From contig CANJVR010000001.1 of the NCBI GenBank assembly GCA_947478395.1, forward strand, positions 192,001 through 256,000: a stretch of DNA of 64,000 bases, read 5' to 3'. The notes below the pieces were generated by a model, which had not been told where the DNA came from, made no database searches, and was given only the letters and a program-made list of their open reading frames with translations. A program made the translations under genes and the position numbers. Numbering within the stretch: position 1 is the first letter of the stretch; each line of letters starts with the position of its first letter. Below are positions 1-64,000 of this stretch, piece after piece. Source of the stretch: Opitutia bacterium. Its GTDB lineage: Bacteria; Verrucomicrobiota; Verrucomicrobiia; Opitutales; Opitutaceae.

Positions 1-663
1 CAAACCCGGCCCCACCGGCAACAGCCAGTGTCCGCGATTCAAGATCACATCGGGGTCCAGCCCCTCGATGGTCAGTTCGAGAATTTCCCCGCGGGAATAT
101 TCCCAAGGCACCCGCGCCCACGCCACCTCGCGCGTCGTCGCAAATCCGCGACAATCGATCACGAGATCCGCCCGGGCCTCCGCGGCCGCGAGCGACATCG
201 GCCCGTCGAGCCAGTGGCCCTGCGCTTTCCAACGCGCGGCGGCCGAATCGAGCAGCGCAACCACATCGACCCGGGCCGCTTCCTCCACCCAAAATCCAGC
301 CTCATCCGCCTCGCCTGCAAACGGCGCGAGATCGCCCCGAACTTGTTTCTCCCCAAAAATGCGGCGCTCGCGATCGTCTCGGAAAATCCTCCGCAAACGC
401 ATCCTGCGCCATAGCTCCGTTTCCAGCGCGCCCTCCAATTCCCGATACGCCGCACGCGCAGCCGGCAGAAGCGAGTCGATCCGCCAGCTTTTCACCAAAC
501 GCCGGCCCGTGATCGGATTCACGATCCCCGCCGCGACGCGCGAGGCCGACGGCTCCCGTTGCCCCGCGTCACTGATCACGAACGAAATCCCGGCCCGTTC
601 GCACTCCCACGCCAACCACGTGCCCGCGAGTCCTTGCCCGAAGATCAGAATATCCCGACGCAT
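1..663 (-). CDS. FAD-dependent oxidoreductase (DAO/glycine oxidase-like), runs off window start
   Basis: Not in ORF track; manual translation from ATG 663: MRRDILIFGQGLAGTWLAW...SASRVAAGIVNPITGRR (Rossmann GxGxxG). Confidence 0.8.
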   Translation of the reverse strand, partial: MRRDILIFGQGLAGTWLAWECERAGISFVISDAGQREPSASRVAAGIVNPITGRRLVKSWRIDSLLPAARAAYRELEGALETELWRRMRLRRIFRDDRERRIFGEKQVRGDLAPFAGEADEAGFWVEEAARVDVVALLDSAAARWKAQGHWLDGPMSLAAAEARADLVIDCRGFATTREVAWARVPWEYSRGEILELTIEGLDPDVILNRGHWLLPVGPGL

Positions 664-910
664 CGTTCAGAGGAAGTTTGGTCGACCAACGACCCGCTCG
701 TGCTCGTGATTCATGATCGTAGGCTTAGACGAAGGCACGCTACGAGCACGAGTAATACCAAACGCGCGAACGAATTTAACCCCAGATCACACGGACAACA
801 CGGCCCACTCGCGCTGCTGTATCCGTGTCATCCGTGCTTAAGAGTTCCTCTCCGATCGCGTCGCACGCTCTGCCAACTCCCATCATAAAAATTCGCGATC
901 CGGTCGACGC

Positions 911-1642
911 TCATGAATCGACCGCGTGCAACGCGGCGCCGACGATGCCAGCTTCGTTGAAAAACTCGGCGGGAACCAATTTGGCGCGACACTTGATGTA
1001 CGGGAAAAACTTCTTGTGCTTCGCGCTCACCCCGCCGCCGATGATGATCAACTCGGGCCACAAAATCGCCTCAAGAATGCCAATATATTTATTGAGCCGC
1101 TTGCCCCACTCTTCCCACGAGAGATCCTCCTTTTCCTTGACCGACGAGGCCACGCGTTTTTCCGCCGAATCGCCTTTCAAAGGCAGGTGACCGAGTTCGC
1201 ACGGGATGAGCGTGCCGCGATAAAACAGCGCGGACCCCACCCCCGTGCCGAGCGTCAGCAGCAACGCCTTCCCGTCGAACCCAAGCCCGGCGCCAAAGCG
1301 CATCTCGGCCAATCCCGCGGCCGCCGCATCATTGATCAACGCAACCGGACCGCCCAACGTCCCGGAAAAGAGTTTGACCGCGTCGCACCCGATGAAGTCC
1401 CGGTGCAGGTTGGACGACGTATAGATCCGCGAGCCCATGACCACGCCCGGAAAGCCCACGCCGATGGGACCCGTCCAGTCGAACTGTTTTGCAATATTTT
1501 TGATCGCTCGCGCCATCTGCGCCGGAGTGAGCCGCTCGGGGGTTTCGAGGCGGTAACGTTCCGCCAAAAGACAGCCGGTCTTGGTGTCCACGGGCGCGCC
1601 CTTGAGCGCGGAGCCGCCGATATCGATGCCGAGGATATTCAC
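911..1642 (-). CDS. ppgK: Polyphosphate glucokinase, ROK family
   Basis: GIDIGGSALKGAPVD, INDAAAAGLAE, LTLGTGVGSAL, ELGHL, NEAGIVGAA motifs. Confidence 0.85.
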   Translation of the reverse strand: MNILGIDIGGSALKGAPVDTKTGCLLAERYRLETPERLTPAQMARAIKNIAKQFDWTGPIGVGFPGVVMGSRIYTSSNLHRDFIGCDAVKLFSGTLGGPVALINDAAAAGLAEMRFGAGLGFDGKALLLTLGTGVGSALFYRGTLIPCELGHLPLKGDSAEKRVASSVKEKEDLSWEEWGKRLNKYIGILEAILWPELIIIGGGVSAKHKKFFPYIKCRAKLVPAEFFNEAGIVGAALHAVDS

Positions 1643-1795
1643 GGGGAATTGGAGTCTGTGATCATACCCACCCGCCCGCAGACTTCAATCGCGGACACCA
1701 CAAACCGGCATCATGCGACGCCGCTGAAAACCAGCGCGGCTAACCGAGCCCAATAAAGACAGCGGCGAAATAAGGCCCGGTGCCGCACCTGCAAC

Positions 1796-1993
1796 ACGTC
1801 ACCTATTAAGTGACATTCCCGCGGAAAACCACGCCCTCAAGACGAGCGAGGATCAACCCGACGTGGCGCGCCAGCGCCGAAGAAAAACCCGAAGTCCGAC
1901 CCGTAGTTCACCACGCAGGACTCCATGCGGACGGCTCTTGAACTCGGAAAACGTCCCCGTCTCAAACGGTGAATGTCACTTAATAGGTGACGT
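1796..1993. repeat. Perfect 23-bp inverted repeat pair enclosing about 150 bp (MITE/REP-like)
   Basis: acgtcacctattaagtgacattc (1796-1818) and its exact reverse complement (1971-1993); third copy at 61269-61289. Confidence 0.8.
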
Positions 1994-2062
1994 TCAGCTC
2001 GGCTGAGCTCCGTGAGCTCGTGGAGGGCCGAAATCAGCGCGGAGTTTTTCAGGCGAGCGGGC

Positions 2063-2539
2063 TCAACCGTGGCCGCAGCCACCGGCGCCGTGCGCGTGGC
2101 CGTGCCGCAATTCCTCGTCGGTCGCAGGCCGCACGCTCACGACTTCGACGTCGAAATTTAGGTCCACGCCCGCGAGCGGATGGTTCGCATCGAGCAACAC
2201 CATGTCGCCTTCAATCCCGGCGACGGTGACCACCGGATCGAACCGGTCCGTCCCCGTCTGAAACTGGTCGCCCACATGCAACTCGCCCTCGACGGGCAAT
2301 TGCGCGCGCGGCACCCGCTGCACCTGGGCAGGATCACGTTCGCCGTATGCCTGCGCCGCGGCCACCTGCACGCGCGCCTTCGTGCCCGCCGCGAAGCCCC
2401 GCAATTGGGTGTCGAGTCCGTCGATGATTTGTCCCGCCCCTTCAAGATAGGTGATCCCCTCGCCGCCCGCGGAAGTGTCCAAGACATTCCCGGCGGAATC
2501 GCGCAAAGTGTAGTGAAAGTTGACGACGTGACGCTTCAT
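2063..2539 (-). CDS. slyD: FKBP-type peptidyl-prolyl isomerase, SlyD-like
   Basis: VVNFHYTL, AAQAYGERD, LDANHPLAGVDLNFDVEVV, His/Cys tail HGHAHGAGGCGHG; start ATG 2539. Confidence 0.9.
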   Translation of the reverse strand: MKRHVVNFHYTLRDSAGNVLDTSAGGEGITYLEGAGQIIDGLDTQLRGFAAGTKARVQVAAAQAYGERDPAQVQRVPRAQLPVEGELHVGDQFQTGTDRFDPVVTVAGIEGDMVLLDANHPLAGVDLNFDVEVVSVRPATDEELRHGHAHGAGGCGHG

Positions 2540-2715
2540 AAAAGATGGAAGCCTCCACGCTGGGCCAGACTTCCCGCCGCTGGCAATCCGCAGAATAAAA
2601 ATTCTCCTGACAATGTGAACGCCCGACCGCCGGACGCGCCCGATTGGCAATGTCGCCCGATATGAAAGCGGCCGTGCCCCAGTGATGGCCACAACGAGTC
2701 CCCAAACTTCGGGCG

Positions 2716-2848
2716 AGCGGTTTCACCAAAAGCGTGGCCGCTAGCGACGTAGCGGCAGGCGTCCCTGCCTGCGGAAACGACTTTGCCGAACCCGCCAGGT
2801 AGAGACGCCTGCCGCTACCCAATACGGCCAGGAAAAACTCAAACCGCT
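2716..2848 (+). repeat. About 133-bp REPIN/MITE-like element, copy 1
   Basis: Ends agcggttt...aaaccgct; internal GTAGCGGCAGGCGTC...GACGCCTGCCGCTAC palindrome; copies at 4306, 57451 and partial at 41204. Confidence 0.8.
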
Positions 2849-3004
2849 TTCGCTACGGCGGAGTTTCCGTTGCGCCTATGCGCGCGTCGGAGGCCTGAAC
2901 GCAGGAGAAGAAATTTTTTGTGCCTTTTCGTGGAAAAAATCCGACTCGCGATATCCGGAACCACATCGTTGACGCACCTCCTCCCCGCCCCGATCACTGC
3001 TCGG

Positions 3005-4192
3005 GTGACCTCAGCGGAACGAATCAAAGACGGCTACGAACGTCGTCCTTATCCCGGCACCGATCTGGGCCGACTCATCAAAAAGGGCGGCTCCCTGCCC
3101 GCGCTCAAATGGATGCTCGCCCTCGGCCGGCCCGGCCGGCCCGCTCCCTCTCGCGTGCTCATCGCGGGCTGCGGCACCGGCGTGGAGGCGTTCATCCTGC
3201 GGCAGCGATTGCCAAAGGCGGAAATCGTGGCGGTCGATTTCAGCCCACGCTCCATCGCGACGGCCGACCGTCTGCAACGCACCTCCAGGCCTAAACGGCC
3301 AATCACGTTTCTCGCGGCCGACCTCGCCGACCCGGGCCTCGCCGAGCGAACCGGTGGGCATTTTGATCTCATCTCTTGCCACGGCGTTCTCAGTTACGTC
3401 CCCGACCCTGGTCCCGTCCTGAAAAATCTCGCGGCCTGTCTCAGCCCGGGCGGCGCCGTTTATCTAGGCGTCAACGGCGGCGCGCATCCGGCGACCGCGC
3501 TGCGGCCCTGGCTCGCGGGGTTCGGTCTCGCCGTCGATGCGTTGAAAGACGAACGCCGGCTGCGCGAACTGCTCGGCCTCTGGGATACCCTGCACGACGA
3601 GGGCGGCGGCGAACTCGCCACGATGTCCGCGAGCTACCTGGCGAGCGACATTTGCGGCGCCCATTTCAATAACTGGCCGCTCGACCAATGGCGAACTGCA
3701 GCAAATCGCGCCGGCTTGGAAATTGCCGGCACCGACATTCTACCGATGGCGTTGCGCCTCACAATGGACCGGGATCAGCATCGCTTCTTTTTTCCCGGTA
3801 GCCCCGGCGAAGTCGCGGCACGCATGGATCAGTTACGACCGGCGGGGTTTCACCGCATCATGTTGCGACCCGTCGAAACCGGCGGACTGATTCAGGCCTT
3901 CGATCGCACTCCCGCCCAAAGCGTACAGTGGACCGACCTTTACTCGGCGCGCTTCCGCAAATCTAACGGCGGCCGAACGATGATCGTCGTGCTGAGCTGC
4001 GCGATCTTTCACCTACGCCTGGAGTGGACGCTCACGCTGGCGCAAACGAAGGCGCTGCTCCAATTGATCGAAACCGGCGTCGCATCCGCGGCCGATCTGA
4101 AACCCTGGACGCGCACCGACGCAGGCCGGCGCTTGCTCTGGCTCTGGTCCGCTTTAGGGGCCATCGCCGTCAACGCGCCCACGCGGGCCTAG
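3005..4192 (+). CDS. Class I SAM-dependent methyltransferase
   Basis: YERRPYP, RVLIAGCGTG, VAVDFS, FDLISCHGVLS, LSPGG; start uncertain (GTG 3005). Confidence 0.8.
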   Translation: MTSAERIKDGYERRPYPGTDLGRLIKKGGSLPALKWMLALGRPGRPAPSRVLIAGCGTGVEAFILRQRLPKAEIVAVDFSPRSIATADRLQRTSRPKRPITFLAADLADPGLAERTGGHFDLISCHGVLSYVPDPGPVLKNLAACLSPGGAVYLGVNGGAHPATALRPWLAGFGLAVDALKDERRLRELLGLWDTLHDEGGGELATMSASYLASDICGAHFNNWPLDQWRTAANRAGLEIAGTDILPMALRLTMDRDQHRFFFPGSPGEVAARMDQLRPAGFHRIMLRPVETGGLIQAFDRTPAQSVQWTDLYSARFRKSNGGRTMIVVLSCAIFHLRLEWTLTLAQTKALLQLIETGVASAADLKPWTRTDAGRRLLWLWSALGAIAVNAPTRA

Positions 4193-4305
4193 CGTTCGTT
4201 TTTGTGGGCGGGGTGCCCCGACCACGCATTGACGTTATCCTGCGCGGGACGTCGCTCGCGGGGTGAGGGCACCCCGCCTCCATTTTCAAACCTGTCTGCC
4301 TCTAC

Positions 4306-4439
4306 ACCGGTTTAACCCAAAGCGTAGCCGCTAACGACGTAGCGGCAGGCTTCCCTGCCGGCCGGAACGAGGACGCCGAACCCGGCAGGCAGAGACGCCT
4401 GCCGCGACCCAAGACGGCCGCGAAAAAACTGAAACCGCT
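4306..4439 (+). repeat. About 134-bp REPIN/MITE-like element, copy 2 (direct repeat of 2716-2848)
   Basis: Colinear similarity to copy 1 over its whole length. Confidence 0.8.
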
Positions 4440-4468
4440 TTAGCGACGCGATCCGTGGCCGCCGTGAC

Positions 4469-7111
4469 TCATGTCTCCTGCCGCAAAATTTCCAGCGGCG
4501 GATGATCCGTCACGCCGCGATTGGCGAGCAGCCCAGTGATGAGCGTCACGCTCGACGCTATCGCGACCGCTCCGAGCACCAGCAGCGGCGGAGCCGAGGG
4601 GGTGAGATGGAAAACATACTTAGCCAACAGCGCGTTACCCGCGATCGCGAGTCCGCCACCGACCACCGCCGCGAGCACGCCGAGGATCGCGTATTCCACC
4701 ATCTGGATTTGCACGAGTTGGCGCCGCGTCGCACCGAGCGTCCGCAGCAAAACCGTTTCGCGCACGCGTTGATACCGCCCTGACAGCACCGCACCCGCCA
4801 GCACGATGATACCCGTCGCCACGGTGAACAGCGCCATGAACTGAATCACGAACGCGACCTTCGAAAAAATGCTGTCGAGCGTTTCCATCACGAGCGCGAC
4901 ATCGATCGCCGACACATTCGGAAACGCGCCCACTACCTCGCGCTGGACTCGCGCCGAATCCGCCGGCGTGGCCGTGCGCAGCGCCGCGACAAATGTCTTC
5001 GGAGCGCCCTCGATCGCGCCCTCGGGAAATACCACAAAAAAATTGGAGTCGAGCCGCCGCCATTCCACGGCGCGCACACTCGTTACTTTAGTCCGCACCG
5101 GTACGCCCTGCACGTCCCACTCGATTTCGTCGCCCAGCTCCAGTTGAAGGCTTTTCAGAAAACTTTCCTCGACCGAAATGGGCACCACCGCTACGCCGGC
5201 CGACACCTGGCCGTCGAACTTGCCCGCAACCACGCGCTCGGTGCCGCTCAATTTACCGCGGTACGTCGAACGGTATTCGCGTCCCAACATGCCATTGGCC
5301 ATACGTCCGCCGGGTTCACCCCCACGACCCAACCGCCCGCCACCTGCACCACGCCGCGTCCCGCTGCCTGGGGGCGGCGGGTTGGGATCATCCGACAGTG
5401 AAAGGTCCGGCGCAGCACTCACCCGCGGACGCGTGATTTCCTGCACCGTGCGGCCTTTGAGCGCGGCGATTTTCATCGTCACAATCGGAGCCTGCTGCAG
5501 CACCGGCGCACCCTGAGCGACCGCCAGTTTATCGAAGGCCTCGATTTGGTCGTCCTGGATATCGAAGAACAAGAGATTGGGCCGCGAGCCGCCGCCGACG
5601 GCATCGATTTCGCGCAGCAAGGTTGTGCGCGTGAGGTAAAGCGTGAGAATTAAAAACGTCCCAAGACCGAGCGAAAGCAGCAGCAACACGGTGCGGTTGT
5701 TCGGCCGGTGCAGATTCGCCACGCCCTGCCGCACCACGTACGGCAGCGCGCGGGGTACCCAGCGACGGGCGGCCCACGCCACCCCCGCTGCGAGGCCGGC
5801 GAGCACGCCGAAGCCCACCGCCAGCATACCCGTGAAACCCAGGCCAATCCGCCAGTTGTGCGTCTGCGTATAGGCGAAGCCCGTGACGGCGACGACGATC
5901 AAGGCCACGATCAGGATACGCCAAGGATCACCCACGCCCCCGACGCGTTCCGCGAACGCCGAGCGCAGCGCCACGAGTGGCGAAACTCGCCGTACCGCGA
6001 GCAGCGGCAGCAGCGTGAAGAGAAGCGAGATCACCAGCCCGGCGGCCATGCCGCGTCCGACCTCCGCCCACGCAATGAAGAAATCGACCTGAAACGGCAG
6101 CATACCCTTCAACATCGCGGGCAACGAGAGCTGCAGCGCCACACCGAGTGCGCCGCCCAGCACCGCGCCAAAAATCCCAAGCGCGAAGCCCTGCACCAGA
6201 TAAACCGCAAAACTCTGCCCGGCGCTCGCACCCAGACAGCGCAGCACGGCCACCGTGGTGATTTTTTGCCGTACATACACATGGATGGCGCTCGCGACGC
6301 CGATCGCGCCGAGGAACAGCGCGATAAAACCCACTAGATTAAGAAAGCCCTCGATGTTCGTCAGCACCTGACCGAGATCACGTTTGCGCTCGGCGACGGT
6401 CGCCGCCGACACCCGGCGTCCGCGAAATTTGTCCCGAATCTCACGATCGATGACATCGGGATCGCGTCCCGCCGGCAGCTTCAGCAGCACGCGGTGTACG
6501 GCGAGATTTTCTTTGTTCCCGAGCTCGGTCGATTCCAGCCGGCTCATTGGAATAAAAGCACGCGGGGCAAACGTCGCAATGGCGGACGACTCGCCGGGGA
6601 CTTTTTTCAAGGCCGCAGCGACGATGAACGTGGCCTTGCCAAGCTTCACGCTGTCGCCGGGTTTGACGTTAAACTGATTGAGTAACGTCTCCTCGAGAAT
6701 CACGACCGCTTCACCGGCCCGCAGCCGGGCGGGAGCGTCGGCGGGCGACGTTTCAAAATCGCCGAAGAAAGGAAAATTTTTCTCAACCGCCCGCACCTGC
6801 ACGAGCCGCGTGGCATTCGCCGCGGTGGGAAACACCAGCATCGACGAAAATTCGGTGGTGGCCGATTGTTCGCCGCCGAGCGCGTCAAGGTAGGTCTTAA
6901 GGTCCGCATCCGGAGCAGCGCGGGAGGTCACGATCAGATCCGCGCCGAGCAGGCCCTTGGCCTGCAGATCGATGGCGTCCTTGAGATTGACGGTGAATGA
7001 ACCGATCGCCACGAGCGCGGCGATGCCGAGGACCACCGACGACGAGAACAGCGCCAGCCGCTGCCGCGAAGCCCGCGAATCCCGCCAGGCCATTTTTAAG
7101 ATGAAGTTCAT
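4469..7111 (-). CDS. ABC transporter permease, YbbP/FtsX-like
   Basis: MAWRDSR..., LLGADL, two FtsX-type halves (VLRCLGAS, LLRTLGAT), PNLLFFDIQ. Confidence 0.9.
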   Translation of the reverse strand: MNFILKMAWRDSRASRQRLALFSSSVVLGIAALVAIGSFTVNLKDAIDLQAKGLLGADLIVTSRAAPDADLKTYLDALGGEQSATTEFSSMLVFPTAANATRLVQVRAVEKNFPFFGDFETSPADAPARLRAGEAVVILEETLLNQFNVKPGDSVKLGKATFIVAAALKKVPGESSAIATFAPRAFIPMSRLESTELGNKENLAVHRVLLKLPAGRDPDVIDREIRDKFRGRRVSAATVAERKRDLGQVLTNIEGFLNLVGFIALFLGAIGVASAIHVYVRQKITTVAVLRCLGASAGQSFAVYLVQGFALGIFGAVLGGALGVALQLSLPAMLKGMLPFQVDFFIAWAEVGRGMAAGLVISLLFTLLPLLAVRRVSPLVALRSAFAERVGGVGDPWRILIVALIVVAVTGFAYTQTHNWRIGLGFTGMLAVGFGVLAGLAAGVAWAARRWVPRALPYVVRQGVANLHRPNNRTVLLLLSLGLGTFLILTLYLTRTTLLREIDAVGGGSRPNLLFFDIQDDQIEAFDKLAVAQGAPVLQQAPIVTMKIAALKGRTVQEITRPRVSAAPDLSLSDDPNPPPPGSGTRRGAGGGRLGRGGEPGGRMANGMLGREYRSTYRGKLSGTERVVAGKFDGQVSAGVAVVPISVEESFLKSLQLELGDEIEWDVQGVPVRTKVTSVRAVEWRRLDSNFFVVFPEGAIEGAPKTFVAALRTATPADSARVQREVVGAFPNVSAIDVALVMETLDSIFSKVAFVIQFMALFTVATGIIVLAGAVLSGRYQRVRETVLLRTLGATRRQLVQIQMVEYAILGVLAAVVGGGLAIAGNALLAKYVFHLTPSAPPLLVLGAVAIASSVTLITGLLANRGVTDHPPLEILRQET

Positions 7112-7117
7112 GAAGAA

Positions 7118-7679
7118 TTGCCCACGGAACACACGGAATACACGGAAATCTCAGAGGACGAAGCGCTCATGTTCGATTTTGGGAAAGTGGCCAAAGTTTA
7201 CGAGCAGCCCGACCCGAAGGCCCGTCGCGTGAAGATAATTTTGAACCTGAGCGCGATGCTCGTCGACCAGCTTGGACACCGCTTTTATTTCCACGATCAC
7301 TTTGCCGAAGCAGACAAAATCCGCGACGTAGCGCTGCTTGAGCGGATGCCCCTTGTAGTTCAAGGCGAGCTGCACGAGCGCCTTCGCCGGAATTTCCCTC
7401 AGTTGGAATTTTATTTCGAGGCACTCCTGAAATACCGCCTCAAGAAACCCACAGCCCTTGTCACGATAAACTTCAAAGCATGCTCCGAGAAGCCGGTACG
7501 TTTCGTCCTCGTTGATAAGTTTACCCATGATCCCTCTTCCGTGAATGCGGTTTTTTCGGTGAACAACTTCAGCCTCTGTCATAACTCCTCCTTCGCGGAG
7601 GGGACATTCGATCATTGGCTCGAAATAAATCCTGCGCCTCATTTCTTGTTTCCGTGTGTTCCGTGTGTTCCGTGGGCAA
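7118..7679. mobile_element. Candidate element: GxxExxY gene bounded by 31-bp inverted repeats
   Basis: IRs 7118-7148 and 7649-7679 (30/31 match) fill the gap between ABC ATPase stop and permease start. Confidence 0.55.
7151..7528 (-). CDS. GxxExxY protein (PD-(D/E)XK nuclease superfamily)
   Basis: GCGFLEAVFQECL, ADFVCFGKVIVEIKA, AQVQNYL, GLLVNFG. Confidence 0.9.
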   Translation of the reverse strand: MGKLINEDETYRLLGACFEVYRDKGCGFLEAVFQECLEIKFQLREIPAKALVQLALNYKGHPLKQRYVADFVCFGKVIVEIKAVSKLVDEHRAQVQNYLHATGLRVGLLVNFGHFPKIEHERFVL

Positions 7680-7681
7680 AC

Positions 7682-8374
7682 TCAGCTTCTGTCATCGCTC
7701 ACCACCGCGCCGTTTTTGAGCCGGATCACGCGCTGACATTTCCGCGCCAGCTCCATGTCGTGGGTGACGAGCACCAGCGTCGTTCCTTTTTCGCGGTTCA
7801 ATCCGAACACCAAATCCACCATCGCCGCCGCGGTGTCGCCATCGAGATTTCCCGTCGGCTCGTCGCAAAACAAAATCTTCGGCCGGTTCATGAACGCCCG
7901 CGCCAGCGCCACGCGCTGCTGTTCGCCGCCAGAAAGCTGCACCGGATAATGTTCACACCGCTCGGCCAACCCAACCCGTCCAAGCAAGGCCCGCGCTTCC
8001 GCTTCGGTCGCCGCGCCGCCTTCACCGCGCAATTCGAGCGGGACGAGCACGTTCTCCAGTGCCGTCAGCGTCGGGATCAATTGGAAATTCTGAAACACAA
8101 AACCCACGTGCGCGTTTCGCACCCGTGCGCGGCCGTCTTCGTCGAGCGCACCCAGTTCTGAGCCGGCCACGCTGACGGTCCCGCTCGAAGCCCGATCGAG
8201 CCCCGCGCACAAACCGAGGAGCGTCGTCTTCCCGCTCCCGCTCGGGCCCACGATCGCCAGACTCGCACCGGCCTCGAGGTCGAAGCTCACCTCCCGCAAT
8301 ACCGTCAAAGGGCCCGCCGCCGTGCGGTAACTTTTGGTGAGTCGCTCGACTTTCAAAATGGATTGGACACTCAT
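7682..8374 (-). CDS. ABC transporter ATP-binding protein, YbbA/LolD-like
   Basis: GPSGSGKTT, LSGGEQQRV, FCDEPTGNLD, LVTHD. Confidence 0.92.
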   Translation of the reverse strand: MSVQSILKVERLTKSYRTAAGPLTVLREVSFDLEAGASLAIVGPSGSGKTTLLGLCAGLDRASSGTVSVAGSELGALDEDGRARVRNAHVGFVFQNFQLIPTLTALENVLVPLELRGEGGAATEAEARALLGRVGLAERCEHYPVQLSGGEQQRVALARAFMNRPKILFCDEPTGNLDGDTAAAMVDLVFGLNREKGTTLVLVTHDMELARKCQRVIRLKNGAVVSDDRS

Positions 8375-8482
8375 TAAGTCGCCTACGAAACACACGAAAC
8401 CCACGAAAAGAAAGCCGGAGATGCCGATTGGTCCAAAAACACTACGAGCGGTCGACCCTCAACGGGCCGCGGAACCCCAGCC

Positions 8483-9142
8483 ATGAAACTTAACCGCCCT
8501 CTGCTGTTTTCCCTTTCGCTTTGTCTCGTGGGTTTCCTCCGTCCGCTAATCGCAGCCGACACCAAAACCATCGTGTTCTTCGGCGACAGTCTCACCGCCG
8601 GCTACGGTCTGGCCAGCGCCGCCACCGACGCTTTTCCCGCCCTCATTCAGGGAAAAATCGACGGGCTTCCAATCGCGCCGGACTCGCGGGTTCCCGCCGT
8701 AAATTGGCGTGTAGTCAACGCCGGTCTGAGCGGCGAAACCACTGCAGGCGGCCTCCGTCGGGTCGATTGGATCCTGCGCCAGCCCGTCGATATTTTCGTT
8801 CTGGCGTTGGGCGGCAACGACGGCCTCCGCGGCATCGATCCGGCGATATCCAAAAAAAATCTTCAGGCCCTGATTGACCGGGTGCACGCCCGATATCCCG
8901 CGGCGAAAATCGTGATCGCAGGCATGATGATGCCGGGCTTCATGGGCGAAGATTACGTGAAAGCGTTCGCCGCGATGTATCCCGCGCTCGCCGAACAAAA
9001 CCATCTGGACCTCATCCCATTTCTCCTCGACCGCGTAGGCGGGCACCAAAATCTCAACCAACCTGATGGTATCCATCCCACCGCCGCCGGCCACGCGATC
9101 GTCGCGGAAACGGTCTGGAACCACCTAAAACCGCTGCTGTGA
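8483..9142 (+). CDS. tesA: Arylesterase/acyl-CoA thioesterase I (SGNH/GDSL)
   Basis: FFGDSLTAGYG, NAGLSGETT, LGGNDGLRG, DGIHP; divergent from ybbA-like gene. Confidence 0.88.
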   Translation: MKLNRPLLFSLSLCLVGFLRPLIAADTKTIVFFGDSLTAGYGLASAATDAFPALIQGKIDGLPIAPDSRVPAVNWRVVNAGLSGETTAGGLRRVDWILRQPVDIFVLALGGNDGLRGIDPAISKKNLQALIDRVHARYPAAKIVIAGMMMPGFMGEDYVKAFAAMYPALAEQNHLDLIPFLLDRVGGHQNLNQPDGIHPTAAGHAIVAETVWNHLKPLL

Positions 9143-9387
9143 AATCCCTCCACGCCGCCCTCCTTCTACTGCTAACACCCTGCCTTTCCCGCGCATCAGG
9201 CCTGGCCCCGAATCGCACGACGACGGCGGTCTGGCAAATCAACGCCACCAACACAAACCGCGCCTCCGACACGATCAACTTCGCGCCGAATTCTTCTCCC
9301 GCTTTCAAGTTCCGTCCGCTCGGCACCGTACCCGTCAAAGGCCGCGCCGAGCCCGTGGAAATCTTCGCCGTTGATCAGACCGGGTAG
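9139..9387 (+). pseudogene. Probable remnant: signal-peptide start joined to a class III nucleotidyl-cyclase-like C-terminus
   Basis: Ends FRPLGTVPVKGRAEPVEIFAV, resembling the VKGK..PV end of adenylate cyclases; only 82 aa. Confidence 0.45.
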
Positions 9388-9500
9388 TACCAGAGCTTCG
9401 GCCCGCGTTCCGGAAAAAAACCGCGGGTGAAGCGGGGCTATCCGCCTCCAAAAACAATCTCGTTCCCTGCGCTTTCAGCCGGAAGGCTCCATTCCAACGC

Positions 9501-9998
9501 ATGAATGCCCCGAAGCTTCTCCACGTCGTCGTCGCCTGTGCGGAAAACCGCGTGATCGGCCGTGAGGGACGTCTGCCTTGGCGCATTCCGGAAGACGTCG
9601 CCCAATTTCACGCGCTCACCGCCGGCCAGACTGTCGTGATGGGCCCGCTTTGTTATAAAGGCTGGCCGCGCGCCCGCACCGAAGGGCGCCACCCGATCGT
9701 GATCACGCGCGATCGCACCGTCGCCCAGCCGGGCACCGACGTCGTTGCCTCACTCCACGACGCGCTCGTCCTCGCCGAGAAGCTGCCCGGCGCAATCATG
9801 ATCTGCGGCGGCGAACGGATCTACGCGGAATCGCTCGCTCTCGATCGCCCGATGCGTCTCCACCTCACCCTCGTGCACGCCACCCTCCCCGGCGATCGCT
9901 TCTTCCCCGATTGGCGAAATGGCTCTTGGCGTGAACTCAGCCGGCGCGAGAGCGCCGATGAGAACTTCCGGTATAGTTTTATCGAATTGGAAAAATAG
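9501..9998 (+). CDS. folA: Dihydrofolate reductase
   Basis: VACAENRVIGREGRLPWRIPED, ICGGERIY, GDRFFP. Confidence 0.85.
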   Translation: MNAPKLLHVVVACAENRVIGREGRLPWRIPEDVAQFHALTAGQTVVMGPLCYKGWPRARTEGRHPIVITRDRTVAQPGTDVVASLHDALVLAEKLPGAIMICGGERIYAESLALDRPMRLHLTLVHATLPGDRFFPDWRNGSWRELSRRESADENFRYSFIELEK

Positions 9999-10034
9999 CG
10001 CGGCCCGAAACCGGACCTACAGGTCCCACCGCAT

Positions 10035-10577
10035 TTACCGAGATTTAAGGGCCGCGTGGGCCTTTGCCACCTCAACGTATTTTTCCGCCCATGGCTTCAG
10101 GCCTTTTATTTCCTCGGCGGTAAGTGGACGCACCACTTTGGCCGGCGAGCCGTAAACCATGGAGCCCGGCGGACACGTGAAACGCTGCGGCACGAGCGAG
10201 TTCGCGCCCACGATGCTCTGAGCGCCGATTTTCGCTCCGTCGAGGACCGTCGCCCCCATACCGATCAGGCATTCGTCCTCGATCGTGCAGGCGTGAATGA
10301 TCGCTGCGTGTCCGATTGTGCACCACGCCCCGATGTGCGCCCCAAGATCGTCGGCCAGATGCACGATCGCGTTGTCCTGAATATTCGTCCCCTCGCCCAC
10401 GCGGATTTCCTGGATGTCGCCGCGCAACACCGCGCCGTAGAAAACGCTGCTCGACGGACCCAACACGACATCGCCGACCACCGTGGCATTATCGGCGACG
10501 AAGAGCGCATGGCCTGTGTCGGGAGTTTTTCCGAGGTGAGACGCGAGCAGCAATTGGGTGTTCGTGATGGGATTCAT
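10035..10577 (-). CDS. Gamma carbonic anhydrase family protein
   Basis: Hexapeptide repeats, GAVLRGD, TNIQDNAIVH, IGHAAIIHAC; ATG 10577 overlaps upstream stop. Confidence 0.9.
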   Translation of the reverse strand: MNPITNTQLLLASHLGKTPDTGHALFVADNATVVGDVVLGPSSSVFYGAVLRGDIQEIRVGEGTNIQDNAIVHLADDLGAHIGAWCTIGHAAIIHACTIEDECLIGMGATVLDGAKIGAQSIVGANSLVPQRFTCPPGSMVYGSPAKVVRPLTAEEIKGLKPWAEKYVEVAKAHAALKSR

Positions 10578-11548
10578 TTTTCCTTCGAGTAAGGTAAGCC
10601 GATAACTTTGGGAGGATGCGCCTGACCGACGAATCCGGCGAGCAACAACACCGTGAGCGCATAGGGCAGCGCGAGAATGAACTGCACCGGCACGACACCC
10701 ACCAACGGCAGCGCGACGCCTTGCAGCCGGGTCGCAAGCGCATCGGTAAAAGCAAACAGCAAGCACGCCCCGAGCGTGGGCCACGGACGCCATTTGCCGA
10801 AAATCAACGCCGCGAGCGCGAGGTAACCTTTGCCCGCCGTCATGTCGCGGACAAAACCCGAATTCGCCGCCGTCGACAGGTACGCACCCGCGACGCCACA
10901 CAACACGCCGGAAATCGTCACCGCTTGGTAGCGCAATCGCGTCACGGAAATTCCAGCCGTGTCGACCGCGTGCGGATTCTCGCCAACGGCGCGCAACCGC
11001 AGCCCGAAACGCGTGCGAAACAGGATCCACGCACTCAACGGTACCAGCCCGCCCGCGAGGTAAACCACGAGGTTGTGCCCGCTCAAAAGTTCCGCGTAGA
11101 GCAACCCGGGGAAAGGCGCCTCCCGTGCCGTCTGCGCCCACGGCAGCATCACCGCCGTGAAACGCTGGCCCGGCGCATCGAGCTGCGGCGTTTGTCCGCC
11201 GAGGTTAAACCACGCGAGCCCAAGGGTCGGCGCGAGCCCGACGACGATAATCGTCACTGCCATGCCGGCGACGACTTGGTTGCCGCGATGCGTAATGCAC
11301 GCGAACCCGATCAACCACGCCAGCAAAACGCCGGTGGCGATGCCCGCCCCCAAACCGAACCAAGCCGAACCCGTCGTCGCTGAAACCGCAGCCGCAGCGA
11401 AGGCCGCGCCGAGCATTTTCCCTTCGAGGCCAAGATCGATCACGCCCGAACGCTCCGAAAACAGTCCCGCGAGCGCCGCCAGCAGCAGCGGCGTCGCCAC
11501 GCGTATCGTGGCGGCGAGCAAGAGGACGATCAGCGTGTAGGTTTCCAT
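10574..11548 (-). CDS. Nucleoside/sugar ABC transporter permease
   Basis: ATPLLLAALAGLFSERSG, GLRLRAVGENP, GKGYLALAALIFGKW. Confidence 0.9.
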   Translation of the reverse strand: METYTLIVLLLAATIRVATPLLLAALAGLFSERSGVIDLGLEGKMLGAAFAAAAVSATTGSAWFGLGAGIATGVLLAWLIGFACITHRGNQVVAGMAVTIIVVGLAPTLGLAWFNLGGQTPQLDAPGQRFTAVMLPWAQTAREAPFPGLLYAELLSGHNLVVYLAGGLVPLSAWILFRTRFGLRLRAVGENPHAVDTAGISVTRLRYQAVTISGVLCGVAGAYLSTAANSGFVRDMTAGKGYLALAALIFGKWRPWPTLGACLLFAFTDALATRLQGVALPLVGVVPVQFILALPYALTVLLLAGFVGQAHPPKVIGLPYSKEK

Positions 11549-11657
11549 CGTCAGAGAGAGCGCCCGAGGCCGCGCGCGTTAACCCTCACGCACCGGTGCG
11601 ACGGGGTCGGAGCCTTACGCGGCGGATTAAGAATCATCCACCCTAACCTTAATGTCT

Positions 11658-12758
11658 TCATACCTTCACCCTCCGCGTCAGCACCGCCGCCAGCGGCCGC
11701 CGGAAAACATTTCCCAACGCCCCGCAAAAAAGGATCACGAGACCTTGGATCACGACGACCATATCCCGATTCACCCGCGGCATATCGAACGAGAGCTGCG
11801 ACCCGCCTTGGTACAACGCACCAAAAAGCACGGCCGCAAAAAAAATGCCGGCCGGATGATTTCTTCCCATCAACGCCACCGCGATGCCGACAAAGCCCGC
11901 CCCGCCCGGAAAATCCATCAGGATGCGATGCTGCGAACCCATCAATTCGTTGAGGCCGAGCCCGCCCGCCAGTGCCCCCGAAAGCAGCATCGCACCCAGC
12001 GTGATATTGGCGGGTTTGATCCCAGCATACACCGCCGCGGCCGGACTTTCCCCCACGACGCGCAGCGCGTAACCCCAGCGCGTGTGCCAGATCAAAACCC
12101 ACACGAACGCGGACGCCGCCAGCGCAAAAATGAACGCCAAATTAAACGGCGTCGCCGCAAACGTTACGCCCATTTTCGCGAGCAGTTCGTGCATCGCCGG
12201 CATCACCGCGTTGGCCGCGAACTCGCGCGTCTCGGGCGATTGCTGGCCGGGTTTGATCAGAACGTTGACCAGCAGGTAGGTCACCACCGCCGAAGCGATG
12301 AAGTTGAACATGATCGTCGTGATGACGATATGGCTGCCGCGTTTCCCCTGCAGCCAGCCCGGGATCAACGCCCAGGCCGCGCCACCGAACGCGCCCGCGA
12401 GCACGGCCAGCGGCAGCACCAGCCAGAACGACCACGTGCCGAACCAAAGACAGACCAGCCCGGTGCAAAGTCCCCCGATGTAGGCCTGGCCTTCGCCACC
12501 GATGTTGAAAAGCCCGGCGTGGTAGGCGACCGCCACTGCGAGCCCGGTGAACATAAAATTGGTCGCGTAATAAAGCGTGTAGCCAACTCCTTCCTGCGAG
12601 CCGAGCGAGCCCGCGGCCATGAGTTTGAGCGCGGCCCACGGACTCTCGCCGAGCAGAAGGATGATCGCGCCCGAGACCAGCAACGCCGCGAGCAAGTTCA
12701 CGACGGGCAACAGCGCGAGTTCCGCCCAGCGCGGGAGTTTGGCCGGAGAGCTCATCAC
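11658..12758 (-). CDS. Nucleoside/sugar ABC transporter permease
   Basis: GLFNIGGEGQ, TTIMFNFI, GIAVALMGRNHP. Confidence 0.9.
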   Translation of the reverse strand: MMSSPAKLPRWAELALLPVVNLLAALLVSGAIILLLGESPWAALKLMAAGSLGSQEGVGYTLYYATNFMFTGLAVAVAYHAGLFNIGGEGQAYIGGLCTGLVCLWFGTWSFWLVLPLAVLAGAFGGAAWALIPGWLQGKRGSHIVITTIMFNFIASAVVTYLLVNVLIKPGQQSPETREFAANAVMPAMHELLAKMGVTFAATPFNLAFIFALAASAFVWVLIWHTRWGYALRVVGESPAAAVYAGIKPANITLGAMLLSGALAGGLGLNELMGSQHRILMDFPGGAGFVGIAVALMGRNHPAGIFFAAVLFGALYQGGSQLSFDMPRVNRDMVVVIQGLVILFCGALGNVFRRPLAAVLTRRVKV

Positions 12759-12837
12759 CTGAGCGCGCCGCCGCCCTCGGCCGAGATGGTAAATTCCGGA
12801 AATGACCGGGCGCAGGCGCGCTCTCGCCGGATCGCCT

Positions 12838-14364
12838 TCATCCGCGTCCCTCCCCTTTCACACCCGCCATCATCAACCCGACTTTCCCCTCGGTCGCCTC
12901 ATCGCCCGATAGCTCGCCCACGAGTTCGCCGCCGGCCAGCACAAGGATACGATCAGCGAGGCCCAGAATCTCATCGAGCTCGACCGAAACGACGAGCAAC
13001 GCTTTGCCGGCATCGCGCAGCGCGATGAGTTTTTTGTGGATAAACTCAATCGCACCAATATCGACGCCGCGCGTCGGCTGGCCAATCAGCAGCACGCGCG
13101 GGTCGGAATCGATTTCGCGGGCCAGCACGAGCTTCTGCTGGTTGCCGCCCGAAAACGCACCGAGGCGCAACGCGGGATTCGGCGGGCGCACATCGTGCCC
13201 GCGCATTTTCTGCTCACAGTCAGCGAGGATCGCCGCGCCATTCATCAGCAGTCCGCGCTGAAACGCCGGAGCGTCGTGATAGCCAAGGATCGCGTTGTCC
13301 TGCGCCGAAAACTGCGCGACCACCCCGAGGCGAAGCCGGTCCTCGGGCACGTGCGCAAGCCCCAGCCGCCGACGCTCGTGCGGACCAAGCTCCTCGCGCA
13401 CCAGCGCGCGCCCGCCCAGCGTGATCTCGCCCTGATCGGGCCGGCGGATACCCGCCAAAACTTCCAACAGCTCCGACTGCCCGTTGCCCGCGACGCCCGC
13501 GATGCCGACGATTTCGCCCGCGCGCAAATCGAGGCTCACGCCCTTAAGGCGTAAGACGCCCAACCGGTCACGCACCTCCAAGTCGCGGCCCGAAAGAACG
13601 ACCTCACCCGGCCGGGCCGGCGTTTTCTCCACCTTTAGCAGCACAGAACGACCGACCATCTGTTCGGCGAGCGCGCGCGGCGACGTTTCCGCCGTGGCCG
13701 TTTCATGCACGATCGCGCCCTGTCGCATCACGGTCACGCGGTCGGTGATCGCCATGATCTCGCGCAATTTGTGCGTCACGAGAATAACGGCTTTCCCTTC
13801 CGCGCGCAGCCGCGCCAGCATTTTGAAAAATTGATCCGTCTCCTGCGGTGTGAGCACCGCCGTCGGTTCATCGAGAATGAGAATGTCCGCGCCGCGGTGC
13901 AGCGCCTTCAAAATTTCCACCCGCTGCTGCAGACCGACCGGCAGTTCGGAAACGACGGTGTCGAGCGGCACATCGAGACCGTAGTCACGCGCCAGCCGTT
14001 CCAATGCCGTGCGCGCCCGTGCTAGCCCACCGGCGAGTCGCGCTCCGCCTTCGACCCCGAGAATCACGTTTTCCAGCACCGTGAAATTTTCCACGAGCAT
14101 GAAATGCTGGTGGACCATGCCAATGCCCGCGGCAATCGCGGCCTGTGGCGTGCGGATGTCGACCGGCTGGCCATGGACGAAAATTTTTCCCGCATCGGCC
14201 GGATGAAAACCGTAAACGATATTCATCAGCGTCGATTTGCCCGCACCGTTTTCACCGATCAGCCCGTGAATGCTGCCGGCCGCGACCGAGAACGAAACGG
14301 AACGATTAGCATGCACGGCACCGAAGCGTTTATCGATGCCGCGAAGCTCGAGCGCCGGGGACAC
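12838..14364 (-). CDS. Nucleoside/sugar ABC transporter ATP-binding protein (tandem NBDs)
   Basis: GENGAGKST, LILDEPT, FSGGNQQK, QPTRGVDIG; start approximate. Confidence 0.9.
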   Translation of the reverse strand: MSPALELRGIDKRFGAVHANRSVSFSVAAGSIHGLIGENGAGKSTLMNIVYGFHPADAGKIFVHGQPVDIRTPQAAIAAGIGMVHQHFMLVENFTVLENVILGVEGGARLAGGLARARTALERLARDYGLDVPLDTVVSELPVGLQQRVEILKALHRGADILILDEPTAVLTPQETDQFFKMLARLRAEGKAVILVTHKLREIMAITDRVTVMRQGAIVHETATAETSPRALAEQMVGRSVLLKVEKTPARPGEVVLSGRDLEVRDRLGVLRLKGVSLDLRAGEIVGIAGVAGNGQSELLEVLAGIRRPDQGEITLGGRALVREELGPHERRRLGLAHVPEDRLRLGVVAQFSAQDNAILGYHDAPAFQRGLLMNGAAILADCEQKMRGHDVRPPNPALRLGAFSGGNQQKLVLAREIDSDPRVLLIGQPTRGVDIGAIEFIHKKLIALRDAGKALLVVSVELDEILGLADRILVLAGGELVGELSGDEATEGKVGLMMAGVKGEGRG

Positions 14365-14627
14365 CGAGGACGTTTCCCGATTTTCAACCACGAGGTGAAA
14401 CGGTTGAGGGCGCCGATGCGGAAAGCGAAAACAAATCGCGATCGCCGCAAAATTCCACGGAAATTTGGCCACGAAAAGGCATCAGACTTTCTCCGATGCT
14501 GCGGCCGGCGGAAGAGGCAGACAGAAGGAGCGGCAATCTTGGCGCCTCGGCGCGGCCAAACCTCCGGTCCGCCGCATCGACGCGAAACCCTAAACTCCAA
14601 ACTCGAAACTCTAGCGCTCGATGGCCG

Positions 14628-15647
14628 CTACGGCGCCTTGTACTCGGATACTTTGAGTTTCCCGGAAATGATGTCGGCCTTCGCCGCGTTCAAGCGCTGC
14701 TCGATGGCAGGCGTGACGAGCGCGCGGTTGAATTCATCGATCGAGTAATCGACGCCCTGGTCGGACAGCCCGAGGACAAACTGGCCTGGTTTCCACGAGC
14801 CGCTTCTCGCGTCGGCGAACGCCTTGTAGACGGCGACATCGACGCGTTTGATCGCGGACGTCAGGACGCTGCCCGGATGCAGATAGTCCTGATTGCTATC
14901 ACACCCGATACTGAGCTTGCCGGCGTCCTTTGCCGCCTGCATCACGCCCAATCCCGTTGCGCCCGCAGCGTGAAATACCACGTCGGCGCCGCGCCCAAAC
15001 TGACTCTTCGCCAGCTCGGCGCCCTTGGCCGGATCGCCCCAGGCGGCGGGCGTGGAGCCGGTCATGTTTTGAAACACTTCCACGTCCGCCTTCACGTATT
15101 TTGCGCCTTCGGTGTAGCCCAGCGCGAATTTGCGGATAAGCGGGATATCCATGCCGCCGATAAAACCGATTTTTCCCGTTTTCGAAACGAGCGCGGCCGC
15201 CATGCCGCAAAGAAACGAGGATTCCTGTTCGCGAAAATTGACCGACTGGACGTTGGGCAGGTCGACGACGGCGTCGATGATGACGAACTTCACCTCGGGA
15301 AATTGTTTCGCGACCTTCTCGACGGCGGACGCCTGGGTGAAGCCCACGGCAACGATCACGGTGGCGCCGCGTTTGGCGAGCTGCGCCATCGCCTGTTCGC
15401 GTTGAGCGGCGTTGGTGATTTCGAATTCACGGAAGGCGACGCCGGAATCTTTTTTAAACCGTTCGGCGCCTTCACTGGCGGATTGGTTGAAGGAGCGGTC
15501 AAACTTGCCGCCGAAATCGTAAACGATCGCCGGTGCGAACGCCTGGTCCGCCGCGCGACCGATCGGCGCAAAAAAAGCCGCGACGCCAAAGGCGCACGCG
15601 GCAAAGGAAAGAAGGCGACCGAACGAGATCAAAGGGGTGGTTTCCAT
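14628..15647 (-). CDS. BMP family ABC substrate-binding protein
   Basis: GGKFDRSFNQSA, GADVVFHAAGATGLG, LTSAIKRVD. Confidence 0.9.
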   Translation of the reverse strand: METTPLISFGRLLSFAACAFGVAAFFAPIGRAADQAFAPAIVYDFGGKFDRSFNQSASEGAERFKKDSGVAFREFEITNAAQREQAMAQLAKRGATVIVAVGFTQASAVEKVAKQFPEVKFVIIDAVVDLPNVQSVNFREQESSFLCGMAAALVSKTGKIGFIGGMDIPLIRKFALGYTEGAKYVKADVEVFQNMTGSTPAAWGDPAKGAELAKSQFGRGADVVFHAAGATGLGVMQAAKDAGKLSIGCDSNQDYLHPGSVLTSAIKRVDVAVYKAFADARSGSWKPGQFVLGLSDQGVDYSIDEFNRALVTPAIEQRLNAAKADIISGKLKVSEYKAP

Positions 15648-15734
15648 ACGGTGGCGTTCACGCTGCAAGAATCGGAGCAAGGTTCAATCGCGCAGACGCG
15701 TTTTTCGCCGGCGACGCGCGCCAAACATCAAAGC

Positions 15735-16109
15735 CTACTTCTTATACCAATCGCCGCTGTCTTTCTGGATCCAAACACCGGCGGCGCTGCTGGCCGCCAG
15801 CTGTTTCGCGCGGGCCCGGGCAACGGTTTCAGGGGAAGAGCCCGTCTGCTTGGCCAACGCGGCGTACACCGCTTCACGATCGCGATTCTCAGCTGCGACG
15901 ACATCGCCGGCTTCCGCATTGCTCCCGCGCAACTCAACCAAGCCACGGTTATTTTCGCCGATAGCGCCCTGACTTTTAAGGGCATCGAGTTTGGACAAGC
16001 GCTGATCCATGCGCGCTTTAATCGCGCCCAGATCCTGGCCTTGGGACGGAGCGATACCGAACACCAGCGCGGTCATTAAAAGGACGAGACGGAGAAAATT
16101 CGTTTTCAT
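15735..16109 (-). CDS. YdbL/DUF1318 family exported protein
   Basis: Signal peptide, GAIGENNRG, AENRDREAVY, G.W.KK end. Confidence 0.8.
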   Translation of the reverse strand: MKTNFLRLVLLMTALVFGIAPSQGQDLGAIKARMDQRLSKLDALKSQGAIGENNRGLVELRGSNAEAGDVVAAENRDREAVYAALAKQTGSSPETVARARAKQLAASSAAGVWIQKDSGDWYKK

Positions 16110-16114
16110 GGGAT

Positions 16115-16309
16115 TCAGGGTTTGGCGGAATTAACCGGGGAAGCGATGGAGGCCGATTTCTTGTCGAGATCGCCAAAGAAATCGCCGAGCGCCTGGTCGA
16201 CCTTGACGTTCACGTCGAGGGTCGCGTGAACCTCGATGGGTTCGAGTTTCACATTGATGCAACCGGCTAGGAAAACAGCGCAGCTAAAAAGTAGAAAAAC
16301 ACGAGGCAT
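16115..16309 (-). CDS. YnbE-like small lipoprotein
   Basis: LAGC lipobox, PIEVHATLDVNVKVD; adjacent to YdbL-like gene. Confidence 0.65.
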   Translation of the reverse strand: MPRVFLLFSCAVFLAGCINVKLEPIEVHATLDVNVKVDQALGDFFGDLDKKSASIASPVNSAKP

Positions 16310-16566
16310 CGCAAAAAGGGGTACCGCTCGGACTGCGCGTGGCAACGAAAGTTTCAAAATGCGGCGCCCAACTGACGCCCGATCGTGGAACCTCGCAGCT
16401 CAGCGCGGAGGGTCGCGCGGCGCGAGCAGCACAAAAAGCGCGGCACATGAGATAGGTCCGAAGATAAGGCGGGTAGCCTTAATCCGCCGCTTCAAGGCCG
16501 CTTATCCGAGTGAGCACCGCCAAACGGGCCCGTTAAACGTAACGCGCCCTACCGTTCAGACCCACG

Positions 16567-17871
16567 CTAGGGCTTGGGCGCCGCGGCCGCCGGCAACACA
16601 AAATCCTTGCCGTTCACTTTCACGTTTTTCAGCACCAGGTTTTCGACCTTACCCAACGCGAGCCGATCGTCGGCGAGAGTGAGATCAATGTTTTCCAACG
16701 TGATATTGCTGATCGTGCTTTTCTCGTGCCCACCGAGGGCGCCAAGCGTGCGAAATTGACCGCTGACGTTTCGAATCGTGACCCCGTTGACCGTCGACAT
16801 TGGCGGCGGCTGACCCTTCAAATCGAAAAACTGAGACCACGGCGCGACGTTCATGATGCGGCCACCGCCGCCGCTCACCTTGATGTTCTCGATCAGAATA
16901 TTTTCGTAGTGCTGGGGAGTGTCGGGCCGAAGCTTGAGCGTCAGCAACGTGGCTCGCCCGGAGATCACGTTATTGCGCGCGGTGACGTTGCGTACGGTGG
17001 TCGCCTCGCTGCCGCAGGTGATCATGCCGTTACCGTCGCCGAATTCACAGTCCTCGATCAAAATATTTTCGACCGGCGGGCTGTCTTTGTCGTTCGCGGC
17101 AAACGGACCCTTGCTGCCTTTCAACGCGACGTTGTCGTCGTTGCACGAAATGTAGCACTTCCGGATGGTGACGTTTTGGGAACTGTCGATGTCCATGCCA
17201 TCCGTGCTCGGCCCGCGCAGCGCGGCGGTGACGCTCGGGACGGTGATGCGCACGCCTTCGACCACGACATCGCGGCAATTGTAGATGTGAAGATTCCAGA
17301 AACCGGAATCTTGGAGCGAAATGCCTTCGATGCGTACGTCGCGGCAACGGTCGATAAACATCAGGCGAGGACGCTCGACTTCGAGGTTGGTGCATTTCGG
17401 ATTTTCCCGGCGCCGTTGCCAGAAGGCTTCCCAGTAGACCGGGCCGCTACCATCCAGCTTGCCCTTGCCGGTGATGCGCACGCGATCCATGCCCTGCGCG
17501 TTTACGAGCGCCATGCGCCACGGTTCAAAGTGACCTTCGATGCGGGTTTCGCGCTTCGGGTAATCCTCGATTTGCTTCGAGCCGAGCAGCACCGCGCCTT
17601 CCGCGAGATAGAGTTCGACGCCAGATTTTAGAAAAATTGAACCACTGCGAAAAACACCCGTCGGGATCTCGACCACGCCGCCGCCCGCCGCACTGGCCGT
17701 GTCGATCGCTTTCTGGATGGCTGCGGTGTTTAGCGTCACGCCGCCCGCTTCCGCGCCGAACTCAGCGATCGAGTAATGTTTCGCCGCAGCCGCCGCGAAC
17801 GCGGACGGCGGCATGGCCGCGGCAATAAGAACGATCAGGGCAGCAGTGAAGGGACGGAAACCGCAGGGCAT
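16567..17871 (-). CDS. Glycoside hydrolase family 28 (polygalacturonase-like)
   Basis: NTAAIQKAID, STDGMDIDSS, NDDNVALK, LKLRPD; signal peptide. Confidence 0.88.
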   Translation of the reverse strand: MPCGFRPFTAALIVLIAAAMPPSAFAAAAAKHYSIAEFGAEAGGVTLNTAAIQKAIDTASAAGGGVVEIPTGVFRSGSIFLKSGVELYLAEGAVLLGSKQIEDYPKRETRIEGHFEPWRMALVNAQGMDRVRITGKGKLDGSGPVYWEAFWQRRRENPKCTNLEVERPRLMFIDRCRDVRIEGISLQDSGFWNLHIYNCRDVVVEGVRITVPSVTAALRGPSTDGMDIDSSQNVTIRKCYISCNDDNVALKGSKGPFAANDKDSPPVENILIEDCEFGDGNGMITCGSEATTVRNVTARNNVISGRATLLTLKLRPDTPQHYENILIENIKVSGGGGRIMNVAPWSQFFDLKGQPPPMSTVNGVTIRNVSGQFRTLGALGGHEKSTISNITLENIDLTLADDRLALGKVENLVLKNVKVNGKDFVLPAAAAPKP

Positions 17872-17974
17872 AGGAGTGAAGGGGTTGATTAAAATCAGGA
17901 CACAAGCCTTCCCGTTTACAGTCACGCGGGAATCGGACAGTGGAATTTGAGTCTACCACCTGTCCCAATCAGGT

Positions 17975-18171
17975 CCGGCCGGTCGCACCAGCAAGCGGTC
18001 CGCGAGGTAAATCGATTCCTCGATGCCATGCGCGACGCAGACGATGGTTTTCCGGAACTCAGCCCAGATGCGAAGCAACTCGTGTTGCAACGAGCGACGG
18101 GTGAGCGCATCGAGCGTGTGGAACGGTTAATCTACGAGCAGAACGGGTAAATCCAACGGCAGCGCGGAACC
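17975..18171 (-). pseudogene. Fragment of NitT/TauT-type ABC ATPase
   Basis: Manual translation ALPLDLPVLLVD*PFHTLDALTRRSLQHELLRIWAEFRKTIVCVAHGIEESIYLADR; TAA at 18129-18127 replaces the Walker B Glu. Confidence 0.75.
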
Positions 18172-18229
18172 AGCTCGTGGGATGGAGGCAGATTGCGGCG
18201 GATTTTTGGATCCAGGCGACGCGTTTTCC

Positions 18230-19774
18230 TCAGTAAAATACGCTGCGGTCCAGCGAACGGTACTGGATGGCCTCGAGCAGATGATTCGCCTCGATGGAGT
18301 CCGTCGCGGCGAGATCGGCGATGGTGCGGGCCACTTTCAAAATGCGATCGTAAGCGCGCGCCGACAGGTTGAGTTGCTCCATCGCCTGTTGCAGCAGATC
18401 GCCGAGCGTGGAGTCGATCGCGCCGTGTTTGCGGATCTGGGCGTGGGACATACGGGCGTTGGTCGTGGTCTTCGAGCCGGCGAAGCGGGCATGCTGGCGC
18501 GTGCGGGCGGCCTGCACCCGCTCGCGTAAAACCGCCGACGTTTCGCCGGGCAGGCTCGAGCGGAGTTCGGTGATGCCCACCGCCGGCGCCTCGATGTGGA
18601 GGTCAATCCGGTCGAGCAACGGCCCGCTGATGCGCGCCCGATAGCGCTGCACTTGGGAAGGCGCGCAACGACACTCGTGCTTGGGATCGCCGAGATATCC
18701 GCACGGACACGGATTCATGGCCGCAACCAACATGAAGGCACACGGGAGAGTGACTTTGCCGGCACTGCGCGAGATCGTGACCACTCCGTCTTCGAGCGGT
18801 TGCCGCAGGACTTCGAGAGCGGAGCGCTTGAACTCGGGTAATTCGTCGAGAAACAACACGCCGTGATGCGCCAGCGAAATTTCCCCAGGACCGGGAATGG
18901 TGCCGCCACCCAGCAGAGCGATGTCCGACACCGTGTGATGCGGCGAACGAAAGGGCCGCGCACCCCACGTTGTCTCACCCGAAATCGTGCGACCCGCCGC
19001 CGAGTGAATGCTCAGAATTTCGAGATGCTCTTCGAGGGTCGGCGGCGGCATGATCGTCGGCAGACGTTTCGCGACCATCGATTTGCCGGCACCTGGCGGT
19101 CCGATCACCAGAAGATTATGCGAACCCGCCACCGCAACTTCGACCGCCCGACGCAGCGCGTGCTGGCCCTTGATCTCCGAAAAATCAGCCGTGGCATCGA
19201 GCGACGGCGCCGCCGTGGCGCGATGCCGGGCCAGTGCGGGGTCCAGCGGCACCAGCGGCTTTTCGCCGCTGAGAAAACGAAAAGCCTGGTCGAGGGATTC
19301 GACGCGGTAGACCGCGACGCCCTCCACCAACGCGGCCTCCTCGGCCGAAAGCGCGGGTAGCAACACGCCCCGTTTCCCGAGCGAGCGGGCGAGTCGCGTC
19401 ATCGCGAGCGCACCTCGGACTGGACGCGTCGCACCGGAAAGACTCAGTTCGCCCGCGATCAGAAAATCATCCAGCGCAGGCGCGAGCAGTTGTTTCGTCG
19501 CCACGAGAATGCCGAGCGCGATCGGGAGATCGTAGATCGGGCCTTCCTTGCGCAGATGGCCCGGAGCGAGGTTGATCGTGGTGCGGGTGCGCGGGGGTTT
19601 GAAGCCGCTGTTGCCAAGCGCGGAAAAAACGCGGTCCTCTGATTCCTTCACAGCAGCGTCGGGCAAACCGACGAGATAGATGCGGGGTTCGCCCGCTTCG
19701 CCGGCGTTGACTTCGACGTGAACGGGCGCGGCCTCGATGCCTTGCAGCGCCGCCGAGGAGATTGTGGCGAGCAT
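18230..19774 (-). CDS. comM: YifB/ComM family Mg-chelatase-like AAA+ ATPase
   Basis: [52 protein letters not shown]. Confidence 0.92.
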
Positions 19775-20145
19775 ACCGTCAGCCGCCCTTCAGCCCGCGT
19801 TTGATGATCTCGATATTTTGCCCGGCGGCGACGAGGTAACGATTGGCTCCACCCGGATAGGGCGCGGCGAGCGGGCGGTTCATAAATTCATCCGACTCTC
19901 GAAATTCGCGGTCAAGCGCGCCGAGTTTATCAGGTTAAGGATCGACGCGCCCGGAAACAGGACGCGAAAGATGACGCCGGTGAAGCGCTCCAGCGCGACC
20001 AGATCCTTGGTGCTGACCGGGAACGGCGACGTCGCGGGAGTCATGCGGATCGATCGTTAAAATCCCCTTGAAGGCCCGTTGGCATTGGCGCGATTACGAA
20101 TTTGCAGAAAAGCGGAGCAAGGCCTAACCCTGTCTTTCACGTTGT

Positions 20146-20730
20146 ATGACACTGGGTATTACCGGCGGGATCGGATGCGGCAAATCAAGCGCTGCGCAGG
20201 CTTTCGCGGCGCGGGGCTTTGCCCTGATCGACTCCGATGCTTTGATCCGCGAACAGGTCCTGACCGCGCCGTCCATCGTCGAGGCCGTGCGGCAGCGCTA
20301 TGGCGATGGCGTCGTGACTGCCGCCGGCACCATCGATCGCTCCGCGCTGGCGAGTCGCATCTTCACTGATGACACAGAACGCCATTGGCTGGAAAGCCTG
20401 ACGCATCCGGTCCTTTTGGAACTGTGGCGTCGGCTGCTCGCTGGAAACCCGGCCGGGCCTTGGGCCGTGGAGGTACCGCTGCTGTTTGAGCAAAGTTTGG
20501 AAAATTGGTTTGATTTCACGATCTGCGTGGCCTGTTCTCCGAGCCAGCAACTCGCCCGTCTGGAGCAACGCGGCCTCTCGCGCACGCTCGCCGGCCAACG
20601 TATCTCAAAGCAATTGCCGCTGGCGCGCAAAATCGAGTTGGCTGACATGGTCCTGTGGAACGACGGCTCCGCCGCTTTTCTCCAAGCTCAGGTCGACCAC
20701 CTCATCGCTGCGCTGCCGGCCCTCCGCTAA
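20146..20730 (+). CDS. coaE: Dephospho-CoA kinase
   Basis: LGITGGIGCGKS, IDSD, LESLTHP, VEVPLLFE. Confidence 0.92.
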   Translation: MTLGITGGIGCGKSSAAQAFAARGFALIDSDALIREQVLTAPSIVEAVRQRYGDGVVTAAGTIDRSALASRIFTDDTERHWLESLTHPVLLELWRRLLAGNPAGPWAVEVPLLFEQSLENWFDFTICVACSPSQQLARLEQRGLSRTLAGQRISKQLPLARKIELADMVLWNDGSAAFLQAQVDHLIAALPALR

Positions 20731-20786
20731 CTCCCATTTCGCGCCTTTATCCGGGCGCACCCTCCCTGTTTTTCGTTCAATTTTTC

Positions 20787-22751
20787 ATGGAAATTCCTCC
20801 CAGCCACGACGACTCCGCGTCGTCCGCCCAGCCCGATTCGACGGGCGGCAAAACCAAGAAGACGGTGCGTCCCCGCGCCAGCGCCCGCGCTCCCCGCAAG
20901 CCGAAGGCCGCCAAGTCAGACGCTGCCTCTGAAGCGCCTGCTGGCCAGCCGGCTTCCGCCCGCGAACCCGACGCGCCCCGTCAGACGGAGATTTTTCAAC
21001 CCGAACCGCCTGCGCCCCGCGCTTCATTTTCTCCGGACCCGAGCGCTTCGCGTGAAAACAATGCCCCGGCCGATCAGGGCAGCAGCTCCGGCCCTGCCGG
21101 CGATGGCCCGAATCACGACAGTGCCGCTCAGGATCACGGTGGTGGTGGTGGGAGTGGCGAAGGAAACTTCCAAGGCGGCGGCCAGCCCCAACACCGCGGC
21201 GGTGGTGGGGGTCATGGCGGTGGCGGCGGTCAGGGCGAGTGGCAGGACCGCAACGCTTGGAAGCGCAACAAGCGCAAGCGTGGGCGCCATGGCGGCGGCC
21301 CGTGGCAACCCAATGGTCCGGGTCCCAGTGCCGGCGGCGGTGGTGGTGGCGCCCCCAGCGCCCCGTTGCATCCGCCCCAACCTCCCCCACCCAGCGCGCC
21401 GAAACATTTTGGCGACTTGCCGAATCCCGCGCGATTCTCCGATCTCACCGCGCTGGCCGCGACCGCCCAGGATATTTCATCCGGCGGCGGCGAACCAGTC
21501 GTGTTGGAAAAACTCTACGCGCTGAGTCTCGCCGATCTCACCGCTTACACGCGGGCCCAAGGTATCGCTTTCGAGGGCGCACCCACCCGAAAACAATTTC
21601 AGGCGATGATCTTCGCGGCCGCCACCGCGGCCAAACGCCCGATTCTCGATCGCGGCTACATCGATATCAACGATCTCGGCGCCTTCATCGTCCACGAGCA
21701 GGGCAACTACCGGCTTTACTCAGACGACGCCTTTCTCCCCGAGACGTTGATCGCCCGCTACGGCCTCAAACGCGGGCACCAAGTTGAAGTCCAGGTCCAA
21801 GCCCCGCTCCCCGGCGAACGCTGCCCGTCAGTGGTGCGCATCGATAAAGTCATGGGCATGGCGCCGGGCGACATCGCGAACGTCGTGCCGTTTGAGGAGC
21901 TCGTGCCTTACTACCCGTTGAAACGCATCCTGCTCGAAGATGCCGAGGTCGTGAAGGACGTCTCGATGCGCGCGATCGATATCCTGACCCCGATCGGCTT
22001 TGGCCAGCGCGCGCTCATCGTCGCACCGCCGCGCACGGGCAAAACTGTGTTGCTGCAAAATATCGCGAACTCGATCTCGGCGAACAGCCCCGACGTAAAG
22101 CTCATCCTGCTGCTCATCGACGAACGCCCCGAGGAGGTCACAGATTTCCGCCGCCACACGAAAGGGGAAGTCGTTTCCTCGACCTTCGACGAAACGCCCG
22201 AGAGCCACGTTCACTGCGCCGAAATGGTCGGTGAAAAAGCCCGCCGCCTCGTCGAGCAAGGCCAGCATGTCGTCATCCTTCTCGACTCGATCACGCGTCT
22301 CGCCCGCGCCTACAACGCCCTGACGGGCAACGCCGGAAAAACGATGTCGGGCGGTCTCGAATCAAACGCGCTGCAAAAGCCGAAACGTTTCTTCGGCGCC
22401 GCGCGCAACATCGAGGGCGCCGGCAGTCTCACGATCATCGCCACCGCGCTGATCGACACCGGCTCGCGCATGGACGAGATCATCTTCGAGGAATTCAAGG
22501 GCACCGGTAATTGCGAGGTGCATCTGGACCGCGGCCTGGTCGAGCGCCGGATTTTCCCCGCGATCAACATCGACCGCTCCGGCACGCGCAAGGAAGAGCT
22601 CATTTATCACCCCGAGGAATTGCAGCGCATCTTTGGCCTGCGCCGCGCGATGCAGGGCCTCGGCCCGATCGAATCGATGGAAATGCTGATCACCCGGCTC
22701 AAGAAGACGAAGTCCAACGCCGAGTTCCTCCTCAGCCTGAGCCGGCAGTAA
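20787..22751 (+). CDS. rho: Transcription termination factor Rho with long low-complexity N-terminal region
   Basis: PIGFGQRALIVAPPRTGKT, LIDERPEEVTD, LDSITRLARAYN, EEFKGTGNCE. Confidence 0.95.
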   Translation: MEIPPSHDDSASSAQPDSTGGKTKKTVRPRASARAPRKPKAAKSDAASEAPAGQPASAREPDAPRQTEIFQPEPPAPRASFSPDPSASRENNAPADQGSSSGPAGDGPNHDSAAQDHGGGGGSGEGNFQGGGQPQHRGGGGGHGGGGGQGEWQDRNAWKRNKRKRGRHGGGPWQPNGPGPSAGGGGGGAPSAPLHPPQPPPPSAPKHFGDLPNPARFSDLTALAATAQDISSGGGEPVVLEKLYALSLADLTAYTRAQGIAFEGAPTRKQFQAMIFAAATAAKRPILDRGYIDINDLGAFIVHEQGNYRLYSDDAFLPETLIARYGLKRGHQVEVQVQAPLPGERCPSVVRIDKVMGMAPGDIANVVPFEELVPYYPLKRILLEDAEVVKDVSMRAIDILTPIGFGQRALIVAPPRTGKTVLLQNIANSISANSPDVKLILLLIDERPEEVTDFRRHTKGEVVSSTFDETPESHVHCAEMVGEKARRLVEQGQHVVILLDSITRLARAYNALTGNAGKTMSGGLESNALQKPKRFFGAARNIEGAGSLTIIATALIDTGSRMDEIIFEEFKGTGNCEVHLDRGLVERRIFPAINIDRSGTRKEELIYHPEELQRIFGLRRAMQGLGPIESMEMLITRLKKTKSNAEFLLSLSRQ

Positions 22752-22764
22752 ACCACCCCGCCCG

Positions 22765-24537
22765 ATGTCCTCGTCACCGACCCGTTCCGCGCTTTCCGCC
22801 AAGACGGGCGGAGCCGACGATTTCATCGTCCAGCTGGCGCTCAGCAAAGGCCTGCTCACCGAGCAACAAATCGCCCACGCCCGGAGCATCGCCGCCACCC
22901 ACGACGATCTCACGGTGCCGGCACGGCGGCTGTTCGATGTGCTGGTGGACGCAGCGCTCATCGACGCCCAACGCGTCGCGGCCCTGCTGGCCGAGGAGTT
23001 CGGCATGCCGCTCGCGCCGGACCTCGCCGCGCTCCGCGTCCCCGGCGATGTCCTGGGCCTCGTGCCCCGCGAACTCGCCGCCCACTATCACCTGCTGCCC
23101 TTCGCGCACGACGGTCGCACGCTTCGGGTCGCAGTGGCCGATCCCTTGGATAGCGACGGCATCGACAGCCTCGGCCACATGCTGAAGCTCACCATCGAGC
23201 CGCATGTCGCCACGGCGGCCGACATCGCCGCCGCGATCGACCGTTTCTACGGAAAAGACGCGGGCTCGATCGACGAGCTGCTCAATAATCTCTCCGCCGC
23301 CGGCAATGGCGGCCCGGCCGCCACCACGACCGCGAGCAGCGCCGGCGACATCAGCGACACCGAGGCCGATGCGCCCGTGGTGAAACTCGTCCACACCATT
23401 ATTCTCGAGGCGATCCAGCGCCGCGCTTCCGACATTCACCTCGAGCCGTTGGAGAAACGTTTCCGCGTGCGCTACCGCATCGACGGCGTGCTCCTCGAAG
23501 TTGAAAATCCGCCGAAGCGACTCCAGCTCGCGATGATCTCCCGCCTGAAAATCATGGCGAACATCAGCATCGCGGAGAAACGCATCCCGCAGGACGGCCG
23601 CATCCAGATCGTCATGAACGGCCGTCAGCTCGACCTGCGCGTGTCGTCGCTGCCCACCGCCCACGGCGAGAGCATCGTGATGCGCATCCTCGACAAGGAA
23701 GGCCTGCAACTCGGCCTGCCCGAACTCGGTTTTTTCAGCGACGACCAGCAAACCCTCGAGCGCCTCATCGCCCTGCCCGACGGCATCGTACTCGTGACGG
23801 GACCGACCGGCTCCGGCAAGACCACCACGCTCTACAGCTGCCTCCACGTCATCAACAAACCCGACCGCAAGATCATCACCGTCGAGGATCCGGTCGAGTA
23901 TCAGCTCAACGGCATCAACCAGGTCCCGGTGCGCGCGGAAGTCGGCCTCACCTTCGCCGCCGCGCTGCGGGCGATGCTCCGGCAGGCGCCGAATATCGTG
24001 ATGATCGGCGAAATCCGCGACCTCGAGACGGCGGAGATCGCCATCAACGCCTCGCTCACGGGCCACATGGTATTCTCCACGTTGCACACGAACGACGCGC
24101 CCAGCGCCGTCACCCGCCTCATCGACATCGGCGTGAAACCGTTCCTTGTTTCCACCGCGCTCCGCGCGACGATGGCGCAGCGCCTCGTGCGCAAAATCTG
24201 TGCGAAGTGCCGCCAGCCCTACACACCCGAACCGCACGAACTGCGCGCGCTCGAACTCAACGCATCCCAGATCGCCACCGCAAATTTCTCCCGCGGCGCC
24301 GGTTGTGCGGCCTGCAACGGCACCGGTTTTCGCGGCCGCCTCAGCATCGTCGAGATTTTCTCCGTCAACGAAGAGCTCCAGCGCATGATCTATGATCACG
24401 CCGGGTCCGCCAAACTCCGCGAAAAAGCCCGCGCCCTCGGCATGCGCACGATGCGCGAAGATGGCGCCCGCAAAGTCATCGCCGGTCTCACGACGTTCGA
24501 GGAAGTCGTCTCGATCACCGTGGGGGACGCAAGCTGA
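22765..24537 (+). CDS. Type IV pilus/T2SS assembly ATPase (PilB/GspE)
   Basis: [42 protein letters not shown], CxxC pairs. Confidence 0.92.
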
Positions 24538-24572
24538 CCGGCATCGCCCACGTTCGTCCGACCGCCTTCACC

Positions 24573-25655
24573 GTGCCCTACGAAATGAACGATCTGCTCG
24601 AACTCGTCGTCGAGCAAAACGCGTCCGATCTCCACTTGCAGGTCGGCCAGCCGCCTACGCTGCGGCTCAGCGGCAGCATGACCCCCATCGACGGGCCGGA
24701 TCTCACGCCGGCCGACACCGAGCTGCTCATGCAGGCGATCACGCCGGACAATCACATCAGCGCCGTGAAGCTGAATGGCGGCACCGATTTCGGTTTCGCG
24801 TTCGGCGCGAAAGCCCGGTTCCGCGTTTCCGTGCTGCGCTCGAAGGGTTACTACGGCTTGGTCCTCCGCCAGATTCCCTGCAAAATGTTCGGCCTGCGCG
24901 ACATTGGCCTGCCCGACAAGATCCGCGAACTGCTTTACCGTCCGCGCGGCCTGATTCTCGTCACGGGCCCGACCGGCTCCGGCAAATCCACCACGCTCGC
25001 CTCGATGGTGAACTACATCAACGAGCACCGCGAAGGTCACATCATCACGATCGAGGACCCGATCGAGTATTACCATCCGCACAAACGCTGCATCGTGACG
25101 CAGCGGGAAGTGCACGTCGATGTGCCGAGCTTTTCGGAGGCGATCCGCCGCGCGCTTCGCCAGGACCCGGACATCATCCTGGTCGGTGAAATGCGCGACC
25201 TCGAAACCATCGAGGCCGCGATCAGCGCCGCCGAGACCGGCCACTTGGTCTTCGGTACGCTACACACGAACAGCGCGGCCAAGACCGTCGACCGCATCGT
25301 CGACGCGTTTCCGGCGAGCAGAAAGGACCTGATTCGTACCCAGCTTGCGTCGTCGCTGATCGCGGTCGTTTCCCAGGTGCTCTGCAAGAAAATCGGCGGC
25401 GGGCGCATCGCGGGCTACGAAATCATGGTCACCACGACCTCGATCGCCGCGCTCATTCGCGAAAACAAAACCTTTCGCATCACGTCGGATATTCAGACGG
25501 GTGCCAACCTCGGCATGATCACGATGGACACGCATCTGATGAGCCTCGTGAACCGCAAACTCATCTCACCCGACGAGGCCCTGGAAAAAGCGCAGGACCC
25601 GCTCGTGATGCGTGAAAAGCTCCTCGCGAGCGGCGCGCAGTTACGGGAATTATGA
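24573..25655 (+). CDS. pilT: Type IV pilus retraction ATPase
   Basis: [43 protein letters not shown]. Confidence 0.9.
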
Positions 25656-25756
25656 TCGCACCGCGCGGAGAAACCCAAAGCTGCATCCTTCTGCTATAAG
25701 CTAGCCCAAGCACACCGAGCCATTCTTGCTATCGAAAAGTCAGTCGGTCCCACCCC

Positions 25757-27448
25757 ATGTTCCCCACCCACAGCCCGGCCATCTACGAGTTTTTGCGCGA
25801 CCACCGGCTCGTCGACCGGGAACAACTCGACGCGCTCAACGAGGAACACAAGGCCACGGGCAAGCCGCTCGCCGACGTCGTGGTCGATCTCGGTCTCATC
25901 GAAAAGCCGGCGTTGCTGACGAAGATCGCCGACCATCTCGGCTTCGACTATCTGCCCGACATGCCCGGCCAGTTTCCCGGTGACGCGATCGCTGCGCTGA
26001 CCGGCAAGCTCGCGCGCGATTACGCCGTGATGCCGTTTCGCGCCGACGCCGGCACGATCGACCTGCTCGCTGCGGACCCGTTTAACAGCCATCTCATCGA
26101 CGATCTCACTTTTGCGCTGGGCCGGAGCGTTCGCCTGTTTCTCGCCGACCCCGACAAGATCGACGTCCAGATCAAGCAGCACTACGGCGAGGACGACGCC
26201 AGCATGGACGAGCTGCTCCACGAGATCAGCACCGGCGAGTTTACGCAGGACGAAAGCAAACTCTCTGAGCACGACATCGAGACGATGGCGGAGCAGACGC
26301 CGATCATCCGCTTCGTTAATCTCGTCCTCGGGCAAGCGATCCGCGACAAGGCGAGCGACATCCATTTCGAGCCCTTCGAACACGAATTCAAAATCCGCTA
26401 CCGCATCGATGGCGCGCTCTACGAAATGGCGCCGCCGCCGCGTCCGCTCGCGCTGCCGATCACTTCGCGCATCAAGGTTCTCGCCAACCTCAACATTTCT
26501 GAGCGTCGCATCCCGCAGGATGGCCGCATCAAGATCACCCTCGCCGGCCGTCAGGTCGATTTGCGCGTCTCCACCCTGCCGACGCAGTTCGGCGAGAGCG
26601 TCGTGCTTCGCGTCCTCGATCAATCGGCCGTGCAACTCGACATCACGCAACTCGGTCTGCCGCCCGACGTGTTCGCGGGTTTGAACGAGATCGTCCGCCG
26701 GCCCAACGGTATTTTTATCGTCACGGGCCCCACCGGCTCGGGCAAAACGACGACGCTCTACAGCGGACTCCGCGTCATCAATACGCCCGATCTGAAAATT
26801 CTCACCGCCGAGGATCCCGTGGAATACGAGATCGAGGGCCTCATGCAGGTCCCGGTAAATCCGCTCGTCGGGCTCACGTTCGCCTCGGCCTTACGGTCGT
26901 TTCTCCGGCAGGATCCCGATGTGATCATGGTCGGTGAAATCCGCGATCTCGAGACGGCGCAGATTTCCATCCAAGCCTCGCTCACCGGCCATCTCGTGCT
27001 GTCCACGCTGCACACCAATGACGCCGCCGGCGCGGTCACGCGCCTGATCGACATGGGCGTCGAGCCCTTCCTCATCGCTTCCACGCTGGAAGCCGTGCTC
27101 GCCCAGCGCCTCGTGCGCCGCATCTGCCCGCAATGCAAGACCAGCTACGAACCGCCCGACTCCCTGCTCGCCCCGCTCGGCCTCACGCGAACGACCCTCG
27201 GCGACCGGCATTTTTCCTTCGGTCGTGGCTGCGGCCACTGCAATCAAACCGGCTATAAAGGCCGGCTCGGCATTTACGAATGGCTGCGGTTGACCGAAGC
27301 CATCCGCGACCTCGTCGTGGCGCGCGCCTCCACCCTCGTGATTCGGCAAAAGGCGCTGGAGGAGGGCATGCGCACCCTCCGCGACGACGGTCTGCGCGCG
27401 ATCTTCGACGGCCAAACCACGATCGAGGAAGTGATCAAATACACCTGA
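25757..27448 (+). CDS. Second PilB/GspE ATPase
   Basis: [37 protein letters not shown]. Confidence 0.92.
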
Positions 27449-27468
27449 TCTGGCCCGAACCATCTCCC

Positions 27469-28653
27469 ATGCCCGCCGCATCCAAACTTACCCTCGGTGC
27501 CAAACCCGCGCCGGCCGGCCCAACCTCCCGGCCCGGGTCTCCGTCCACCGCAAGCGTCGGCAAGGTCGGCGCCACACCCGCGAAGAAATCCCGCGGCATC
27601 ATCATCGGACGCGCCATCAACAGCAAAGGCATCACCCTGTTCACCCGGCAGCTCGCGACCTTGGTCAAGGCCGGCATGCCCATCCTGCGGAGCCTGGAAG
27701 TCCTCGCGCGCCAGGAAAAACGCCCGGCGTTCAAAATCGTGCTCGATGAAATCGCCGATGCGATTCGTTCCGGCGGCAATTTCTCCGACGGTCTAGCGGC
27801 ACATCCGAAGCTCTTCGACCGGCTCTACGTCAACATGGTAAAGGCCGGCGAAGCGGGCGGCGTGCTTACCACGGTGCTGGAGCGGCTCGCGGTGTTCAGC
27901 GAAAAATCCGAGCGCATCAAGGGCAAGGTGAAGTCGGCCATGATCTACCCGATCATCATCACTTTCGTCGCCGTCACGATCGTTTCGATCTTGATGGTTT
28001 TCGTGGTGCCGAAATTCCAGGAGATCTTCACCGGCCTGCTCAAAGGCCAGCCGCTGCCGACGCTCACCCAAATCCTGCTCACGGTGAGTTATTTCATGCG
28101 CGATCATTTCATCATGACGATTGCGCTGCTCGTGGGACTCTATTTTGGGCTCGGTCTTTTTCGCCGCACGCGCACCGGTGCCCGCTGGTTTGATTCCGCC
28201 CTGATTCGCATGCCGATGCTCGGGGATTTATTTTTGAAGGCCGCCATCGCCCGGTTCACCCGGACTTTCGGCACCCTGCTCGCCAGCGGCGTGCCCATTC
28301 TTCAGGCCTTGGTCATCACGCGCGATACGAGCGGCAACGTCCACGTGGCCAACGCGCTCAACGTCGTGCACGACCGCGTGAAGGAAGGCGACAACGTCGC
28401 TAAGCCGCTCGAATCCACCGCGGTATTCCCCGGCATGGTGACCAGCATGATCGAGGTCGGCGAGGAAACCGGCGAATTGTCCGAAATGCTCACGCGCATC
28501 GCCGACAGCTACGACGAGGAAGTCGATAACGCGGTCGCCGGCCTGACCTCGATCATCGAGCCGGTGATGATCGTCTTCATGGCCGTGATGGTGGGCGGGA
28601 TCGTGATCGCGCTGTTCCTGCCGCTCGTGAGCATCATCCAGCACTTACAGTAA
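27469..28653 (+). CDS. pilC: Type IV pilus platform protein PilC/GspF
   Basis: FTRQLATL, MVKAGEAGG, SAMIYP, VGEETG, IIEPVMI. Confidence 0.9.
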   Translation: MPAASKLTLGAKPAPAGPTSRPGSPSTASVGKVGATPAKKSRGIIIGRAINSKGITLFTRQLATLVKAGMPILRSLEVLARQEKRPAFKIVLDEIADAIRSGGNFSDGLAAHPKLFDRLYVNMVKAGEAGGVLTTVLERLAVFSEKSERIKGKVKSAMIYPIIITFVAVTIVSILMVFVVPKFQEIFTGLLKGQPLPTLTQILLTVSYFMRDHFIMTIALLVGLYFGLGLFRRTRTGARWFDSALIRMPMLGDLFLKAAIARFTRTFGTLLASGVPILQALVITRDTSGNVHVANALNVVHDRVKEGDNVAKPLESTAVFPGMVTSMIEVGEETGELSEMLTRIADSYDEEVDNAVAGLTSIIEPVMIVFMAVMVGGIVIALFLPLVSIIQHLQ

Positions 28654-28834
28654 ACTCGGCCCACCTGCGTCGCTGGTGGTCTCGACCCAAATCCTCGCTC
28701 TCCCGCCCAACCAAACGAACCCGCCTCACCGGCCGCACCGCGCCAGTGTTTTAGCTCTTTTGCTTCAAACGTTAAATTTGGATAGCGCCGGATGGCCCTT
28801 CGCGCGCGATCGACTGCTCGGCCGCCGTATACCC

Positions 28835-29791
28835 ATGAAATCATTCTTCGCCTTCCTCATTTCTTCCCTCGGGCTTTTATTCGTGATGACGGCCGGGCAG
28901 ACGCCTGCTTCAGCGGGCGAGCTCAGCGAGATTCTTCATTTTTCCCTGCTACCAAAAGCGCTGCAAAAAAATCCCCGTCTGGAACTGACGGCCATCTGCG
29001 AGATGACCGATGACGGCCGAAAACTGCCCATCGTGACGAAGGATCGTCCCACCTACTACGTCCTGTCTTCGAACGGTAATCGCCAAGCGGGAGAAAATTA
29101 CGCGCATGAAAAAGTGATGCCCCAAGCCGGGGTCGCGCGCCTGCTCGAAAAGGCCCTCGCGGCCAATGGCTTTCTTCCGGCGGCGCCGGGCAAACTGCCC
29201 ACCGTTGTGATTTACTACACCTGGGGCTCGCACAATACGCTCGAAGAAAACGACTATGAAAATCCGGTGCATACCGACACCGAGATCGCCCGCAATCTCC
29301 TCGACCGCGCTTACCTGGTTGGCGGCGCGAAACTGGTGCGGGAGCTGCGCCAAGTGATCCAGGAAACAGAGGATATCAGCCTCATGACCACCCCGGCGCT
29401 GGCCACCGGTGGCGAACAGCCGATGCAGCCGGCGGCGTACGCGCTGATCAACCCCCTCAATCGCTTTCGCATGCATGGCGCGAAAAACGAGTTCATGATC
29501 AGCCAGTGCGGCAACAACGTGTATTACGTCGTGGCTTCCGCCTACGATCTCGCGTCAATCGCTTCAAAAAAACGCGTGCTCCTCTGGCGCACCCAGATGA
29601 CGGTCGGTTCCAACGGCCTCTCCCAGTCGCAGTCGTTTCCCGCTTTGGTCGCGTCCGCTGCGCCTTTTTTCGGCCGCGATATGACGGACCCGGAAATCAT
29701 CGTCCGCCATGTGGTGGACGACGGTCAGGTCACGGTCGGCCACGCCGTCGTCGTCCCGGACGCCACGGGCGCGACACCCACGAAGAAATAA
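28835..29791 (+). CDS. Exported hypothetical protein, paralog A
   Basis: Signal peptide; clear full-length similarity to next gene. Confidence 0.75.
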   Translation: MKSFFAFLISSLGLLFVMTAGQTPASAGELSEILHFSLLPKALQKNPRLELTAICEMTDDGRKLPIVTKDRPTYYVLSSNGNRQAGENYAHEKVMPQAGVARLLEKALAANGFLPAAPGKLPTVVIYYTWGSHNTLEENDYENPVHTDTEIARNLLDRAYLVGGAKLVRELRQVIQETEDISLMTTPALATGGEQPMQPAAYALINPLNRFRMHGAKNEFMISQCGNNVYYVVASAYDLASIASKKRVLLWRTQMTVGSNGLSQSQSFPALVASAAPFFGRDMTDPEIIVRHVVDDGQVTVGHAVVVPDATGATPTKK

Positions 29792-30077
29792 ATCGCCGGG
29801 CGCTTCCAAAAAGCGCGTCCAGAACGCGCTTTCTCGTTTGTCATGGTAAGCGCAGCGCGGTGGGCGGGGTGCCCACAATTGTCATTGGCCGCTCCGGCGA
29901 AAGCGGCGCGGTCACCCCGAGGCTCAGGATGACAAACCGTATTCAGCCCGGCCCCACTTCGCCCGCGCCTTTTAAGGCCCCCAGTTCATCGTGAGCGTCA
30001 TCCGGCTTGCAGTACGGCCACGGCGAATATCCTCCCCACGAAGCTCGGGTTTCCGAGCATTTCATCCCCCAGCGCCC

Positions 30078-31061
30078 ATGAAACCTCTTTTGATCTCCGG
30101 CCTTCTCGCGCTGGCGCTAACTGCGATCGCCCGGGCCGAATCGTCGCCGCCTGCCGCCGACACGAAGCAGCCGGACCCCGGCCAGCATTGGATTTTTGCC
30201 CTGCTGCCAAAAACGTTTCAGAAAAATCCCAAGCTAGAACTCACCGCGATTACAGAGATGACCGCGAACGGTCGGAAGCTGCCGGTCGTCACCCCAGAGC
30301 ATCCCGCATACTACGTTCTTTCCTCAAACGGCTATCACCAACAGGGGGAAACCAGCAGCCGGGAAAAGCCCATGGCGCAAACCGATGTGGCCCGGCTGCT
30401 CGAAAAAGCGCTGGCCGCCAACGGCTATCATCCGGGCGAACCAGGCAAGCCTCCCACGCTCGTGATCTATTATACGTGGGGCACGCACAACACGCTTGAA
30501 GAAGCGGACGAAGATAATCCGGTCCACTCCGGCGCAGAAATTGCGCGCAATCTCCTCGATCGCGCCGCGCTCGTCGGCGGCGAGAAATTCGCGCGCGAGG
30601 TGCTGCGGGTGATTCGTGAAACCGACGACATGAATACCGCCGCGATGGCCTCAATGGGGAGCGGCGGCCAGCCGCCGATTTCCCCCGAGATGTTCGCGTT
30701 CTCGAATCCGCTTAATCTCTTCCGCCTGCACAGCGCGAAAAACGATCTCATGATCAACCAGTCCGCGAACAACGTGTACTACGTCGTGGCCTCCGCTTAC
30801 GACCTCGCGACCCTGGCGGAAAAAAAGCTGCTGCTGTGGCGCACCCGGATGACCGTTTCCTCCAACGGCCTTGCGCAAGAACAGTCGGTGCCCGCCATGA
30901 TCGCCACCGCGGCGCCTTTCTTTGGGCGCGACATGACGGAGCCGGAGATTGTCGTGCGCCGCGTGCTGAACGAGACCAACATCAAAATCGGTGAAGCCGT
31001 CGTGGTGCCCGATGCGACGAGCGGCTCGCCCACGAGCCCGCCGCGGCCCGCGCAGAAATGA
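30078..31061 (+). CDS. Exported hypothetical protein, paralog B
   Basis: Signal peptide; shares LLPK.QKNP.LELTAI, YYTWG.HN, YYVVASAYD, LLWRT.MTV, APFFGRDMT. Confidence 0.75.
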   Translation: MKPLLISGLLALALTAIARAESSPPAADTKQPDPGQHWIFALLPKTFQKNPKLELTAITEMTANGRKLPVVTPEHPAYYVLSSNGYHQQGETSSREKPMAQTDVARLLEKALAANGYHPGEPGKPPTLVIYYTWGTHNTLEEADEDNPVHSGAEIARNLLDRAALVGGEKFAREVLRVIRETDDMNTAAMASMGSGGQPPISPEMFAFSNPLNLFRLHSAKNDLMINQSANNVYYVVASAYDLATLAEKKLLLWRTRMTVSSNGLAQEQSVPAMIATAAPFFGRDMTEPEIVVRRVLNETNIKIGEAVVVPDATSGSPTSPPRPAQK

Positions 31062-31298
31062 CGAGTGTAGGCCCCGAAGCCTCTGCCCTCGCGCGCGTCC
31101 CGCCATTGCGATACGGCAAGCCAAGTACGGCTCGACCGGAAAAGAAATTAGCCCTCCCCGCGAGGGCACTCGAAACGGAGTTCCCGGCATGCTCGCGGCT
31201 CGTCCCGAGCTACCGGTTAACGCCCCTCCTCCATCGCTCCTGCGTCGGATGCTTTGGAGGATGGCCAAAACGCGAACGTCGACTATGTCTGACGTCGA

Positions 31299-32600
31299 AT
31301 GAGCGCACGGCCCGATATTTTGTGGATCATCACGACGCAATGGCGGGCGTCGGCCACCGGCTACGCAGGCGATCCTAATGCCGTCACGCCCTGCCTCGAT
31401 GCGCTCGCGGCTCAAAGCGTGAACTTCGCGCAGGCCGTCACGCCGCATCCGTTTGGCCCGTTCGCCCGCGCCTCGCTCCTGACCGGCGTGCATTCGCCGC
31501 AGAATGGCGTGCGGGATTATTTTGATCCGCTGCCGCTCAAAGCCCGGACCATCGCCCATGATTTGAACGCTTGCGGCTACACCACCGCGTTTTTTGGAAA
31601 ATGGCATCTGGCGCGGCGCGATCCGGCGGCGGCTTTGGTCGGCGAGGCTCACGCCCGAACAATCGTGCCGCCAGCGGCGCGAGGTGGATTCGAACATTGG
31701 GAAGGATTCGAGAGCGGATTCCTGCTCAACGATCCGTGGCTCCACGGCACGCGCTTGGAAACGCCCCAGCCATTCGCCGGCTACCAAAGCGACGTGGTTT
31801 GTTCGCGCGCCGCCGAGTGGCTCCGGGAGCTCAAGGCGGCACCGTCTTCAACGCCCAAAGTTTCCACCTCAACCGCCGCTGCGGCGCCCTGGTTTGCCAC
31901 GATCAGCTTGGAGAGCCCGCATCCACCGTACGATGCTCCCGCCGCTGGCATCGCCGCGCGGCCGGCCGCAGCGATCGTCCTGCCCGCCAACGTACCGCGC
32001 GGCGCCGAAGTCGAGGCCCGCGCCCGGCGGGAACTCGCCGGATATTATGCACACATCACGGCGACCGACCGCGCCCTCGGACGTCTCGTGGCCGCGCTCG
32101 ACGACGAGGCCGTCCTCCGGGGCCGCCCCGCACCGGTCGTGGTGTTCACGTCCGTTCACGGCGACATGCACGGTGCGCATGGTTATTTTCGGAAAGGCTG
32201 GCCGTACGAGGAAAGTGTGCGCGTGCCATTGTTAGTGCGGGAGACGAAACCGCCGGGCGTGCGGTGCGGCATTTCGAGTTCGGCGTTGGTTTCACTGGTG
32301 GATCTGCCGGCGATGACCCGGGCGTGGGCCGGGCACCCAAACGCCCAAACTCCGGCCGCGGAACCCGAAACGGACATGCGCCGCATTTCCATGCCGTCGG
32401 TCGTCGCGCTGCCGCATCAGTGCGATCGCATCTGGCGCGGCCACCGCAGCGCGGCGCGAAAACTCATTCTCGATGAGCGGGGCGAGCCCTGGCTGTTTTT
32501 TGATTTGAAAGAGGACCCGCTCGAAACGCGAAACCTCGCCAACGATCCGGCGTACCGCGCCGAAATTCAAAGCGGACGCGCACGAATTCTAGCCGGGTAA
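31299..32600 (+). CDS. Sulfatase-fold protein lacking canonical catalytic residues
   Basis: RPDILWI, RASLLTG, FGKWHL, PHPPY, YEESVRVPL, FDLKEDPLE. Confidence 0.8.
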   Translation: MSARPDILWIITTQWRASATGYAGDPNAVTPCLDALAAQSVNFAQAVTPHPFGPFARASLLTGVHSPQNGVRDYFDPLPLKARTIAHDLNACGYTTAFFGKWHLARRDPAAALVGEAHARTIVPPAARGGFEHWEGFESGFLLNDPWLHGTRLETPQPFAGYQSDVVCSRAAEWLRELKAAPSSTPKVSTSTAAAAPWFATISLESPHPPYDAPAAGIAARPAAAIVLPANVPRGAEVEARARRELAGYYAHITATDRALGRLVAALDDEAVLRGRPAPVVVFTSVHGDMHGAHGYFRKGWPYEESVRVPLLVRETKPPGVRCGISSSALVSLVDLPAMTRAWAGHPNAQTPAAEPETDMRRISMPSVVALPHQCDRIWRGHRSAARKLILDERGEPWLFFDLKEDPLETRNLANDPAYRAEIQSGRARILAG

Positions 32601-32607
32601 ACGGGGA

Positions 32608-32621
32608 GCGACTGGTTCGGC
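32608..32621 (-). repeat. attC17 remnant (R'' end only)
   Basis: gcgactggttcggc matches the end of the repeat, truncated next to the sulfatase stop. Confidence 0.55.
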
Positions 32622-32628
32622 TCTGGTT

Positions 32629-32927
32629 TCACGGATTCGCATTCAGTTGCACCTCGATCCTGCGTTCGACCCGATCACGAAGAACCGTAACGACCGTCCG
32701 CTTCCCAGCGTACCGAGGGAGAAGGTCCAGCAGCTGCTGCGGCGATAAAATCGGGATATCGTCCAGCGCGATCACGACATCGCCGGCGAGAACATTGGCC
32801 CGGAAAGCCGGCGAATCGTCTATCACCCGCTTAACCAAAGCGCCTGTGTTCCGCTGCAGGCTTTTTCGCATCTCTTCGCGCAGCCCGAAAGAAGCGCGGT
32901 CGCAAATAGGAAGACGGTTTTCTTCAT
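32629..32927 (-). pseudogene. Cassette 17: PDZ-domain lipoprotein, internally deleted/frameshifted
   Basis: MKKTVFLFATALLSGCA (lipobox) is out of frame with the PDZ-like part (GALVKRVIDDSPAFRANVLAGDVVIALD). Confidence 0.7.
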
Positions 32928-32934
32928 AATTTTC

Positions 32935-32995
32935 GGCTAACGTTCAAGATGCGCCACGGCCACGCGCGGCCGTGGGCTTTAGCGTTTGGTTAGGC
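32935..32995 (-). repeat. attC16
   Basis: GCCTAAC...GTTAGCC, 61 bp, most diverged full copy. Confidence 0.8.
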
Positions 32996-33272
32996 TGTTT
33001 TCATTTTCAACGGCCCGCCGCAATACTGGGCCCATCAGAATCCAAGCCGATCCGCCGCTGAGGCAAAATAGCGCCACCCCATTCGCCAGGAGATTCAGCC
33101 AAAATGAACTTTGCCGTGGGAAGATAATCGCTGCGATGCGATCCGACAAAAACCACGAGCAAATCATCGTCCCGAGAACCGTCGAAAGAAAGGAGGACTT
33201 ACGCCGAACCTCAGTCGCGAGCCGCTTCCGTTCGACTTCGGGAATATCCCGATATTTTACCCGCGTGGTCAT
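32979..33272 (-). CDS. Cassette 16: small membrane protein
   Basis: ORF fills cassette, two hydrophobic segments. Confidence 0.65.
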   Translation of the reverse strand: MTTRVKYRDIPEVERKRLATEVRRKSSFLSTVLGTMICSWFLSDRIAAIIFPRQSSFWLNLLANGVALFCLSGGSAWILMGPVLRRAVENENSLTKR

Positions 33273-33281
33273 CGCATTTTT

Positions 33282-33342
33282 CCCGAGCGTTCAAGCTGAG
33301 CCCCGGCCGCTCGGGGCCGTTGGCTTTGGCGTCTGGTTAGCC
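33282..33342 (-). repeat. attC15 (core GTT changed to GCT)
   Basis: 61-bp copy of the repeat. Confidence 0.85.
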
Positions 33343-33345
33343 TTT

Positions 33346-33561
33346 TTAGAGCACAGCGATGAATTCATCGGCGGTAACACCAGCTTGGCGCAGTACACCA
33401 GAAAGCGTGCCTATCTTCACTTCACGATGCAAAGGGACTACGCAGCCAACCGAACCGCGGCGAAGCATAACATGGCTGCCCTTTTGACGTAATTGCTGAA
33501 AGCCGAGTCTTTCAAGGGCTCGTACGATTTCGGACCCAGAAAGATGCGGAAGCTTAGGCCC
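33346..33561 (-). pseudogene. hicA: Cassette 15: HicA toxin lacking a start codon
   Basis: Manual translation (G)PKLPHLSGSEIVRALERLGFQQLRQKGSHVML...VVPLHREVKIGTLSGVLRQAG; first codon is GGG. Confidence 0.8.
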
Positions 33562-33760
33562 CGATCGCTACCTCGAACGTGGTCAAAAGCGCGCTTCCCG
33601 CGACAGGAACCGAAAACTCGGACAGATAAAGCTCCGTCGCCTCACGCAGATTTTCGAGCGCCTGACGCAGATCTTCGCCTTGAGTCGTGGTGCCGGTTTC
33701 TGGATTGAGAGCGACGAATCCGCCTTCCTCGGCGGGCGTGAGAACTGCGGTGAGAGTCAT
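33554..33760 (-). CDS. hicB: Cassette 15: short HicB-family antitoxin
   Basis: AEEGGFVALNPETGTTTQGEDLRQALENLREATELYL. Confidence 0.85.
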   Translation of the reverse strand: MTLTAVLTPAEEGGFVALNPETGTTTQGEDLRQALENLREATELYLSEFSVPVAGSALLTTFEVAIGA

Positions 33761-33806
33761 AAGCTCAACTTGGCGGAGAAAGATGTGCCGTCAATCGGTC
33801 CTTTCC

Positions 33807-33867
33807 GACTGACGTTCAAGCTGAGCCCCGGCCGCTCGGGGCCGTTGGATCTGGCGGCTGGTTAGGC
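33807..33867 (-). repeat. attC14 (core GTT changed to GTC)
   Basis: 61-bp copy. Confidence 0.85.
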
Positions 33868-34124
33868 TTTTTTCTCATCGTGGAATCGCCCCAACGCCAC
33901 CGAGGCGACTCGCCTTTCCAATAGCAGAACACGATCAAGACCGCAGCCAGCGCCGCACTGTAGGTTGCAAAAAACAACGGGTGTTTCTCAGCCGCGGGTG
34001 CGCCCGCCGCGAGCGCGACAAAAAACGCGCCCATCACGAGCCAACCCTGCCAACGCGCGGGCAGGCCCCAGCCGTAACCATAGGTCTTTGCAGGAAACCA
34101 AGCTTCGTCTTTTGGGAGGGACAT
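33816..34124 (-). CDS. Cassette 14: small membrane protein, reads through attC
   Basis: WFPAKTYGYGWGLPARWQGW, two hydrophobic segments. Confidence 0.75.
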   Translation of the reverse strand: MSLPKDEAWFPAKTYGYGWGLPARWQGWLVMGAFFVALAAGAPAAEKHPLFFATYSAALAAVLIVFCYWKGESPRWRWGDSTMRKKPNQPPDPTAPSGRGSA

Positions 34125-34138
34125 AAAATATTTCTGGA

Positions 34139-34200
34139 GCCGAACGTTTCAAGCTGAGCCCCGGCCGGCTGCGGCCGTTGGCTCTGGCGGCTGGTTAGCC
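34139..34200 (-). repeat. attC13
   Basis: 62-bp copy (1-nt insertion). Confidence 0.85.
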
Positions 34201-34494
34201 TTTTTCTTCGAGCGCATCCCGAATCCATTTGGGATCGCGCCTGCAATCCAGCACGCGGAACACGACGGCTTCTCCGGAGGTAGTTCGGTAATAAACGGCG
34301 AAGGGAAAACGCTGGGCCAACAAACGATGAAACCCAAATCGCACACCGTGAATTCCAGTATGGAGCGTCAGTGAGTCGATCTCGGCGAAGAGACTGTCGA
34401 AGAAATAATCTCCCACCCCGGGTTCTTGATGATCGTAGAAAATTCTAGCAGACGCCAGATCCTCCAATGCCGAGCGCAGAAGCCTAACCTTCAT
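34195..34494 (-). CDS. Cassette 13: RelE/ParE family toxin
   Basis: ALEDLASARIFY, RFPFAVYYR, VFRVLDCRRDP. Confidence 0.85.
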   Translation of the reverse strand: MKVRLLRSALEDLASARIFYDHQEPGVGDYFFDSLFAEIDSLTLHTGIHGVRFGFHRLLAQRFPFAVYYRTTSGEAVVFRVLDCRRDPKWIRDALEEKG

Positions 34495-34706
34495 TCAAAA
34501 CGGCGCCGCAGCTCTTTCTTCGCGTCAGCCCATTCGAGCACCTCAATCCGACCAGCTGCGAAATCCGTCTCGGTTTTTTTAAGCGCTTCTTGATGCCGCG
34601 CGGGACTCTCAAAACTGCTCTCGTCGCCCGCAATATCGCTCCAGAGCGCTTCTATGATGCGGAGCTTTTCGTCAGGTGGAAGCTTGCGAAGTTCGGCGAG
34701 ACTCAC
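34491..34706 (-). CDS. Cassette 13: addiction-module antitoxin
   Basis: LPPDEKLRIIEALWSDI...WADAKKEL; ATGA overlap with toxin. Confidence 0.85.
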   Translation of the reverse strand: MSLAELRKLPPDEKLRIIEALWSDIAGDESSFESPARHQEALKKTETDFAAGRIEVLEWADAKKELRRRFE

Positions 34707-34752
34707 GACCCAAAACTAGTGGGCTAAACCGTGCCCGCAAGGGTTCTTTCTT

Positions 34753-34813
34753 GGCTAACGTTCAAGCTGATCCCCGGCCGCTCGGGGCCGTTGGCTCTGG
34801 CGGCTGGTTCGGC
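34753..34813 (-). repeat. attC12
   Basis: 61-bp copy. Confidence 0.85.
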
Positions 34814-35211
34814 TCCCTTTTCTTTTCGAAGCAGGCCCAGAGCAACAGTCCGTAAGCGAGCGCCCATAGGTAGTACCCGATTTGGATCCCCCACTCCCTC
34901 TGGGAACTGGACGCGAATGAGTAGGCGTTCATTGCGAACCAGGAAAGCACATGAACTAACATCAAGGTAGCGAGAATCCGATTGAAGACGCCACCACCAG
35001 CACGGGTAAAGGATAGCGCGGCAAGAACCACGAAGGCCAAATTCGTCAGGGCGAAAGCAGAGTAATACGGACTTTTAATAGGCTCTTTGCACAACAAGCC
35101 CCAGCACATCTCTTCGCACCGGAAGCCCGTGTAATCATGATACGCAGGCAGAAAGTGCGATGCGCCGAACACCAAAAGAGCAATGACCGCGATGATCGGA
35201 CTTATTTTCAT
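34762..35211 (-). CDS. Cassette 12: membrane protein, reads through attC
   Basis: About four hydrophobic segments; ATG directly after core site. Confidence 0.7.
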   Translation of the reverse strand: MKISPIIAVIALLVFGASHFLPAYHDYTGFRCEEMCWGLLCKEPIKSPYYSAFALTNLAFVVLAALSFTRAGGGVFNRILATLMLVHVLSWFAMNAYSFASSSQREWGIQIGYYLWALAYGLLLWACFEKKREPNQPPEPTAPSGRGSA

Positions 35212-35272
35212 ACCTAATGTTCAAGCTGAGCCCCGGCCGGCTGCGGCCGTTGGCTCTGGCGACTGGTTAGCC
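35212..35272 (-). repeat. attC11 (core GTT changed to ATT)
   Basis: 61-bp copy. Confidence 0.85.
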
Positions 35273-35437
35273 CGTTTTTCGATCCAGTAGCAATGTACGA
35301 ATCTTGTTTGGATTATGGGTGGCGCGGAGCGTTCGCCGCACGATCCGTGACAGACTTGAGCGTTGGCTGTAGCGGCTCGTTGGCCCGTTTGGGGGCTTGA
35401 GTCAAAGTGCGCGTGGGAATTTGTTGGTGGAAACGCG

Positions 35438-35764
35438 ATGACGAAACCCACCTGCCCGGAATGTACGATGGAAGAAGTGATCAGCCATGCCGAGCGCTGG
35501 GAATGTGCGACGTGCGGTCATGAATGGCCGAAGCAGGCAGTGCCTGAGGTGGCGCGCGTGGTGAAAGATGCGCACGGCAATGTGCTGACCGACGGCGATA
35601 GTGTGGTCCTGATAAAAGACCTGAAGCTGCGGAGTTCGTCAGGCGTGCTGAAGCAGGGAGCAAAGGCGAAGAACATCCGCTTGGTGGAGGGCGATCACGA
35701 AATCGACTGCAAGATCGACGGCACCGCGATCGCACTCAAAGCGTGTTTTGTGAAGAAGGCTTGA
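35438..35764 (+). CDS. Cassette 11: PhnA/YjdM zinc-ribbon protein, inverted relative to array
   Basis: CPEC...CATCGHEW, VKDAHGNVLTDGDSVVLIKDLK, NIRLVEGDHEIDCKIDG. Confidence 0.88.
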   Translation: MTKPTCPECTMEEVISHAERWECATCGHEWPKQAVPEVARVVKDAHGNVLTDGDSVVLIKDLKLRSSSGVLKQGAKAKNIRLVEGDHEIDCKIDGTAIALKACFVKKA

Positions 35765-35779
35765 GTGATCGAATTTCAG

Positions 35780-35820
35780 GCCGAACGTTTCAAGCTGAGC
35801 CGCTGAGCGCCTGGTTAGGC
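35780..35820 (-). repeat. attC10, internally deleted (41 bp)
   Basis: Both ends present, central stem-loop missing. Confidence 0.75.
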
Positions 35821-36276
35821 TGTCTGGTTTTCATCTAAAACTAAACGAAATGGCGTCATGGTAGATTTCGTAAATCCCGATCGCTCATAGAATTTTATGG
35901 CGGAATAATTCACGCTATCGGTCAACAATGTAACCCTCCCACAACCGCCATCGCGCGCCTGCAAAATTGCTGCCGCCAAAATAAGATTACCGAAGCCTTT
36001 GCCTCTGTGTTCCGGCGAAACAACCATATCTTCAAGTATCGCCACTTTCTGACCCATAAAAGTGCTTACAGTGTAAAGTATACTCACCATTCCAACAATT
36101 TCACCTTCGACACAACCAACTATAATATGCCCGTAAACTGGGTTTTCTAAAATCAACCTAAGGCCAGCTGCTTGACGCATCGCATCGGCCCTGAACTCGG
36201 CTTCTTGCTCAAAAAGCAGTTTAAGCAGTGCGCAAAGATTGGGCACATCGTCGAGGGTGGCGAAGCGGGTCTTCAT
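35815..36276 (-). CDS. Cassette 10: GNAT acetyltransferase
   Basis: LEDMVVSPEHRGKGFG, N..AIKFYERSGF; visibly AT-rich. Confidence 0.88.
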   Translation of the reverse strand: MKTRFATLDDVPNLCALLKLLFEQEAEFRADAMRQAAGLRLILENPVYGHIIVGCVEGEIVGMVSILYTVSTFMGQKVAILEDMVVSPEHRGKGFGNLILAAAILQARDGGCGRVTLLTDSVNYSAIKFYERSGFTKSTMTPFRLVLDENQTA

Positions 36277-36281
36277 TTTTT

Positions 36282-36341
36282 GCCTAAAGTTCAAGCTGAG
36301 CCCCGGCCGCACGGGGCCGTGGCTCTGGCGTCTGGTTCGGC
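36282..36341 (-). repeat. attC9 (core GTT changed to TTT)
   Basis: 60-bp copy. Confidence 0.85.
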
Positions 36342-36348
36342 TCTTTTT

Positions 36349-36711
36349 TCATTCGGGCCGTGGCGGCAGAGATGCGAGCAGCTTGGTCTCCTCCTCGGGA
36401 AAAGTGAGTGCGTATTTTTCTTTGTATTCGCGGATCTGCCATAACACCTGGACATCACCAGGGCGCTTGTATCCGAGCGCATCAAACCACTTCACCGACG
36501 TAGGCAGTGTGCTTTCGAGCATCGTCAAAACCTGCTCCGGATTATTTTTTCGCAGGAGCTTCGCGTGCACGAGGTGCTCTCCGACGACCGATACACTGAG
36601 ATTCTGAAGGACCGCAGTCGGTCCTTTGGCGATGACTATCCAACTGACACCCGCCCCAGCGACGGCGCCGACAAGACTTGATACTAGCGCGACTACAATT
36701 GTGGAACGCAT
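36349..36711 (-). CDS. Cassette 9: hypothetical protein with N-terminal signal/anchor
   Basis: ORF fills cassette. Confidence 0.65.
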   Translation of the reverse strand: MRSTIVVALVSSLVGAVAGAGVSWIVIAKGPTAVLQNLSVSVVGEHLVHAKLLRKNNPEQVLTMLESTLPTSVKWFDALGYKRPGDVQVLWQIREYKEKYALTFPEEETKLLASLPPRPE

Positions 36712-36723
36712 AAAATAAATTTC

Positions 36724-36783
36724 CGCCAACATTCAAGCTGAGCCAAGGCCGCTCGGGGCCGTGGCGCTGGCGTCTGGTTGGGC
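36724..36783 (-). repeat. attC8
   Basis: 60-bp copy. Confidence 0.85.
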
Positions 36784-36793
36784 TTCTGGTTCA

Positions 36794-36982
36794 TCAGGTG
36801 AATCGGAAAACTAGTCCGGGGAAAAGAAGTCCGCAGACAGCGAGCATCGCGCCACAGAGCATCACGAGATACGCCAGCATATACTTCCATTTTGCTTCGT
36901 CTTTCCTCTTCCGCATTCGCGCAAAGAAGATCGCACCAACGATGAAGAGGAGGCTGCCAATCGCGATATCTTGTGGGTTCAT
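36794..36982 (-). CDS. Cassette 8: 62-aa two-helix membrane protein
   Basis: ORF fills cassette. Confidence 0.6.
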   Translation of the reverse strand: MNPQDIAIGSLLFIVGAIFFARMRKRKDEAKWKYMLAYLVMLCGAMLAVCGLLFPGLVFRFT

Positions 36983-36995
36983 GGGGGTCTTTTTT

Positions 36996-37056
36996 GCCCA
37001 ACGTTCAAGCTGAGCCACGGCCGCTCGGGGCCGTTGGCTCTGGCGTCTGGTTCGGC
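36996..37056 (-). repeat. attC7
   Basis: 61-bp copy. Confidence 0.9.
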
Positions 37057-37304
37057 TCTTTATTCTTTCTAAAACCAGAGATCAGGAGAAATCGCAGAAT
37101 GCCAATCCCGCCGATGGAAAGCACGAGGCCAACAACTACGAGGCTCTTGCGGAACCAGCCATCATGACCATCCCCAAGCCAAAGAAGCGCCACGCCAACT
37201 AAGTGGACTGCCGATCCGACACCAAACATCCTCCAGGTTCTTCGCTTTTGAACACGCCGTTGCTCCGCCTCTTCCTCACTCTTCAAAGCGCCAGTTGTGG
37301 TCAT
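37005..37304 (-). CDS. Cassette 7: small membrane protein, reads through attC
   Basis: Two hydrophobic segments. Confidence 0.65.
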   Translation of the reverse strand: MTTTGALKSEEEAEQRRVQKRRTWRMFGVGSAVHLVGVALLWLGDGHDGWFRKSLVVVGLVLSIGGIGILRFLLISGFRKNKEPNQTPEPTAPSGRGSA

Positions 37305-37316
37305 AGGGTTTTCTTT

Positions 37317-37377
37317 GCCGAACGTTCAAGATGAGCCACGGCCGGCTGCGGCCGTTGGCTCTGGCGTCTGGTTAGGC
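37317..37377 (-). repeat. attC6
   Basis: 61-bp copy. Confidence 0.9.
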
Positions 37378-37970
37378 TCTTTTTTCGGTCGAAGGATGAT
37401 CCACTCCACCAAAAGAAGGTTTGGCACCCAACAGAGCCAACCCAGCGCTGGATAAAAAGAATCGAAGGGGAGACCTAACGCGAAGAAAACGCCGAGGTAG
37501 ATCCGGAGCGTAACGGCCGCGAAGGTAAGGGCAAAGCAGCGGATCGCCCACATCCGGTGATCCTCATAATCCCGCTCCCAAACCGCGAGCAACGCCCTGT
37601 AGCCGGTGTAGAGCCACAGCAGCGCGAGAACCGCAAAGCCGAGCTTCGACACCAGGCCTCCGTAGGCAACGAACGCCATCGCCAATCCTGTGACTCCTCC
37701 GAAAAGAACGGCCGAAAAGTAGGCGTAGCCGATCTTCCGATGGATCGCACGACGCTCTCGCACCGCCGGCAAAAACTGGAACGGTCCGGTCACCAATGCG
37801 ACGACCGAACAGAACACGTGGGCCAGGATTCTCACTCGATGCGCCGCATAGACCGACTTCATCGCGGGCGCTACCGTTGCGCCAGGCGTGAGCACACCGT
37901 AGGAGTAAATGGCATAGCCCGCCACGCCGAGACACAGGAGAAGCACAACAGAGAACGTAAGCTTCTTCAT
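37326..37970 (-). CDS. Cassette 6: DUF2306-like membrane protein, reads through attC
   Basis: HV..ALVTGPFQF, HRKIGYAY, HRMWAIRCFALTFAAVTLR, WLCWVPNL. Confidence 0.8.
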   Translation of the reverse strand: MKKLTFSVVLLLCLGVAGYAIYSYGVLTPGATVAPAMKSVYAAHRVRILAHVFCSVVALVTGPFQFLPAVRERRAIHRKIGYAYFSAVLFGGVTGLAMAFVAYGGLVSKLGFAVLALLWLYTGYRALLAVWERDYEDHRMWAIRCFALTFAAVTLRIYLGVFFALGLPFDSFYPALGWLCWVPNLLLVEWIILRPKKEPNQTPEPTAAAGRGSS

Positions 37971-37973
37971 TTT

Positions 37974-38034
37974 GCCTAACGTTCAAGATGAGCCACGGCC
38001 GCTCGGGGCCGTTGGCTCTGGCGTCTGGTTGGGC
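37974..38034 (-). repeat. attC5
   Basis: 61-bp copy. Confidence 0.9.
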
Positions 38035-38037
38035 CTC

Positions 38038-38331
38038 TTATTTTCGCATGATTCCAAAGCGAGGATGGCGCTTGTGGTGGCGAAGGACAAGGACGCGAAC
38101 TCCCGAGGAAACTTCTCGAAAGAGGAGATGATAAGGAAATGTCGCCATATTGGCTCGGCGTAATCCGTGTGGCGCTGGATGAAATCGTCGCGGCTCGCGC
38201 GCCACTTCTCCAACCAAAGTATCCAGCTCCGAGAAAAATCGGTCAGCCAACGGAGCTCCGCCTTCTTCCTCGTAGTACCTGAGAACCGCTCGCACATCCT
38301 TCTGAACGAGCCGATGAAAGATAAGCCCCAT
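38038..38331 (-). CDS. Cassette 5: RelE/ParE family toxin
   Basis: GLRRANMATFPYHLLFR, VLVLRHHKRHP. Confidence 0.85.
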   Translation of the reverse strand: MGLIFHRLVQKDVRAVLRYYEEEGGAPLADRFFSELDTLVGEVAREPRRFHPAPHGLRRANMATFPYHLLFREVSSGVRVLVLRHHKRHPRFGIMRK

Positions 38332-38334
38332 CGC

Positions 38335-38547
38335 TTACCGACCCAACTCTTGCTTCAAAGTAGACCACTCCACGCCGGACGCAGGGTCTGATTCTAATTC
38401 TGCATCCCTGCGAAGCGCCTCGGCGATCCCTTCGTCTTCGTCGGATAGGACGCCCGGAAGAGTCTGCAATAGATCCGACGCGAGCACAGCCCGCTCAGCG
38501 TCAGGCAGACTCATGACTTCTTTCGTGAGTTCTTGTAACCGCGTCAT
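38335..38547 (-). CDS. Cassette 5: addiction-module antitoxin
   Basis: LPDAERAVLASDLLQTL...EALRRDAEL. Confidence 0.85.
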   Translation of the reverse strand: MTRLQELTKEVMSLPDAERAVLASDLLQTLPGVLSDEDEGIAEALRRDAELESDPASGVEWSTLKQELGR

Positions 38548-38591
38548 GCCTCGACTGTGAGCTCAGATGTTCCGGACGCCACTCTTTCTTT

Positions 38592-38652
38592 GCCCAACGT
38601 TCAAGATAAGCCACGGCCGGCTGCGGCCGTTGGCTCTGGCGTCTGGTTCGGC
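38592..38652 (-). repeat. attC4
   Basis: 61-bp copy. Confidence 0.9.
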
Positions 38653-38655
38653 TCT

Positions 38656-39030
38656 TCAGGTTTTGCAGTCATTCGGAAAATGGTCAGCGAAATCTCCGAT
38701 CACTCTCAACTCATCGGGCTCGCACAGGCGTGGAAGCTTATTCGATGGGTGCCTCTCCTTCCACAAACGGAGGATATCGTAGTAATATGGGTCCGCGCAT
38801 CCGACACCGACTACGAACGCGCCTTCATCCTCAGCCGCGTGAACCACAGGCACGATAAGCCAAACCGTGAAGCCAATGTGCCGATTGCGGAAACCGAGCC
38901 ACCGAATCTTCTCAAGGGGGCGACTAAAATCTAAGAAATAAGGTCCTTCAGCGGTGAAACACCCCGTCTTACTTACCGCATAGTCGTCCGGACGACTATG
39001 AACCCTAAACAGCTGAATTCGCATGGGCAT
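38656..39030 (-). CDS. Cassette 4: hypothetical protein
   Basis: ORF fills cassette. Confidence 0.65.
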   Translation of the reverse strand: MPMRIQLFRVHSRPDDYAVSKTGCFTAEGPYFLDFSRPLEKIRWLGFRNRHIGFTVWLIVPVVHAAEDEGAFVVGVGCADPYYYDILRLWKERHPSNKLPRLCEPDELRVIGDFADHFPNDCKT

Positions 39031-39042
39031 GGCGCCAGTTTT

Positions 39043-39103
39043 GCCGAACGTTCAAGATGAGCCACGGCCGCTCGGGGCCGTTGGCTCTGGCGTCTGGTTA
39101 GGC
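39043..39103 (-). repeat. attC3
   Basis: 61-bp copy. Confidence 0.9.
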
Positions 39104-39678
39104 TCTTTTTCTGCTTTTCGAATAATCATGATGCGCTGCAGAGCGATCGCCTGATCAAAATGATCGCTATTCTCGACCAACGATTGAAGAGCGTAGGCGC
39201 TCTCCGAACAGTCGGCGATCGCGAATAAAATAAAACCCCACGAAACGCTTAGACTAAAGAAAACGTAATAGCTATGGAGGCCTGCGAAAATCCATGAGGC
39301 TACAAAAGCGATCAGAAGATATGATCCAACTGAGTTCTGCTTTCTTGGATCAAACTGAAGACGGGCTGCGATACGGATCCCTATCGCTGATCCCGCAATA
39401 CCAAATAGAAGCCACCAATCGCGCCTGTGCAGTGCCCATAGAGAAATAAAAACTGTCGGAACGACGAGATAAAGTAGCACCAAAGCGCCGAAGATTTTTC
39501 GCCGAAACCCTCTAATCAAATGACTAGGCTCTCCAATAACACATCTAAAACCCATTGTTCGACGCTGCACGCCGGTCACAAATTCAGCGTGGGTAACGCC
39601 CCGATTCGCGTTCGCGATGCTTACTTCTTGAATCTTATTAAACTCCGATAAGAAAGCGGCGTGAGCTTGGTCGTTCAT
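39052..39678 (-). CDS. Cassette 3: membrane protein, reads through attC
   Basis: About four hydrophobic segments. Confidence 0.7.
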   Translation of the reverse strand: MNDQAHAAFLSEFNKIQEVSIANANRGVTHAEFVTGVQRRTMGFRCVIGEPSHLIRGFRRKIFGALVLLYLVVPTVFISLWALHRRDWWLLFGIAGSAIGIRIAARLQFDPRKQNSVGSYLLIAFVASWIFAGLHSYYVFFSLSVSWGFILFAIADCSESAYALQSLVENSDHFDQAIALQRIMIIRKAEKEPNQTPEPTAPSGRGSS

Positions 39679-39688
39679 GGTCGGTTTT

Positions 39689-39749
39689 GCCCAACGTTCA
39701 AAATGAGCCACGGCCGGCTGCGGCCGTTGGCTCTGGCGTCTGGTTGAGC
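39689..39749 (-). repeat. attC2
   Basis: 61-bp copy. Confidence 0.9.
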
Positions 39750-39756
39750 TCTTTTT

Positions 39757-40296
39757 TCATCCGAGATTGTAGGGACGCTCTTTCTTCGCCGCGAACTCCC
39801 TCAAAAACTCCCGATCCGCATCTGTACCCGAAACAGTCATGCCCACGCCCTGCTTGATCTGCTCTTGCTCGATGAGATAGACCCGGTCACGAACGCGCTC
39901 ACTCAGATCTGCTAACGAAAACACCACGTCCTTCGCGTCGTCGTATGTGACCGAGCAAAGCAGATAGCGGTGAATGGCCTTATTCCTCTGACCGTAAGCG
40001 ACGGACAAATCATCGAAGAGAGACTGATCGATGACGCCCTCAGCCAATGCGCACTTATAAATCTCACGCTCGGGAATCATCGGATCGCCGTCTTCTTGTT
40101 TGACGAGGCGTTCGTCGATCTCAGAAGAGCGCTTTTTCAACTGTGCCTGTAGGACGAGACCCGTGCGTAACAGGCCATCAATCAAATTCGCTTGGATGAC
40201 GATGCACTCCAGGGCGGCGCGCTTCTCGAAAGCGACATTCAAGAGATGGGCGGCAGCGGCAAAGCCCTGAAGGAATCGTGAGAACGAAGGAGGCAT
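39757..40296 (-). CDS. Cassette 2: helical protein with HEPN-like Rx4H motif
   Basis: QRNKAIHRY motif in a predicted helical context. Confidence 0.65.
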   Translation of the reverse strand: MPPSFSRFLQGFAAAAHLLNVAFEKRAALECIVIQANLIDGLLRTGLVLQAQLKKRSSEIDERLVKQEDGDPMIPEREIYKCALAEGVIDQSLFDDLSVAYGQRNKAIHRYLLCSVTYDDAKDVVFSLADLSERVRDRVYLIEQEQIKQGVGMTVSGTDADREFLREFAAKKERPYNLG

Positions 40297-40302
40297 TTCT
40301 TT

Positions 40303-40363
40303 GCCCAACGTTCAAGATGAGCCACGGCCGCTCGGGGCCGTTGGCTCTGGCGTCTGGTTCGGC
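40303..40363 (-). repeat. attC1
   Basis: GCCGAAC-CAGAC-GCCAGAGC...GCTCATC-TTGAAC-GTTGGGC, 61 bp. Confidence 0.9.
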
Positions 40364-40367
40364 TCTT

Positions 40368-40829
40368 TTAACGACATATGCTGCTGCAGAGTCCTGCTTC
40401 CTTTAGTTTCCGGCGAATGATCGCCTTCATAAGAGAGACGGCAAGATTGAGCTCCGCGTCTCCGACCTGGTGGTCAATGAGCTTATCTTCCAAGTGACAA
40501 ACGCATCTATTTGCGGCGACCAGAACTTTCCACAACGCCTCACAATCTTCGTCGGTAGCAGGCAGGAGGATGGCCCGGACTTTGCACCTGAACTGCGGCG
40601 TGGATGGCTGTAGAGTAGTCCACTTCACGGTGTGAATGCTAATCGAGAACCGCTCACACAACGCGCGACATGTGGCTATTGCGGCGTCCATACATCCGCG
40701 GTAAATCCTACCTTCTTTGTCGTGTCCGACGGCGCTTTTGTAGTCGGCCACATCAGCAAATGACTCCAGGACACACCAGCGATGGTCGAGATGGGGGACT
40801 TCGTCAGCTGAGATTTTACTCTTCTTCAT
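40368..40829 (-). CDS. Cassette 1: hypothetical protein
   Basis: ORF fills cassette; ANRCVCHL weakly HEPN-like. Confidence 0.65.
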   Translation of the reverse strand: MKKSKISADEVPHLDHRWCVLESFADVADYKSAVGHDKEGRIYRGCMDAAIATCRALCERFSISIHTVKWTTLQPSTPQFRCKVRAILLPATDEDCEALWKVLVAANRCVCHLEDKLIDHQVGDAELNLAVSLMKAIIRRKLKEAGLCSSICR

Positions 40830-40835
40830 GTCTTT

Positions 40836-40880
40836 GCCGAACAGTGTTATTCACCCGAACTAGGTTTGTTACTGCTACAC
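40836..40880 (-). other. attI-like recombination site
   Basis: Minus strand GTAACAAACCTAGTTCGGGTGAATAACACTG|TTCGGC; core without attC hairpin. Confidence 0.65.
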
Positions 40881-41321
40881 AGCGGTGAAAGGCGGGGGAC
40901 GCTAGGCATGATGTTCTTTATGACCGTGTCCGCGCGCTGGATTACTCTTCCTCCCAGTTGAAGCGCCGCTGCCGCGAGCCAGACGCGCGCGGGTATCGCA
41001 AGCAACCTCAATGCCGAAAAGAACGGCCGCCGCTTTCGTTTTTTAAATCGGGTCAGTACGTACGATCAAATCGAACGGACTGCTCGCGCCGGTTTTGGGG
41101 TTTGAGTTGGGGGTGCGGCGAGGGGGCGCGGGGTGCGGAAGGGCATCGCGCTGCGGCACTCCCGAACAGGGGGCTGGGCTGGGCGGACGTAGGAAAGCTG
41201 AGGCCGGCAGGCAGGGACGCCTGCCGCTACGTAGAGCGGGGACGGAGACACGCTCACCGCTCAAAAATTGCAGGGACGCGCCGGTTGAATACTCAGCCCA
41301 CGTCCAGCGGGCGGGCTTACG

Positions 41322-42926
41322 TCACTTCGCGGCTAGACCGGGGGCGGCGCGGAAGGTCGCGAGACACGCGCCACTCGTCGTGTCCCAAATGCGGACTTCA
41401 CCGTCGTAACCGGCCGTCACGAGTCGGTTCGCGGCGGCATCGCAATCGAGCGCATAAACCCAGTCGTGATGGCCGACGTAGGCCCGGATTTCTTTCATCG
41501 TCGCGAGATCAAATTGTTTCACCCCGCCATCGGCCGAGGCGGCGAACACCTGGCCACCGCTCACCGCCAGCGCGAACACTTCCTGCTTGAAGCCGTGCTC
41601 CAGGTAACGCGCGTGACCCTTTTTCGCGAAACGGTTTTCCATGTCGGCGGCCGTGCCATTTTCGTCGCGGGCTTTTTCCGGCTCCCAGATTTGAATCCAC
41701 GCGCCTTTCCCGGCGCTCACCGCCACGGCGGGATCGGCGGTGAACTTCACGTTGTACACCGGATTTTGGCCCGCGTACGTCCCGATCATTTGATTGTGGC
41801 CGTTATAGGCGGTGAAGAGTTCGCCGGTTTCCTCCGCGTAGATTTTCACGGTCTTGTCCTTGCTCGCGCTCGCGACGAAACGGTTGTCGGCGCTGAAACT
41901 CACGCCGGTCACCCAGTCGGAGTGCAACTTCATGTTCCAGAGGCGACGGCCATCAGCCGCATCGTACACGCGCACGGTTTGGTCGGCCGCGCCGGCGGCG
42001 ATACGCTGGCCGTCGGCGCGAAAAACAGCGGAAAGCACCACGTCGTCAAAGGTATCGAGCACGCGGATTTTCTGCCCGCTGGCGGCGTCGAGGAGCGTGA
42101 GTTCGCCGTAATCGCCGGGCGTGCCGCCGCCGACGAGCAGCTGGCGTCCGTCGTGACTGAACGCGAGCGTCTGGATGCGTTGCGGGAGATGTCCGAGGCG
42201 ACGCGCGAGCCGGCCGGTGGTCGTGTCCCAGATGGTGACTTCGTGATAACCGCCGACGGCGACTTCACGGCCGCCGGGCGCGAGGGCGACGGCGAGCACG
42301 GGGACGGAGAGACGGTAGACGTCGGGCGCGGCGGGGTGTTCGCGCGGGCCGAGCATTGATTTCAAGGCGAGCTTGCGATCGGGGCCGTCGAATTTCGCGC
42401 CCTGCTCGATCCAGTTTTTGACGAGTGCGATTTGCGCCGGGGTCAGGGCATCGTCTTCGAACGGCATGCGTTCGTCTTCGGCGGTCGCGGTGATACGGGC
42501 AAAAAATTCGGATTTGTCCGCGTGGCCCGGCTCGATCGCGGCGCCGTTGGAGCCGCCGCGCATCATCTGCTCGAACGTGTGGAGGCGGAGGCTGCCGGAA
42601 TCCTTGCGCTCGCCGTGGCAGCTGATGCAGCGCTTGACGACGATGGGGGCGACGTCGCGCACGAAACTGACCTCCGCGGCGGGCGCGAGCGGAGCGAGCG
42701 CGGCGGGCGCAAGGACGCCGAGCAGGCGCCGCCAGTTTTGAGTTTTGGGTTTTGAGTTTTGAGTTGGCGCGCGCGGGGTCGGAGTTGGGAGTTCCGGGTT
42801 CCGAGTTCCGAATTCCGAGTTCCGGGTTGGAAGGCACTCGCGTTCACCGCGACGCCGAATTCCGAATGCCCAACTCAAAACCCAAAACCCGAAACTCAAA
42901 ACCCCGCCATTCTGATCCGTGTTCAT
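41322..42926 (-). CDS. Planctomycete cytochrome-c domain plus WD40 repeat protein
   Basis: VSFVRDVAPI..RCISCHG, RMP, WIEQGA, WD repeats; true start uncertain because of repeat tract. Confidence 0.85.
   Translation of the reverse strand: MNTDQNGGVLSFGFWVLSWAFGIRRRGERECLPTRNSEFGTRNPELPTPTPRAPTQNSKPKTQNWRRLLGVLAPAALAPLAPAAEVSFVRDVAPIVVKRCISCHGERKDSGSLRLHTFEQMMRGGSNGAAIEPGHADKSEFFARITATAEDERMPFEDDALTPAQIALVKNWIEQGAKFDGPDRKLALKSMLGPREHPAAPDVYRLSVPVLAVALAPGGREVAVGGYHEVTIWDTTTGRLARRLGHLPQRIQTLAFSHDGRQLLVGGGTPGDYGELTLLDAASGQKIRVLDTFDDVVLSAVFRADGQRIAAGAADQTVRVYDAADGRRLWNMKLHSDWVTGVSFSADNRFVASASKDKTVKIYAEETGELFTAYNGHNQMIGTYAGQNPVYNVKFTADPAVAVSAGKGAWIQIWEPEKARDENGTAADMENRFAKKGHARYLEHGFKQEVFALAVSGGQVFAASADGGVKQFDLATMKEIRAYVGHHDWVYALDCDAAANRLVTAGYDGEVRIWDTTSGACLATFRAAPGLAAK
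42734..42903. repeat. Heptamer tandem/inverted repeat tract
   Basis: (ttttgag)n, (ttccgag)n, (ctcaaaa)n; related tracts near 14583, 41092, 60048, 60111. Confidence 0.75.
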
Positions 42927-42935
42927 GGTGGTGGC

Positions 42936-45900
42936 TTAGTGTTGAAACAGAAACTCGCGGGTGTTCAGGACCGACCAGAGCAGGTCCATGACGGCGTCGC
43001 CGCGTTTGGTCGCAGTCGCGATGAAGGTCCGGCCGGACTGGCGTTCCGGGGCGCTGGGAAAGCGCGCGAGGGCGGATAGGTAAAGTTCATCGAGCAATTG
43101 CGCGTCATCGAGCCGGTCGTAAGCGGTCCCGCCGGACGACGCGGCCTGGTGCACCATTGCGCCGTTCAACAATTCCAATGCCTGCAAAAGCGTGGGCGAA
43201 GTCGCCCGTTCGCAGCTGCACGCGGTCTCGCGCTTGGGCTGGCCGAAGGCGACCATGAACGGCATCGACTCCGGATAAGGCCGCTGCGTCGCGTACTCGA
43301 GGTGCTGTTGCTGCGCGGAGAGCCGCTGCTGAATCCCGCGGAATGTTTCATCCATCTCCGGATAAAATCCGTGAATGCTTTCGCGTTCGGCGGCGCTGCG
43401 CTGATCGGCGGGCTTCGCGAGCGCGGCGAAAAGCTGCGGCAAGATCGGCATGGTACTCGCGGCGGCTTCGGGCGCGGCGGCGACAACTGCGGGCACGCCG
43501 GCAACCGGTACCACCGCGGCATCGGCATCCGCGACCACGGCCGCGACGGCTTCGACAGCGGGCGCATCGGATTTCGCCGGCGCGGTGCCCGCGACGGTGG
43601 CGGTGTTGGCCAGCTTCGAACCATCGACGCGGAAACGGAACTGCGCCTCGTCCTGGCGGCTGGTGAATTTCATCACCAGGTTGTTTACGCCTGGTGCGAG
43701 CTCGAGCTGGATCTTGCGCTCGCCCATGAGCGACTGGCGCAGCGCGGGTTTGCCGTTGAGCCAGAGCGGTCCGCTGCCGCGGGCGGTGACTTGGAGCGTG
43801 CGGGCCTCGCGCGAATAAATCTGGCGGGCGAGATAGACGGCGGAATCCTTCGGACAATCGATGGTGTAGATTGGACTCGGATCGTTCCATTCCGGATGCA
43901 TGCGCCAGTGCCGCAGGCCGTCGTCGAATACGGCGGTGAAATCCAACGGGCCCTTTTCCGGACCGAATTCCTGCTCGCGCGACTCCTGCCGATTCGAGCC
44001 GACGAACGGCCCGACCGCATACCAGCTGCCCAGCCACAGGTCGCGCGCGGCGACGTCGGCCGTGGCGCGTTCCAGCCAGGTGGGGAAATCTTTTTCCAAC
44101 GCCGCGCGGCGCTCATCGAGCGCGGTGCGGTTGACCGCGATCTGCTCCGGCAACGCCTCCATCGGCGAAAGCGTGCGGGCGGCGAGGCCGACGGCGTCCT
44201 TGAGTTGCTCGGCCGTCAACAGGCGCGGCCGGGCGTGCGAAAAGAGCAGTTCGTCGGAATCGTTGAACGCGGTGGTTTCGATCGCGCGCTGGTAAGTCTG
44301 GCTGTTGCAGATCAGGCGGACGATCGCTTTGCGGCGGTAGCCGCCTTTCACGAACTCGCGCGCGAGGGCATCGAGGAGCGGACCGTTGGCGGGTGGATTC
44401 GAGGAGCGGAAATCGTCGACGGGATCGACGATGCCGCGGCCGAGCAGGTGCGCCCAAATGCGGTTCACTTCGACGCGGGCGAAGAAAGGATTTTCCGGTG
44501 CGGTCAGCCACGCCGCGAATTGCGGGCGACGATCGGGCGCGGTGTCGATCGCGCCGGCCGGCTCGCCCCACGGACGCACCGCGAGTTTCGTCGTGGGGTG
44601 TTCGGTCTCGCCCGTCGTCGCGAGGCGGACAACACCTTGGTCAACGACGGTGCGCGCGAACACGGCGCCGAGGCTGTAGTAGTCGCGCATCGTCCATTTT
44701 TCGTACGGATGGTTGTGGCACTTCGCGCACTCGAGCCGGGAGCCGAGGAAAAGTTGCGCGGTCATCTCGGTGCGTTCCTGCGCGCCCGGAATCGCGACGA
44801 AGAAATTGGCCTCGGGCACATCGCGCGTATCGCCGGAAGCGGTGAGGAGTTGGCGGGCGAACACGTCGTAGGGCCGATCCTCGCGCTGGGCCGTCACGAG
44901 CCATTCGGAAAACGCCTCGGCGCGGCCGTCCTTCAAGCGCGACTTCGAGACGCGCATCAAGTCGGCTTCCTTCAGCGCCCAGAAACGGGCGAACGCATCG
45001 CCGGCCAGCAACGTGTCGATCAGCTTGGCGCGTTTGTGCGGAGAAGCGTCCGCGATAAAAGCCCGCGCTTCGGCGGCGCCGGGGATCAGGCCGGTGAGAT
45101 CGAGATAAAGGCGGCGGACAAACGTCGCATCGTCGCAGGTGTCGGCCGGCAGGTATTGCAGCTGGCGGAGCTTCGCATTGACCAGCGTGTCGATGAAGTT
45201 TTTCTCGGCGGGCGCCTGCCACGCAAAATTCGGGACATTCTCGATGACGGTGAAATAGACCGACTGCACTTCGGCGAGATAACGCACGCTCACGGCGGCC
45301 TGCCCGCGATGCCGGCCGGTGACGAGGCCCTTCGGGTCGACGGTGGCGATATCCTGGCTCGACGTATCGTAGGTCGCGATCGGAGTGACGTCGCGCACGG
45401 AGCCATCCGAAAAATACGCGAGCACGCTCAGTTGCTGCGTGAGGTATGGCGCGGTCAGGACGCGCTCGGGACCGGGATGCACGACGATGCGCTCGCATTC
45501 GACGGCGGGCAGATCGACGTTGGCGCCCTCGGAGATCCACGTGAGGAGCGTCTGATAAGGTGTCTCGCCGTGGCGGAGCCGTTTGCCGCCGACGTGGGCG
45601 AGCTCCATGAGCGGCTTGCGCAGGAGAAGACTCTCCTCGGGTTGCAAGAGATCGAGGCGCCGGCTGAAACCGTCGCGCGTGAGCGAACGCCGGTCGATGG
45701 TCGGATCGTAGCCGAACAGCGAGAGCGCAAAACCGGCCTTGCCCTGCGGCGAGCCGTGGCACGAGCCGGTGGCGCAGCCCTGCTTGGTGAGGATCGCCAT
45801 CGTCTCAAATTTGAAGAGGACCGGATCGGGCGCGGCGCTGTTGCGCACGGTGGCGGGGACTTGGACGGAGCGGCCGTTCCACGTCACGGTGAGCGAGGCC

Positions 45901-46184
45901 TGACCATCGCCGGCGGCGCTGGCCTGGGCGTGATCGATGTGAACGACCTTTTCGTTGCTGCTGCGAATCTGGGCGAGTGGCGTGACGTCGCGCGCTTCGC
46001 CATCGATCATGGCGGTGACGACCAATTGGCGGGCATCGCGGTGACTGTTGAGCGTGAGCGCCGCGGGATAGACCTCGAGCGGCGCGGAGGGTTTCTGCGC
46101 CGGGAGTTGGGCGTTGTCTCCGGCGGCGGTAGCGGTGAGCGCGAACGTGGCGGCCGAGCAGCAAAGTAGCGCGCGGCGGAACAT
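42936..46184 (-). CDS. DUF1549/DUF1553 domain protein with Ig-like repeats
   Basis: GCATGSCHG, FVRRLYLDLTG, LECAKCHNHP, VNRIWAHLLGRGIVDPVDD, ACSCER; alternative start 46307. Confidence 0.9.
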   Translation of the reverse strand: MFRRALLCCSAATFALTATAAGDNAQLPAQKPSAPLEVYPAALTLNSHRDARQLVVTAMIDGEARDVTPLAQIRSSNEKVVHIDHAQASAAGDGQASLTVTWNGRSVQVPATVRNSAAPDPVLFKFETMAILTKQGCATGSCHGSPQGKAGFALSLFGYDPTIDRRSLTRDGFSRRLDLLQPEESLLLRKPLMELAHVGGKRLRHGETPYQTLLTWISEGANVDLPAVECERIVVHPGPERVLTAPYLTQQLSVLAYFSDGSVRDVTPIATYDTSSQDIATVDPKGLVTGRHRGQAAVSVRYLAEVQSVYFTVIENVPNFAWQAPAEKNFIDTLVNAKLRQLQYLPADTCDDATFVRRLYLDLTGLIPGAAEARAFIADASPHKRAKLIDTLLAGDAFARFWALKEADLMRVSKSRLKDGRAEAFSEWLVTAQREDRPYDVFARQLLTASGDTRDVPEANFFVAIPGAQERTEMTAQLFLGSRLECAKCHNHPYEKWTMRDYYSLGAVFARTVVDQGVVRLATTGETEHPTTKLAVRPWGEPAGAIDTAPDRRPQFAAWLTAPENPFFARVEVNRIWAHLLGRGIVDPVDDFRSSNPPANGPLLDALAREFVKGGYRRKAIVRLICNSQTYQRAIETTAFNDSDELLFSHARPRLLTAEQLKDAVGLAARTLSPMEALPEQIAVNRTALDERRAALEKDFPTWLERATADVAARDLWLGSWYAVGPFVGSNRQESREQEFGPEKGPLDFTAVFDDGLRHWRMHPEWNDPSPIYTIDCPKDSAVYLARQIYSREARTLQVTARGSGPLWLNGKPALRQSLMGERKIQLELAPGVNNLVMKFTSRQDEAQFRFRVDGSKLANTATVAGTAPAKSDAPAVEAVAAVVADADAAVVPVAGVPAVVAAAPEAAASTMPILPQLFAALAKPADQRSAAERESIHGFYPEMDETFRGIQQRLSAQQQHLEYATQRPYPESMPFMVAFGQPKRETACSCERATSPTLLQALELLNGAMVHQAASSGGTAYDRLDDAQLLDELYLSALARFPSAPERQSGRTFIATATKRGDAVMDLLWSVLNTREFLFQH

Positions 46185-46303
46185 CGTGCCCAAAGCACGG
46201 GAAAATGGGGATGGGGTGCCCTCACCCCACTTCGAGGTCGCTGGTTGAATCACGTTTTGGGAGGCAAGCGCAGCCCGCCGATAGTTTTCGTTGGCGGCAT
46301 CCA

Positions 46304-47743
46304 TCATACAAATAGCTCCGGGATCGGTTTGCCCTTGGCCGCGAGCATGATTGGGCGGTTGTTCGGCGTGTGGAGGGGAACGCTGCGGTCGATGCCGAGC
46401 TTTTCGTAGATCGTCGCCGCGTAATCCTCGATCGTGTACGCGGTGGAATTCGTGATGTAGCCGCCGTCGCGGTCGGTGGAGCCGACGACCTGGCCGCCGG
46501 GTACGCCCGCGCCGGCAAAGGCAAAACTGAACGCGTGCGTCCAGTGATCGCGGCCCTGGCGGTCGTTGATCTTCGGCGTGCGGCCGAATTCGGTGACGAA
46601 GCAGACCAGCGTGTCCTCCAACAATCCGCGTTGATCCATATCTTCGATGAGCGCGGCGAACGCCTGGTCGGTCGAACCCATCATCGGCCACGTGCCGATG
46701 CCCCAGCGACCGGCGCCGGGACCGCCGTTGGGAATGTTGGTGTGACCGGTCGAGTAGATCGCGTCGTGGTGATCCCAGTTCATGTTCGTGCCGCCGTCGT
46801 AAGACTTGTCCTTGCCGTCGACCCACGATTGGCGCGGCTCGCGGACGTCGACCGTCACGAAGCGCACGCCGGACTCGATGAGTTTGCGCCCGAGGAGGTA
46901 GCACTGACCGCGGTGACCGTTGCCGTAGGCGGCGCGCATCTGCGGCGACTCGCGTTCGAGGTCGAAGGCCTCGCGCGTCTTCGGATTCGTCAGCATGTTT
47001 TCCGCCTGTTCGAGCAGCGCGTGCATGGCCTCGACATCCTTGACGTGGCCGCCGTGGGCGAAACCGACGTCGAGGTTGCTCAGCAAATCGCGGCGGCGCA
47101 GAAAACGCTCCGGGGAAATATCGGCGAGCAGCCCGAGATTGGGCACGCGCCATTTCGGATCGGCGAGATTGCCGCCGGTCTTGAACACGGCGTAGCCCGG
47201 CGGGAGAAAACCGGAACGCGATGTCGACGCCTGTTCGCTGGTGCCGGGCACGAGGATATTGCTCGGCAGAAATTCGGAGCGCGTGCCCATGATCGAGGCG
47301 ACGACGGAGCTGATGTCGGGCATCTCGACGGCGCCGCCCGGGGCTTCACCGGAGAAAATATATTGCGAGCCCTTCGGGTGGGAATCGCCGATCCCGGGCG
47401 TCGGCTGCGTCATGCAGCGCACGACCGTGAGTTTGTTCGCGACCTTGGCCGTTTTGGCGAGGAGTTCGGTGAACTGCATCCCGGGCACGACCGTGGAAAT
47501 CGGCTTGAATGGACTGCGATGTTCGGCGGGCGCGTCGGGCTTGGGATCGAACGTGTCGATGTGCGATACACCGCCCTGTTCGAAAATCACGAGCACCTGT
47601 TTGGCGCGGCCCTTGCGGGCACCCGCGGGGGGCGTGGCCGCGAAGATCGAAGGGAGAGTGGCGTACCCGGCAAGGTGCGCCATACCGCCGAGACCGAGGC
47701 CAATGAAACTACGACGGCGAAGCAAGGGGACGTGGGAATGCAT
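46304..47743 (-). CDS. DUF1501 domain protein
   Basis: Twin-arginine-like leader, GGVSHIDTFDPKP, WDHH, EFGRTPKIN, GRDHW. Confidence 0.9.
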   Translation of the reverse strand: MHSHVPLLRRRSFIGLGLGGMAHLAGYATLPSIFAATPPAGARKGRAKQVLVIFEQGGVSHIDTFDPKPDAPAEHRSPFKPISTVVPGMQFTELLAKTAKVANKLTVVRCMTQPTPGIGDSHPKGSQYIFSGEAPGGAVEMPDISSVVASIMGTRSEFLPSNILVPGTSEQASTSRSGFLPPGYAVFKTGGNLADPKWRVPNLGLLADISPERFLRRRDLLSNLDVGFAHGGHVKDVEAMHALLEQAENMLTNPKTREAFDLERESPQMRAAYGNGHRGQCYLLGRKLIESGVRFVTVDVREPRQSWVDGKDKSYDGGTNMNWDHHDAIYSTGHTNIPNGGPGAGRWGIGTWPMMGSTDQAFAALIEDMDQRGLLEDTLVCFVTEFGRTPKINDRQGRDHWTHAFSFAFAGAGVPGGQVVGSTDRDGGYITNSTAYTIEDYAATIYEKLGIDRSVPLHTPNNRPIMLAAKGKPIPELFV

Positions 47744-47965
47744 CGGTGGGGAATTCGCGGATGCAACTTTCGCATCAGCGACGCAAAAATCTCGCCGGTG
47801 TAATTATCAAGGCAAGCGGAATGGGACGCGCGTGTTTCGCACGGGCGGAGCCGGTTGGGAAAAATCGTGAGACTCAATCGGTCGCAGCGATCCAGCGCCC
47901 AGCGCCGGCCCGACTAAAAGATCCCCTCGCTTGCTTACGCCAGCGCCGGCGTAATGTGCTTAACC

Positions 47966-48829
47966 ATGCGGCGTCACCCCACAGCTAGGCGCCCACTTGT
48001 CGTTTCGATTTTTGGCCTCGTTGCGATCCTGCTTTGCACGTTGGAGTCCCGGGCCGAAACCGCATCGGCCCCCGATGCGACGCCCGCCGGCCAAACCGGC
48101 GACACTCCCTCGTCGAAGGAACGCACCATCGCCGACCTCAAGCTCGCGCTCCGGTGGGTCGAGGCCGGCACGTTCACGATGGGCAGCGATAACGAGGAGC
48201 CCTCGCGCAACAAGGCGGAGGGCCCGCGCATGCAGGTCACGTTGACCAAAGGATTCTGGCTCGGCCGGACCGAAGTGACGCAAGCGCAGTACGAAGCCAT
48301 CGTGGGGACGAACCCCAGTACCTTCAAAACCCTCGGGCCCGATGCGCCGGTCGAATGCGTTTCGTGGCTGGATGCGATGGCGTTTTGCGCAAAATTAAAC
48401 GAACGCGAGCGCGCCGCCGGCCGTTTGCCGGCGGGCTACGCCTACACGCTGCCCACGGAAGCAGAGTGGGAGTATGCGCACCGCTCGGGCACAACCGGAA
48501 ATTATCCAGGCGAACCGAATGCCATGGCGTGGACCAAGGAAAATAGCGGTGAGACCACGCACGTCGTCGCTACAAAGCAGCCGAACGCATGGGGCTTTTA
48601 CGACCTGGCCGGAAATGTTCTGGAATGGTGCTACGACTGGTACGGCGACTATCCGGGCGGCGCGGTGACCGATCCCAAAGGACCGGGCCGCGGTTTTTAT
48701 CGGATGGCCCGTGGCGGGAGTTGGCGGATGGACGTCGAGGTGGGCCGGTCCGCCGCCAGAGCCGGAGGATCGGAGGGCCGCGTCGACTACACGATCGGGT
48801 TCCGGCTTGCGCTTTGCGCGGCGAGATAA
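47966..48829 (+). CDS. Formylglycine-generating enzyme (SUMF1/FGE-sulfatase) family protein
   Basis: FTMGS, EVTQAQY, LPTEAEWEYA, PNAWGFYDLAGNVLEWC, RGGSW, IGFRL. Confidence 0.88.
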   Translation: MRRHPTARRPLVVSIFGLVAILLCTLESRAETASAPDATPAGQTGDTPSSKERTIADLKLALRWVEAGTFTMGSDNEEPSRNKAEGPRMQVTLTKGFWLGRTEVTQAQYEAIVGTNPSTFKTLGPDAPVECVSWLDAMAFCAKLNERERAAGRLPAGYAYTLPTEAEWEYAHRSGTTGNYPGEPNAMAWTKENSGETTHVVATKQPNAWGFYDLAGNVLEWCYDWYGDYPGGAVTDPKGPGRGFYRMARGGSWRMDVEVGRSAARAGGSEGRVDYTIGFRLALCAAR

Positions 48830-49017
48830 GCGGCGCGCGAACTGAGGGCACGCTCGCCCCGCAGACGCCCCAAAATAGCCAGCGGCGGCGACGGCGTCAC
48901 CGGGCGCTTAGGGGCACCCCAAAAACGGACGAAGCCAGGAAAATTTTCCTGATTTTTCTGGCCAACCTGACAGACTCCGGCGCCCCTATCATAGCTCTAA
49001 GAAATTTTGATTTAATT

Positions 49018-52000
49018 ATGAACACTGCCCCCACGCTTCATAGCCGTCTCGCCGCGCTTGCAGTTCTAATCTCAGCCCTCGCACTCCCGGCCCAACCGGC
49101 CGCCGATCCGATGGCCGACAGCTTCAAAAATCCCCCCGATGCCGCCAAGCCGCGCGCGTGGTGGCATTGGACCGCGAGCAACGTCACCAAGGAAGGCATC
49201 ACGAAGGATCTCGAGTGGATGAAACGCGTCGGCATCGCGGGCTTCATGCTCGCCGACGTGAGCTCGTCGGGTCCCAGCCGCCAGCTCGTCGAAACGAAGA
49301 TTCCTTTCGGCACGCCGGAGTGGTTCGACGCGGTCCGCCACGCTGCGGCCGAAGCCGACCGGCTCGGCTTGGAGATGACCATTTTTAGTTCGCCCGGCTG
49401 GAGCGAAACGGGCGGACCCTGGGTCAAGCCCGAGCAGGCGATGAAGAAATTCGTGTGGAGTGAAACCGCCGTAAAGGGCCCGACAAAATTTTCCGGCAAA
49501 CTCGCCGCCCCGCCGAACAACATCGGCCAAATCCGCAACACGGGCGCGAGCTACTACACCAGCGATTCGACCGACCAACCGTACTACGCCGACAGCTCCG
49601 TCGTGGCCTACCGCACGCCCGCCGCCGAAGGCGACGCGACCGCCGCGCAGCCGATCGTCACGACCCACAACGGTCCCATCGACGGCTCGGCGCTCCTCGA
49701 CGACCAGCTCAATACCTTGCTCACGATTCCCGCGCCCAAGGATGGCAGCCCGGCGTGGGTGCAATTCGAGTTTCCGCAGCCATTCCTCTCGCGCGCGATC
49801 ACGCTCGGCGGCCGCGGCGGCAGTGCCAACGGCATTCCCGTCGGCCGCGTGCTCGCGAGCGATGACGGAAAAACGTTTCGCACGCTCGTGACGTTGCCCG
49901 GCACCCAACTCTACCGCCAAGGCATGGTGCGCACGTATGCGTTTCCCGCGACCACCGCGAAATTCTACCGCATCGAAATGACCGGCGCGCCCATCGGGCC
50001 CGCGCCTACCATGAGCCAGGCGCCAACCGCACCTGCCGCGCAATACGTCCTGAGCGAAGCAATCCTGCACCGCGGCGCGCGCGTGCAACGTTGGGAGGAA
50101 AAGGCCGGATTCAGTTTCCTCTTCGAATACGATTCAGTGCCGACCCTCGATGCGCCGGTCGATGCGACCGTGCCCGCGCGCGAGGTCGTCGATCTCACGG
50201 CGAAAATGAAACCCGACGGCTCGCTCGACTGGGATGTGCCATCCGGCAACTGGACGATTCTTCGTCTGGGCTTTTCGCTGACTGGCGCAAAAAACCGCCC
50301 CACCACGCCCGCCGGCTCCGGCTACGAAGCCGACAAACTCAGCCGCGCCCACATGGAGGCATACGTTCGCGGTTACTTCGATCCGCTCGCAAAAGCGCTG
50401 GGACCGCTGTTCGGAAAAAGTCTGCGCTACGTGATGATGGACAGCTGGGAGGCCGGTACGAACAACTGGACCGATGAGATGACCGCGCAGTTTCGTGCAC
50501 GGCGCGGTTACGATCCCACGCCGTACGTGCCCGCGCTGACGGGACGCATCGTCGAGAACGGCGATGTCAGCGACCGTTTCCTGTGGGATTTTCGCCGCAC
50601 GCTGGCCGATCTGTGGGCCGACGCGCACTACGGCGTCATGGCCGAGAAATTGCGCGAACGCGGCGTCGGCATTTATGCGGAGGCAGCCGGCGTCTCGCTC
50701 GAAATGCCCGAGGACACGCTGCTCAACAAAAGCAAAGTCGAAATCCCCATGGGCGAATTTTGGGTGCGCGATCTGCATCCGCGGCTGATGTACGTGCAGG
50801 ACGTGCGCGGCGCGGCGTCGGCCTCCCACGTTTACGGCAAACCGCTGGTCGCCTCGGAAGCGTTCACCGGCGGCGGTTACGAATCGCCCTACACGTTGAA
50901 AAAGGTCGCCGACTACTGGCTCGCGCAGGGCATCAACCGCCTCGTCCTCCACACCTCCGCGCACCAACCGCTCGATACCAAACCCGGCAACACGATGGTC
51001 GGCACGCATCTCAACCGAAACATCACGTGGGCCGAGCAGGCCGCGCCGTTCTTCACGTACCTCGCGCGCGAATGTCACATGCTGCAGCAAGGCAAGTTCG
51101 TCGCCGACCTCGCATACCTGCTGGACGAAGGCGCGCCCTCGACGCCGCCGATCTGGGCGGGCGGCACGCGGCCAACGCCGCCCGAAGGGTTCGACTTCGA
51201 TTTCATCAACGCCGATGTGCTGCTCAACCGCATGAGCGTGGCCGACGACGGCCGTCTCGTGCTGCCCGATGGCATGAGTTATCGCGCGCTCGTTCTCCCG
51301 ACCACGGATCGCATGCGTCCTGAATTGCTGAAAAAAATTGCTGAGCTCGTTCGCGGCGGAGCGCTGCTGATCGGGCCGAAGCCCACGCGCTCACCAAGCC
51401 TCGCCCGCTTTCCCGCCGCCGATGCCGAAGTGCAGACGATCGCCGCCGATATCTGGGGCGATCTCGACGGCGCGAGCCGCACGATCCGCATCGTGGGCAA
51501 AGGTCGCGTCGTCTGGGGCTGGACGCCCGCCGAAGCGCTCGCCGCCGCGAAGATTCAGAAAGATTTCGAGTATGCACGCGGCCTGGACGCCGAACTCGCC
51601 TGGCTGCACCGCCGGACGGACGACGCGGACATCTACTACGTCGCGAACACGACCGACCGCGCGCAAAACTTCGAGGCGCGTTTCCGCGTCGCGGGACGGG
51701 CCGTTGAACTGTGGCACCCCGATTCCGGCGTCACCGAACCCGCCAGCTACAGCATCACGGATGATCGCACCGTTGTACCGTTGCAGTTGGGCGAACGTGA
51801 ATCGGTCTTCGTCGTTTTCCGCGGACCGGCCAACGGAAATTCGCGCCGCCTGCCGGCCTCGACGATCGCGGGCCTCGGCGCCATCGAGGGGGCTTGGGAT
51901 GTTTCGTTTCCCGCGAAGCTCGGCGCGCCGGCGCGGATTCAGTTGCCGGCGCTCAGTTCGCTGACGACGCAGACCGATCCCGGCGTGAAATATTTTTCCG

Positions 52001-52395
52001 GGACCGCGACGTACACGAAGACGTTTACCGCTCCGCCCGAGTGGATGCGGACCAACGCGATCACTTACCTCGATCTCGGCCGCGTGGGTGAAATCGCAGA
52101 GATCACGCTCAACGGCCAGGCGCTCGGCGAGGTGTGGAAGGCGCCGTTCCGTGTCGACGTGACCGGCAAGCTTCGCAGCGGTGAAAATCGGCTGGAGATC
52201 AAAGTCACCAACCAGTGGACCAACCGCATCGCGGGCGACCAGCTGTTGCCTGAGGCGCAAAAGATTCTCGTCGGCGTCACGCCGGCCGCGGGTCGCGCCG
52301 GCGGCCTTAGCGGCATCGGAAACGCCGCGCCCACGCTGCCTGAATCCGGATTGCTCGGACCGGTCACGCTCCTCGTCAAAACTTCCATCCCGTGA
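49018..52395 (+). CDS. Glycoside hydrolase family 106 (alpha-L-rhamnosidase-like)
   Basis: PRAWWHW, ITKDLEWMKRVG, SPGWSETGGPWV, DSWEAG, PMGEFW, SGLLGPV. Confidence 0.85.
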   Translation: MNTAPTLHSRLAALAVLISALALPAQPAADPMADSFKNPPDAAKPRAWWHWTASNVTKEGITKDLEWMKRVGIAGFMLADVSSSGPSRQLVETKIPFGTPEWFDAVRHAAAEADRLGLEMTIFSSPGWSETGGPWVKPEQAMKKFVWSETAVKGPTKFSGKLAAPPNNIGQIRNTGASYYTSDSTDQPYYADSSVVAYRTPAAEGDATAAQPIVTTHNGPIDGSALLDDQLNTLLTIPAPKDGSPAWVQFEFPQPFLSRAITLGGRGGSANGIPVGRVLASDDGKTFRTLVTLPGTQLYRQGMVRTYAFPATTAKFYRIEMTGAPIGPAPTMSQAPTAPAAQYVLSEAILHRGARVQRWEEKAGFSFLFEYDSVPTLDAPVDATVPAREVVDLTAKMKPDGSLDWDVPSGNWTILRLGFSLTGAKNRPTTPAGSGYEADKLSRAHMEAYVRGYFDPLAKALGPLFGKSLRYVMMDSWEAGTNNWTDEMTAQFRARRGYDPTPYVPALTGRIVENGDVSDRFLWDFRRTLADLWADAHYGVMAEKLRERGVGIYAEAAGVSLEMPEDTLLNKSKVEIPMGEFWVRDLHPRLMYVQDVRGAASASHVYGKPLVASEAFTGGGYESPYTLKKVADYWLAQGINRLVLHTSAHQPLDTKPGNTMVGTHLNRNITWAEQAAPFFTYLARECHMLQQGKFVADLAYLLDEGAPSTPPIWAGGTRPTPPEGFDFDFINADVLLNRMSVADDGRLVLPDGMSYRALVLPTTDRMRPELLKKIAELVRGGALLIGPKPTRSPSLARFPAADAEVQTIAADIWGDLDGASRTIRIVGKGRVVWGWTPAEALAAAKIQKDFEYARGLDAELAWLHRRTDDADIYYVANTTDRAQNFEARFRVAGRAVELWHPDSGVTEPASYSITDDRTVVPLQLGERESVFVVFRGPANGNSRRLPASTIAGLGAIEGAWDVSFPAKLGAPARIQLPALSSLTTQTDPGVKYFSGTATYTKTFTAPPEWMRTNAITYLDLGRVGEIAEITLNGQALGEVWKAPFRVDVTGKLRSGENRLEIKVTNQWTNRIAGDQLLPEAQKILVGVTPAAGRAGGLSGIGNAAPTLPESGLLGPVTLLVKTSIP

Positions 52396-53717
52396 AGCTT
52401 CGTCGGCGGTCCTTCATCGTCCCGTCGCTCGCGCTCGCCCGTTTGGCGTGCGCGCAGATCGTCGACTCGGAGCCGGCGACCGTCGCGAACATTCCCGTTA
52501 ACTACACGGAGGCGAAAACCGGCACCTACACGTTACCCGATCCGCTCAAATTCGCCGACGGCTCACCCGTGGCCGATGCGAAGACGTGGATGGAAAAGCG
52601 CCGGCCCGAACTGCTGAAGCTCATCGAGGAAAACCAATTCGGCCGCGTACCGCCGAAGCCAGATTCCATGGCCTACGATGCCTTCGACCAGGGCACACCT
52701 GCCTTCGGCGGCAAGGCGCTCCGCAAGCAGGTCAGACTTTTCTTCCCCTCAAGTCGGACCAATCACTGGGTGGATGTTCTCCTCTATTTGCCGGCTAATG
52801 CGACCGGTCCGGTCCCCGTCCTGCTCAACTTCGGCTGGACCGCCAACAATCTCGCGGTCCCCGATGATCCCGGAGTCAGAGTCGGTGGATTGATCCCAGC
52901 GAACCCGCGACCCGAACCGTACTTTCGGGTCCCGGCGACACCGACGCCCGGTCCGTCACGCGGGCCCGGTCGCAATCTCGATCCGATGCAGGTGGTCGAG
53001 CGCGGTTACGGTTGGGCTATTTTCAACTACAACGACATCGACCCCGATGTGCCCAACGCGATCGCGGCGGGCGTTCGCGCCGCCTTTCTGAAGCTAGGTC
53101 AGGCTGAACCCGCGCCCGACGAGTGGGGCTCCATCGCCGCGTGGAGCTGGGGCGCGAGCCGCATCATCGACTGGCTCGAAGCCGAGCCCAAAATCGACGC
53201 CAAACGCATCGCCATCACCGGAGCTTCCCGCCTCGGCAAAACGGCCTTGTGGACCGCGGCGCGCGACGAACGCGTGGCCTGCGTGATCGCGAGCGTTTCC
53301 GGCGAAGGCGGGGCCGCTCTCAGTCGGCGCGATTATGGCGAGACCGTCGCGCATCTGGTCGCACCGACGCGTTACCCTTATCAGTTCGCGCAGAATTATC
53401 AGAAATGGGCCGGACGAGCGAACGAGATGCCGTGGGACGCGCACACGATCATCGCGCTCGTGGCCCCGCGGCCGATCCTGCTCCAAACCGGGAGCACCGA
53501 CAAATGGTCCGATCCGTACGGCGAGTTTCTCGCGGCGAAAGCGGCCACGCCGGTGTTCGCACTGCTCGGTAAAAAAGGCATCGAGGAATATTCGCTCCCC
53601 GCGACGGGCAAACCGCTCATGCATACGCTGGGCTACCTGATGCACGACGGCCCGCACGGCGTCATGCCGGCCGACTGGCCGATGTTTCTGGATTTCCTGG
53701 ACGCGCATTTGAAGTAG
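52392..53717 (+). CDS. CE15 glucuronoyl-esterase-like/acetylxylan esterase
   Basis: YTLPDPL, WGSIAAWSWG, GASRLGKTALW, ALVAPRP. Confidence 0.8.
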   Translation: MKLRRRSFIVPSLALARLACAQIVDSEPATVANIPVNYTEAKTGTYTLPDPLKFADGSPVADAKTWMEKRRPELLKLIEENQFGRVPPKPDSMAYDAFDQGTPAFGGKALRKQVRLFFPSSRTNHWVDVLLYLPANATGPVPVLLNFGWTANNLAVPDDPGVRVGGLIPANPRPEPYFRVPATPTPGPSRGPGRNLDPMQVVERGYGWAIFNYNDIDPDVPNAIAAGVRAAFLKLGQAEPAPDEWGSIAAWSWGASRIIDWLEAEPKIDAKRIAITGASRLGKTALWTAARDERVACVIASVSGEGGAALSRRDYGETVAHLVAPTRYPYQFAQNYQKWAGRANEMPWDAHTIIALVAPRPILLQTGSTDKWSDPYGEFLAAKAATPVFALLGKKGIEEYSLPATGKPLMHTLGYLMHDGPHGVMPADWPMFLDFLDAHLK

Positions 53718-53822
53718 GTGGGGCTTCGCCCCGTTGATGCGCGAGGCGGGTCCGAGACGCCGCCCGACGCGGGCGACGGAAAATCTTGAGCGAACTTATG
53801 CGCACCGCATCGTCGTGGGGCC

Positions 53823-55475
53823 ATGCGTTACCCCACCCCGGCTAGTCCTTTCACGTCGCTTCGTTCCCTTCGTCGCCTTGCGCTCGCCGTGGCGATCGCC
53901 GGATCGATTTTTTCCCCACTGACGCGCGCCGCATCCGCCGGCGCCGTCGGGATTTTCGCGACGCACGCCGATATCGGCCTCACACCCACGGCCGGCAGCG
54001 CGGTGTTCGATGCCGCCAAGAAATCCTACACCGTCACGGGTGGCGGCAATAACATCTGGGCCAAGGTCGATGCGTTCCACTTCGCGTGGAAACAACTTTC
54101 GGGCGACGTGAGTTTCTCCGCCGACATCGAATTTCTGCCCAACACCGCGGGCGTGTCCGATCCGCATCGGAAGGCCTGCCTGATGATTCGCCAGAGCCTC
54201 GACGCCGATGCCGCGTACATCGACGCGGCGCTGCACGGCAACGGACTCACGGCGCTGCAGTTCCGCGACGCCAAGGGCGGGCCGACGCGCGAGGTCATGA
54301 GCAACATCATCGGACCCGTCCGCCTGCGCATCGAAAAACGCGGCGATGTCTTCACCCTCTTTCTGGGCCAGGCCGGCGAGGATCCGAAATACTCCGGCGC
54401 CTCGTACAATCTGAAATTCACGGAGCCGTTCTACATCGGCCTCGCGGTCGGAGCCCACAACGGCAACGACACGTCGACCATGGTCGAGGCCGTCACGTTT
54501 TCGAACGTCGAGTTGAAGACGAACCTGCCGGCCGGCACGCCCAAACTTTACAGCACGCTGGAGACGCAGGTCTCGAATCCCGTCAACGCGAACGGCACGC
54601 AGAACACCGATCGCTGCGTCCTCTACGTGACCGAGGGCAGCATCGAAGGCCCGGTCTGGCTGCCCGACAACAGCGGGGTCGTCTTCAGTCGCGGTGGAAA
54701 ATTAATGCGCCTGCCGATGAAAGTCCCGGCCCGCGCCGCGCGTGGTGCCGCCGGCACGCCGCCACCGCCCGCGCCGGTCCTAGGCGCTTCTCCGCTCGCG
54801 GACGGCGCGCCCGTCGCGATCGACACCGGCAAGGTCACCGGCATCAGCCGCACGCACGGCCTGTCGCCCGATGGCACCCAGATTATTTTCGTCGATCATC
54901 CGCCGGGAAATCCTCGTCCGCCGGCCAACACGTTCATCGTTCCGATCGCGGGCGGCACGCCGCGCCTGCTCACGCCCACTACCGGCGCAGGATCGTCGCT
55001 CGCGCCGGATGGAAAATTATTCGCCTTCGACACCGACACCGTGGCGGACATCTACACGATTCCCACCGACGGCAGCGGGCCCGCGACGCGGCTGACGAAC
55101 GGCCAAGGCCAAAAAAATTACGGCCCGCAATTTTCGCACGACGGCAGTTTCATCCTGTTCTGCTCCGATCGTAGTGGCTCGATGCAAATCTGGCGGATGA
55201 AGCCCGACGGTTCCGAGCCGACGCAGGTCACGCATGACGACAACGCCAACTGGTTTCCCCGGATATCCTCGAACGACGCCTCCGCGCTCGTCGTGTCGTA
55301 TCCGAAATCCGTGGTCGGCGATCCGGCGAACAGCCTCGTTCAACTCCGTCGGGTCAACCTCGCCAACGGCACGATCGATCTGATGGCCCGCGTCACCGGC
55401 GGTCCCGCCTCAGCGCCCACGTGGTCGCCCACGAATACGCAGATCACCTTCGTGAGTTATCAAATGGTGTATTGA
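53823..55475 (+). CDS. Exported protein with N-terminal beta-sandwich and TolB-like (PD40) propeller
   Basis: HRKACLMIRQSL, HGNGLTALQFR, FCSDRSGSMQIWRMKPDG. Confidence 0.75.
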   Translation: MRYPTPASPFTSLRSLRRLALAVAIAGSIFSPLTRAASAGAVGIFATHADIGLTPTAGSAVFDAAKKSYTVTGGGNNIWAKVDAFHFAWKQLSGDVSFSADIEFLPNTAGVSDPHRKACLMIRQSLDADAAYIDAALHGNGLTALQFRDAKGGPTREVMSNIIGPVRLRIEKRGDVFTLFLGQAGEDPKYSGASYNLKFTEPFYIGLAVGAHNGNDTSTMVEAVTFSNVELKTNLPAGTPKLYSTLETQVSNPVNANGTQNTDRCVLYVTEGSIEGPVWLPDNSGVVFSRGGKLMRLPMKVPARAARGAAGTPPPPAPVLGASPLADGAPVAIDTGKVTGISRTHGLSPDGTQIIFVDHPPGNPRPPANTFIVPIAGGTPRLLTPTTGAGSSLAPDGKLFAFDTDTVADIYTIPTDGSGPATRLTNGQGQKNYGPQFSHDGSFILFCSDRSGSMQIWRMKPDGSEPTQVTHDDNANWFPRISSNDASALVVSYPKSVVGDPANSLVQLRRVNLANGTIDLMARVTGGPASAPTWSPTNTQITFVSYQMVY

Positions 55476-55495
55476 ATTCAGAAGCGCGAACCGCG

Positions 55496-55585
55496 GTAGG
55501 GCGGGTTATCCTTAACCCGCCGCTGCGACTCAGCTCACAGAAAAAGCGATGCCCAACCGGCGCGTTAGGGATAACGCGCCCTACC
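55496..55585. repeat. GTAG-type REP doublet
   Basis: gtagggcgggttatccttaac...gttagggataacgcgccctac; degenerate relatives near 16466-16551 and 11572-11650. Confidence 0.7.
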
Positions 55586-55630
55586 TTTCGAGCGCCCCGA
55601 TCTACGCCCCAAATTTAACCCCCACTCCCC

Positions 55631-57364
55631 ATGAATCCCACCCCATGCCTCCCGCGCGCCGCACTCGCGACGCTCATTTTCAGCATCGCCGCAGCCGGCC
55701 TTTCTGCCGCCACCGCGCCCAGCCCAGTCGTGATTCTTCCGAGCGTGACCTACAAACCTTCCGAGGTGATCACGCTGTGGCCTGGCCTGCCACCCGGCGA
55801 TAAACCCGGTATGGGGCCTGAGTATATTCTTCCCGAGCGCCCGCGGCCCTTCGATCAGATCACCGACATCTCGGTCCCCACCCTTTCCGTCTTCCTCCCG
55901 CCGGCGGCGATAAACACCGGCACCGCGATCCTCGTGATTCCAGGCGGTGGACTCGAACGCCTCGCGCTCGAACACGAGGGCTTCGAGATCGCCGAATGGC
56001 TGAACTCGAAGGGCATCGCCGCCTTCATGCTCAAATACCGCGTGCCGCCGCGCGATCCCGCCGCCCGCTGGAAGGTCGGCTTGCAGGACGCGCAGCGCGC
56101 GATGGGTATTATTCATTCCCGCGCCGCCGAGTGGCACGTGGACGACGACGCGATCGGAACCATTGGTTTCTCCGCCGGTGGCGAAATCAACGTCCTCCTT
56201 TCCGTCCACCACAGCGAACCGCGCCAATATCCTCTCGTCGACGCCGCCGATAAATTTTCCACCCGGCCGGATTTCAACATCGTGATGTACGGCGGCGGTT
56301 ACACGAACAACGCGACCAATTCGCTGCGCGAAGATGTCGCCTCGCGCATCAACGCGACCACGCCACCGATGTTTATCGTTCACGCCTTCGACGACGCGTC
56401 GCTCTCATCGATCATCCTCATGAACGCGCTCAAGCGGGCCAACATCGCGTCCGAACTGCACATCTTCGGCGCGGGCGGTCACGGCTTCGGCATTCGCGGC
56501 ACGGGTCTGCCCGTGGGCCACTGGTCCGAGCTGTGTCTGAACTGGCTCGAATGGCAGGGCTACCTCGACGTGGTGCCGGTGAGAAAATTGGCGCGCGACT
56601 TGTTCAAAGCGCGGACCGGTGGCGCGGCCAGCCTCCCGAGTTTCAGTGCCGCGTTGCCCAAGGCGGATCTCAATCAGGCCTTCGCGGTACAGCGTCGGTT
56701 CGTCGGTCTCACGCTCCGCGCCGGTGACGAAGTCGCCGGCTACACGGGGGCGTTTACCACCGCGGCGGCGCAGAAAGCCGTGAAGCTCAGCCAACCGGTG
56801 CACGGCGTTTTACTGAAGTCCGGCCGCATCGACGCCAAACCCGGCACCGCCGTCGTCGTTGCAGTGAAACAGCCGGTGCGCGTTGAAGCCCAAATCGGAT
56901 ATGTGATGGGCTTCGACATCGGCACGAAACTCGTCGTCCCCCGCCAGGCGCTCACAACCGTCGAAATGATGGTGCCCGTGGTCGAATTGCCGGGCACTGG
57001 AGCGCCACTGAAAAACGGCCTGATCACCGGCAATCCGCTCGATGCCGTCGCCGAAAACCTCGGCGCGAACCGCTTCATCGTTGGACCGGCCGTCGCCCCG
57101 AAGTTGGTGGGGAATACCGATGCGCTCGCGGTCACGCTCAATCGCAACGGGCAGAAAATTTCCGCCGCCACCGGAGCGGACGCGAAGGACGGACAGGGCC
57201 GGATGCTGATGACGTTGATCAACCAGATCATCGACCAAGGTCGCGTTATCCATCGCGGTGACATCATTCTCTCCGGTCCGCTCGGCGGCGTGCAGTCCGG
57301 TGAAAAGGGAAATTACACCGCGGAATTCGGCGCGCTTGGCAGCGTGGCCTTCACGCTCGAGTGA
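55631..57364 (+). CDS. Alpha/beta hydrolase (esterase) fused to FAH/2-keto-4-pentenoate hydratase-like domain
   Basis: PGGG, LKYR, GFSAGG, GGHGFG; C-terminal AFAVQ, VHGVL, GDIILSG, FGALGSV. Confidence 0.75.
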   Translation: MNPTPCLPRAALATLIFSIAAAGLSAATAPSPVVILPSVTYKPSEVITLWPGLPPGDKPGMGPEYILPERPRPFDQITDISVPTLSVFLPPAAINTGTAILVIPGGGLERLALEHEGFEIAEWLNSKGIAAFMLKYRVPPRDPAARWKVGLQDAQRAMGIIHSRAAEWHVDDDAIGTIGFSAGGEINVLLSVHHSEPRQYPLVDAADKFSTRPDFNIVMYGGGYTNNATNSLREDVASRINATTPPMFIVHAFDDASLSSIILMNALKRANIASELHIFGAGGHGFGIRGTGLPVGHWSELCLNWLEWQGYLDVVPVRKLARDLFKARTGGAASLPSFSAALPKADLNQAFAVQRRFVGLTLRAGDEVAGYTGAFTTAAAQKAVKLSQPVHGVLLKSGRIDAKPGTAVVVAVKQPVRVEAQIGYVMGFDIGTKLVVPRQALTTVEMMVPVVELPGTGAPLKNGLITGNPLDAVAENLGANRFIVGPAVAPKLVGNTDALAVTLNRNGQKISAATGADAKDGQGRMLMTLINQIIDQGRVIHRGDIILSGPLGGVQSGEKGNYTAEFGALGSVAFTLE

Positions 57365-57450
57365 ACGGGGCGGCACGCGCGATTCTGATCGGGACGAGGA
57401 GAGCGAGCGAGGCCTGAGCCCAACCCGCCCTGCGGGCCCTCGTCTCCTCG

Positions 57451-57563
57451 AGCGGTTTGAGGTTTCCTTGGCTGTATTGTGTAGCGGCAGGCGTCTCTGC
57501 CTGCCGAAGCGAGTACGCCGAACCCGGCAGGCAGGGACGCCTGCCGCTACGTCGTTAACCGCT
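57451..57563 (-). repeat. REPIN/MITE-like element, copy 3 (inverted, shorter)
   Basis: agcggttt...gtagcggcaggcgtc...gacgcctgccgctac...taaccgct. Confidence 0.75.
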
Positions 57564-57645
57564 GGGCCTATAAGTGTTCCCCGGCTTGTCCGCAGCTCCA
57601 GGAATCTTTGTGACTTTTGGTGGCCAACCTGCCGAAACTTTTCGG

Positions 57646-58455
57646 CTACTTTTTCCGCGTCAGTTCCAGATACGCGTCCGCGTAGCGCTGGCCGAGTTTC
57701 CGGTACGAGTCGGAATCGAAATGAGTCTTGTCGCCTTTGTCCGTGAGTCCTTCGGAACTCACGAAGGCCGTGTGCGGAACTTTTTTCGGCAGATCGCGCG
57801 TGGCCTGATCGACCGGCGCCTTGAACTCATTGCGCGGCTCGATGCCATAGAACGTCCCGAGTTGGCCGGCGATGAACGGCACCTCCGGCGCATTTAGATC
57901 CCGCCGCAGACGCGCGATCAGATCGTGCAACTTCACTTCATACGCGGCCGCGAGCCCGACCTTTGAATCAGACTCGCCCTGATGCCAGAGGATGCCCTTG
58001 AGCGTGCCGGCCGGCAGCGCGAGCTTTGCGCGGACCATGGTGTCGTCCCACGGATGCGTTTTGGTTTCAGGATACAACACGCCCGGCAGCCACGAATCGA
58101 TCGGCGAACCCCCGACCGCGCAGGGAATCAACCCGATGGTCACCGTCGGGTCGGCCTTCAACAACGCCAGAGCGAAACTGCGACCGAGCCCAACGCCCGC
58201 AGCGGGTTTATCGAAATGCATCGGATCGACGGCAGGCACCCACTGGCCGTCTTTGTTCAACATCAACACGCGCGGGTTCGGCACTTGATCGGCGGGCGTA
58301 ACGACGCCGCGGCCGGCCATGTTCGACTGACCCACGAGCAAGAAGAGGTGAAATTTTTCCTTCGACGGCAGCGCCGGCGCTTGGGCGCGGGCGAACGGTG
58401 TAAGCAGGCCGACGGTTAAGATCGTCAGGCAGACAATGAGGGGATGGGAGGACAT
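57646..58455 (-). CDS. Sialate O-acetylesterase-like (SASA/CE6) SGNH esterase
   Basis: LVGQSNMAGRG, CAVGGSPI, LWHQGESD, DKTHF. Confidence 0.88.
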   Translation of the reverse strand: MSSHPLIVCLTILTVGLLTPFARAQAPALPSKEKFHLFLLVGQSNMAGRGVVTPADQVPNPRVLMLNKDGQWVPAVDPMHFDKPAAGVGLGRSFALALLKADPTVTIGLIPCAVGGSPIDSWLPGVLYPETKTHPWDDTMVRAKLALPAGTLKGILWHQGESDSKVGLAAAYEVKLHDLIARLRRDLNAPEVPFIAGQLGTFYGIEPRNEFKAPVDQATRDLPKKVPHTAFVSSEGLTDKGDKTHFDSDSYRKLGQRYADAYLELTRKK

Positions 58456-58560
58456 GGGGTGAAAAGCGGAAAGAAGCGTTAGATTTAAATGATGATTTCC
58501 GAAGTAGCGCGAGGCTTTAGCCCGTGTTCCGATAGCCAAACCGCGGGCTGAGGCACCGCG

Positions 58561-59046
58561 CTACTTTCGTTCGGCCAGAAGTTCGTCGATCAGCGGAGCG
58601 AGCGGAATAAAACGGCGCACCAGATCGGCCACGTCTTCGGCGAGGCGTTTATCATCTAGCTCGATCCACCCCTGTATCAGCGTCTGCGGGCCGAAATCAA
58701 CCGACACGTTCGGCCAACTTTGGGCCGAAGGAGCGAACCGCTTCCGAAACGCCTCGGCAAATTTCCGGCTTTCGAGGCGGTACGCGCTAAGACGCCGTAA
58801 CTTCAGCGCATGAATGTTATAAAACACCCGGTTCGCACTTACGCCCTTCGGTTCGATCCACACCGAAAAGAAAATGCCGATGTCGGTGGGTATCGCCGGT
58901 TTTTCGAGCCACCCGGGTTTCGCGACTTTCAGCGCGGCGGAGTCGACCCATTCGCCAACGTGGGCCTCAAGCTGCGCTTGCTTGAGCGCGACTCGCATCT
59001 GGCGGGCGGCAATTTCAAATTTTTCGAGATAGGATTTCGTCAACAC
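58561..59046 (-). CDS. Hypothetical protein
   Basis: 161-aa ORF, protein-like composition, co-oriented with xerD. Confidence 0.65.
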   Translation of the reverse strand: MLTKSYLEKFEIAARQMRVALKQAQLEAHVGEWVDSAALKVAKPGWLEKPAIPTDIGIFFSVWIEPKGVSANRVFYNIHALKLRRLSAYRLESRKFAEAFRKRFAPSAQSWPNVSVDFGPQTLIQGWIELDDKRLAEDVADLVRRFIPLAPLIDELLAERK

Positions 59047-59092
59047 GTTTTCATTTCATGAAGCCCGGTTTTTTGAACGCGTCGAAGCCCAC

Positions 59093-60037
59093 TCACCGAT
59101 TGCGCGGGTGAAACTTCGTATGCTGCTCAAGCAGGCGCGACGATTCCACGGCGGTATAAATCTGCGTCGTCGCGATGCTCGCGTGGCCCAGCATTTCTTG
59201 AATCCCCCGCAGATCCGCGCCGCCGCCGAGCAGATGCGTTGCGAACGAATGCCGCAGCGCGTGCGGCTTCACGACCTTCGTGATTCCGGCGCGGCGCGCG
59301 TGTTTTTTCACGATGTACCAAAGGGTGATCCGCGAAAGCGCGCCGCCGCGGGTGCTCAGGAAAAGCTGGCTGCCCGTGCGCGATTTCACGAAATGCGGAC
59401 GGCCGGAAATCACATACGTGGCGATCGCGTCCCGGGCGCGTCCCCCGATGGGCACGACGCGTTCCTTCGAACCTTTGCCGAAGACGCGCAGAAAACCCTG
59501 CTCCAGATCGATCTGTTGCAACATCACCGCCGCGAGTTCCGAGACGCGCAGGCCACTCGAATAAAAAAGCTCGAGCATCGCGCGATCGCGCAACGACGCC
59601 GGATCACCGCCATTCGGCGCCGTGAGCAGACGGATGATTTCCTCGGGCGTGAGCGTTTCAGGCAGACGGCGTCCTAGCTTCGGTCCGGCGAGCAACGCCG
59701 TGAAATCATCGTCGATAATTTTCTCCCTCACCAGGTAACGCGTGAACATCCGCAACGCGGTGAGTTTGCGGGCAAGACTCGCGGGCGCGGCGGCACCGCG
59801 ACTGAGGTGATGCAGCCATTCGCCGGCCCGGGTCGCCGTCGTCGTGCGCCAGCCAGCGACTCCGGCCTGCGCCAGAAATTTCGCGCACTGGTCGAGATCG
59901 CGTTGGTAATTTTCGCGCGTGTGACGCGAGAGCCCGCGCTCAAGATCAATGAACGCAATGAAGCCATCGATGTCCGAGGCAAACGCCGGCGGAGCCTTGC
60001 TCAGGGCGGCGGAGCGAGACTTGGCAGGACGGGGCAT
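59093..60037 (-). CDS. xerD: Tyrosine recombinase XerD/XerC
   Basis: RDRAMLELFYSSGLRVSEL, GKGSKERVVP, HALRHSFATHLL, LGHASIATTQIYT. Confidence 0.88.
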   Translation of the reverse strand: MPRPAKSRSAALSKAPPAFASDIDGFIAFIDLERGLSRHTRENYQRDLDQCAKFLAQAGVAGWRTTTATRAGEWLHHLSRGAAAPASLARKLTALRMFTRYLVREKIIDDDFTALLAGPKLGRRLPETLTPEEIIRLLTAPNGGDPASLRDRAMLELFYSSGLRVSELAAVMLQQIDLEQGFLRVFGKGSKERVVPIGGRARDAIATYVISGRPHFVKSRTGSQLFLSTRGGALSRITLWYIVKKHARRAGITKVVKPHALRHSFATHLLGGGADLRGIQEMLGHASIATTQIYTAVESSRLLEQHTKFHPRNR

Positions 60038-60175
60038 GACAAGGCCTTGAGTTTTGATTTTTGGGTTCCGCGTTTTGAGTTTCTGCAACCGGCGAGGCAG
60101 GCTGGCCTTTCAACCCGAAACTCGAAACTCAGAACTCTAAACTGAAAGCGGTGGAGGCTTCAGCCTCGCGCTAAT

Positions 60176-60436
60176 TTAATAGCGCCGACGCATCGGCGGA
60201 CGCGGGAGCGGATTCGCCTCTTTCATGCGGAAGGTGATGCGCGCCTTTTCCAAATCGTACGGGCTCATCTCCATCTTCACGTTGTCGCCCGCGGCGATCT
60301 TGATGAAATTCTTGCGGAGCTTGCCCGAGATGTGCGCGAGCACCATGTGGCCGTTGGCCAGCTGCACCTTGAACATCGTGCCCGGGAGCACCGTGATAAC
60401 TTTCCCCTCAACTTCGATCGCGTCGTTCTCAGGCAT
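60176..60436 (-). CDS. infA: Translation initiation factor IF-1
   Basis: [35 protein letters not shown]. Confidence 0.95.
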
Positions 60437-60563
60437 GGATTACGAGGAGTTGAGGAATCGAGAGGGACGTCATGGATGAGTGCGCGAGTGCTGCGTAAAG
60501 CATACTTGTAAGCGGTAAAGCCCCCGCGTAAGTCAAGGTTTTCCTCCGCGACGCACCTCATTC

Positions 60564-61091
60564 ATGACCGATCCCGCCCGCCCTCTGCCCGCCTGCCCAT
60601 TCGAGAAGCGGTTTCCCTCTCAGCTCGCGCGCGACGATGCGTTTTTCATGTCGCTCGCGTTCAATCAGGCTGTCGACGCCTGGCGCGTCGACGAAGTTCC
60701 GATCGGCGCCGTGATTGAAATCGGCGGAGAAATCGTCGCGGCGGCGCACAACACCGTCGCCGCCTCCAACGATCCGACGGCCCACGCCGAGATGCTCGCC
60801 CTCACTCAAGCCGCCGCGAAGCTCGGCAACTGGCGGCTGGAAGGCGCGACGGTTTATGTGACCAAGGAGCCCTGTCCGATGTGCTCCGGCGCAATGCTGA
60901 TGTCACGGGTGAAACGCGTCTGTTACGCGGTGCCCGATCCGAAAATGGGCTGTCTCGGCGGCGCCACCAATTTGAACGATCTCCCTCGGGTGAATCATCA
61001 TCTCGAGCTCACCGCCGGCGGCGTGCTCGAATCAGAGTGCCGCGAATTACTGCAGGCATTTTTTCGCATGAAGCGACGCGAAGAGATTTAG
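60564..61091 (+). CDS. tadA: tRNA adenosine deaminase
   Basis: EVPIGAVI, DPTAHAE, EPCPMC, DPKMG. Confidence 0.9.
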   Translation: MTDPARPLPACPFEKRFPSQLARDDAFFMSLAFNQAVDAWRVDEVPIGAVIEIGGEIVAAAHNTVAASNDPTAHAEMLALTQAAAKLGNWRLEGATVYVTKEPCPMCSGAMLMSRVKRVCYAVPDPKMGCLGGATNLNDLPRVNHHLELTAGGVLESECRELLQAFFRMKRREEI

Positions 61092-61415
61092 CGGCCAAGG
61101 GTAATGGGGGCGTGACGCCCTCAACCCGCGATAGGGTGGCACCGTTGGCGCTGTCGATCGCGCGTGAGGGCACCCGCCCCCGATTCGGGCCCAGCCTTCG
61201 ACCGGCTCACGTTTCACCCGACGTCCGCACCAAAGATGGTTCCGCTTCCCGCCCACCCGCGCACGAGGGAATGTCACTTAATAGGTGACATGTTTGGTCG
61301 GTCGAAGGGCGGGCAGCCAGCGACATGAAAGGCGAAAGTTGACGCGTACCCGCACCGGTGCCTCTGTTTGCGGTCTGCTTCGTTTCTTATTTTAGAAATC
61401 AAATCATCCAATCCC

Positions 61416-62048
61416 ATGGCTTACACGCTTCCCGCCCTGCCCTACGCCCTCGACGCCCTCGTTCCGCACATCGATGCGAAGACGATGGAAATTCATCACG
61501 GTAAACATCACCAAGCCTACATCACCAACGCCAACAACCTGCTCAAGGACTCGCCCGATCTCGCCGCGCTCGACGTGAACGCGCTGATCGCCGATCTGAG
61601 CAAAGTGCCGGATGCGATCCGCGGCGGCGTGCGCAACAACGCCGGCGGCCACAGCAATCACTCGTTTTTCTGGACCATCATGGGCCCCGGCAAAGGTGGC
61701 GCGCCCAAAGGCACGCTCGCCGCGGCGATCGAAGCGCAGCTCGGCGGCTTCGCCAAATTCAAGGAAGACTTCGCGAAAGCTGGCGCCACGCGCTTCGGCT
61801 CAGGCTGGGCCTGGCTCATCGTCGGCGCCGACAAAAAACTTTCCATCGGCTCGACCGCCAACCAGGACAGCCCGCTGATGGGCAAGGCCGTCGCCGGCAT
61901 CGAAGGCAAACCCGTCATCGCCCTCGATGTCTGGGAGCACGCCTACTATCTCAATTACCAAAATCGCCGTCCGGATTACATCACCGCGTTCTGGAACGTC
62001 GTCGACTGGGACGCGGCCGAGGCGAACTACGCCGCCGCAACAAAGTAA
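61416..62048 (+). CDS. sodA: Superoxide dismutase [Mn/Fe]
   Basis: [31 protein letters not shown]. Confidence 0.92.
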
Positions 62049-62072
62049 GTCACCGCATCAATCTAAGAGTCC

Positions 62073-62102
62073 AAGCCGCGCCGATTTTCGGCGCGGCTTT
62101 TT
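62073..62102 (+). terminator. Intrinsic terminator after sod
   Basis: aagccgcgccga-tt-ttcggcgcggctt hairpin followed by T run. Confidence 0.75.
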
Positions 62103-62450
62103 CGTGCGCCGCGATGTAGGCCAGCGCGCAGACCGCAATGCGGGTCGTTGCATCGGATATCGCCCCCGACCCAGAAAACGATTCACCCGCCCACCCGATT
62201 CTTTGCCCGGTTTTGGATTCGGCGTGGTTTAGTTCGAGAGCCAGCGGCCCGCGCGATGACGTCACGCTGCTCCGCCCTCACGCCGACGACGGCTCCGAAA
62301 TCGTCTTCACTGAACTCGCCAGCGCCCTGTCGCGCATTTCCACCACTCCGGTGATGTATCCGCGGGCAGGAAAGTGCTGACGAGGTGGTATATTCGCCAC
62401 CGAACTTTTGCGCTTCTTTGCCGAAACTTTCCGGCATCTTTTAGCGCGGA

Positions 62451-63941
62451 TCACTTCCCCACCGCCGCCGCAGCATCCCCCTCGATCGCAACATCGATTC
62501 GGCGTCCACGCGCCGTATGTTTGCTGATGCTGCTGCCGTCGCCCGATCGCAGCCCCCAGAACGTGAGCGACGATACAATCGTAATCGTACCCAGCGCGAA
62601 GAAAGCCTTGTGCAGGGCCGGTACCGCCTGGGCGGCGTCGGATTGATTCACGTGACCGAGAAAATAGCCGGCGAAGAGCGAGCCAAACGCCACGCCGAAA
62701 CTCAGCGAGAGTTGCTGCGCGGTACTCGCGATACTGCCGGCTTTGCTCGCGTCGCGATCGGAAACGTCGGCGTACACGAGCGAATTCATGGCCGTAAACT
62801 GCAGCGACGCGAAAAAGCCCTGCGCAAGGCTCAACCACAAAATCCCCCACTCCGGCGTGGCGGGGCCGATCTGCGTGAACACCATCATCGTCAGCCCGAG
62901 CAGCACCGTGTTGCCGATTAAAATCGTGCGATGCCCGAGCCGCTTGAGAATCGGCGCGCTGATCAATTTCATGCCCATCGCCGCGAGCGCCTGCGGCATC
63001 GTCAGCAAACCGGCTTTCCAAGCCGGATAGCCGAGGCCGATCTGATATAAAAGCGGCAAGAGAAAGGGCATGCCGCCGAAGCCGAGGCGGGTCACGAAGC
63101 CGCCGATGACCGCGACCCGAAAGGTCCGCACCTTGAGCAGATCAAGCTTGAGCAGCGGCGCATCGTCACGTTGCGCGTGCCAGCTGTACGCCGCGAGCAA
63201 CAGCAGCGAAATCACGAGGAGGAATACAATGGGCCCCGGCGCGAGCGAGTGTTCGCCGAAGACTTCGAGGACGTAGGAAAGCAACGCAATCCCAGCGCCG
63301 AAGAGCACGAAGCCGGCGCGATCGAGCGGGGCGACGTCGGCGTCACGAAAGTCCGGCATGTAGCGCTCGATCATCCACAGCCCCACAAGCGCGAGTGGAA
63401 TGTTGACGAAGAAAATCATCCGCCACGACAGCCAGTGCACAATCAACCCGCCGGCGAACGGTCCGAGCAACGGACCCAGCAGCGCGGGAATGATGACGTA
63501 GTTCATCGTCCGCAGGAGTTCGGACCGCGGAAACGCACGCAACAACGCGAGCCGACCGACCGGCGTCATCATCGCGCCGCCGATGCCTTGGAGGATCCGC
63601 GCGGCCACGAGCAGAGGAACGTTGGGCGCGAGCCCGCAGAAAAACGATCCCGCCATGAAAAGAATCACCGCGAGTTTGAACACGCGGCGCGTGCCGAAGC
63701 GGTCGGCCATCCAGCCGCTGATGGGAATAAAGACCGCCAGGGCCAGCGTGTAACTGGTGAGCACGCCCTTCAGGCTCAGCGGCTGGACCCCGAGATTCGC
63801 GGCCATCGTGGGCACCGCGGTGTTCACGATGGTCGCGTCGAGATTCTCCATGAAGAGCGCAACCGCGACGAGCCACGGCAGAAATTTTCGGGTCTCGGCG
63901 GAGACCTCGCTGCTCGTGGTGGCTGCGCCGGTGGACATCAT
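62451..63941 (-). CDS. DHA2 family MFS efflux transporter
   Basis: FMENLDATIVNTA, GWMADRFG, ARILQGIGG, many TM segments. Confidence 0.9.
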   Translation of the reverse strand: MMSTGAATTSSEVSAETRKFLPWLVAVALFMENLDATIVNTAVPTMAANLGVQPLSLKGVLTSYTLALAVFIPISGWMADRFGTRRVFKLAVILFMAGSFFCGLAPNVPLLVAARILQGIGGAMMTPVGRLALLRAFPRSELLRTMNYVIIPALLGPLLGPFAGGLIVHWLSWRMIFFVNIPLALVGLWMIERYMPDFRDADVAPLDRAGFVLFGAGIALLSYVLEVFGEHSLAPGPIVFLLVISLLLLAAYSWHAQRDDAPLLKLDLLKVRTFRVAVIGGFVTRLGFGGMPFLLPLLYQIGLGYPAWKAGLLTMPQALAAMGMKLISAPILKRLGHRTILIGNTVLLGLTMMVFTQIGPATPEWGILWLSLAQGFFASLQFTAMNSLVYADVSDRDASKAGSIASTAQQLSLSFGVAFGSLFAGYFLGHVNQSDAAQAVPALHKAFFALGTITIVSSLTFWGLRSGDGSSISKHTARGRRIDVAIEGDAAAAVGK

Positions 63942-64000
63942 TGCGGATAAGATAGCGACCGATGACGGCGGCATTCGCAAACGAATCGGCGGCGGCGTGA

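Follow-up and report, generated by a model that had tools for sequence, protein, structure and literature searches.

An integron-type gene-cassette array in an Opitutaceae genome that retains its attI site and has no integrase gene

Integrase-less arrays of gene cassettes form a named and common class, the CALINs, of which 95% lack a recognisable intI pseudogene and half lie in genomes without IntI (PMC4889954). Whether an IntI-free CALIN is a dead relic or a live platform is an open question (PMC4889954), partly because attI is unknown in most lineages; the program of that study finds attI only for classes 1-3. The same question is raised by a locus in the 64,000-nucleotide stretch of Opitutia DNA analysed here (the window).

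Sixteen attC copies in one orientation lie at 32935-40363, fifteen of 60-62 bp and one of 41 bp (35780-35820), just as an earlier note on this DNA had counted them. A seventeenth is cut after R'', the spacer and 2 nt (32608-32621), 7 nt from the stop of the neighbouring sulfatase gene. A profile of the array sites scores 57-76 bits on 15 copies and finds only two further clear matches in the 3.3 Mb genome, from which we conclude that the repeat set is not a product of chance; profiles were used in place of a home-made general attC finder, which gave about one false match per 9 kb and missed many sites. The sites had been called near-identical and prove merely similar, with a mean pairwise identity of 85% (range 74-98%; 105 pairs, 15 sites). 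Units are 272-657 bp long, the main ORF is on the cassette strand in 16/17 of them, and the GC content of the array is 0.549 versus 0.624 and 0.635 in the flanks. Overlooked at first reading was a truncated attC of the family's 99-bp type at 35314-35384 (30 bits with the long-attC profile), which makes unit 11 a pair of fused cassettes; the 17 cassettes originally proposed thereby become at least 18 units. The locus is a genuine integron-type gene-cassette array. It belongs to an already-known class, CALIN (at least two attC, no adjoining intI), an assignment that follows from the failure to find IntI in the 98.8%-complete genome. The flanks and cassettes, numbered from the head, are as follows.

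41322-42926, minus strand: cytochrome-c/WD40 gene (PF07635, PF00400), flank outside the element
40309-40841, minus strand: cassette 1, 153-aa protein, one-member cluster; attC 40303-40363
39695-40308, minus strand: cassette 2, 179-aa protein with an RxxxxH motif, a HEPN-like lead only; attC 39689-39749
39049-39694, minus strand: cassette 3, 208-aa probable membrane protein, frame extending into its own attC; attC 39043-39103
38598-39048, minus strand: cassette 4, 124-aa protein; attC 38592-38652
37980-38597, minus strand: cassette 5, addiction-module antitoxin (PF09720, E=3e-6) and ParE-family toxin (PF05016, E=2e-9); attC 37974-38034
37323-37979, minus strand: cassette 6, DUF2306 membrane protein (PF10067, E=1e-36); attC 37317-37377
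37002-37322, minus strand: cassette 7, 99-aa probable membrane protein, closing the near-intact head block; attC 36996-37056
36730-37001, minus strand: cassette 8, 62-aa probable membrane peptide; attC 36724-36783, one base short at the second extrahelical T
36288-36729, minus strand: cassette 9, 120-aa protein, nine-member cluster; attC 36282-36341, core triplet broken
35786-36287, minus strand: cassette 10, GNAT acetyltransferase (PF00583, E=2e-18); attC 35780-35820, reduced to 41 bp by internal deletion
35218-35785, minus strand: unit 11, fused pair of an inverted YjdM/PhnA gene and a short stub of another cassette; attC 35212-35272, core broken
35438-35764, plus strand: YjdM/PhnA gene of unit 11 (TIGR00686, above cut-off), with the truncated 99-bp-type attC
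34759-35217, minus strand: cassette 12, 149-aa probable membrane protein, eleven-member cluster; attC 34753-34813
34145-34758, minus strand: cassette 13, second antitoxin (PF09720, E=2e-11) and ParE-like protein (PF05016, E=0.0013, below cut-off); attC 34139-34200
33813-34144, minus strand: cassette 14, 102-aa membrane protein; attC 33807-33867, core broken
33288-33812, minus strand: cassette 15, HicB-like antitoxin and HicA-like toxin (phrog_497, phrog_353); attC 33282-33342, core broken
32941-33287, minus strand: cassette 16, 97-aa protein; attC 32935-32995
32608-32940, minus strand: cassette 17, broken lipoprotein-PDZ gene (PF13180), judged from its frames, with the cut attC stub
31299-32600, plus strand: sulfatase gene (PF00884), flank outside the element

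Protein clusters have one member each for cassettes 1-3, and 9, 11 and 4 members for cassettes 9, 12 and 14; the cassette 14 protein has a 54% homologue in the array of another family member. The likeness of the cassette 2 protein to HepT (E=0.0028) is far below the cut-off, and domain and profile searches gave no family match for cassette 3. The HicA-like frame of cassette 15 lacks a start codon where one would be expected, and in cassette 17 the signal-peptide-like start and the PDZ end are in separate frames. PADLOC matched 0/14 cassette proteins, and a protein atlas gave nothing usable for cassette 1 and unnamed clusters for cassette 2.

The attC site is defined by an unpaired central spacer of 5-6 nt per arm and a length of 57-141 bp (PMC5027507). 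The central spacers here have 5 and 6 nt per arm, with 7 nt in two sites. All twelve 61-nt sites examined carry extrahelical bases at bottom-strand positions 16 and 23 with a 6-bp stem between them; position 23 is T as described, while position 16 is T instead of the usual G, which offers a simple test of IntI substrate rules. Two 60-nt sites lack the T at the second extrahelical position, and the fourth core base may be any nucleotide, not strictly R/Y. Stem covariation was assessed on 47 distinct sites (12 from the window and 36 from relatives before collapse; 89.6% of cells paired): 7 of 21 pairs are altered on both sides, a count equalled in 0/500 shuffles and compared with 1-4 in slid controls, though the set favours the structure, which was derived from the same sequences with relatives chosen by likeness. 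Minimum-energy folds of whole sites are unimpressive (dinucleotide z from +0.8 to -3.5), and Rfam returned 0 matches. The hairpin that had been proposed as the check on the attC architecture is accordingly borne out by geometry and covariation, and not by minimum-energy folding.

Of the sixteen sites, the seven at the head are near-intact and the nine in the tail are all damaged, by broken core triplets, lost extrahelical bases or misfolding stems. The AAC/GTT core triplet of R'/R'' is intact in 12/16 sites, including 7/7 at the head, and broken in those at 36282, 35212, 33807 and 33282. Decay by deletion is evident in the 41-bp site, the truncated 99-bp-type site, the cut tail and broken cassette 17. 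The start box matches the cassette's own R'' perfectly in 8/17 cassettes versus 3.2 expected (shuffle p=0.0035), the signature of a circle, and the same match for linear sites occurs in 0/16; counted by total mismatches the test is weaker (p=0.018).

The head of the array and the space beyond it are organised thus.

40813-40866, minus strand: attI site, core R box 40836-40842; the part below 40842 belongs to cassette 1
40867-41321, no strand: gap where intI would sit, with half a copy of a GTAG-type palindromic repeat at about 41193-41232

The core R box is preceded by a family-conserved motif, AATAACACTG/TT, and a weaker upstream box (logo built from 42 distinct attI heads). In 11 loci with a full-length IntI the motif precedes the IntI open frame by 86-223 nt; it has a single exact copy in the present genome, and the 12-nt family motif is absent from reversed-pattern controls in 200/201 genomes. 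By homology to these intI-linked sites, then, the head that had been described as attI-like is identified as a true attI. A metagenome scan that possibly does not cover close records gave 0 matches to the motif. Upstream of attI there is no sigma-70 match to a Pc promoter, and the only 9-of-12 match begins at the core, within cassette 1.

The gap that separates the attI core (40842) from the stop codon of the WD40 gene (41322) measures 479 bp, more than the 440 bp or so first given. The WD40 gene, said to be convergent, is so only relative to the missing intI; it reads towards the array, co-directional with the cassettes. The search of the gap for an intI remnant gave tblastn noise only, a negative IntI profile and no match to a platform profile. 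Two candidates there were set aside: a likeness to the IntI C-terminus at 41227-41265, found post hoc with a profile of the last 13 IntI residues and scoring 7.4 bits versus 34-47 for real ones, and an equally weak DNA-profile match on the wrong strand. With no demonstrable remnant, the deletion of intI at this locus is deduced from relatives.

Neither the window nor the 98.83%-complete, nine-contig assembly yielded an IntI by profile and tblastn searches, in agreement with the original claim. The best TIGR02249 piece scores 77 bits versus a cut-off of 265, with model positions 175-236 unmatched, and a profile of six family IntIs run over six frames matched only the XerC- and XerD-like genes. 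In the sequenced genome no IntI is found, and the array would at present be static.

The array front was compared between strains. Four of 12 runs were aligned, and 8 further runs marked as possible sources were left out; none of those listed was an RNA run. Alignment was at 90% likeness, a level at which some joints may derive from repeats or from foreign organisms. In run X12, from another study, a 99%-identical contig covers 40833-42871 (22 differing letters, 3 small gaps), crosses the same intI-less gap and continues 590 letters beyond. A joint from 33347 to 40833, tied to this contig by equal depth, ends in 44 letters of attC, which indicates a different first cassette of about 550 nt. 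Run X9 has the same joint and also cassette 7 joined straight to attI, that is, two alternative heads, on joints whose shorter side has just 37-39 letters. Coverage of tail cassettes 9-11, 13 and 15 exceeds 99% in X9 and/or X12, and an X12 contig departs at 32884, in cassette 17, into some 970 other letters. Depth in X12 falls to zero in bins 37260-37743 and 39196-40647, and in the other runs much of the head is thinly covered; such holes were not counted as evidence, only joints and covered pieces. Head proteins are monomorphic and the tail is polymorphic. The different front cassettes of close strains suggest that an outside integrase still adds or removes genes there.

Loci sharing the attC motif are titled Verrucomicrobia in 30/32 cases, 26 of them with Opitutae-level names, which bears out the PVC lineage surmised at the outset; a lineage-specific attC family is likewise supported. 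The same attI and attC go with an ordinary IntI across the family. At most 100/131 family attI sites lack a full intI alongside, this number being an upper bound; among 20 attI loci examined, 4 had a full intI, 5 an N-terminal stub and 11 nothing, and two satellites in G021 fuse the start of intI to its last codons by internal deletion. Orphaning by integrase loss, as earlier suggested, fits this decay series. Single-contig relatives hold several attI sites (7 in G215, 4 in G101, 3 in G021), one beside intI in each. In G101, also a single contig, an attI without intI has as its first cassette one that agrees at 331/332 nt with a cassette of the array that has intI, with platforms just 61% alike; in G021 a 1659-nt block is common at 99.8%, with platforms 74% alike.

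We consider it somewhat better than even (a probability of roughly 0.55) that this attI-bearing CALIN, or satellite array, lost intI by deletion and that a cognate IntI still serves it in trans. An Opitutaceae-type chromosomal integron would have lost its intI gene with attI staying intact. Cassettes would have entered singly at attI as circles, newest at the head, by the established IntI recombination of double-stranded attI with the folded bottom strand of attC. The tail has decayed and is locked by its damaged sites, probably held in part by toxin-antitoxin cassettes. Head turnover would have continued after intI was lost here, the agent presumably being a cognate family IntI in trans, from a second integron in other strains of the species or passing through; trans supply is visible solely as cassette sharing in relatives. 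Of the suggestion that an unlinked recombinase acts in trans, the assembly itself provides no IntI, and the support comes from across strains and from relatives. Against it, no helper IntI of this species turned up: besides the IntI-free assembly, 42 viral loci with the attC or attI motif (8 plus 34) were examined, of which 0 hold IntI and one has attC-like sites. An integrase match at E<=1e-30 is lacking in 25/71 attI-positive genomes, and many arrays of this sort may thus simply be dead.

The main rival, possible and appreciably less probable, is that the array has been inert since intI loss, its heads differing through deletions between attC repeats or 10-12-nt microhomologies and through homologous replacement by alleles that date from the time when intI was present. 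It agrees with the IntI-free assembly and with the decay by deletion across array and tail. All family cassettes start alike and have 10-12 nt in common with attI at that end, so that deletion between microhomologies could also yield junctions that look precise; the cassette 7/attI joint in X9 does share 12 letters. Xanthomonas lineages with dead intI keep stable arrays (10.1101/2025.06.18.660453). Against inertness, three different first cassettes could not have arisen by fewer than two independent, core-precise events at attI, and integrase-free excision has been observed in a single assay and there for 60-bp cassettes alone (PMC5371416). The near-intact head sites and the monomorphic head also speak against it, as do the relatives' intI-less attI sites, with their near-identical copies of cassettes from intI-bearing arrays.

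It is improbable that the cell carries a second, complete integron whose IntI the metagenome assembly missed and of which the array is an ordinary satellite. The assembly has nine contigs, family intI genes are often on short contigs, several attI per IntI are common in single-contig relatives, and decayed cassette relics occur elsewhere in this genome outside the main array; a weak match at the start of contig C9 was dismissed, as it sits in a coding region. Completeness, however, is high, and the contig ends are IS, rRNA or repeat sequence with no attC or attI. Single-contig G122 and G167, moreover, have attI and no IntI-like match, so true IntI absence does occur.

A non-canonical recombinase had been entertained as the serving enzyme; that XerCD or either of the two phage-like integrases fills this role is very unlikely. 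An XerD-like gene lies 18 kb from the array (59093-60088), and XerC/D can act on single-stranded substrates (PMC5027507); yet the same attI and attC accompany ordinary IntI family-wide, and attI is reported to require its cognate integrase (PMC2095811). None of the four tyrosine recombinases in the genome (XerC, XerD and the two phage-like integrases) has the IntI insertion, and the genome searches found no resolvase and, by motif, no dif-like site.

De novo assembly at a secondary chromosomal site (the attG route), which never had an intI platform, is hardly credible and already largely refuted by attI homology: likeness to family platforms does stop within about 30 nt of the core and the locus is empty in relatives examined, but the 12-nt motif, present nowhere else in the genome, stands at the head, and attG products are mostly of one or two cassettes (10.1101/2022.09.11.507474). 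As to that emptiness, sulfatase relatives in the genus have other neighbours and no attC array (10/10 loci examined). The WD40 gene was found in 0/17 of the genus at E<=1e-80, which left no sulfatase-WD40 junction for direct comparison; a metagenome scan gave 13 WD40 loci, none of this species and 9/13 examined without attI, attC or intI, and none of these three was found downstream of the 79-80% WD40 relatives.

A wider reading may be ventured, tentatively and at a little below even odds: Opitutaceae-type integrons would routinely shed intI and keep attI, leaving behind satellite platforms for capture that are dispersed, more numerous than complete integrons and still gaining cassettes. Capture here would continue though the strain's genome is without IntI, the integrase being a shared, intermittent resource of the population and decayed tail sites fixing older genes. 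The 12-nt motif marks the platform family-wide, so that integrase-less arrays can be sorted by whether a docking site is present or absent. The locus itself is a natural test, with the same intI-less head bearing different first cassettes in different lakes and intact and damaged attC side by side. A literature search, with most subscription journals outside its coverage, found neither this attI nor satellites of this kind described.

Among known systems, the array shares with CALINs at least two attC, no nearby intI, no recognisable intI pseudogene and an IntI-free genome, and differs in keeping an identifiable attI and in a head that varies between strains. Insertions of the SALIN/attG type are likewise cassettes without an integrase nearby (10.1101/2022.09.11.507474), and small relics on contigs C7 and C1 probably fit that type; the main array begins at a family attI and not at a random genomic site. 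With the sedentary chromosomal integrons of Vibrio and Xanthomonas it has in common homogeneous lineage-specific attC, toxin-antitoxin cassettes and mostly unknown genes, and with Xanthomonas also repeated intI inactivation. Unlike these, it has 61-bp sites versus 120-129 bp, T versus the usual G at the first extrahelical base, a position not conserved across the genus, and several attI platforms per genome in the family. The complete Opitutaceae-type integrons (e.g. L012, L016, L018, L097 and L108) show the same attI core motif, 61-bp attC and cassette start pattern; where they have an IntI frame of 430-545 aa starting 86-223 nt from attI, this locus has its 479-bp gap.

The window is G000:C1:192001-256000 of the source genome, and the array of attC-type repeats reported from it in the earlier note is real; the observation as first described is ordinary. 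There are 16 repeats at 32935-40363, fifteen measuring 60-62 bp and the other 41 bp, with a further repeat stub at 32608-32621; between the repeats lie 17 units of 272-657 bp. GC content is 0.549 in the array versus 0.624 and 0.635 in the flanks. Sixteen of the 17 units have their main ORF on the minus strand, the exception being an inverted YjdM gene in unit 11. Because a profile built on the 99-bp type of attC in the family matches an additional truncated site at 35314-35384, unit 11 comprises two fused cassettes, which raises the original count of 17 to at least 18.

Contents of the array, numbered from head (cassette 1) to tail (17)
Array cassettes: two antitoxin/ParE-type pairs
Cassette 15: HicB/HicA-like pair
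Other array cassettes with a named family: GNAT, DUF2306, YjdM
Array cassette: broken lipoprotein-PDZ gene
Remaining array cassettes: unknown proteins, membrane-like for the most part

The HicA-like toxin frame at 33346-33555 is missing the expected start codon, its partner antitoxin being intact. In cassettes 3, 6, 7, 12 and 14 the ORF extends across the cassette's own attC and finishes with a common 17-residue tail, which also occurs in cassettes of relatives.

The repeats are attC sites. On the plus (bottom) strand each site of 61 bp is arranged as R′(7)-6 nt-L′(7)-stem-loop-L″(8)-5 nt-R″(7); counting from the R″ side, positions 16 and 23 are unpaired, and six pairs separate them. This agrees with the layout described in PMC5027507, where position 16 is usually G, save that it is T in all 12 array sites examined. 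Across 47 distinct sites, taken from the window and from relatives, two-sided changes affect 7 of the 21 pairs, a count favored by the structure having been drawn from the very sequences tested; none of 500 shuffles equaled it, and slid partners gave 1-4. Whole-site fold energies (z +0.8 to -3.5) argue weakly for the hairpin. The attC architecture proposed earlier is borne out by the R/L layout, the unpaired bases and the covarying stem pairs. The start box pairs perfectly with the cassette's own R″ in 8 of 17 cassettes versus 0 of 16 linear sites (3.2 expected by shuffling, p=0.0035; scoring total mismatches instead gives p=0.018), which is the trace of circular intermediates.

All seven head sites retain the core triplet and both extrahelical bases, with an inner-stem formation probability of 0.83-0.95. 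The tail is decayed: nine of nine sites are damaged, the triplet being broken in four, a T lost in two, one site internally deleted and six altered next to position 23; of the five folded, three gave inner-stem probabilities of 0.00-0.04, one 0.48 and one 0.90. The alteration in the six (33282-36341) is a shared A-to-C change that occurs in none of 36 sites of relatives. This change may stem from gene conversion along the array or from a single template.

The motif AATAACACTG/TT at the array head occurs once in G000 and, in 11 loci of relatives with full-length IntI, stands 86-223 nt ahead of the integrase open frame. Motif plus core were present in 71 of 201 family genomes, and the reversed control in one. 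By this homology the head, described earlier as attI-like, is identified as the putative family attI. The attC motif was found at 32 loci in the genome collection, several per genome, 30 of them titled Verrucomicrobia and 26 at Opitutae level; the lineage of the window is deduced from these titles. By eye, two or three short-box copies, direct and inverted, can be seen ahead of intI in family platforms (L089, L083, L113, L130 and others), no more than 170 nt from attI in the direction of the integrase; they are possibly operator or accessory IntI sites and are not recognizable in the window.

The tyrosine recombinases of G000 number four, one XerD-like, one XerC-like and two that we read as phage-like. 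The best piece of a TIGR02249 match scored 77 bits, where the cut-off is 265, with model positions 175-236 skipped, and a profile of six family IntIs, run in all six frames, matched the two Xer genes only; neither search found an IntI in G000. No intI remnant was demonstrable in the 479-bp gap between the attI core and the WD40 gene. A GTAG-type palindromic repeat lies at 41193-41232, and also at 2749-2818, 4339-4408 and 57481-57550 (206 matches genome-wide at ≤3 mismatches); the gap holds just half of a repeat pair, which could mark a deletion scar.

Contigs of four runs from four other studies were aligned at 90% likeness. Record 5 of run X12, 2632 nt long, matches 40833-42871 apart from 22 differing letters and 3 small gaps, has the same attI-to-WD40 stretch with no space for intI, and extends 590 letters further. 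A joint from 33347 to 40833, of equal depth, ends in 44 attC-matching letters; from the joint and the length we read a different first cassette of approximately 550 nt. Run X9 has this joint too, and has cassette 7 fused to attI (37311 to 40831, with 12 letters in common and a short side of 39). At 90% likeness a joint may derive from other organisms, which concerns X9 more than the long X12 record. The attC upstream of cassette 8 is different in X9, X12 and X14. One intI-less platform carries different heads, and pieces of the tail are common at >99% (35232-36761 in a single X12 contig; cassettes 13 and 15 in both X9 and X12). The sizes of the protein clusters accord with this pattern: among the 10 proteins looked up, those of cassettes 1-3 stand alone in their clusters, that of cassette 6 is in a cluster of two and that of cassette 7 in one of three, and cassettes 9, 10, 12 and 14 have clusters of 9, 2, 11 and 4, with no record for cassette 4. 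At 28676-31061, where tandem paralogues of an unknown 356-371-aa protein follow a PilC-like gene, X9, X12 and X14 have extra inserted sequence; X9 and X12 also differ by a replaced stretch ahead of the sulfatase gene.

IntI scores above the cut-off in 83 of the 201 genomes of the family and in 4 of the 17 of the genus. An intI of this kind lies on the expected side and no more than 2.5 kb away at 31 of 131 attI sites; the remaining 100 give an upper bound for sites lacking it, since some are truncated by contig ends and scoring was limited to 10 candidates per genome. The 20 attI loci retrieved, picked from genomes with several attI, comprise 4 with full intI, 5 with an N-terminal stub and 11 with none; in relative G021, two satellites have the start of intI fused to its last codons. 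G101, a single-contig genome, has at an intI-less attI a first cassette identical at 331/332 positions to one within its intI-bearing array, with breakpoints at the cores and platforms 61% alike, and in G021 1659 nt are shared at 99.8%; intI-less attI sites of the family therefore exchange cassettes with a complete integron. Against this as a general rule, 25 of 71 attI-positive genomes gave no integrase match at E≤1e-30, and G122 and G167, each a single contig, have attI and no IntI-like match. On contig C5 of G031, two intI-less attI arrays (L079, L080) lie 17 kb apart with 500-bp heads 86% identical; no IntI was found in that genome.

The position of the array is not conserved: none follows the sulfatase gene in 10 of 10 genus loci examined (15 found), or the WD40 gene in three 79-80% relatives, one of which stops 78 nt past the match. 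Apart from the attC-encoded tail, clear homologues in the retrieved loci exist only for cassette 14 and YjdM.

We favor, at a probability of roughly 0.55, the reading that intI was deleted as in relatives and that the head then changed; such turnover would be the work of a cognate IntI acting in trans, and attI is reported to require its cognate enzyme (PMC2095811). It is possible, if less likely, that the array is frozen and has diverged by deletion and allele exchange, as the 10-12 nt of attI common to every cassette start and the deletions evident in the tail might suggest; but this would require at least two core-precise events, and integrase-free excision was seen in PMC5371416 for 60-bp cassettes only. 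That intI is present and absent from the assembly (3.31 Mb, 9 contigs, 98.83% complete) seems improbable, and service by a non-canonical recombinase still more so, no resolvase having been found in G000.

Elsewhere in G000 there is a small integron relic (L009:6589-7693; G000:C7, ~109590-110700). It comprises two decayed attC sites and two genes, one cassette-like and coding for a secreted protein, the other glyoxalase-like, and is joined into a truncated gene of hydrolase type near a tRNA-like sequence (gene labels our own reading). A frameshifted fragment at G000:C1:111475-111656, ~80% identical to the cassette 9 protein, has an attC-like stub and adjoins a tRNA-like sequence. A 4.6-kb contig titled Paceibacterota (L094:1-4600) carries about ten attC-like sites akin to the family's, reflecting mis-binning or cross-phylum cassette sharing; viral contig L156 has three, with no IntI in the stretch retrieved.

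By the definition in PMC4889954, the window array is a CALIN; it works as integron arrays do but falls short of a complete integron. According to the same paper CALINs are common, half being in genomes without IntI, and their mobilization in trans has already been proposed (PMC4889954, PMC9668308, PMC11389934, 10.1101/2025.06.18.660453); secondary-site insertion of cassettes is described in 10.1101/2022.09.11.507474. In the literature listings searched and the papers cited here, we found no account of the family attI or of attI-bearing satellites in the family, nor of an attI lacking intI whose cassettes turn over between strains. With its retained family attI and changing head, this array is a useful variant of the CALIN and a testable case.
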